The notes under the pieces are model-generated. The model had not been told where the DNA came from. It did no database searches and saw only the letters and a list, made by a program, of their open reading frames with translations. Shown piece after piece: positions 1 to 25,419 of a DNA stretch of 25,419 nucleotides. Source of the DNA: Cytophagales bacterium (lineage in GTDB: Bacteria; Bacteroidota; Bacteroidia; Cytophagales; Thermoflexibacteraceae). Location of the stretch: assembly GCA_038209965.1 (NCBI GenBank), contig JBBQXF010000003.1, forward strand, positions 1-25,419, written 5' to 3'. A program made the translations under genes and the position numbers. How positions within the stretch are numbered: the stretch's first letter is position 1; each line of letters opens with the position of its first letter.

Positions 1-289
1 GGGGGAATTGCCTGCAATCACCAAAGGATTCATTGACAGGGTTTTCCTGTCAGGTTTTGCTTTTAGGTACCGGGAAAATTCTGTATGGTGGGACAAACTT
101 TTAAAAGGTAAAACAGCCCATATCATCACCACACACGACCAACCAAGTGTTTATTATTGGTTTGCCTTTGGCCGATCGAGTGTGAACCAACTCAAAAAAT
201 GCACCTTAGAATTTTGTGGAATAAAACCAGTGAAAGTAACCTACGTTGGCCCGATTAGAAATTCAACGAATTTTGAAAGGGGAAAATGA
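1..289 (+). CDS. C-terminal part of a flavodoxin-fold NAD(P)H dehydrogenase (quinone)-like protein (Flavodoxin_2/MdaB-KefF-like); 5' end lies outside the window
   Basis: The reading frame is open from base 2 to the stop at 289. The C-terminal motifs look like the NQO/Flavodoxin_2 fold: ...GKTAHIITTHDQP...YYWFAFGRSS..., then a surface-loop-like tail. The first Met is at 8, but the frame is open from the window edge. Confidence 0.5.
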   Translation, partial: GELPAITKGFIDRVFLSGFAFRYRENSVWWDKLLKGKTAHIITTHDQPSVYYWFAFGRSSVNQLKKCTLEFCGIKPVKVTYVGPIRNSTNFERGK

Positions 290-347
290 CTAGAAAAAAT
301 TGAAAATTATGGAAACAATAATGTGTAAAATAATTAACTAAAATAAT

Positions 348-944
348 ATGAAAATAACTTTTATTGTTCTCGCAACCTCAATAGCGCTAATAATCACTTC
401 TCAAATATATTTTACAATGGCAAGCACAGAAACACAACTGTATCGGGTTATTAAAACAGAAAAAGAGTTTGAAGTGCGTTTGTATCCTTCGGCCACGATG
501 GCATCCATTTCAATGGACGCAAAAAGCTACAAAGAATTATCTTCCGCCGGATTTAGAAAATTGGCCTCATTTATTTTTGGGGGGAACAATGCCAATAAAA
601 ATATTGCCATGACAACGCCGGTGCACATGGACATCAACGAGACTAAATCATCAATGAGTTTTGTGATGCCGGCTGACTACAACAAAGATAATTTACCGAA
701 ACCAGATGATTCGTCAGTAGTAATCAAAACCACTGCCGAGGAATACGTTGCCGCCATTCGGTTTGGTGGCTATGCCAATGATGAGGAGATCAAGACATAC
801 GCTGCCAAATTAGAAAGTGCCTTGAAAGCAAACGGAATTGAGTATTGCGGAAACTTCCGTTTTTTAGGTTACAACGCGCCATATCAATTTTGGGGAAGAA
901 AAAATGAAATTATTGTGAGTGTCATTTGGAAAGAAAACAAATAG
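348..944 (+). CDS. SOUL/HBP heme-binding family protein with N-terminal signal peptide
   Basis: 198 aa. The N-terminus is hydrophobic (MKITFIVLATSIALIITS). The core matches SOUL/HBP domain spacing: YRVIKTEKEFEVRLYPS...FRKLASFIFGGNNANKNIAMTTPVHMD...VAAIRFGGYAN. Confidence 0.7.
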   Translation: MKITFIVLATSIALIITSQIYFTMASTETQLYRVIKTEKEFEVRLYPSATMASISMDAKSYKELSSAGFRKLASFIFGGNNANKNIAMTTPVHMDINETKSSMSFVMPADYNKDNLPKPDDSSVVIKTTAEEYVAAIRFGGYANDEEIKTYAAKLESALKANGIEYCGNFRFLGYNAPYQFWGRKNEIIVSVIWKENK

Positions 945-998
945 CAAGTGGTAAAAGGATGAGAACTAATTAACTAGTGATATGTAAAAATCTATTTA

Positions 999-1361
999 AT
1001 GACTAAATTCATTTTTATAAAAGTGCCAATATTGTTACTCAAAGTACTGTTGACCGGTATTCTGATACTTGGTGCTCTATTGTGGGCACACTGCCCTGAT
1101 AAATTCAAGCCCTACATTGATCAGTCGGGAAATGAAATACTTGGTAGCATTTCAGAAAAAACATTCATTACTATCAACGGAGTAAAGCAAGGAATGTTTA
1201 TAAAAAGCAAAGATGAATCGCATCCTGTATTGCTTCTCCACCATAGTGGCATGTCCGAATACTTCCTTGGTAGAAGACAACCCACTTCACCCAAACATTA
1301 TTTGCCGTTACTTTGTGCGCTAGCATTGAAAGAAGAAAACGAAAAATTGACTTTGTTTTAA
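999..1361 (+). pseudogene. Truncated alpha/beta-hydrolase (proline-iminopeptidase-like) N-terminal fragment
   Basis: An N-terminal TM anchor is followed by ...KTFITINGVKQGMFIKSKDESHPVLLLHHSGMSEYFL..KHY. This is the start of an alpha/beta hydrolase fold, with HHSG in the position of the usual HGGPG. Homology stops after about 95 aa and the ORF ends at 120 aa. A full hydrolase is about 300 aa, so this is a 3'-truncated remnant. Confidence 0.5.
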
Positions 1362-1480
1362 CGACAAAACCTATTGCAGGTCGACTGACGATGACATCAG
1401 TCAAGATTGATAAAATGTAATACTGATCAATAGAAAAAAGCTAGGAAATTTTAATTGCGTCACTTTTAAATTTCAATAAA

Positions 1481-1846
1481 ATGAATTATAATAATTTTAA
1501 AAAATGTATAGACGCCTGCCTCGACTGCGCCGTAGGATGTAACCAATGCGGCTACGAATGTTTGCATTCCTCCGAAGTAACGCAACGCATACGATGCATC
1601 CAACTAGACCATGAGTGTGCAATTATCTGCTTTGCAGCAGCTAATATGTTAAGCTCGGGCAATAAATGGATCGGTGCGCTTTATCAGGAATGCGCCGAAA
1701 TTTGTGAAGCTTGCGCCGAAGAATGTGAGAAACACAGCCACGAGGAACATTGCAAAATATGTGCTGACAGGTGTAGGAAATGTGCTGGAGAATGTAGAAG
1801 TATGCTTGACATGGCAAGCTTGAAAAAACCAACATCAAAAATTTGA
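1481..1846 (+). CDS. Cysteine-rich four-helix-bundle copper-binding protein (Csp/DUF326-like), cytosolic type (no signal peptide)
   Basis: 121 aa with 18 Cys in repeated CxxxC / CxxC spacings (CIDACLDCAVGCNQCGYEC, ECAIICF, CAEICEACAEECEKH, CKICADRCRKCAGEC). This is typical of the Csp3/YhjQ family. There is no N-terminal hydrophobic segment. Confidence 0.65.
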   Translation: MNYNNFKKCIDACLDCAVGCNQCGYECLHSSEVTQRIRCIQLDHECAIICFAAANMLSSGNKWIGALYQECAEICEACAEECEKHSHEEHCKICADRCRKCAGECRSMLDMASLKKPTSKI

Positions 1847-1867
1847 AAAATTTCTGATGTTGGTTTT
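1826..1867 (+). terminator. Rho-independent terminator-like hairpin overlapping the stop codon of the Cys-rich gene
   Basis: Inverted repeat aaaccaacatcaaaaattt / aaatttctgatgttggttt (19 bp, 1 mismatch) around a gaa loop, followed by ttttc. Confidence 0.5.
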
Positions 1868-2014
1868 CTATAACTAAAGCAAAAAACAATCGTCGGTAAA
1901 GTAAATATGCTTCGTATTTCCTTACTGATAAAGCAGTTTGAAACTGTTTATAATTACTTCTTCAAATTACGCTAATCATCCGAATTCCCATTCACCAACA
2001 ATAGTTTTGTACTG

Positions 2015-3097
2015 ATGATACGAATACTCTTTTCAATATTCATTCTCGGACATGGACTGATACATTTCATGGGCTTTGCCAAAGCTTTTAACTATGGCAA
2101 CATTGTCCAAATTGCCAAAGAAATTTCAAAAGTATCAGGCACGCTTTGGCTAATGACTGCATTTTTGTTCATTACGAGTACTTTTTTATTCTTGTTAAAG
2201 AAAGACGCATGGTTAGCTTTTGGATTATTGGCAGTTATTATTTCACAAATACTAATTTTCACTGTCTGGCAAGATGCGAAATTTGGCACAATTGCTAATG
2301 TTATTATTCTTGGTGTTATTGTACTAAATTGGGGAAGCTATCAGTTTGAAAAAGGTTATCAAAAAGATGTAAAAGAAAATCTGCGGCGAACTAATATGTT
2401 GAAAACGGATTTAATTACTGAATCGGATTTAGTATCGTTACCAGAACCGGTACAACGTTACCTGCACTACACAGGAGTAGTTAACAAGCCCAAATTAAAA
2501 AATATACGCGTTATATTTGAAGGGCAAATGCGAGAAAAAGGAAAAGATTTTTTTTCCTTTACTTGCGAACAATATAATTTTTTTGATGAACCCACCCGGC
2601 TGTTCTTTATGAAAGGAAAGATAAAAGGCTTTACCGTCCCGGGTTATCACAAATATAGCAATGCAGTCGCTACCATGGATATAAGGCTCTTTGGATTATT
2701 CTCTGTTGCCGAGCTATCGGGTGATATTGCCAATAAAGTAGAAACCGTAACGCTATTTAATGACATGTGTTTGATAGCTCCTGCAACATTGATTGACAAA
2801 CGGATTACTTGGCAAGCTATTGACAACACTTCGGTAAAAGCCACCTTTACCAACCATGGTATTACCATTGCTGCAATTCTATTTTTCAATGAAAAAGGGC
2901 AATTGGTTGATTTCACATCCAAAGATAGAGATGTGAACCAATACCTGTTTTCTACACCAGTGAGCAATTATAAAAATATAAATGGTGTAAATATTATGAC
3001 TTATGGTGAAACTATTTGGTATTATCCTGATGGAAAATTTGTTTACGGAAAATTTGATTTAAAGCAGATTGATTACAACGTCTCGGAATTACAATAA
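2015..3097 (+). CDS. Hypothetical membrane protein: four N-terminal TM helices plus a ~240-aa soluble C-terminal domain of unknown function
   Basis: 360-aa ORF. Residues 1-110 are hydrophobic (ILFSIFILGHGLIHF, LWLMTAFLFITSTFLFLL, AFGLLAVIISQILIF, IANVIILGVIVL). The soluble remainder (LPEPVQRYLHYTGV...) is not a family I can place. A Bacteroidetes -7-like box, TAGTTTTG (2002-2009), sits just upstream of the ATG. Confidence 0.6.
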   Translation: MIRILFSIFILGHGLIHFMGFAKAFNYGNIVQIAKEISKVSGTLWLMTAFLFITSTFLFLLKKDAWLAFGLLAVIISQILIFTVWQDAKFGTIANVIILGVIVLNWGSYQFEKGYQKDVKENLRRTNMLKTDLITESDLVSLPEPVQRYLHYTGVVNKPKLKNIRVIFEGQMREKGKDFFSFTCEQYNFFDEPTRLFFMKGKIKGFTVPGYHKYSNAVATMDIRLFGLFSVAELSGDIANKVETVTLFNDMCLIAPATLIDKRITWQAIDNTSVKATFTNHGITIAAILFFNEKGQLVDFTSKDRDVNQYLFSTPVSNYKNINGVNIMTYGETIWYYPDGKFVYGKFDLKQIDYNVSELQ

Positions 3098-3125
3098 TTC
3101 GGTTCATGAGTTAAACAAAAAACGT

Positions 3126-4283
3126 ATGAAAAAAATATTGGTTTTAGTGTTTCTAACAACTATTGCTACAAACACATCTGCATTTCGCATAATATTCGGC
3201 AACAACATCATAATATCACAACCAGTATATGATGATTTATACATCACTGGTGGCACCATTATCATCAATGCTACAATATACGGAGATTTGATTTGCGCTG
3301 GCGGTACCATCATCATCAACGACACTGTAACAAATGATATTTTGGTAGTTGGCAGCAAAGTTATTTTCAATGGTTTTGTGGGCGATGATGTCCGTTGTGC
3401 TGGAGGAGAGTTGATCGTACAAAAAAGCATTACTGGCGACCTTGTGATAACTGGGGGAAAAATAAAGGTAAATAGAGATGTCATTATTGGTAATGGATTA
3501 TTGGTGAGTGGGGGTGAAATTACACTCAATGGAATTGTAAAAAACAGTATAAAAATTGCAATCGGGAATTTAGTATTTAATGGTGTTGCAGAAAAAGACA
3601 TTGATATGCGTGGTGGCAGATTAGAAATGAATGGAACAGTTAATGGATCTTCCGTAATTGCCGCAGCTGAAATTATTATTGGTAATACCGCCAATTTTAA
3701 CAATAATATCCGCTATTGGAACAAAAATAGTTCGCTTGATTTTAGAAATTCCATAAAGTCTGGCAATGCAGTTTACGATACCACTTTAAAAATGCAAGAT
3801 GGTCGATGGTATTATCTTGGCGCTTTGCTTTGGTATATAAGCATGGCTTTGCTTATGATTGCCATCATTCAATATCTTTTTAGTAATATTATGAAAAAAG
3901 CTGGCCATACGGTTTTGAATGCAACCTTAAAATCAATGGGGTTTGGTTTGCTGTTTTTTATTGCTGTACCGATTATGACCTTCATTGCTTTTATTACAGT
4001 AGTTGGTCTGCCCATTGGTTTATTTTTGTTGTTCAATTTTATTATTTTAGCTTTACTGGCTTCTATTATTAGCTCCGTGGTTATTTCCAATTGGATTGAC
4101 AATCGTTTTAATTACATGTGGACATATTGGAAATTAGTGTTTGCTGCTCTCGGAATTCTCATTGGTTTACAAATTGTTTCTTTCATTCCAATTTTGGGTT
4201 GGGTTGTTATGTTGCTGGTGCTATGTGTTTCTTTTGGCGCAATATTGTTGAACATAAGGTGCAGCAACCCCATTGTTACATAA
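3126..4283 (+). CDS. Signal-peptide-bearing protein with 8-9 tandem 17-residue beta-helix-type repeats (bactofilin/DUF4097-like) and a C-terminal 4-5 TM membrane anchor
   Basis: The start was chosen at MKKILVLVFLTTIATNTSA (signal peptide) rather than the upstream in-frame ATG at 3069, which overlaps the previous gene. The repeats YDDLYITGGTIIINATI / YGDLICAGGTIIINDTV / TNDILVVGSKVIFNGFV / GDDVRCAGGELIVQKSI / TGDLVITGGKIKVNRDV ... follow the consensus x-G-D-[LIV]-x-[IVC]-x-G-G-x-[IL]-x-[IV]-N-x-x-[VI]. The C-terminus is strongly hydrophobic with multiple TM helices. Confidence 0.65.
   Translation: MKKILVLVFLTTIATNTSAFRIIFGNNIIISQPVYDDLYITGGTIIINATIYGDLICAGGTIIINDTVTNDILVVGSKVIFNGFVGDDVRCAGGELIVQKSITGDLVITGGKIKVNRDVIIGNGLLVSGGEITLNGIVKNSIKIAIGNLVFNGVAEKDIDMRGGRLEMNGTVNGSSVIAAAEIIIGNTANFNNNIRYWNKNSSLDFRNSIKSGNAVYDTTLKMQDGRWYYLGALLWYISMALLMIAIIQYLFSNIMKKAGHTVLNATLKSMGFGLLFFIAVPIMTFIAFITVVGLPIGLFLLFNFIILALLASIISSVVISNWIDNRFNYMWTYWKLVFAALGILIGLQIVSFIPILGWVVMLLVLCVSFGAILLNIRCSNPIVT
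3228..3695 (+). repeat. Intragenic tandem repeat, 51 bp (17 codon) period, about 8-9 copies
   Basis: DNA-level similarity between copies, e.g. ggtggcaccattatcatcaatg vs ggcggtaccatcatcatcaacg. The periodicity also creates the long antisense ORF 3104..3703. Confidence 0.6.
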
Positions 4284-4809
4284 AATTAGCTGGATGATAC
4301 CCGACCAAAATGGTCAATTTTGCTCCGTAGCTGGTTCCGGTGCCCACGGCTGGGGACAAGCCCCCTTGCCATTAAAACAGCATCAACGGTCATGGTTGTC
4401 CACTTTATCCCGGATTGGCAAAGCCTTTGTTTGGCCAATGTTTTGCAAACTGCTCTGATCACGCTCGATGCTAATTTTACCTGTACTTAAGTTAATGCGC
4501 GGATTTTTTTGATAGCTTTTTGGTCGTCTATTTAAGTGCCTCTATATTAATTTTGTAGTCGTTTGTATCAAAACTGTTCAATGCCATGCAGGTCGCCTGC
4601 CTGCCAAGTTCATTTACCGCCAACCGCATTTGCGCCTCCATTGCTAGCATGCTTCTCGCCCGATCAAAGGTGATTTCCCACGTCAGTTGCCCATTGATCG
4701 TTTAAATAATTTTGCTTCCATTGTCCTATTGTTTTAGGTAAAGTTGTACCTTTCTTATATCTTTACATTGTAGCGGGGTGACACCCTATCAACTTTCAAC
4801 CGCAGCCTC

Positions 4810-6606
4810 ATGGTACAAAACACGTACAATAACGGTGTGATTGGCAATTGTGCTTACATTGCCCACATCAATGAAAATGGAAATGTAAACTGGCTCTGCT
4901 GGCCCCAATTCGACAGCAGCTTTGTGTTTGGCGGTCTGCTGGACGATGAAAAGGGGGGGGATTTCTCCATTAGGCCTTTTAAGGAGGCGTTTACCTCGCA
5001 CCAGCGTTACATTGAAAACACCAACATCCTCCGCACCGATATTGCCTCACCAACGGGCAGTTTCCGAATAACGGACTTTGCGCCAAGGTTTCCGCTGTAT
5101 GATCGCACGCACCGGCCGTTGATGTTGATAAGAAAAATAGAGCGCCTTTCGGGTAATCCCAAGCTGTTGGTAACCTGTAGGCCGGCATACGACTATGGTC
5201 AGGCCGACGTACAGTCTCACCATGGTAGTAACCACATTCGTTATTCGGGGCTGCCCGATGAACTTCGCCTAACATCGAATATTCCACTCAATTTTATAGA
5301 ACAGGGAATTCCGTTCCAACTTTTTGAGACCAAGTATTTGGTGCTCACCTACGGAGCGCCCTTGGAAGCACCTCTGGTGGAAACATGCGAAACATTTTTT
5401 CGTAAAACAAAAATGTATTGGCGCAACTGGATCAAAGCATCAAGCACACCGATACTTTATCAGGATGCCTGTATCCGTTCGGCCTTGATTCTCAAGATTC
5501 ATCAATACGAGCAAACCGGGGCCATTATTGCCGCTTCTACCACTAGCCTACCTGAATTTCCTGGTACTGGCCGCACTTGGGACTATCGCTTTTGCTGGAT
5601 GCGGGATGCCTATTATACCCTCACTGCGTTTTCAAATATTGGCCACTTTGAAGAACTCGAAGGATATTTCCAGTTTATGGCCAACATCAGTCATCCCACC
5701 GATGAAGCGCAAAGGCTGCAACCGCTCTATTCCATCAATGGTGAAAGCAAATTGGTGGAGATATCCCATGATCTGAAGGGCTATCTGGGAAATCAACCGG
5801 TGAGGACTGGTAATGATGCGTACACCCATATTCAAAACGATGTGTATGGGCAGGTCCTGGTTTCGCTTTTACCCTTGTATATTGACAAAAGGTTTATTGG
5901 CCCCGAACGCGCGTATTCGATTTTTAGCATTCAAAACCTGCTGAAAATGATCGAAATGACAATGCAGGAACCCGATGCCGGCCTTTGGGAGTTTCGGGAA
6001 CAACGACAGTTGCATGGCTACACTTATCTGTTTCACTGGGCTGGTGCATGTGCGGCAGGAAAAATGCTCCGACACCTGAGCGCTACAGGCGAATGGATTG
6101 AAATGGCCGATCGCCTGGCGAAAGAATCAGAGGCGATGCTGGAAAAATGCTATGATCCCGAGCAGGGAGTTTATACGCAGGCTATTGGATCCAAGCAGCT
6201 GGATGCCAGCATGTTGCAACTAATAACTATGGGCTACCTAGACCATGACAAAGAGCGTGCGCTAAAACACCTGCGGGTGATGGAAAAGGAACTTAAGCAA
6301 AGCGAAGCCACCTTCTACCGTTACAAGCACACCGATGATTTTGGCAAACCGGAGACTTCATTTGTCATCTGTTCGTTCTGGTTTGTGGAAGCACTTGCCC
6401 GGCTCGGCTTAGTAGAGGAAGCCCGAAAAAACTTTGAACACTTGCTCACTTTCCAGAACCACCTTGGGCTGCTGAGCGAACACGTCAATCCAAACGATGG
6501 CAGCCAGTGGGGAAATTTTCCACAAACTTACAGCCATGTGGGGCTTTTGAATGCTGCTTTTCAGATTTCCCGAACCTTGAATAAACCCAATTTCTTAAAT
6601 CTATGA
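4810..6606 (+). CDS. Glycoside hydrolase family 15 protein (glucoamylase/trehalase type; probably a trehalase given the context)
   Basis: 598 aa. The N-terminal GH15 signature is NGVIGNCAYIAHINENGNVNWLCWPQFDSSFVFGGLLD, and there is an (alpha/alpha)6 barrel-type C-terminal half (WDYRFCWMRDA, GLWEFRE). It sits immediately upstream of, and overlaps, otsA-otsB. Confidence 0.85.
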   Translation: MVQNTYNNGVIGNCAYIAHINENGNVNWLCWPQFDSSFVFGGLLDDEKGGDFSIRPFKEAFTSHQRYIENTNILRTDIASPTGSFRITDFAPRFPLYDRTHRPLMLIRKIERLSGNPKLLVTCRPAYDYGQADVQSHHGSNHIRYSGLPDELRLTSNIPLNFIEQGIPFQLFETKYLVLTYGAPLEAPLVETCETFFRKTKMYWRNWIKASSTPILYQDACIRSALILKIHQYEQTGAIIAASTTSLPEFPGTGRTWDYRFCWMRDAYYTLTAFSNIGHFEELEGYFQFMANISHPTDEAQRLQPLYSINGESKLVEISHDLKGYLGNQPVRTGNDAYTHIQNDVYGQVLVSLLPLYIDKRFIGPERAYSIFSIQNLLKMIEMTMQEPDAGLWEFREQRQLHGYTYLFHWAGACAAGKMLRHLSATGEWIEMADRLAKESEAMLEKCYDPEQGVYTQAIGSKQLDASMLQLITMGYLDHDKERALKHLRVMEKELKQSEATFYRYKHTDDFGKPETSFVICSFWFVEALARLGLVEEARKNFEHLLTFQNHLGLLSEHVNPNDGSQWGNFPQTYSHVGLLNAAFQISRTLNKPNFLNL

Positions 6607-8831
6607 GTGAAGGAAAACTGATCATCGTCTCGAACAGGTTACCTGTAAAACTTGAAGCAACGAACGGTAAAATAAAAATAAGTCAAACCTCCGGCGGTCT
6701 TGTCACGGCCATACAGAGCTATATTGAGTTTAAAGGGACTGAGGAAAGTGGGAAGGCTATTTGGGTCGGCTTTCCCGACTGCAATGAAAATCTCTGGGAA
6801 AGGGGCTTTAGGCAACTGGCTAAAAGTAATTTTGAATACGTACCGGTTTTTTTGCCCGAAGATAAGTACAGCGGATATTACAATGGATTTTCCAACTCCA
6901 CCATCTGGCCTTTATTTCACTATTTCCCCTCGTTTACCGAGTATAATCCCACTGATTTTGAGCATTACAAAGAGGCCAACAAATTATTTTGTGAAATTTT
7001 GCAAAGTATTGTAAAACCGGGAGATACTATTTGGATTCACGATTACCATTTGATGTTACTCCCCTGTATGCTTCGGGAAGTAGTTGGCAAAGAGATCGCG
7101 ATTGGCTTCTTTTTGCACATTCCTTTTCCATCATTTGAGGTCTATCGTCTCTTACCCTCAACGTGGCGTGAAACACTGTTGAAGGGGTTGATGGCTTCGG
7201 ATCTGATTGGCTTTCACACCAAAGATTATGCAACCTATTTCTCCAATTCGGTTCGAAGAATACTAGGGCTTTCGGTTGACAATACTATCATTAAAAAAGA
7301 AAATCAGATTACAAAGGCGGATTATTATCCCATTAGCATAGACTTTAATAAGTTTAATAAAGGATTTTCAAAAAAGGGCGTAGTAAGCCTGCGACGGGAA
7401 ATGAAGATAGGTTTTGGCGACCGGAAAATCATTTTCTCTGTCGACCGGCTGGACTACACCAAGGGCATTTCAAACCGGCTCCAGGCATTCCGCTTATTTC
7501 TTGAGCAAAACCCGGACTATCGTGAAAAGGTAGTTTTTATTCTCAACATTGTGCCTTCAAGAGATGTCATTTTCAAGTATTCAGAGCGGAAGAAAATGAT
7601 TGATGAGTATGTGGGCACATTGAACAGCGACTTTGGAAACATCAAGTGGCAACCAATTATCTACCAATATCGCAGCCTGGATTTCAATAATCTGCTTGCT
7701 TTTTATACCGTGTGCGACTTGGCGCTCATCACTCCCGTAAGAGATGGAATGAATCTGGTGGCAAAAGAATTTGTGGCAAGCAGGTATGATGAAAGTGGCG
7801 TATTGGTATTGAGCGAAATGGCTGGCTCAGCAATAGAACTGAATGAGGCCCTGCTCATCAATCCGATGGATGTGGAATACTCGGCCAGCCAGATCAAAGC
7901 CGGGCTGGAAATGCCGGCAGCCGAACAAAAAGAGCGGATGCAAGCCATGCGTGACAAAATCAGAGAGTACGATGTAGTAAAATGGGCCTCCGATTTTCTT
8001 GGTGATCTGTTTTTGGTGAAGAAAAAGCAAGAGGCTTTCCAGACCAAAAATATGACCCCGGCTTTAAAATCTACCCTGATGAAAGATTTTGAATTGAGCC
8101 AATCGCGACTTATTTTGCTCGATTATGACGGCACATTGGTCCCTTATTTCAAAGATCCACTTAGCGCTACACCAGGGCCTGAACTGATACAAATTCTGGG
8201 CGATCTTTCTTCTACCCCAAAAAATCATCTCTTTATCATAAGCGGAAGAAAAAGCGGACAACTCGACAGTTGGTTGGGTGCATTGCCGATTAGCATGGTG
8301 GCTGAACACGGGGCAAAAATAAAAATGGCTGATGCCAAAACTTGGACCTCCCAACCTGTGCTGGATGAAGGTGTCCGCCTGACAGCTTGGAAAATCATGG
8401 AAAAAACGACGTCCCGTTGTCCAGCTTCGACTATTGAAGAAAAGGAATACTCTCTGGTGTGGCATTACCGGAGTTCATCGCCCGAATTGGGTCGCATTCG
8501 GGCGTCGGAGTTGATGATTGATCTCAATGAAATGTTTGTAAACTCTCCTTACCGGGCATTTCCGGGTAGTAAAATCATAGAGTTCAAAAGTATCGATATA
8601 CACAAGGGCAAGATTGTAAAAGACCTGATTTCACAAAATCAATATGATTTTATTCTTTGCATTGGCGATGACAAAACAGACGAAGATATGTTCATTTCTC
8701 TAGCCGAAACAAAGGCTTGGACCATAAAAGTGGGGAACGATTTTTCATTTTCTAGGTACAACATTCCAGTTTCAAATGATGTGATCAGCCTGCTGGATGC
8801 CCTTTCAGGTACGATGAAGCAGACTTCTTAA
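6603..8831 (+). CDS. otsA: Bifunctional trehalose-6-phosphate synthase (GT20, OtsA) / trehalose-6-phosphate phosphatase (HAD, OtsB) fusion
   Basis: 742 aa. The N-terminal OtsA start is KLIIVSNRLPV, with a GT20 body. The C-terminal about 250 aa carries the trehalose-phosphatase HAD motif LILLDYDGTLVP and GDDKTDEDMF. The start ATG overlaps the GH15 stop (ATGA, 6603-6606). Confidence 0.9.
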   Translation: MSEGKLIIVSNRLPVKLEATNGKIKISQTSGGLVTAIQSYIEFKGTEESGKAIWVGFPDCNENLWERGFRQLAKSNFEYVPVFLPEDKYSGYYNGFSNSTIWPLFHYFPSFTEYNPTDFEHYKEANKLFCEILQSIVKPGDTIWIHDYHLMLLPCMLREVVGKEIAIGFFLHIPFPSFEVYRLLPSTWRETLLKGLMASDLIGFHTKDYATYFSNSVRRILGLSVDNTIIKKENQITKADYYPISIDFNKFNKGFSKKGVVSLRREMKIGFGDRKIIFSVDRLDYTKGISNRLQAFRLFLEQNPDYREKVVFILNIVPSRDVIFKYSERKKMIDEYVGTLNSDFGNIKWQPIIYQYRSLDFNNLLAFYTVCDLALITPVRDGMNLVAKEFVASRYDESGVLVLSEMAGSAIELNEALLINPMDVEYSASQIKAGLEMPAAEQKERMQAMRDKIREYDVVKWASDFLGDLFLVKKKQEAFQTKNMTPALKSTLMKDFELSQSRLILLDYDGTLVPYFKDPLSATPGPELIQILGDLSSTPKNHLFIISGRKSGQLDSWLGALPISMVAEHGAKIKMADAKTWTSQPVLDEGVRLTAWKIMEKTTSRCPASTIEEKEYSLVWHYRSSSPELGRIRASELMIDLNEMFVNSPYRAFPGSKIIEFKSIDIHKGKIVKDLISQNQYDFILCIGDDKTDEDMFISLAETKAWTIKVGNDFSFSRYNIPVSNDVISLLDALSGTMKQTS

Positions 8832-9956
8832 AATAAGGGGAACCTTTATGGGGCATTATAGCGATGAACTACATTGATTGCAGGGTTGGAAGAGTGCTTC
8901 CAAGCAATGATTTCCGACCGAATGGAAAAAGGGAAGCTGGGCGAGTATGTTACGCAAAAAATACAAAAGGGCATTCTCCTTGTAAACCTATTTTTGAGTA
9001 CACAGAGACCAGTAGTTTGATATGTTTTAAGAGAACCAATACTGAAAAAATGAAAATTGACGGATTAGTCGTTCAGCTTAAACAATTCCTGAGTGTTACA
9101 AATTGAAAAACGCTAAGAAGCTAAAGGTGATCACAGAAGGGATGGAAGAATATCCGTGATAATAATTATTAAAACAATTTGACTTTTGAAGCATTTTTAC
9201 AATGACCAAGTGCGCCAACATAAAAATAAATCATATTGCTATCTGACTATTCATGAGTATGGTTGCTTTATTATCTATGCCCACCTTCCTCCTTTTTTTG
9301 TGCATAACAATAGAGGATACTTTTGAATCTATATCAGCTCAACCCCGCTTCATGCAACAAATCGAGCTAGAAGAGGGGGATTTGAACGACACCCCTGGCG
9401 TGTTTAAGCCCGCCAACTCCGGCCCGCCGATAACCCTGTGCCAGCGGATGCGCCCTAAAATCGTGGCCTTCTCATTTTCGTCCAAAAACGCACTCCATAC
9501 CAGCCACCAAGCATGTTTGGCCAGATAGTGAGTTTACAAACATTGCCGACACCACTATTCATTATCTGGGTTGTTTTGAGCAAGGGATCGTGGGTGGCAA
9601 TGAATTGAAGGTAGCAGTCTGACATAACTCTGCTGCTACAAAACCGCAAAATGTGGGAATCATGTGATTTATTTCCTTAAACATATAACTCATTTAGCAG
9701 ATCTTAGACTGACCTTTGCAGACTTGAAAACAAGTTGTTAGTATCTACAATAGACAAAAAAGACAGATAACAAGAACTATTGCTGACATAAATGCCAAAA
9801 TGCTTGGCGCAGAAGTTATTGCCACTGACTTTGTAAAAACCCTGAAATCACGGACAAACATAGGGAACGATGCCTTTTGAATACCTTTTTAATGAATAAT
9901 TAATTTTAGCTATTCACCCATTTTGTAGGCGATCAACCATTTGATCAATTAAAACC

Positions 9957-10169
9957 ATGAGGACTGTGAACGAATGGAACGAAAAAATCATGGCTATTAC
10001 CATGAAAATACAAAAGCAAAGCCCCGAGCTGATGAAGTTTTTGGGAGAAATGCCTGTCACAATTCCTGACGAGAAAAAGCCAGAAATTAGTGTAGCGGCT
10101 CTGAAAGGTTACTACGAATCGCTGAAAGACTTACTAAAGAAATACCAGTTGGAACAATCAACACGCTAA
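9957..10169 (+). CDS. Small hypothetical protein (70 aa), hydrophilic, immediately upstream of the ABC exporter genes
   Basis: ORF MRTVNEWNEKIMAITMKIQKQSPELMKFLGEMPV... ends 16 bp before the ABC ATPase start. I recognise no family and no double-glycine leader. It is retained mainly because of position and orientation. Confidence 0.35.
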   Translation: MRTVNEWNEKIMAITMKIQKQSPELMKFLGEMPVTIPDEKKPEISVAALKGYYESLKDLLKKYQLEQSTR

Positions 10170-10185
10170 AATTTATTATAAGAAC

Positions 10186-10896
10186 ATGGCCAACAAAATT
10201 GTAGCGCAAGTAATAGAAGCCGGGAAAACCTATAAAACCGGGGATACAGAGATTACTGCGTTACAGGCGTCGTCAATGGACATAAAATCGGGCGAATTGA
10301 CCCTCATTATTGGCCCATCAGGTTCGGGAAAAACGACACTTTTATCGCTCTTGGGCTGCGTCATTTATCCTTCTTTTGGTGAAGTGCTGATTGACGACGT
10401 TAAAGTAACCGGTTTGAGCGAAAAGGAATTGTCGATAATTCGATTGGGTAAAATCGGCTTTGTTTTTCAAACTTTCAACCTGATCGCCCCCCTGAACGCC
10501 CTTGAGAACGTAATGATGCCGATGCAATTGCAAAAAGTACCGCAAGGTGACGCCACCAAAAGAGCGGTCGAAGCATTGAAAAAAGTGGGAATGGGTGAAA
10601 AAACAAAAAGTTTGCCCAAACAACTTAGCGGCGGCGAACAGCAACGGGTAGCCATTGCCAGGGCGTTGGTTTCAAACCCGCAAATGATACTTTGTGACGA
10701 ACCCACGGCTTCGCTAGATGTGAAAAGTGTAGAAGTGGTAATGGAGGAATTAAGAAAATTGGCTTCACAAGGCAAAGCGGTGGTGGTGGTTACCCATGAT
10801 ACCCGGTTAACCCCATTTGCCAACAAAATCGTGTACGTAAACGATGGAATGGTTTCAGGCAAACCCTTTAAAGAAGAAGAATTTAAAGTAAAATAA
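10186..10896 (+). CDS. ABC transporter ATP-binding protein (MacB/LolD/DevA type, no fused TMD)
   Basis: Walker A GPSGSGKTTLL, ABC signature LSGGEQQRVAIARAL, Walker B ILCDEPTASLD, H-loop VVVTHD. 236 aa. Confidence 0.9.
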   Translation: MANKIVAQVIEAGKTYKTGDTEITALQASSMDIKSGELTLIIGPSGSGKTTLLSLLGCVIYPSFGEVLIDDVKVTGLSEKELSIIRLGKIGFVFQTFNLIAPLNALENVMMPMQLQKVPQGDATKRAVEALKKVGMGEKTKSLPKQLSGGEQQRVAIARALVSNPQMILCDEPTASLDVKSVEVVMEELRKLASQGKAVVVVTHDTRLTPFANKIVYVNDGMVSGKPFKEEEFKVK

Positions 10897-10897
10897 C

Positions 10898-11842
10898 ATG
10901 AAAGCAATTCACTATTTTATCATTTTTGGTTCGTTAATAATTAGTTGCGGAACCAAAAAGACCAAAGACAAAGCAGATAATACAATAAGAATTGCCAACG
11001 TAACACATGTCGTTGGTATTGGGAAGATAGAACCCGAAAGCGACATAATACAATTATCAGCCGAGGTGACAGGAATTATTGAAAAAATATATTTAAAAGA
11101 AAATGACACTGTTAAAAAAGGTGAAACTATTTTGGCATTGAAACATGGCATAGAAGCCGCTAATATTGCTGAAATAAAAAGTCAGCTCGCGACACAATCA
11201 GCACAAATAATCGCCAATGAAAGCAGCATAGAACTGGCTAAGATTAAATACGAAAATGCGAATAGCGAACTACTAAAATTGAGAAAATTGTTTGCAGATG
11301 GGGCTGGAACTCAGCAAGAAGTGGACGATGCCGAAACTGCAACAAAAACGTATTCGGCTGATATTGTGCAGCAAAAAGCATTGGTTGAAGTATCAAGAAG
11401 GAAATTGGCGGAAATAGAAAAGCAAATAATAGTATCAAACGAAAGCTTAAAACAACGGTTCATATCGTCACCTATCGACGGAGTTATTCTTGAACTTAGC
11501 GTTTTGATTGGTGGCGTAGTCAATAGCCAAACACCTTTCGCCCAATTGGCTTCAAATGGAAAAACCATTGCAGTTTGTGAAATAGACGAAATGTTCGCTC
11601 CCAAAATTAAGATAGATCAACGTGCAATCATTCGCAATGCCGGCAATTCAGATACGCTTTCCGTCGGTACCGTTTATTTTGTTTCAACTTTCCTCAAGAA
11701 GAAATCATTGTTTACCGATCAAGCTGGCGAAAAAGAAGACCGAAGGGTGAGAGAAATTAAAATAAGATTGAATAATCCCCCACAATTATTGCTAAATACA
11801 CGGGTTGAATGTATCGTATCGCTTACAGAAAACACTAAATAA
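10898..11842 (+). CDS. HlyD/DevB-family periplasmic adaptor (membrane fusion protein), lipoprotein
   Basis: Lipoprotein signal MKAIHYFIIFGSLIISCG. There is a long coiled-coil segment (AEIKSQLATQSAQIIANESSIELAKIKYENANSELLKLRKLFADGAGTQQEVDDAE) and a C-terminal beta-barrel-like region. Its start is one base after the ATPase stop. Confidence 0.8.
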   Translation: MKAIHYFIIFGSLIISCGTKKTKDKADNTIRIANVTHVVGIGKIEPESDIIQLSAEVTGIIEKIYLKENDTVKKGETILALKHGIEAANIAEIKSQLATQSAQIIANESSIELAKIKYENANSELLKLRKLFADGAGTQQEVDDAETATKTYSADIVQQKALVEVSRRKLAEIEKQIIVSNESLKQRFISSPIDGVILELSVLIGGVVNSQTPFAQLASNGKTIAVCEIDEMFAPKIKIDQRAIIRNAGNSDTLSVGTVYFVSTFLKKKSLFTDQAGEKEDRRVREIKIRLNNPPQLLLNTRVECIVSLTENTK

Positions 11843-11843
11843 G

Positions 11844-12977
11844 ATGTTTGTACTCAAAACTGCCTTAAAATTCATCCGGTTTGACAAAGCAAAAAGTATT
11901 GGCGTAGTAGTTGGTATTATGATTAGCACTTTTTTGATTGGGCAACAGTTAGGTGTTTTTATATTTTTGACAAATGCCATGCGGGCTTTAGTAAGCAATG
12001 TAAAGGCCGATATTTGGGTGGTGGACAACAAAACTAAAGACGTAAACCAATTGGGGAAATTAGACATCAGGGTTTTGCGAGAAGTACAGAGTTTGCCGGG
12101 CATAAAAGCCGCTTTCCCGATTTTGATAAGCGGTGGAGCAACCAATTTTGAAAACGGAACAAGCGGCAGCCTAACACTGATAGGGGTAGACATAGCCCAC
12201 CTCGACATTGTGCTGGATAGTTCCAAAATTATTGCCGGCAAACCCTTTGATTTACAAGCTGATGGTGCAGTAAGTGGTGAACTTTATGACCTAAAAAACT
12301 TGGGCGAAAACATCGATATCGGTACGACTTTTGAAATCAATGGCAAGCGAGCTTTTTTCGCCTTACAAACTAAAGGGTTTCGGGGCTTTGGAAACAGTTT
12401 TTGTGTAACGACCATCGAAAAAGCACGATTTTACGCCAACCAATCGGCCAATAGAATCAGTGCTGTTTTGGTAAAAATCCAACCCGACCAAAATGCGGAT
12501 AGTTTAGTGATAATGATAAACCAGTCAATAAGCGGTATAACCGCTTGGAAATCTAAAGATTTAGCTTATTCAACACTTCTGAAAATACTATCAAGTAGCG
12601 GCATTGCTCTAAGTACGGGCACGCTCATAACTTTTGCCTTGATTGCAGGATTTTTTATTATTGGTCTAACGATGTATTCCTCCGCCCTTGACCGTCTCAA
12701 AGACTATGGAACACTCAAAGCTATCGGGGCAAGCAACGGTTTTATCAGCAAACTGATACTGACCCAGGCAATAATTTTTGCTGTTGTGGGTTTTATCATT
12801 GCTTATTTTCTATTAGAGGGTTTCCGAGCAGGGGTGGCATCTTCAGGCCTGATCTTTAGCTTCTCACCTTTAATATTGGCAAGTATTTTTTCTATTATAA
12901 CGCTTATCTCAGTCGGTGGGGCATCATTTGCGCTCAATAGAATCAGCGGTATTGAACCTGCCTCAGTTTTTAGATAA
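11844..12977 (+). CDS. FtsX-family ABC permease (DevC/MacB-type, single FtsX unit with periplasmic domain)
   Basis: The start was chosen at MFVLKTALKFIRFDK, one base after the adaptor stop. The typical FtsX N-terminus, periplasmic domain and 3 C-terminal TMs (GLTMYSSALDRLKDYGTLKAIGAS...) are present. Confidence 0.8.
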   Translation: MFVLKTALKFIRFDKAKSIGVVVGIMISTFLIGQQLGVFIFLTNAMRALVSNVKADIWVVDNKTKDVNQLGKLDIRVLREVQSLPGIKAAFPILISGGATNFENGTSGSLTLIGVDIAHLDIVLDSSKIIAGKPFDLQADGAVSGELYDLKNLGENIDIGTTFEINGKRAFFALQTKGFRGFGNSFCVTTIEKARFYANQSANRISAVLVKIQPDQNADSLVIMINQSISGITAWKSKDLAYSTLLKILSSSGIALSTGTLITFALIAGFFIIGLTMYSSALDRLKDYGTLKAIGASNGFISKLILTQAIIFAVVGFIIAYFLLEGFRAGVASSGLIFSFSPLILASIFSIITLISVGGASFALNRISGIEPASVFR

Positions 12978-12982
12978 TAATC

Positions 12983-14326
12983 ATGAAAAACACAGCATAT
13001 CAAACACTTATTTTAATTTTTGCCCTAACTTTTCAATGTTTGGGGCAACAAAAAATCACGTTATCGCAAGCCATTCAAACGGCGATGAGCAATAGACAAA
13101 ATATTCAAGCGGGGAAAATAAATATTGCTTTGCAGCAACTTCAAACAGAGGCACTATACAAGAAATACTATCCGCAAATATCCCTCGACTATACCTATCA
13201 GTATAATCCAATTTTACAAAGTTCAATCTTACCGGTCGGCAAATTTGATCCGTCCTTGCCTTCCGAGGCTACCGAGAGAGTTCAATTTGGTACGACTTGG
13301 TCGCAGGCAGTTGGGCTTACGATAACGCAGCCCCTAATAGATTTTAGCATAAAAAAATACATTGCCGAAAGTCGTTTGCAAGAAAAAATAGCTGGTGTAA
13401 CCCAAGCCCAAATCGAGTATGAATTGGCTTATGAGGTAGCCACCAGCTACATTAATATTGGGCTTAACCAACAGCAAATTAGTTCAACAGTCTTAGACTC
13501 TGCTCGTACGTGGGTGAGTTATCAACTTCAAAAAGCCAGATTTGATGCTGGCAAACTATTAAAATCTGACCTATACAAAGCACTTATAAACCATAATAAT
13601 GCAAAACAAAAAATCAAAGACGCTATCTCAAAAGTAATTGAAAATAAAGTTTATTTATTATTTTTAATGGGTAACAAAAATGCTAATATGGAAATTGATA
13701 CCATATTTTTCAAGCAAGATTTAACATTTAAAAATAGCTCAATGAGTAGTTTAGATTCTATTCCAGTTTTCCAACAACTCATTTTCCAACAGCAACTTAC
13801 GGCACTTAAAATTCAAACTGAAAACACTAAATACCTACCTACAATTAGTTTAAGGGGCTTTTTGGGGGCAAACCAATTTACCAATAATTTTAATCCTATC
13901 GAAGCTAATTCATGGTTCGCGTACAGTAATATTGGCTTGGTGGTTAAACTGCCTATTTTAAGTGGCGAAGATAGAAACAGCATACGACAACAATTAAAAA
14001 TGCAAGAAAACCAATTAGGTTTACAAGCAAAAGATAAACAAGACCAATTTACGCAAGAAGCCACCATTGCGAATTTGAAAATAAGTAATTTTCAAATTCA
14101 AATGAAAACCCTGAAAGAGAATTTATTCCTTTCACATCAATCTCTACTTATTGTTCAAGAAAGAGTGGAAGCAGGGCAACAGACCGCCTCTTATTTAAAC
14201 AACGAAGAATTAGAACTGCAACGCATCGCCTATGACTACATCAACATTCAAAAACAGACTTGGGTTTATTGGTTGGATTACCTCAAATCATCAGGTATGC
14301 TAAGTCTGCTTTGGCAGAAAAACTAA
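12983..14326 (+). CDS. TolC-family outer-membrane efflux protein
   Basis: Signal peptide, then ITLSQAIQTAMSNRQNIQA (the canonical TolC/OEP opening). The body is a repeated coiled-coil/beta-barrel pattern, 447 aa, starting 5 bp after the permease stop. Confidence 0.8.
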   Translation: MKNTAYQTLILIFALTFQCLGQQKITLSQAIQTAMSNRQNIQAGKINIALQQLQTEALYKKYYPQISLDYTYQYNPILQSSILPVGKFDPSLPSEATERVQFGTTWSQAVGLTITQPLIDFSIKKYIAESRLQEKIAGVTQAQIEYELAYEVATSYINIGLNQQQISSTVLDSARTWVSYQLQKARFDAGKLLKSDLYKALINHNNAKQKIKDAISKVIENKVYLLFLMGNKNANMEIDTIFFKQDLTFKNSSMSSLDSIPVFQQLIFQQQLTALKIQTENTKYLPTISLRGFLGANQFTNNFNPIEANSWFAYSNIGLVVKLPILSGEDRNSIRQQLKMQENQLGLQAKDKQDQFTQEATIANLKISNFQIQMKTLKENLFLSHQSLLIVQERVEAGQQTASYLNNEELELQRIAYDYINIQKQTWVYWLDYLKSSGMLSLLWQKN

Positions 14327-14339
14327 ACTTTTGGCGGAT

Positions 14340-15228
14340 GGAATGGGAGTGATTACAGAGAAAAAAGCCTTTCAACGACCGTTTAACAAAAGTGTTGAGT
14401 ATTTAAGCACCATTTAAAGTGTTTATCTGCTTATCGAAATCGACATGGTTTAACCCATAAAGTATTATCTAATCATAAAACCATAAAGCCATGCCAGCTA
14501 ATGTATATCCCATTAAACACGCGTGTTCGCTGCCGATTAGAAAAATCAATGAGATACTACAAACCAATATGTAAACTAGTTTGGGCGAAAGTGATATTGC
14601 CAACAGGATAAAAATGTAGGGCTTTAATCGATGTAAAGAATAACAGAAAAAAGTATTTTTCAATATTTTTTGACAATTCAAAAGCCCCATTATTATATCA
14701 TTAGTAGGTGCCACCGATTTGAATTTTTCTAAGAAATTACAAGCTCAGCGCTCATTGAAAGCATTTAAAAGCATGAATATGAGTCCTTCAAAATTTTGGC
14801 GCGATAATTACTTGTATGAAGGGCCGTCTAAAAAATTACCCTCAATGATGTTCTAGCGTTGGAGCTCAGTCATGTGGTACAACTTAATGGGCGATTATTG
14901 GAAATTGATCAATTTGAAATGAATGAATCATCGTTGACTGGTGAACCACTGCCAATTATTAAAGAATTAGAAGTTTTAGAAGAAAATGTTAATCTTACTG
15001 AGCAACTCAACATGGTTTTAAAGGCACGTCAGTGATGAAAAAGAATCTGCTAGTTCTTATTATGGGAACAGCCTTGCGCACTGAATTAGGTAAAATTACC
15101 ACTTTGGTAGAAATTGCGGAGAGAGTTGATACGCCACTCGAGAAAGGATTACAAAGTTTAGCTACGAAATTAATGTTGATTACAGCCAGTTTTGCTGCAA
15201 TTTTTATTATTAAAGGTCTGCTATAAGG
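14340..15228 (+). pseudogene. Remnant of a P-type cation-transporting ATPase (N-terminal third only; several frameshifts/stops, C-terminal ~600 codons deleted)
   Basis: Fragments appear in three frames: ...SLKAFKSMNMSPSKFWRDNYLYEGPSKKLPSMMF* (compare ALEALKKL..AKVLRDGK..EIPAKELVPGDIV); ...LEIDQFEMNESSLTGEPLPIIKE (the actuator-domain SALTGES motif); and MMKKNLLVLIMGTALRTELGKITTLVEIAERVDTPLEKGLQSLATKLMLI (compare GTGMNTEIGKIAKL...TPLQKKLD). No phosphorylation-site DKTGT region follows. Confidence 0.7.
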
Positions 15229-15269
15229 CAAGGAAATATGCCTTCTTGTTGAAACCGTTATTGCTATTA

Positions 15270-15310
15270 CCAAAGTCACAATCCTCGAGGCAACGTTGGT
15301 TCACGTTGGC
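15270..15310. other. 15-bp inverted repeat (ATCCTCGAGGCAACG ... CGTTGGCTCGAGGAT, 1 mismatch) with 8-nt loop, followed by T-rich tract; terminator-like hairpin at the truncation point of the ATPase remnant
   Basis: Read directly from the sequence. The inner CAACGTTG is itself palindromic. Confidence 0.4.
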
Positions 15311-15426
15311 TCGAGGATAGTCCGAGTATTTTTGATTCAATTATTTAAGCTAGTTTTAAGATTATTATTGATTACAAATCATAAAAGTAATCATCAAAAC
15401 CACTCATTCATAATAGACTTAGCATT

Positions 15427-15828
15427 ATGCAGTTATCCCAACAAATAGCTTTCCTTTTTCTACTTGCAATCCCTGTTGCCTGTATTGCGTGGACGGTCAC
15501 ACACGAGGAAATATTCAAAGAACCAAGAGATTTTTGTAATAAAAAATCCAAAGAAAGTGAAACCATTGTTCAGCGTAAGTTTTTCTATTTGTTTACTTGT
15601 GAATATTGTTTTAGCCATTATATTGCCCTGTTTTTTTTAATCATCACAAAATATCATTTACTTTATGACGATTGGCGCGGCTATTTGATTTCGGGTTTTG
15701 CCTTAGTTTGGGTCGCCAATGTATATATGAGTCTGTTCGGATTTATTCGCATAGGAATGAAACGGGAAAAAATGGATATAGCAACGGAAGAATCAAAGTT
15801 AAAAATTGAGAAAGAAAACTGTAAATAG
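15427..15828 (+). CDS. Small hypothetical membrane protein (133 aa, 3-4 TM, CxxC pair)
   Basis: Hydrophobic segments FLFLLAIPVACIAW, YIALFFLIITKY, GFALVWVANVYMSLFGF, a CEYC motif and a Lys/Glu-rich tail. I recognise no family. Confidence 0.45.
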   Translation: MQLSQQIAFLFLLAIPVACIAWTVTHEEIFKEPRDFCNKKSKESETIVQRKFFYLFTCEYCFSHYIALFFLIITKYHLLYDDWRGYLISGFALVWVANVYMSLFGFIRIGMKREKMDIATEESKLKIEKENCK

Positions 15829-15829
15829 T

Positions 15830-16378
15830 ATGGCGCAAACGCAAAATAGGCAAAAGTCAAAAACAGTTGCCATCATTGTTGCGCACCCCGACGACGAAAC
15901 GCTGTGGGCTGGCGGTACAATCCTATTCCATCTAGGGCAACCGCACCAAATTTTTTATTTGAAGGGCTGTTTTAAGTACAGGTTATTTTTGTGGGCTTTC
16001 TTTCTTTTTCTTCGCAGGCTCATTTTACCAGGGTCTTTTTTGAGCAAATATAAAGCCCATTTTCGGGTAAACTGGGTTCCCCTTTCATTTCTGCCTGATT
16101 TGAGAAAGGGAAACTCCTGTACTGCAAAACCGGTGGAGGGTATATCTCCTTTGATCTTTATTGGATTGACTTTTTGTATTTCAAGCGGGCATCAAGGTCA
16201 GATTTGCAAGACCATAAACAACAGCACAGGCTTAAAAACAGAGATAAATGTTGAGATAATTTTTCGTGACTACTGGGATTGGGGGTTGAAAATGATATAT
16301 CCCAATGCTGCGCAGCCTTTGGTTGACGACAAAACAACTTTGTCCCACTGCCAAAAGCTGTCATTCCACGTTAAATGA
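15830..16378 (+). pseudogene. PIG-L/LmbE-family N-acetylglucosaminyl deacetylase remnant (only the first ~55 codons are intact)
   Basis: KTVAIIVAHPDDETLWAGGTILFHLGQPHQIFYL is the PIG-L catalytic N-terminus (AHPDDE). The downstream translation is low-complexity noise in every frame, so the gene is disrupted. Confidence 0.55.
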
Positions 16379-16615
16379 TTGTTAAGTTTTTGCGGGGGGC
16401 AGGCACCCACGGCAGATCCCACGGCTGGCGGTAGTGATAGCGGTTATTGATAAATAGGGGTGCGCCCAGTTCCCTGAACTGGGCCAAACAGCGGTAAAAC
16501 ACTCCGCTCGGATTGGCCAACCAGTTTGGCTAATTGGGCGGCATTGCCCCGTCGGCCTTGGAGGATCAGGCCATGCACTACCGATAAACAGTAATAAGTC
16601 GCAAGTTGGACCATT
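16371..16615 (-). mobile_element. Frameshifted N-terminal remnant of an IS630-family-like transposase (HTH region only)
   Basis: The minus-strand translation reads MVQLATYYCLSVVHGLILQGRRGNAAQLAKLVGQSERSVLPLFGPVQ.., then, after a +1 shift, ..QFRELGAPLFINNRYHYRQPWDLPWVPAPRKNL*. The HTH, followed by an R-F-R-E-x-G box and a PxxRxxxP segment, resembles IS630 N-termini. Only about 80 of about 340 codons are present, and there is no DDE domain. Confidence 0.35.
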
Positions 16616-17175
16616 GGTCAAGAACAACAGATGGTTCATGGAAGTCAGACGTTAGATCATCGGTGCAGATTATAACAAATGTAAGGACTCTCTGGCAAAA
16701 AAACAACCCGGCAAAAGTTTTTTTGGTGAATGGTACGGAATTTTTAGCGTTACCCAATGAAATAATAGCCTCGTCGTTCGAGGTAAAGTTGATTTGACCG
16801 TCAATATTTAGCAAAACCGCTGGCGATCCGGGCAGTTTTGGTTTATCTGACCTCGATTGCCAACCCTATCGGCCTATCCTTTGTATTGATAATTAAGCTA
16901 TTTTGGGTAAGTTTAACCATCGGTTCAATTTTGCCAACCTGCTTGCCCCGTTGTTGGGTGATTGGGGAAGTCGGGAAGCTTGATAATAAGTTGTCTTGCA
17001 TTTAAATTATACTGGTGACAACCAATAGAGTTTTCGTTAGAGCAATTACAAACCAGAGCAATTTGTTGACACTGACTGATTTCAATATCAACGGGCGAAA
17101 AGAGTCCAATTCGATACCCAAAAAAGGAGTAAATTTTAATTTGGGATGTTATCATTCACTAATAGATAAACCCCC

Positions 17176-17808
17176 ATGCTCTTCTTTTTTCTTTGCATCT
17201 GCCTGATCAGTGCGATAGGTTCGTTGCAGCCTGGCTTGGTCAATTTGGCCGTCATCCAAACGGTATTGCAGCGGGGCACGTTCCCGGCCGTCTGCCTAGC
17301 CATTGGTGGTTGCCTGCCCGAGATGCTCTACGGTTGGCTCGCCGTTCAGGCCCACGGCGGGATGGGCGGCTGGGCCAGCCAAATTGTCCAGCATCCCGCC
17401 GCCCAATGGATAGCCTTGGGGGTATTGGCGGGTGCGGGGATATACTATTTGTGTCGGCCCGCCGTGGCTTGGGGAGTGGAACAGCGCCCGGCCCGGCCCT
17501 TGGCTGCTTTTGGCAAAGGACTGCTATTGGCTTTGTACAATGCCCAGTTGGTCGTTTTCTGGATATTGGTGTTGGCGTTTGTGCAGGTGCACTGGCCACC
17601 ACCAAACGTAATGACCAGATCAATGTTTCAAATCGCCTTTGCCTTGGGAAGTGGCTTGGGCGCCCTTTTTTTCTTGCTTTCGTTGGTTGCTTTGGTTAAT
17701 CGGTACAATGAAAAGATTAAAACGGCATTTGGCCACCGGGCCAATCAATGGACCGGAATTGTGCTGCTCCTAATTGCCGCTTGGGGAATTTTACAGGCGG
17801 TCATTTGA
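17176..17808 (+). CDS. LysE/RhtB-family amino-acid exporter
   Basis: 210 aa with 6 TM. The N-terminal SLQPGLVNLAVIQTVLQRG matches the LysE PGP(N) motif region. GC is about 62%. Confidence 0.7.
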   Translation: MLFFFLCICLISAIGSLQPGLVNLAVIQTVLQRGTFPAVCLAIGGCLPEMLYGWLAVQAHGGMGGWASQIVQHPAAQWIALGVLAGAGIYYLCRPAVAWGVEQRPARPLAAFGKGLLLALYNAQLVVFWILVLAFVQVHWPPPNVMTRSMFQIAFALGSGLGALFFLLSLVALVNRYNEKIKTAFGHRANQWTGIVLLLIAAWGILQAVI

Positions 17809-17826
17809 ACACCAAAACCCTTACAG

Positions 17827-18507
17827 ATGGAAACCAAATATTGGTACTTGCAAAACCACACATTGTTCGACCAACTGAGCCAGCAAGAAATTGCTGAGTT
17901 GAACATTATTTCTTGCTTCAAAACGGCCAATAAAAGTGAATATGTTTACTTGGGTGGCCGCGATCTAACCCGCCTGTATATCCTCAAAAAAGGCCGGGTA
18001 AAAATTGCTTTCCAGAGCGAATCGGGCGAGGAAGTGGTGATGGAAATCCTCAAAGACGGGGATATTTTTGGGGCCGTGGGCTTGGAAGTGCAACCCAATC
18101 ACCACCAAGAATATGCCCAAGCCCTTACTGATGTGGCACTGTGCAGTTTTACCATCCCCGATTTTGTGAGCGTTATGCAGAAAAATCCCGAATTGGCGAT
18201 TCGCTACAGCAAAAAATTGGGGGAGAAAGTCAATACGGTACAAGGCAAATTTGCCAATATCATCTTCAAGGACTCCCGCGAACGGATTGTCAATTTCTTC
18301 CGGCTCAATGCCTTGCACGAGGGCAATCAGCAAGCCGACGGATCCTATTTGCTCGATATGTACCTTACCCACCAAGACATTGCCCACTTCACGGCCGTAT
18401 CGCGGCAAACCGTCACTACTATTATCAACCAACTCATTGTTCAACAGCTCATTGTTTATGTGGGCCGCCGCAAGGTGGTTATCCCCAACCTAAACAAATT
18501 GGGTTGA
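17827..18507 (+). CDS. Crp/Fnr-family transcriptional regulator (cNMP-binding domain + C-terminal HTH)
   Basis: The beta-roll region is RLYILKKGRVKIAFQSESGEEVVMEILKDGDIFGA. The C-terminal HTH is LTHQDIAHFTAVSRQTVTTIINQL. Confidence 0.85.
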   Translation: METKYWYLQNHTLFDQLSQQEIAELNIISCFKTANKSEYVYLGGRDLTRLYILKKGRVKIAFQSESGEEVVMEILKDGDIFGAVGLEVQPNHHQEYAQALTDVALCSFTIPDFVSVMQKNPELAIRYSKKLGEKVNTVQGKFANIIFKDSRERIVNFFRLNALHEGNQQADGSYLLDMYLTHQDIAHFTAVSRQTVTTIINQLIVQQLIVYVGRRKVVIPNLNKLG

Positions 18508-18517
18508 TGCCCAATGG

Positions 18518-18691
18518 CTATTGACGGCCCTGTTTTTTTTGTTGGCCTGGTGCATGGGACTTGGCCGATTTGGAACCGTAAATTTTCTTGGCCTGCCCCG
18601 GCGGTACGATGGGCCGGGTGCTGAACGGGGGCCGGGTACAGCCAACGGCCAAAAGGAGCAATAGGGCAAAGATTACGTTTTTCCGGTTCAT
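18518..18691 (-). CDS. Small putative lipoprotein (57 aa from the internal Met)
   Basis: MNRKNVIFALLLLLAVGCTRPP... is a signal peptide with a lipobox (LAVGC). The ORF is short and basic, so confidence is low. Confidence 0.3.
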   Translation of the reverse strand: MNRKNVIFALLLLLAVGCTRPPFSTRPIVPPGQAKKIYGSKSAKSHAPGQQKKQGRQ

Positions 18692-18941
18692 GTTATGGGG
18701 ATGATGATACTTGTAACGCAAAAACCGGGCTTGAAGGTTTCAGGATAAATCTATGTGAAAGATAGGGCTCGCCAACGGATGCCGGACACCATTGTAGCAG
18801 TAAAAAAGGGTATCCGAAAAAGCCGAAGCTTCAGTAGATTGCAAGTCACCGGTATTGTTCAGGTCAGTGCAGTTCCAATCATCGACTCACCGCCAATCTG
18901 ATAGCTGGGCAATTTTAATCGACCAATTGGGCAAGGGATCA

Positions 18942-20195
18942 TCACCCCCTCGCCAACACCTTGGAGATATCGATCCGGTAGGCATTGATGGCCGGGATCG
19001 CGGCGGCCACCACCCCGATGAGCGCGCTCAGGCCCAGCCAATAGAGTTCTTGGGGCAAAAACAGCCAGCCGGTCAGTTGGGCTTGCTCGGCTTCTTCGGC
19101 AAAGCGGCCGAGCAGTTCGGTAGCAGTGTGGCCCAGCAATATCCCCAAACTGACCCCAAGTAGGGTGATGACCACCCCCTCGGTGATGACCAACGCCAGC
19201 AGGCCGCCCGGTGAGGATCCAAGGGCGCGCATCACGGCCAGATCGTAGCGACGTTCTTTGAGTGCGTTGTAAAGGGCGATAAAAATGCTTAATACGGCGA
19301 TAAGTACCACCAAATAGCCAAAATACTCCAGCAGGGTAAGGCCGATGCCCAAGATGGAAAACAAGCGGTTGACCTCAAAAGCGGGCGAGGCCGCCTGCAT
19401 ATTGGTCTGGCTGTTGACAAAGCGCGGGAGCGTAATGGCCGCCATGGGGCTGCGGAACTTGATCAGCATAGTGGTCAGCTCTTTTGTGGTGTCGCCCACG
19501 GGCAAGCCAGTGAGTGAATCGGTCAACACCGCGTGTTCGTGCCCACTTTGGGCAGTGAGGTCGGCTGCTTCGCCGTGGCCTTCGTGCACGGCCCACACAC
19601 TTTGGACGTTGGTCAGGATCAGGTTGTCCAGTGCGGTGCCGGTGGGCTTGAGCAGGCCCACCACCGTGTAGGGATGGTCGGCGTGCACATCGCCCACGCC
19701 CGCGCCCATGCCGTGTGCCCCCGCAAAGCTGGCCCCGATTTTAAGCCCGGTTGCTTGGCCGACTTCGGCCCCGATGGTAGCCTCGAGGGTATTGGCCCAC
19801 CAAGCCCCGGTTTGCAGTTCGGCCCCGTAGAGTTCAGGATATTTTCGGTTGGTGCCCACTATACGGAAGCCATTGTAGCTGTCGCCCAGGGCCAGCGGGA
19901 TCACTGACTTCACCATTCGGTTGCGGGCCAACAGGTCGGCTTCGCTCAGTTTGATATTGCCCGTCGGGTAGTCGATATGGAACACACTGGACAGGATCAG
20001 TTGCATCGGGCTGCCCTTGGCCCCCACCACCAGATCGATCCCCTTGGCATTTTTGGTCAATTTTTCTTCTAGTTGGTGACTCACCAACAGCAACAAAATA
20101 ATGACTGCCGTGCCCAGGGCCAGGATCAACATATTGAGGGCATTGCTCAGGGGCTTGGCCTTGATGTATTGAAAACTGAGGGAGAACAAGTTCAT
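18942..20195 (-). CDS. FtsX/MacB-like ABC transporter permease (single FtsX unit with large periplasmic domain); no ATPase gene adjacent
   Basis: The start is at MNLFSLSFQYIKAKPLSNALNMLILALG (a typical FtsX N-terminus). A periplasmic domain of about 250 aa follows, then 3 C-terminal TMs (LTLLEYFGYLVVLIAVLSIFIALYNALKERRYDLAVMRALGSS). Confidence 0.8.
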   Translation of the reverse strand: MNLFSLSFQYIKAKPLSNALNMLILALGTAVIILLLLVSHQLEEKLTKNAKGIDLVVGAKGSPMQLILSSVFHIDYPTGNIKLSEADLLARNRMVKSVIPLALGDSYNGFRIVGTNRKYPELYGAELQTGAWWANTLEATIGAEVGQATGLKIGASFAGAHGMGAGVGDVHADHPYTVVGLLKPTGTALDNLILTNVQSVWAVHEGHGEAADLTAQSGHEHAVLTDSLTGLPVGDTTKELTTMLIKFRSPMAAITLPRFVNSQTNMQAASPAFEVNRLFSILGIGLTLLEYFGYLVVLIAVLSIFIALYNALKERRYDLAVMRALGSSPGGLLALVITEGVVITLLGVSLGILLGHTATELLGRFAEEAEQAQLTGWLFLPQELYWLGLSALIGVVAAAIPAINAYRIDISKVLARG

Positions 20196-20387
20196 TCGCT
20201 GGCCGGGTAAAAGGTGGATGATGATCAGTGGCAAAGATGAGCAGGAAATAGTTGCCGACAAAGCAATTGATAGTTGGGCGGTTGTCTTTTGCTAAATCCC
20301 TAGTCCCGGACTTTGCATGGGTGCGTCGTTCTGGGTAGATCGGGGCTTGCGCAGCCAGCTGTCCTGAACCAATTGGGCAACCACTGC

Positions 20388-20810
20388 TTAAGCTGCCGCT
20401 TTCTTAAAAACTACCAGCTTTTTCATGATGAAATTCCAGATCACCACTGCCCCGATGGTGAGCAACTTGGCCAAGTGCTCATTGATCTGGGCTTCATACA
20501 CAAGCCGGGGCAGCATCAATTCGTTGATCCACAGCCCCACCAAAGATACTACGGTAAAAATAAGGAACTCGAGTTGGCCCGAATGCGCCCCGCTGCCAAA
20601 TACCCAAACCCGGCTTAACCAATAGTTGGCAATGAGTACGATGGTGAACGCAATCCGGTTGGCGACCATCAAATCTACGCCACAATAATCCTTCAGAAAG
20701 AACAAGATGCTCATTTCAACGATCACCGAAGCAACTCCTAGAATAACAAAGCGAAAAAGTTGGGAATAAAAAGGTTTTTCGGTGATCAGTTGCCGGATTT
20801 TGTCAATCAT
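20388..20810 (-). CDS. GtrA-family membrane protein (polysaccharide/lipid-linked sugar translocation)
   Basis: About 140 aa with 4 TM. FVILGVASVIVEMSILFFL...ANRIAFTIVLIANYWLSRVWVF matches the GtrA family pattern. The start was chosen at MIDKIRQ. Confidence 0.65.
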   Translation of the reverse strand: MIDKIRQLITEKPFYSQLFRFVILGVASVIVEMSILFFLKDYCGVDLMVANRIAFTIVLIANYWLSRVWVFGSGAHSGQLEFLIFTVVSLVGLWINELMLPRLVYEAQINEHLAKLLTIGAVVIWNFIMKKLVVFKKAAA

Positions 20811-20964
20811 TAGTGATAAATAAAGATAAAATAGTTGCAAAAATAAGCAGGAAATGTGGTTTGGCCTCGATCTCCATCAATTTTAACAATCATTTATTGT
20901 TTAGCTTTACAGTTGAACTCCTTAAATCTTTACTCATCCATTTAGCAACGCTGCCCTAAATTCA

Positions 20965-22335
20965 ATGCCCGAACTACCCATGCCAGTTCCTGAACCCAAT
21001 GATGAGCCCCAAGAATGGCTCAAAGAATTGGCCACCAAGAGTTGGGAACCAGAATTGATCATTTCTGCGGCTTCCATTTACCTCATCTCCAGCTTGCCCG
21101 AATGGATTGACGGGGTCTATCTGCATTATGAAATCAACTGGGCCCAAAGTGGCTATCTTGAGGCGGCTGCCGGCGTGGGCATAGAACTGTTGGCTTCGCT
21201 GGGCCTCCTGTTCTTCAAATGCGCGGCCTATATGCTAACGGCCGCTTTTGTGGCCCATTTTACGCTCCGAGCGTTTTGGGTGGCCACCATCGGGCTGCTC
21301 TCGGTATTCCCCCAAGACATTGAGTATGATCGGCTGCCCAAGTTGGGCGACCATGCCAAAAAAGCAATGCGGATCCAATTGGGCACTTTTCAATCATTCA
21401 TCGTGCGGCTGGATCGGACATGCAGTACTTTGTTGTCTATTGCGTTCCTGATTGCGTTGTCCATTGCCAATATTTCCATCATTTACTTGGCCATGTTTAT
21501 TTTGCTCTCGTTCGTGCGGCTCGTCGTGCCGATCGGGATCATGGAGGAGTATGAGGTGGTGCTCTATTTTGTCTTTCTGGCCCTTACCCTTTTACCTGCG
21601 GTGTTCATGGGGTTGGGCAACACGAAATGGGCAAAAAAACGACCTGATCTGGAAACCCGGCTCTTTCGCTGGCAGTGGGCAGCTACGGGCATCTTGTTCC
21701 CTTTCACCCGCGACCCCTTCACCCGGCTGGGCTATATGTTCCAATCCAACATTTCCCGCTCGGCCTATAACCGTTACAAGCTATTGATAGGGGTAACTTT
21801 GTCTGTCTTGTTGCTCTTCTTCAAGCTTCAGCACGATGCTGGCAATCGCCTCGACACCCGCACGTATTATGGCACCGATGAGCCGTACCGCGTGTACCCT
21901 GTCCATTACGACAACCTGCGGACCAAGGGAGAGTTGATCCGCACCGCCAGCATCCACACCGATGTGCTCAAGGACAATTACCTCAAGCTGTTCATCGCGT
22001 ATCCCAAAATGCTCGATGCGGTGCTCCGTTCCCGCTGGCCCGAACCGATATTGCCCGATAACATGCCCCGGGAGCAGGCGCGGGCGAAACGCAATGAAGC
22101 CAATCTGGCCGGCTTTTCGGCCTATTTTAAGATCTATGTCAACGATTCGCTCCGTACCGATCCCGGCTTTTTGTGGCATACCCACCCCAATGCCAACGAG
22201 CGCGGGGTGCTGGCCTATTTGAGCGCGAAGGGCTTTCGGCTCGGCCCCAACCAGTTGCGTGTCACTGCTCCGCGCACCGACTCGGTGGGCAAAGAGCAAA
22301 GGGTGACTGTGATCCCGTTTTGGTACATGCCCTAA
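20965..22335 (+). CDS. Hypothetical polytopic membrane protein (456 aa) with ~190-aa soluble C-terminal domain; no recognisable family
   Basis: The ORF is clean in a 58% GC region with several TM helices (LIISAASIYLISSL, LLASLGLLFFKCAAYMLTAAFVAHF, LLSIAFLIALSIANISIIYLAMFILLSF, VVLYFVFLALTLLPAVFMGL). The C-terminal domain is rich in R/Y/P/W. Confidence 0.6.
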   Translation: MPELPMPVPEPNDEPQEWLKELATKSWEPELIISAASIYLISSLPEWIDGVYLHYEINWAQSGYLEAAAGVGIELLASLGLLFFKCAAYMLTAAFVAHFTLRAFWVATIGLLSVFPQDIEYDRLPKLGDHAKKAMRIQLGTFQSFIVRLDRTCSTLLSIAFLIALSIANISIIYLAMFILLSFVRLVVPIGIMEEYEVVLYFVFLALTLLPAVFMGLGNTKWAKKRPDLETRLFRWQWAATGILFPFTRDPFTRLGYMFQSNISRSAYNRYKLLIGVTLSVLLLFFKLQHDAGNRLDTRTYYGTDEPYRVYPVHYDNLRTKGELIRTASIHTDVLKDNYLKLFIAYPKMLDAVLRSRWPEPILPDNMPREQARAKRNEANLAGFSAYFKIYVNDSLRTDPGFLWHTHPNANERGVLAYLSAKGFRLGPNQLRVTAPRTDSVGKEQRVTVIPFWYMP

Positions 22336-22363
22336 TAGGTCGGAAGTCGGGAAGCGAGTCTAT

Positions 22364-22386
22364 CTTCCGCCAAAAAGGCGGGAAAG
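22364..22386 (+). terminator. Hairpin TTCCGCC-aaaaa-GGCGGGA followed by GGTTTGGTTTGG; candidate terminator for the 20965-22335 gene
   Basis: Read directly from the sequence. The stem is 7 bp including one G-U pair. Confidence 0.35.
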
Positions 22387-22412
22387 GCGGTTTGGTTTGG
22401 CCAAAAAGGATC

Positions 22413-22446
22413 GACCCAAACGGGGGATTGTCACTTTGTTTGGGTC
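22413..22446 (-). terminator. 9-bp perfect stem (GACCCAAAC/GTTTGGGTC) with 16-nt loop, followed on the minus strand by GATCCTTTTTGG; candidate terminator for the anti-sigma gene
   Basis: Read directly from the sequence. It lies in a convergent intergenic region. Confidence 0.45.
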
Positions 22447-22491
22447 AAAAAAAGCCGATCTGGGTATCCTGTTTGGCCCAATACTGGACAA

Positions 22492-23349
22492 TCACAATGG
22501 GTACAACGCGCCCACGCCCTCGGCAGCCTTGGCCCGCACGATTTTGGGGGCGGCCTCATCCTCCATCAGTTGTTGCATGGGGCCAAGTGCCCTTTTTTCT
22601 TGCCAATCGATCAACAGGGCAATGAGGGTAATCTGGATCATTGGCTCGGTCTGTTTGGCAAATGATGCCACCACCGCCAACCGGAGTTGGGGCTGATCGC
22701 CAAACCGGGCCAGTGCCTCGGCGGCGGCCAACCGCACGTTGATGTTGGGGTCAAAATTCAGGGTATTGAGCAGTACCCTGGTGATTTTTTCATCTACTTC
22801 CTCCATTTCATTGGCGTAGCCCACGGCCTTGATCCGATCGCTGGCCGAATTTTGTTTGAGCAAATTGAGCATCACCATTTGGTTGGATGCCTGCACTTCG
22901 GCCCGGAGGCGATCCACTTCGCGCTCGGTCGCCTGTAACCGCCCGCGCAGGGTCAACTGGCCCAACCAGAAAGCCCCGATCAACAGGGCCACCGATGCCG
23001 CAATTGGTAGCCACACTGACCGCTTGGGGGCCCAGCGCTGATCCTTGATTTGCGCTGAAACCTTTTTGCCCCCGGTTTCGGCTGAAAGGTGCTTGCTTGG
23101 CCCATTGTCGGCTATTTTCTGTTTTTCGCCGGCCAACAATTGGGAAAAATTTGCCCTTAACTCATCAGTGGGCACGACACTTTCGGGTTGGGCAAATGCC
23201 GCCAGCAATTGCTTTAATGCCTCATATTCACGTTGGTGAATAGTGCTTTCGGCCATTTGCCGCTCCACCATTTCCTTCATTTCCCCGGTCAGTTTGCCAT
23301 CGATCAGGTCGATCATCAGGCTTTGCCATTCTTCTTCGGACAGTTTCAT
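22492..23349 (-). CDS. Membrane-spanning anti-sigma factor with C-terminal HEAT-repeat domain
   Basis: It starts 13 bp downstream of the ECF sigma gene. The N-terminal anti-sigma-like segment is SEEEWQSLMIDLIDGKLTGE. There is a single TM (VWLPIAASVALLIGAFWLG), a coiled-coil, then HEAT-like repeats (VRLAAAEALARFGDQ...LRLAVVASFAKQ..., IVRAKAAEGVGAL). Confidence 0.65.
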   Translation of the reverse strand: MKLSEEEWQSLMIDLIDGKLTGEMKEMVERQMAESTIHQREYEALKQLLAAFAQPESVVPTDELRANFSQLLAGEKQKIADNGPSKHLSAETGGKKVSAQIKDQRWAPKRSVWLPIAASVALLIGAFWLGQLTLRGRLQATEREVDRLRAEVQASNQMVMLNLLKQNSASDRIKAVGYANEMEEVDEKITRVLLNTLNFDPNINVRLAAAEALARFGDQPQLRLAVVASFAKQTEPMIQITLIALLIDWQEKRALGPMQQLMEDEAAPKIVRAKAAEGVGALYPL

Positions 23350-23362
23350 CAGGATCGTTGGG

Positions 23363-23893
23363 TTAGTTTTCGTGCTTGAAATAAAGTTCTTTCAATTTTT
23401 TGATGGCCCGGTGAACCCGGACTTTTACCGCGCTCAGGCTCAGCCCCATGATCTGGGCAATCTCCTCATATTTGAGTTCCTGATAGCGGCTCATCACCAG
23501 CAAATCCCGATCGCTTTGGGGCAATTGCTGTAGGGCCAGTTGGAGGGTTACCACTTGTTCGGCTTGCTCGGCCCCATCAGGGGCGGCCACTCTTTCGTGG
23601 ATCGGCTTCAGGCCCACGAAGCTGGATTTCTGCTTTTCAAAATGATCGTTGGCCACATTGCGGGCCACCCGGTAGATCCAGGCCCGAAATGGCTGGCCGG
23701 GCTGGTAACTCCCCCGATAGCGCAATAACCGGACGAATACATTCTGGGTCAGATCTTTGCTCAGCTCGCGATCTTGGATCATCCGGTGGAAAAAATGGTA
23801 CAAACCGACGTGGTATCGATCAAAAAGCAGTCCGGCTTGATCTAAATCGCCACTGCCCACGGCCCACATGGCTTCTTCATCAGTTGGTATCAT
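23363..23893 (-). CDS. RNA polymerase ECF-type sigma-70 factor
   Basis: Region 2 is LLFDRYHVGLYHFFHRMIQDRELSKDLTQNVFVRLLRYRGSY. Region 4 is LPQSDRDLLVMSRYQELKYEEIAQIMGLSLSAVKVRVHRAIKKL. The start was chosen at the internal Met (MIPTDEE...), which gives a typical length of about 176 aa. Confidence 0.85.
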   Translation of the reverse strand: MIPTDEEAMWAVGSGDLDQAGLLFDRYHVGLYHFFHRMIQDRELSKDLTQNVFVRLLRYRGSYQPGQPFRAWIYRVARNVANDHFEKQKSSFVGLKPIHERVAAPDGAEQAEQVVTLQLALQQLPQSDRDLLVMSRYQELKYEEIAQIMGLSLSAVKVRVHRAIKKLKELYFKHEN

Positions 23894-24031
23894 TGCATCG
23901 GGCTGATTAATCAAAATTGACTTGCCACTAGAATACCCACCAAATCCGAAAAGGTTACACGCCGATGACAACTAGGTAGCCACTTTGGTTTGGTTGGCCA
24001 CTCGGCTGCGCCCCGAATCACCGGTTGGCGC

Positions 24032-25419
24032 CTATCCGTTATTGGCGGGAAGGGGCGATGGAACCGTCGGCAAGGCAACGACGAAAGTGGTGCCCTGGCC
24101 CGGTTGGCTGAGCACGGTGATGGTTCCGCCGTTTCGCTCCACCATTTCTTTGCACATAAGCAGGCCCAGGCCGGTACCCGGTTCGCCAGCCGTGCCGCGT
24201 TCCGTAAAGTGGGTGGTCAAATTGAACAGCTTACCGATACTTTCGGGCGACATCCCGATGCCATTGTCGGTCACCCGGAACTGGGCCAATCGGTCGTTTA
24301 TTTCCCCATTCAGATCCACCCGTCCACCCGAATGGGTGAATTTGAGGGCATTGCCCAACAAATTGTGCAACACAAGGAGGATCTGCTGTGGATCGGCCAA
24401 TGCAGGCAGGACAGCGGGCATTTGGTTGTGGATAGCGATCCCCTTTGATTTGGCAATCGGCTGGAGCAACTTGATTTTCTCTTCGGCCAACAGGGTAAGG
24501 TTAAAGGGCTGCGCTTGGGTCACTATGCCCTGGCGCTGGGCATACGACCAGTTGAGCAAGTTGTCGATCGTTTGCCGGAGGCGGGACACCTCTCCCCCCA
24601 AGCCCTGCACCAGCTCGCCCAACTCTTCGGACAGCGGCTCATCGGCTATGATGGCAAGGGCCAGTTGCACGCTGGCCACGGGGCTGCGCAAATCGTGGCC
24701 GATGATGGCCATCAGCTTGTCCTTGGCTTCGTTGGCCTCGCGCAACTCGCGGGTGCGCTCGTTCACTTTTTGTTCCAGTTCTACATTTTTTTGCTCCACC
24801 ACCGCCCGAATGGCCACTTGCTTTTCCTCGGCCATCCGTTCATTCTCCCGCTTTTTCTGTTCTACCTCGGCCTTGAGCAACGTGTAGCGCGAAGCCAGGG
24901 CAAAAGCAAAAAGTACCGACTCTACCACCAAGGCAAACTTGAAGATAGAAGCTGCATATTTTTTAAAAAACACACCACTCGGATCGCTAATATGCCCCAC
25001 TACCACAAAACCCACCCCGATCACCAACAAAAAACTGGCACCCAGGTAATACTTGGCCGGAGCATAGTGGGCCCGCCAAGCCCAAATTCCCAAGCTTATC
25101 GAAGCCAGGCAGGCAATAGTGCCGCCAAACAAGAGCAACCATTCACTAAAAATGAACCGCTGCTGGTGCCACTCTACCGCCAAGAACACCACCGGAACCA
25201 CGTAGGACCATTTCAGCCACTTGAGCGGCCGATCCCAGCCGGAAAAACGTTTCAGAGTATCAAAATAGCTGCGGACAAAGCCGACGTAAGCCACTTGGAA
25301 CAGAACAATAAAACCGCGCCCAACCGGGACCTCAAGGTAAAACCCTGCCATTGGGGGCGGCCAAGTGGCCAAAAAAGTATCCAAGCAGATCCAGCCGATG
25401 GCCCCCAAATTGTACAGGC
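24032..25419 (-). CDS. Sensor histidine kinase, 7TMR-DISM type (7 TM receptor region + HisKA + HATPase_c); N-terminus outside the window
   Basis: The H-box is MAIIGHDLRSPVASVQLALAII. N, G1 and G2 boxes are present (LLGNALKFT, DNGIGM, GTGLGL). Seven hydrophobic helices precede a coiled-coil linker. The frame is open to the window end. Confidence 0.85.
   Translation of the reverse strand, partial: LYNLGAIGWICLDTFLATWPPPMAGFYLEVPVGRGFIVLFQVAYVGFVRSYFDTLKRFSGWDRPLKWLKWSYVVPVVFLAVEWHQQRFIFSEWLLLFGGTIACLASISLGIWAWRAHYAPAKYYLGASFLLVIGVGFVVVGHISDPSGVFFKKYAASIFKFALVVESVLFAFALASRYTLLKAEVEQKKRENERMAEEKQVAIRAVVEQKNVELEQKVNERTRELREANEAKDKLMAIIGHDLRSPVASVQLALAIIADEPLSEELGELVQGLGGEVSRLRQTIDNLLNWSYAQRQGIVTQAQPFNLTLLAEEKIKLLQPIAKSKGIAIHNQMPAVLPALADPQQILLVLHNLLGNALKFTHSGGRVDLNGEINDRLAQFRVTDNGIGMSPESIGKLFNLTTHFTERGTAGEPGTGLGLLMCKEMVERNGGTITVLSQPGQGTTFVVALPTVPSPLPANNG

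What the first reader, a model, noticed from the sequence alone, without database searches (positions are those of the whole stretch)
14340..16380. Cluster of gene remnants: P-type ATPase, membrane ORF, LmbE-like deacetylase
Two kilobases between the exporter and the GC-rich block contain no intact recognisable gene except a small membrane ORF. A P-type ATPase is reduced to its first ~300 codons with at least two frame breaks (SLTGEP and GKITTL...TPLEK motifs in different frames). A PIG-L/LmbE deacetylase retains only its AHPDDE N-terminus. Concentrated decay like this usually marks the edge of an acquired element or a region under relaxed selection.
Basis: seen in the sequence. Interest (0 to 1): 0.5.

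Follow-up and report, generated by a model that had tools for sequence, protein, structure and literature searches.

The report
Decayed three-gene operon at strain-variable junction
This stretch of an uncultured Bacteroidota genome holds a dead ion-pump gene, a 34-codon stub of a deacetylase gene and a frameshifted regulator-like gene around one small, still-conserved membrane-protein gene, which is ordinary gene decay at a spot where related strains differ in structure.

Summary
Window 14491-15405 is a pseudogene of a P2-type cation ATPase. It has five in-frame stops, two frameshifts, a 23-codon deletion and an internal deletion of about 565 codons that removes the catalytic core. The last ~24 codons survive, so it is gutted rather than 3'-truncated.

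The 133-aa ORF at 15427-15828 is intact and keeps every invariant residue of a very large uncharacterised Bacteroidota family. Only codons ~1-34 of a PIG-L/LmbE gene remain (15830-15931). The 190-aa ORF there is accidental read-through.

A winged-HTH-like ORF on the minus strand (16614 to 15956) is frameshifted here but open in a sister strain.

Three other metagenome assemblies carry the same ATPase lesions, so these are not assembly errors. Between strains the dead stretches diverge at 2.4%, equal to the synonymous rate of neighbouring genes.

The cluster sits on a sharp codon-composition step (GC3 0.34 to 0.64). It also holds two strain-variable breakpoints: 15931, and 16071 where sister strains carry an ISAs1 element. 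No integrase, tRNA or repeats define an island.

Verdict: real, well explained, ordinary. Low interest.

The parts
14491..15292 (+). 5' part of a P2-type cation ATPase pseudogene, equivalent to codons 1-292 of the intact 880-aa homologue. ATG kept. In-frame stops at 14572, 14617, 14641, 14671, 15224. Frameshifts near 14832-14838 and 15012-15026. 23-codon deletion near 14730. TGES motif degraded to TGEP and PEGL to ILEA.
   Evidence: Pfam hits in three frames; tblastn against the L003 ATPase; stop coordinates; identical lesions in L002, L093 and L094.
15278..15321 (.). Inverted duplication (19-nt arms, 6-nt loop) lying exactly at the junction of the ~565-codon internal deletion. Probably a footprint of the deletion event rather than a functional hairpin.
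   Evidence: the repeat finder pair I2. Folding energy -26.5 kcal/mol, z -4.6. Three stem positions differ in L002/L093 without compensation.
15296..15405 (+). Surviving 3' tail of the ATPase gene (last ~24 codons, LIQLFK...; stop codon lost) plus the former ATPase/small-ORF spacer.
   Evidence: blastn window 15335-15863 against L003 5945-6458, 72.7%; local alignments; weak protein match aa 856-879.
15427..15828 (+). Intact 133-aa membrane-protein gene. The model is all-helical, read as about three hydrophobic helices. Member of a very large uncharacterised Bacteroidota family with an invariant TCEYCFSHY motif.
   Evidence: 8000 or more homologues, the listed ones 71-99% identical, with no Pfam domain on record. 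All invariant columns kept. 0-1 nonsynonymous against 2-3 synonymous differences to sister strains.
15830..15931 (+). 5' stub (about 34 codons, including AHPDDE) of a PIG-L/LmbE-family deacetylase gene. Its ATG lies 1 nt after the small ORF's stop. The apparent 190-aa ORF (15806-16378) is read-through into unrelated DNA.
   Evidence: PIG-L profile 2-28 only. 81% identity to aa 11-36 of the L018 PIG-L protein and nothing else. L002, L093 and L094 have 2 extra T at 15950, which end the ORF at 44-52 aa.
15932..16071 (.). 140-nt segment shared by all strain types and bounded by two strain-variable breakpoints (15931 and 16071). It contains the 3' end of the minus-strand ORF and diverges 6-8% between strain types.
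   Evidence: Seven-sequence alignment; blastn results; divergence counts.
15956..16614 (-). Frameshifted remnant of a winged-HTH-like gene. In sister contig L095 the same DNA reads as a 77-aa ORF, one in-frame stop, then a 136-aa ORF. The window differs from L095 by 12-nt, 2-nt and 1-nt indels that break both ORFs.
   Evidence: ORFs in L095; indels at 16190, 16406-16417, 16447, 16454 and 16496. HTH_29 E 1e-3 and HTH_11 E 6e-3, both below the Pfam cut-offs, so the family assignment is tentative.
16615..17175 (.). Unassigned DNA upstream of the LysE-type gene. No recognisable gene or RNA. Divergence to L095 is near the synonymous rate.
   Evidence: No Pfam, Rfam, tRNA or homologue hits. 12/555 substitutions against pS 0.0185 for the right-hand genes.

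Best explanation
An operon of three tightly spaced genes once lay downstream of the MacAB-TolC-type exporter: a P2-type cation ATPase, a small conserved membrane protein and a PIG-L/LmbE deacetylase.

In this lineage the ATPase was inactivated. It then accumulated nonsense mutations and frameshifts (one at a homopolymer run), a small deletion, and one large internal deletion that removed the phosphorylation, nucleotide-binding and TM5-10 regions. The LmbE gene lost everything after about codon 34 through a deletion or rearrangement whose junction is at 15931. A convergent winged-HTH-like gene on the other strand was frameshifted.

Only the middle gene remains under purifying selection, and it is presumably transcribed on its own. 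All of this happened before the sampled strains split, because they share the ATPase and LmbE lesions. Since then the dead DNA has drifted at the neutral rate.

The site is structurally unstable. Sister strains carry an ISAs1 element at 16071, another has a different left flank at 15931, and the site coincides with a sharp codon-composition boundary.

Shown: the lesions, their reproducibility, the neutral rate, the breakpoints and the composition step. Inferred: the ancestral operon, the order of events, and independent transcription of the small ORF.
For: - Lesion map against intact homologues.
- In L003 and L004 the intact 880-aa ATPase ends 18 nt before the small ORF's homologue. In the window the LmbE ATG lies 1 nt after the small ORF's stop.
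- The same ATPase lesions occur in three other assemblies from other samples.
- Divergence of the dead stretches is 2.42%, against pS 2.45% and pN 0.34% in intact neighbours.
- The small ORF keeps all family-invariant residues.
- An ISAs1 transposase follows 16071 in L002 and L093.
- L095 has a different flank left of 15931 and open minus-strand ORFs where the window has indels.
- L008 carries the window's own junction and alleles across 16037-16071.
- One 89,419-nt NCBI contig is recorded for members of the 90%-identity protein clusters of genes from both sides of the junction, including the exact LysE sequence and the window's exact small-ORF protein.
- GC3 step across the stretch.
Against: - No relative with an intact ATPase-small ORF-LmbE trio in this order was found. 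In L018 all three genes lie in one 12-kb stretch but in a different order. The ancestral operon is therefore inferred from spacing and from L003 alone.
- The small ORF's family is usually not next to an ATPase: 3 of 84 loci.
- Local divergence also varies for reasons other than selection. The stretch 8832-10896 is unusually similar between strains, including at synonymous sites of the ABC gene. The rate argument therefore rests partly on the low-divergence small ORF sitting between the two dead stretches.
- The HTH assignment is below the Pfam cut-offs.
Confidence: 0.85

Rival explanations
1. The frame breaks are sequencing or assembly errors and the genes are really intact.
For: The window is evidently from a metagenome-assembled contig. 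One frameshift lies at an A-run (14823-14829) and the LmbE ORF length depends on a T-run at 15950. Both run lengths vary between assemblies.
Against: Five in-frame stop codons, a 23-codon deletion, a ~565-codon deletion and the loss of ~180 LmbE codons cannot be homopolymer errors. The same lesions occur in L002 (ENA), L093 and L094 (JGI), which come from other samples and other assemblers.
Confidence: 0.02
2. The window is a chimeric join of two organisms, AT-rich on the left and GC-rich on the right, so the 'decay' zone is partly an assembly seam.
For: GC3 jumps from 0.34 to 0.64 across the zone. Several contigs from other samples end near here: L002 and L093 at an IS, L008 at 16037, L096 at 16051.
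Against: L008 spans 16037-16071 with the window's own alleles and continues into the right block. L095 spans 15932 onwards across 16071. One 89.4-kb NCBI contig is on record for members of the protein clusters of genes from both sides. The ATPase and LmbE lesions lie wholly in the left part and do not depend on the seam.
Confidence: 0.05
3. The GC-rich right block is a horizontally acquired island whose insertion split the LmbE gene. The decay marks its left edge. This is compatible with the best explanation and adds a cause.
For: LmbE homology stops abruptly at 15931, exactly where L095's flank diverges. There is a sharp composition step, IS activity at 16071 in sister strains, and a possible transposase-type wHTH remnant (HTH_29, E 1e-3).
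Against: No integrase, recombinase, tRNA or flanking direct repeats in the window. No 3' half of LmbE in the window or in the 2.4 kb beyond its end that L008 and L095 cover. L095's alternative flank ends in an ordinary terminator hairpin, not an IS end. The ATPase decay lies 0.6-1.4 kb from that edge and needs separate events.
Confidence: 0.2
4. The ATPase remnant is kept because it now serves the small ORF, as promoter, leader or terminator, or encodes a functional mini-protein.
For: A strong hairpin (-26.5 kcal/mol, z -4.6) followed by a Bacteroidetes-type -7 motif, TATTTTTG at 15327-15334, lies 93 nt upstream of the small ORF.
Against: The remnant diverges at the synonymous rate. Three stem positions of the hairpin differ in L002/L093 without compensation. 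The -7 motif is frequent by chance: 38 found, 26 expected. The longest stop-free stretches of the remnant in the ATPase reading frames (about 67-75 codons) lack the catalytic motifs.
Confidence: 0.05

Closest known systems
Bacterial pseudogene decay by deletional bias (from my own knowledge: Mira, Ochman & Moran 2001; Kuo & Ochman 2010)
   Same: Inactivated genes gather nonsense mutations, homopolymer frameshifts and, above all, deletions. They drift at the neutral rate and cluster near IS elements and strain-variable junctions. All of this is seen here.
   Different: Nothing essential differs. The only notable point is that the middle gene of the apparent operon is spared and still constrained.
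P2-type (PMR1/SERCA-like) cation-transporting P-type ATPases
   Same: The intact homologues in L003 and L018 score best against TIGR01522 (PMR1-type, 579-605 bits) and TIGR01116 (SERCA-type). They have the full Cation_ATPase_N, E1-E2, Hydrolase and Cation_ATPase_C architecture. The window copy keeps recognisable N-terminal and actuator-domain sequence.
   Different: The window copy lacks the DKTGT phosphorylation site, the N and P domains and TM5-10, and has degraded TGES and PEGL motifs. The intact homologues themselves score below the equivalog cut-offs (798 and 703 bits), so the ion specificity is not assigned.
PIG-L/LmbE deacetylases (MshB, BshB, LmbE; Pfam PF02585)
   Same: The stub has the N-terminal VAIIVAHPDDE metal-binding motif and is 81% identical over 26 residues to a full PIG-L protein in L018.
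   Different: Only about 34 of ~216 codons remain. The rest of the domain is absent.
ISAs1-family insertion sequences
   Same: Sister contigs L002 and L093 continue from window position 16071 into a transposase matching NF033564 at 133 bits, against a cut-off of 70.
   Different: The element is not in the window itself. The window and L008 have the uninterrupted junction.

Membership tests
P-type ATPase (functional member) | Phosphorylated aspartate motif DKTGT in the P domain | tested here: not met
   Codons ~293-855 of the homologue, which include this motif, have no counterpart in the window.
P-type ATPase (functional member) | Actuator-domain TGES motif and TM4 PEGL motif | tested here: not met
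   TGES reads TGEP and AIPEGLP reads TILEATL in the alignment to the L003 ATPase.
P-type ATPase (descent from the family) | Significant colinear matches to Cation_ATPase_N and E1-E2_ATPase | tested here: met
   E 2.9e-4, 4.7e-5 and 7.2e-8 in three frames. Joint tblastn E 1e-66 to an intact homologue.
PIG-L/LmbE deacetylase | N-terminal AHPDDE metal-binding motif | tested here: met
   VAIIVAHPDDETLWAGG at 15866-15916. PIG-L profile positions 2-28, E 7e-4.
PIG-L/LmbE deacetylase | Complete PIG-L domain (profile ~129 positions, including the downstream metal-binding His) | tested here: not met
   Only aa 11-36 of the L018 PIG-L protein align. There is no other fragment even at E 50.
Pseudogene | Disabling lesions relative to intact homologues, reproducible in independent data | tested here: met
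   Five stops, two frameshifts and two deletions, shared by L002, L093 and L094.
Pseudogene | Evolution at the neutral rate | tested here: met
   2.42% against pS 2.45% (binomial p 1.0). 3.1 times the coding average (Fisher p 5e-6). Caveat: there are only 28 substitutions.
Genomic island / integrated element edge | Composition different from the flank | tested here: met
   GC3 0.31-0.53 on the left against 0.58-0.74 on the right.
Genomic island / integrated element edge | Integrase or recombinase, tRNA target, flanking direct repeats | tested here: not met
   None in the window. The far end lies outside the window.
Winged-HTH regulator or transposase N-terminus (minus strand 16614-16380) | Pfam HTH domain above the gathering cut-off | tested here: inconclusive
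   For the open 77-aa L095 version, HTH_29 scores 19.6 bits (cut-off 28.1) and HTH_11 16.8 bits (cut-off 25). There is no NCBIfam hit for the window's stitched reading.

The most novel reading that the evidence does not exclude
The surviving 133-aa gene belongs to a very large Bacteroidota membrane-protein family. The search returned 8000 or more database hits, and the listed ones are 71-99% identical. The family has an invariant TCEYCFSHY motif, no Pfam model and no stable genomic context. Here it stays under purifying selection while both of its operon partners, a P2 ATPase and an LmbE deacetylase, decayed. It could be an unrecognised stand-alone membrane function, for example in cation or thiol homeostasis, that deserves a family description.
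Probability: 0.3. Interest if true: 0.4.

Novelty: new member of a known kind. Interest (0 to 1): 0.15.

Why it matters
It matters mainly for annotation.
- The ATPase fragments and the 190-aa 'LmbE' ORF should be marked as pseudogenes, not as short proteins.
- The locus gives a clean small example of deletion-driven decay whose neutral rate can be checked against neighbouring genes.
- It flags a strain-variable junction, with an IS insertion and an alternative flank, that breaks metagenome assemblies of this population.
- The one item of wider use is the uncharacterised, highly conserved small membrane-protein family.

Tried and rejected
- My first reading of the minus strand 16380-17170 as a decayed GlxA/AraC (DJ-1 + HTH_18) regulator found no support. 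There were no Pfam hits for whole frames or for pieces, even at E 10, and no homologue among 5.8 billion proteins for the concatenated pieces. I replaced it with a shorter wHTH-like ORF after L095 showed open frames.
- The idea that the small ORF is an obligatory ATPase partner or subunit was rejected. Only L003 and L004 have the ATPase adjacent and L018 has it nearby, out of 84 loci. No neighbour family recurs in more than 5 loci.
- The genome-contig scan with the TolC-like protein found no close relative.
- Plasmid searches with the whole window and with 15930-17175 found nothing.
- Rfam and tRNA scans found nothing.
- A search with the reconstructed ATPase N-terminus returned a single 35% hit, so no closer intact orthologue was obtained.
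- The AlphaFold model of the small protein had pLDDT 62.6 and pTM 0.33, so I ran no fold search.
- Six-frame Pfam of 8829-10188 found nothing.
- The NCBI 89-kb contig could not be retrieved. One look-up repeated.
Full report
**Setting.** The window is compositionally mixed. Genes on the left have GC3 of 0.31-0.53 and genes on the right 0.58-0.74. Upstream of the finding lies a complete MacAB-TolC-type exporter: ABC ATPase 10186-10896, HlyD-type adaptor, FtsX permease, and the outer-membrane factor 12983-14326. Downstream lie a LysE-type gene (17176), a Crp-type regulator and further GC-rich genes. Homologues of the small ORF that carry names are from Flavobacterium, Saprospiraceae, Chitinophagaceae, Pelobium and Taibaiella. 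The source is therefore an uncultured Bacteroidota organism.

**The ATPase.**
- A six-frame Pfam scan of 14327-17175 found Cation_ATPase_N, E1-E2_ATPase 19-65 and E1-E2_ATPase 71-151 in three different + frames, in colinear order.
- A related metagenome locus, L003, has an intact 880-aa ATPase with the full domain set. It ends 18 nt before a 79%-identical homologue of the small ORF.
- That protein aligns to the window as aa 1-140, 139-203 and 201-292 in frames 1, 3 and 2.
- Within those pieces there are five in-frame stops, at 14572, 14617, 14641, 14671 and 15224. There is also a 23-codon gap over the TM1-TM2 region, and TGES and PEGL read TGEP and ILEA.
- Nothing corresponds to aa ~293-855.
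- Homology resumes at the DNA level at 15335 (L003 5945), covering the last codons of the ATPase, the spacer and the small ORF. The tail LIQLFK... is visible in frame at 15296-15370.
- The gene was therefore gutted by an internal deletion of about 1.7 kb, not cut at its 3' end.
- At the junction sits a 19-nt inverted duplication (15278-15296 / 15303-15321). I read it as a footprint of the deletion. Three of its stem positions differ in sister strains without compensation.
- The intact homologues score best against PMR1- and SERCA-type Ca-ATPase models but below the equivalog cut-offs. I therefore call the gene 'P2-type cation ATPase' and make no claim about the ion.

**The small ORF.**
The listed ones are 71-99% identical and none has a Pfam domain on record.
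- In a 30-sequence alignment the window protein keeps every invariant column, including TCEYCFSHY.
- Its context elsewhere varies: after an AI-2E permease, after a DUF1275 protein, or alone.
- Across 84 loci no neighbour family recurs in more than five. An ATPase homologue is nearby in only three: L003, L004 and L018.
- It is therefore an independent gene that in this lineage happened to sit in an operon.
- An AlphaFold model was too weak to use (pLDDT 62.6).

**The LmbE stub.**
- An ATG at 15830, 1 nt after the small ORF's stop, opens MAQTQNRQKSKTVAIIVAHPDDETLWAGGTILFH.
- L018 carries a genuine PIG-L protein of 216 aa (35.5 bits against a cut-off of 28.2, profile 2-127). It aligns to the window only at aa 11-36, at 81% identity. 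No other fragment appears even at very permissive settings, nor in L008 or L095.
- The 190-aa ORF that the ORF list shows is read-through. The other three assemblies have two more T in the run at 15950, and their ORFs end after 44-52 codons.

**Reproducibility.**
- L002 (ENA ERZ27246954) and L093 (JGI 3300007517) match window 5428-16070 at 99.0%. L094 (JGI 3300032431) matches 14479-16023 at 98.2%.
- All carry the same stops and the same deletions. They differ only by point changes and homopolymer lengths.
- Assembly error is therefore excluded, and the lesions predate the split of these strains.

**Selection.**
- For window against L002, the seven intact genes give pS 0.0245 and pN 0.0034. Against L093 they give 0.0239 and 0.0037.
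- The ATPase remnant plus the LmbE-stub stretch have 28 substitutions in 1158 nt, or 2.42%. That equals pS (binomial p 1.0) and is 3.1 times the coding average (Fisher p 5e-6).
- The small ORF between them has 3/402 (p 0.02 against pS), with 0-1 nonsynonymous changes.
- Caveat: local coalescence also varies. The stretch 8832-10896 is unusually similar between strains, even at synonymous sites of the ABC gene.

**The right-hand side and the breakpoints.**
- Homology between the window and L002/L093 stops at 16071. Those contigs continue into an ISAs1-family transposase (NF033564, 133 bits) and end inside it.
- L008 (Logan SRR21228674) matches 16037-25419 at 99.9%. In its first 35 nt it has the window's alleles, not L002's, so the window's junction is real.
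- L095 comes from the same ENA sample as L002. It matches 15932-25419 at 98.8%, but left of 15931 it has 119 nt of unrelated sequence containing a terminator-like hairpin.
- A 140-nt segment (15932-16071) is thus common to all types and is bounded by two strain-variable breakpoints. The left breakpoint is exactly where LmbE homology ends.
- On the minus strand, L095 reads as a 77-aa ORF (HTH_29 E 1e-3, HTH_11 E 6e-3, both below cut-off), one stop, then a 136-aa ORF in the same frame.
- The window differs from L095 by indels at 16190, 16406-16417, 16447, 16454 and 16496, which break both ORFs.
- The stretch 16615-17175 has no recognisable content and diverges at about the synonymous rate.

**Interpretation.** The simplest account is a three-gene operon in which the outer two genes died and were whittled down by deletions. 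It lies next to a convergent regulator-like gene that is also decaying, at a site prone to rearrangement and IS insertion. The site coincides with a codon-composition boundary.
- 'Edge of an acquired element' is plausible but unproven. There is no integrase, tRNA, direct repeat or LmbE 3' half in reach.
- A chimeric contig is unlikely, given L008, L095 and the single 89.4-kb NCBI contig on record for members of the protein clusters of both sides.

**Novelty and interest.** This is a well-documented but ordinary case of pseudogene decay. It is a new instance of a known kind, and its value is mainly for annotation. The only element with wider potential is the uncharacterised, highly conserved small membrane-protein family.

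Noticed in passing
window 15427-15828; loci L003-L092: The 133-aa protein belongs to a very large Bacteroidota family. The search returned 8000 or more hits and the listed ones are 71-99% identical. It has no Pfam model, an invariant TCEYCFSHY motif and no conserved gene neighbourhood. The AlphaFold model was of low confidence (pLDDT 62.6).
   Followed up: partly
window 8832-9956: A 1.1-kb stretch between the trehalose synthase gene and the exporter has no ORF of 100 aa or more and no Pfam, Rfam or tRNA hit. Yet it differs from sister strains by only about 0.5%, far below the synonymous rate (p 8e-8). The adjacent ABC gene also has low pS, so a recent recombination tract is as likely as functional constraint.
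   Followed up: partly
window 9957-10169: A 70-aa ORF just before the ABC gene is 41-46% identical to the N-terminal ~60-68 residues of the 356-364-aa alpha/beta hydrolases that follow the small ORF's homologues in L003 and L018. It could be another truncated gene or a free-standing version of that N-terminal extension.
   Followed up: partly
L002 10647-11322 and L093 10647-10993 (window junction 16071): Sister strains carry an ISAs1-family element inserted in the minus-strand ORF at window position 16071. Both contigs end inside it, which probably explains why assemblies of this population break here.
   Followed up: yes
L095 1-119 (left of window position 15931): A strain 98.8% identical over the right block has a different left flank: a 17-bp-stem terminator-like hairpin followed by a T-rich run, instead of the LmbE stub. 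Only 119 nt are available, so what lies beyond is unknown.
   Followed up: partly
window 15829-17175 boundary; genes 348-15828 against 17176-25408: GC3 is 0.31-0.53 in all genes to the left and 0.58-0.74 in all genes to the right. This is a very sharp step for one chromosome. Which side is foreign, if either, was not determined.
   Followed up: partly
window 15278-15321: A near-perfect 19-nt inverted duplication (-26.5 kcal/mol, z -4.6) lies exactly at the ATPase internal-deletion junction. It is followed by TATTTTTG, which resembles a Bacteroidetes -7 promoter motif, 93 nt before the small ORF.
   Followed up: partly
L003 8984-12423: In L003 a second P-type ATPase (830 aa) and a DUF6496 gene precede an ABC gene whose product is 92% identical to the window's. 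The exporter and ATPase genes are therefore linked in relatives, but in a different order.
   Followed up: no
window 3069-4283 and 20965-22335: Two long ORFs (404 and 456 aa) have no Pfam match at E 0.01. The 456-aa one is conserved in L008 and L095.
   Followed up: no

What the first reader, a model, noticed from the sequence alone, without database searches (positions are those of the whole stretch)
16371..17175. Abrupt composition breakpoint coinciding with an IS630-like transposase stub
GC jumps from ~35% to ~58% within a few bases at about 16,385 (…ccacgttaaatgattgttaagtttttgc|ggggggcaggcacccacgg…). It stays high for the remaining 9 kb, which changes codon usage and ORF-shadow density. 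The first ~200 bp of the GC-rich side encode, on the minus strand, a frameshifted HTH N-terminus resembling IS630-family transposases (…AAQLAKLVGQSERSV…FRELG…). The rest of the IS is missing. This looks like a recombination or insertion junction between DNA of different origins. In a metagenome-derived sequence it could alternatively be an assembly chimera.
Basis: partly seen in the sequence, partly recalled or inferred. Interest (0 to 1): 0.55.

Follow-up and report, generated by a model that had tools for sequence, protein, structure and literature searches.

The report
GC shift at an ISAs1 scar
Two stretches of Bacteroidota DNA with very different base composition meet at a 138-base remnant of an ISAs1 insertion sequence, not at an IS630 stub, and because only this one contig contains the join it is about as likely to be an assembly mis-join as a real rearrangement, so the finding is ordinary.

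Summary
The GC shift is real: 39.6% GC on the left and 52-53% on the right, with GC3 of 0.31-0.53 versus 0.58-0.74. It is not a step at 16385 that stays high. GC falls back to 40% over 16615-17175, and the best statistical change point is about 17194.

The "IS630 stub" (16371-16614, minus strand) is a small standalone HTH_11-type gene. It is intact (64-86 aa) in relatives and frameshifted here by one extra base. Its distant relatives are small HTH proteins and WYL regulators, and none is a transposase.

Comparison with related assemblies puts the real breakpoint 300-450 bp further left. A PIG-L gene stub (15830-15932) abuts the last 138 nt of an ISAs1 element (15933-16070). That remnant is fused to the first ~67 codons of a lipoprotein gene (16071-16265), which belongs to the right-hand Cytophagales-like locus.

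In two other metagenome assemblies the two sides are not joined: the left runs into a longer ISAs1 copy, and the right has a different flank. No other assembly shows this join. Relatives of each side keep their own GC over 18-21 kb.

Verdict: a gene-decay zone bounded by an IS remnant. The join is most likely (about 50%) an assembly mis-join through the IS repeat, and otherwise a genuine IS-mediated rearrangement. Low interest.

The parts
1..15932 (.). Left block, 39.6% GC. Genes: SOUL, DUF326, DUF6544, GH15, fused trehalose-6-P synthase/phosphatase, an ABC-HlyD-FtsX-OEP efflux operon, P-type ATPase fragments, a 133-aa membrane protein and the PIG-L stub.
   Evidence: Pfam. GC and GC3. 99.0% identical to L005 and L010, whose match to the window ends at 16070. 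Relatives L015 and L016 are 37-39% GC over up to 18 kb.
15830..15932 (+). 5' stub (about 34 codons) of a PIG-L family deacetylase gene, cut off by the ISAs1 terminus.
   Evidence: Pfam PF02585 matches only residues 23-49 of the ORF, profile positions 2-28 of 129, E=7e-4. The alignment shows that the sequence shared with L007 and L008 starts at GGGCAACCG, about 15933.
15933..16070 (-). 3'-terminal remnant (138 nt) of an ISAs1-family insertion sequence. It encodes the last ~36 aa of the transposase (...RKWALYLLKKDPGKMSLRRKRKKAHKNNLYLKQPFK, stop at 15955-15957). This is the true structural breakpoint.
   Evidence: 91-94% nt identity to the IS ends in L005, L010, L007 and L008. The longer element in L010 and L005 hits NF033564, ISAs1 family transposase, at 133 and 86 bits against a cutoff of 70. 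tblastn of ISAs1 C-terminus P0309 gives 85% identity over 16074-15958, E=9e-18. L005 and L010 diverge from the window at about 16067-16071. L013 and L014 homology stops at 16071.
16071..16265 (-). 5' fragment (first ~67 codons, with a lipoprotein-type signal peptide LSLCCCLWSC) of a lipoprotein gene that is 377 aa in the Cytophagales MAG. It is truncated at 16070/16071 and additionally frameshifted by a 1-nt deletion at about 16190.
   Evidence: tblastn of the L013 377-aa protein: aa 28-67 match 16188-16069 at 80% identity, and aa 2-55 match 16265-16104 in another frame.
16371..16614 (-). It is frameshifted by one extra base in the A/T run at 16496-16499.
   Evidence: Intact 76-77 aa in L008 and L009, 86 aa in L011, 64 aa in L013. 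DNA alignment shows GTGTTTTACC versus GTGTTTACC. The same insertion occurs in L001 and L004. Between distant homologues, substitutions by codon position are 13/9/30, so it is coding.
16615..17175 (.). AT-rich (39.8% GC) divergent intergenic region between the HTH gene and LysE. It is native to the right-hand locus.
   Evidence: GC. Partly alignable with the Cytophagales MAG: L013 5660-6552 aligns to window 16960-16071 at 78-83%. No Rfam family matches.
17176..25419 (.). Right block, 53% GC. Genes: LysE, Crp/Fnr, MacB/FtsX, GtrA, a 456-aa protein of unknown function, a HEAT anti-sigma-like protein, an ECF sigma factor and a 7TMR-DISM histidine kinase.
   Evidence: Pfam. 99.9% identical to L001 and 98.8% to L008. 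Gene order matches 'MAG: Cytophagales bacterium' JAYUVL010000004.1 at 88-90% nt identity.

Best explanation
The composition shift marks the meeting point of two compositionally distinct pieces of Bacteroidota DNA. They do not meet at 16385. They meet at a 138-nt remnant of an ISAs1-family insertion sequence (15933-16070) inside a 2.8-kb zone of decayed genes.

Shown by comparison. On the left, an ISAs1 element inserted into a PIG-L gene, leaving a 34-codon stub. On the right, the native locus reads LysE <- | -> small HTH_11 regulator -> 377-aa lipoprotein. That lipoprotein gene was cut after about codon 67 and fused to an internal point 138 nt from the IS end. The 'IS630 stub' is the small HTH regulator gene. 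In this strain it is inactivated by a 1-nt insertion, probably because its downstream partner gene is already destroyed.

Inferred. The 39% GC left block and the 53% GC right block are linked through this 138-nt repeat only in this contig. I consider an assembler mis-join through the shared IS fragment the single most likely origin of that link. The two joined pieces would come either from two co-occurring populations or from two replicons of one organism.

I put the anatomy at about 0.9 confidence and the mis-join reading at about 0.5. The confidence value given for this explanation refers to the mis-join.
For: Anatomy:
- L005 and L010 (99.0% identical to the left) share PIG-L'|IS-terminus with the window, then continue into a longer ISAs1 transposase gene and diverge at about 16070.
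- L013 and L014, from a Cytophagales MAG, align from 25414 down to exactly 16071 and continue with an intact 377-aa lipoprotein gene.
- The HTH ORF is intact in L008, L009, L011 and L013.

Mis-join:
- In two independent assemblies that contain both sides (JGI 3300007517: L005 and L007; ENA ERZ27246954: L010 and L008), the right side's IS remnant is preceded by an unrelated flank of 57-119 nt, not by the PIG-L stub.
- The junction-spanning 182-aa product occurs only on the 89,419-bp NCBI contig. The 40-mer scan found only L007 in metagenome contigs and nothing in reference genomes.
- Logan contigs L001 and L009 end inside the IS remnant.
- Non-homologous DNA of each side's relatives keeps that side's GC: L016 is 39% over 18 kb, and L014 is 52% over 21 kb including the DNA beyond the junction-equivalent point. 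Raw tetranucleotide correlations are 0.96-0.98 and 0.85-0.95 within each lineage, against 0.48-0.62 between the sides.
- GC3 ranges do not overlap.
- Named homologues of the left-side OEP are Chitinophagales and Sphingobacteriales, while the right side is Cytophagales.
- No tRNA, integrase or conjugation genes occur in the 25 kb.
- The two IS-end types share exact runs of 35-60 nt, enough for a de Bruijn mis-join at small or medium k.
Against: - Left and right co-occur in every sample set examined: SRR21228674, the SRR269880xx series, ERZ27246954 and 3300007517.
- Their divergence from the ERZ27246954 strain is nearly the same on both sides, 99.0% versus 98.8%. This is what one genome would give.
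- GC-normalised tetranucleotide profiles of the two sides correlate at 0.77-0.82, as well as the two halves of the left side correlate with each other at 0.81.
- At the diagnostic SNP at about 15965, only 32 nt from the IS terminus, the window already has the base seen in the right-side-type copies. A simple crossover between the copies as seen in other samples would therefore have to fall in a very short interval.
- No read data or coverage values could be examined, and the assembly method of the source contig is unknown.
Confidence: 0.5

Rival explanations
1. The join is real and arose inside one genome. Homologous recombination between two ISAs1 copies, by inversion, deletion or plasmid-chromosome cointegration, linked left|PIG-L'|IS to IS-end|lipo'|right. 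The strains in ERZ27246954 and 3300007517 carry the un-recombined or reciprocal arrangement: PIG-L'|full IS, plus X-flank|IS-end|lipo'.
For: The window's two junctions match those found separately in L005/L010 and in L007/L008. This is exactly the relationship expected of reciprocal products of one IS-IS crossover. Both sides co-occur in every sample set with matching strain divergence. GC-normalised tetranucleotide profiles are similar. The IS remnant carries private SNPs, as a real copy would. The Cytophagales relative itself has genes ranging from 38% to 63% GC.
Against: It requires one genome to hold blocks of at least 16 kb and at least 20 kb that differ by 13 GC points and about 30 GC3 points, with each block's relatives keeping their own composition. 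No second assembly shows the join. The homology available for a crossover is only 138 nt at about 91-94% identity.
Confidence: 0.3
2. The join is real and marks a recent horizontal transfer. One of the two blocks is a large foreign segment that entered the other lineage's genome, with the ISAs1 element at its border.
For: There is a strong, gene-wide GC and GC3 discontinuity. An IS remnant and truncated genes sit exactly at the boundary. Named homologues point to different orders for the two sides.
Against: Both blocks look like ordinary chromosomal gene sets, and the right block keeps the gene order of a Cytophagales MAG for more than 9 kb. There is no integrase, tRNA, conjugation gene or direct repeat. 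Near-identical copies of both blocks exist unjoined in two other assemblies, so an extra donor population at 99% identity would be needed.
Confidence: 0.13
3. One reading: a truncated IS630-family transposase N-terminus at 16371-16640 sits at a breakpoint at 16385.
For: There is a sub-threshold Pfam HTH_29 hit (14-20 bits against a cutoff of 28.1), a fold that IS630 transposases also use. The ORF is indeed frameshifted.
Against: HTH_11 scores as well or better. All ~200 profile hits are 64-140-aa proteins or HTH_11+WYL+WCX regulators, and none has a DDE domain. The gene is complete (start to stop) in four relatives. It is conserved in place in a relative whose homology runs uninterrupted through 16385 down to 16071. 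No inverted repeats flank it.
Confidence: 0.02

Closest known systems
ISAs1-family insertion sequences (H-repeat-associated / YbfD-YdcC-type transposases), as solo terminal remnants
   Same: The 138-nt segment is 91-94% identical to the 3' end of an element whose transposase passes NCBIfam NF033564. It encodes the conserved C-terminal tail, and it truncates a host gene exactly at its terminus.
   Different: Only the last 138 nt are present. The inner end is fused to an unrelated gene fragment, so it is a deletion scar rather than a mobile element.
Inter-genome or repeat-mediated chimeric contigs in metagenome assemblies
   Same: A short repeat is shared by two sequence contexts, composition changes abruptly across it, other assemblies break or branch at the same repeat, and only one contig carries the join.
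   Different: Not demonstrated. Co-occurrence and equal strain divergence of the two sides are also compatible with a single genome.
HTH_11 winged-helix domain of YafY/PafBC-type WYL regulators
   Same: The sequence pattern matches (…GNAAQLAxxxxQSERSVYRCLxxLRELGxPL…). Distant family members pass the HTH_11 threshold. The long relatives are HTH_11+WYL+WCX.
   Different: This protein is only 64-86 aa, has no WYL or WCX domain, and is itself below the Pfam threshold. It is a standalone HTH, and here a pseudogene.
IS630/Tc1-mariner family transposases
   Same: They also have an N-terminal winged HTH (HTH_29), for which there is a weak sub-threshold hit.
   Different: There is no DDE_3 domain, no longer relatives of that type, no terminal inverted repeats, and the ORF is complete as a small gene.

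Membership tests
IS630-family transposase | DDE_3 catalytic domain downstream of the HTH, or relatives that have one | tested here: not met
   The ORF ends after 76-86 aa in intact relatives. Among about 200 profile hits, none examined has a DDE domain, and the long ones are WYL regulators.
IS630-family transposase | N-terminal HTH matching IS630-type models above threshold | tested here: not met
   HTH_29 scores 14-20 bits against a cutoff of 28.1. There is no NCBIfam hit.
IS630-family transposase | Terminal inverted repeats with TA target duplication | tested here: not met
   The repeat finder on 15700-17300 found no inverted repeats flanking the ORF.
ISAs1-family insertion sequence | Transposase matching the ISAs1 model (NF033564) | tested here: met
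   The homologous longer element in L010 and L005 scores 133 and 86 bits against a cutoff of 70. The window remnant is 94% nt identical to its 3' end and 85% aa identical to ISAs1 C-terminus P0309. The 57-aa window fragment alone is too short to hit the model.
ISAs1-family insertion sequence | Complete element with both ends and an intact transposase | tested here: not met
   Only 138 nt are present, and no other ISAs1 fragment occurs in the window.
HTH_11 / YafY-type WYL regulator | HTH_11 domain above the Pfam threshold | tested here: inconclusive
   Close homologues score 17-21 bits against a cutoff of 25. More distant family members score 28-51 bits.
HTH_11 / YafY-type WYL regulator | WYL (and WCX) ligand-sensing domain | tested here: not met
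   The protein is 64-86 aa with no further domain. Only the rare 331- and 338-aa relatives have WYL+WCX.
Genomic island acquired by site-specific integration | Integrase, tRNA or tmRNA target, flanking direct repeats | tested here: not met
   No tRNA or tmRNA occurs in the window. Pfam scans found no integrase. Only 12-13-nt direct repeats consistent with chance were found.
Assembly chimera | No reads or pairs spanning the join, and a coverage step at the repeat | not testable with these tools
   No read data are available. Indirect evidence only: the join is absent from all other assemblies and contradicted by two of them.

The most novel reading that the evidence does not exclude
The join is genuine: in this uncultured Bacteroidota strain, a crossover within a 138-nt ISAs1 remnant fused a ~39% GC replicon or segment to a ~53% GC Cytophagales-type chromosome region. 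This would give a natural snapshot of IS-mediated cointegration or rearrangement between compositionally very different DNAs, with strain-level polymorphism for the event across sites.
Probability: 0.4. Interest if true: 0.25.

Novelty: already known. Interest (0 to 1): 0.12.

Why it matters
The main value is quality control. The contig should not be used as evidence of gene linkage or horizontal transfer across 15.9-16.1 kb until reads confirm the join, and the source MAG may mix two populations.

It also corrects three likely annotation errors:
- The transposase remnant at the junction is ISAs1-family, and the supposed IS630 stub beside it is not a transposase at all.
- The 182-aa product called over 15830-16378 is an artefact that reads through three unrelated fragments.
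- The HTH gene and the lipoprotein fragment are pseudogenes.

If the join is real, it is a routine example of IS-mediated genome rearrangement.

Tried and rejected
- Pfam and NCBIfam scans of the stub, frame by frame and frameshift-corrected, gave only a sub-threshold HTH_29 hit and no transposase model.
- A profile search of PDB sequences with the HTH alignment found nothing.
- An Rfam scan of 14300-17300 found nothing.
- An exact 40-mer scan of GTDB reference genomes found nothing.
- I could not extend the alternative (X-flank) configuration further left.
- Stored FASTA headers carry no coverage values.
- GC-normalised tetranucleotide profiles did not discriminate one genome from two.
- SNP patterns inside the IS remnant gave no clean crossover point.
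- I considered and dropped the idea that 16071-16385 is a diverged continuation of the ISAs1 transposase. It is instead the lipoprotein 5' fragment plus spacer.

Full report
**Observation**

A sliding GC profile and finer 100-nt windows show that the window is compositionally two-part. Positions 1-15932 are 39.6% GC and 16071-25419 are 52.1%. Third-codon-position GC is 0.31-0.53 for all 12 left-side genes and 0.58-0.74 for all 7 right-side genes. A two-segment likelihood model is strongly favoured, with LLR about 200.

The change is not a step "within a few bases at 16385 that stays high". 16371-16614 is 53.7% GC, the next 560 nt (16615-17175) fall back to 39.8%, and GC rises for good only at the LysE start (17176). 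The maximum-likelihood change point is after 17194 (LLR 205.9, against 196.8 at 16385 and 188.8 at 16070). The local rise at about 16385 is just the 3' end of one small GC-rich ORF.

**What the "IS630 stub" is**

It is broken by one extra base in a homopolymer run, GTGTTTTACC versus GTGTTTACC, at + strand 16496-16499. The same lesion is present in L001 (SRR21228674) and L004 (SRR19962013), so it is a real allele rather than a consensus error.

A search of 5.8 billion proteins with the corrected peptide found only small proteins:
- 76 and 77 aa, intact, in L009 and L008.
- 86 aa (P0036).
- 64 aa (P0037).

Between distant homologues, substitutions by codon position are 13/9/30, with 20 synonymous and 14 non-synonymous codon changes. 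It is therefore a genuine coding gene. Among the closest strains, non-synonymous changes predominate, which suggests relaxed selection.

Pfam gives only sub-threshold hits: HTH_11 at 17-21 bits (cutoff 25) and HTH_29 at 14-20 bits (cutoff 28.1). A profile search of 1.84 billion cluster representatives returned about 200 hits, almost all 64-140 aa and matched over their N-terminal ~60 residues. The sampled hits are HTH_11 proteins, several above threshold. The rare long ones (331 and 338 aa) are HTH_11+WYL+WCX regulators, and none has a transposase domain. No inverted repeats flank the ORF. The IS630 assignment is therefore not supported. This is a standalone HTH_11-type small regulator gene, and here it is a pseudogene.

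**It is native to the right-hand locus**

In a related genome (NCBI GCA_043754075.1, "MAG: Cytophagales bacterium", contig JAYUVL010000004.1; L013 and L014), the order is HEAT protein, 456-aa protein, GtrA, MacB/FtsX, Crp, LysE, then the small HTH gene divergently. After that come a 377-aa gene, 212- and 241-aa genes, and proteins with the T9SS Por_Secre_tail domain. Nucleotide homology to the window (83-90%) runs from 25414 down through 16385 and stops at exactly 16071. Window 16069-16265 on the minus strand encodes the first ~67 residues of that 377-aa protein, at 80% identity and with a lipoprotein-type signal peptide. It lies in two frames because of a 1-nt deletion near 16190.

**The real breakpoint**

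The relevant contigs are these:

| Locus | Source | Matches window | What it shows |
|---|---|---|---|
| L005 | JGI 3300007517 | 5427-16070, 99.0% | Then continues into different sequence |
| L010 | ENA ERZ27246954 | 5428-16070, 99.0% | Same as L005 |
| L007 | JGI 3300007517 | 15932-17565 | Preceded by an unrelated flank of 57 nt |
| L008 | ENA ERZ27246954 | 15932-25419 | Preceded by the same unrelated flank, 119 nt, hairpin-containing |
| L001 | Logan SRR21228674 | 16037-25419, 99.9% | Contig ends inside the IS remnant |

The sequence that L005 and L010 continue into encodes, on the minus strand, an ISAs1-family transposase. NF033564 scores 133 bits for L010's 182-aa ORF and 86 bits for the C-terminal part, against a cutoff of 70. 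The window shares only the terminal 138 nt of that element (15933-16070), at 91-94% identity to all copies. This segment encodes …RKWALYLLKKDPGKMSLRRKRKKAHKNNLYLKQPFK* with its stop at 15955-15957. It is 85% identical to the C-terminus of ISAs1 transposase P0309, E=9e-18.

To the left of the IS terminus, the window, L005, L006 and L010 all have the first 34 codons of a PIG-L deacetylase gene. That gene was interrupted by the IS.

The anatomy is therefore:

…133-aa membrane protein | PIG-L' (15830-15932) | ISAs1 3' remnant (15933-16070, minus) | lipoprotein' (16071-16265, minus) | HTH pseudogene (16371-16614, minus) | intergenic | LysE…

P-type ATPase fragments at 14835-15181 extend the decay zone to about 2.8 kb.

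**Is the left-right join real?**

In two independent assemblies that contain both sides, the sides are not joined as in the window. L007 and L008 have an unrelated flank in front of the IS remnant, whereas L005 and L010 have PIG-L' followed by a longer IS. The window equals the left half of one configuration plus the right half of the other, joined inside the 138-nt repeat.

The window comes from an 89,419-bp NCBI contig that carries the exact proteins of both sides. The only product spanning the join (182 aa, 15830-16378) exists on that contig alone. A 40-mer just right of the IS remnant found only L007 in JGI metagenome contigs and nothing in GTDB representatives. The Logan contigs L001 and L009 end inside the IS remnant.

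Relatives of each side keep that side's composition in DNA that is not homologous to the window. L016 is 39.4% GC over 18 kb and L015 is 37%, whereas L014 is 51.8% over 21 kb. Raw tetranucleotide correlations are 0.96-0.98 for left with L016 and 0.85-0.95 for right with L014, against 0.48-0.62 for left with right.

Named homologues of the left-side OEP are Chitinophagales and Sphingobacteriales at about 50% identity. The right side is Cytophagales-like. No tRNA, integrase or conjugation gene is present. The two IS-end types share exact runs of 35-60 nt, so a de Bruijn mis-join is technically feasible.

**Counter-evidence**

- Both sides co-occur in all sample sets examined, including the 99.9-100% identical strain in SRR21228674 (L001 and L017).
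- Divergence from the ERZ27246954 strain is almost equal on the two sides, 99.0% versus 98.8%.
- After GC normalisation, the tetranucleotide profiles of the two sides are as similar (0.77-0.82) as the two halves of the left side are to each other (0.81).
- The SNPs inside the IS remnant give no clean crossover.
- The configurations seen elsewhere are exactly the reciprocal products expected of one IS-IS recombination, so a genuine strain-specific rearrangement or plasmid-chromosome cointegration remains a live alternative.
- I had no reads or coverage values.

**Verdict**

The anatomy is well supported, at about 0.9 confidence. For the origin of the join I estimate:
- Assembly mis-join through the IS repeat: about 0.5.
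- Genuine IS-mediated rearrangement within one genome: about 0.3.
- Recent horizontal transfer: about 0.13.
- The original IS630 reading: about 0.02.

All of these are well-known phenomena. The result is mainly a caution for anyone using this contig and a correction of the IS family and breakpoint position.

Noticed in passing
window 4250-8750: A GC-elevated stretch (44-50%, GC3 0.47-0.53) holding a GH15 glucoamylase/trehalase-like gene (4810-6606) and a fused trehalose-6-phosphate synthase/phosphatase (6603-8831). It lies inside an otherwise ~35% GC left block, so the left side is itself mosaic.
   Followed up: partly
window 14835-14966 and 15017-15181 (+): Two fragments in different frames, about 31% identical to residues 120-226 of an 830-aa P-type cation ATPase in L016. 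This is a pseudogene remnant upstream of the 133-aa membrane protein. In L016 the homologous 140-aa gene follows an intact ATPase.
   Followed up: partly
window 9957-10169 (+): A 70-aa ORF that is 41% identical to the first 68 residues of a 364-aa alpha/beta hydrolase in L016. It is possibly another truncated gene, just upstream of the efflux operon.
   Followed up: no
window 15830-16378 (+): A 182-aa ORF, present as a called product on the NCBI source contig. It reads through the PIG-L stub, then the antisense of the IS remnant, the lipoprotein fragment and the spacer, ending where the HTH gene's stop codon lies on the opposite strand. It is almost certainly not a real protein.
   Followed up: yes
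window ~16190 and ~16400-16412 (minus-strand genes): The window/L001 strain has a 1-nt deletion in the lipoprotein fragment. It also has a 12-nt segment (GCCGTGGGATCT, an imperfect tandem repeat of the neighbouring 12 nt) in the tail of the HTH gene that is absent from L007-L009.
   Followed up: partly
window 20965-22335 (+): A 456-aa protein with no Pfam or NCBIfam hit. It is conserved at 86% aa identity, and in the same position, in the Cytophagales MAG (L013/L014), between GtrA and a HEAT-repeat/zf-HC2 anti-sigma-like gene.
   Followed up: no
L008 1-119 (also L007 1-57): The alternative left flank of the IS remnant contains a 58-nt imperfect palindrome (…TTCGCCTGAAGGC…GCCTTCAGGCGAA…). Both contigs end shortly beyond it, which suggests a further repeat or a terminator-like element.
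   Followed up: no
L011 6001-7338, L013 6001-7487: Small standalone HTH_11-like genes (64-86 aa) are consistently followed by a gene for a secreted protein or lipoprotein (298 or 377 aa, unrelated to each other). About 200 cluster representatives of such mini-HTH proteins exist, and their function appears uncharacterised.
   Followed up: partly
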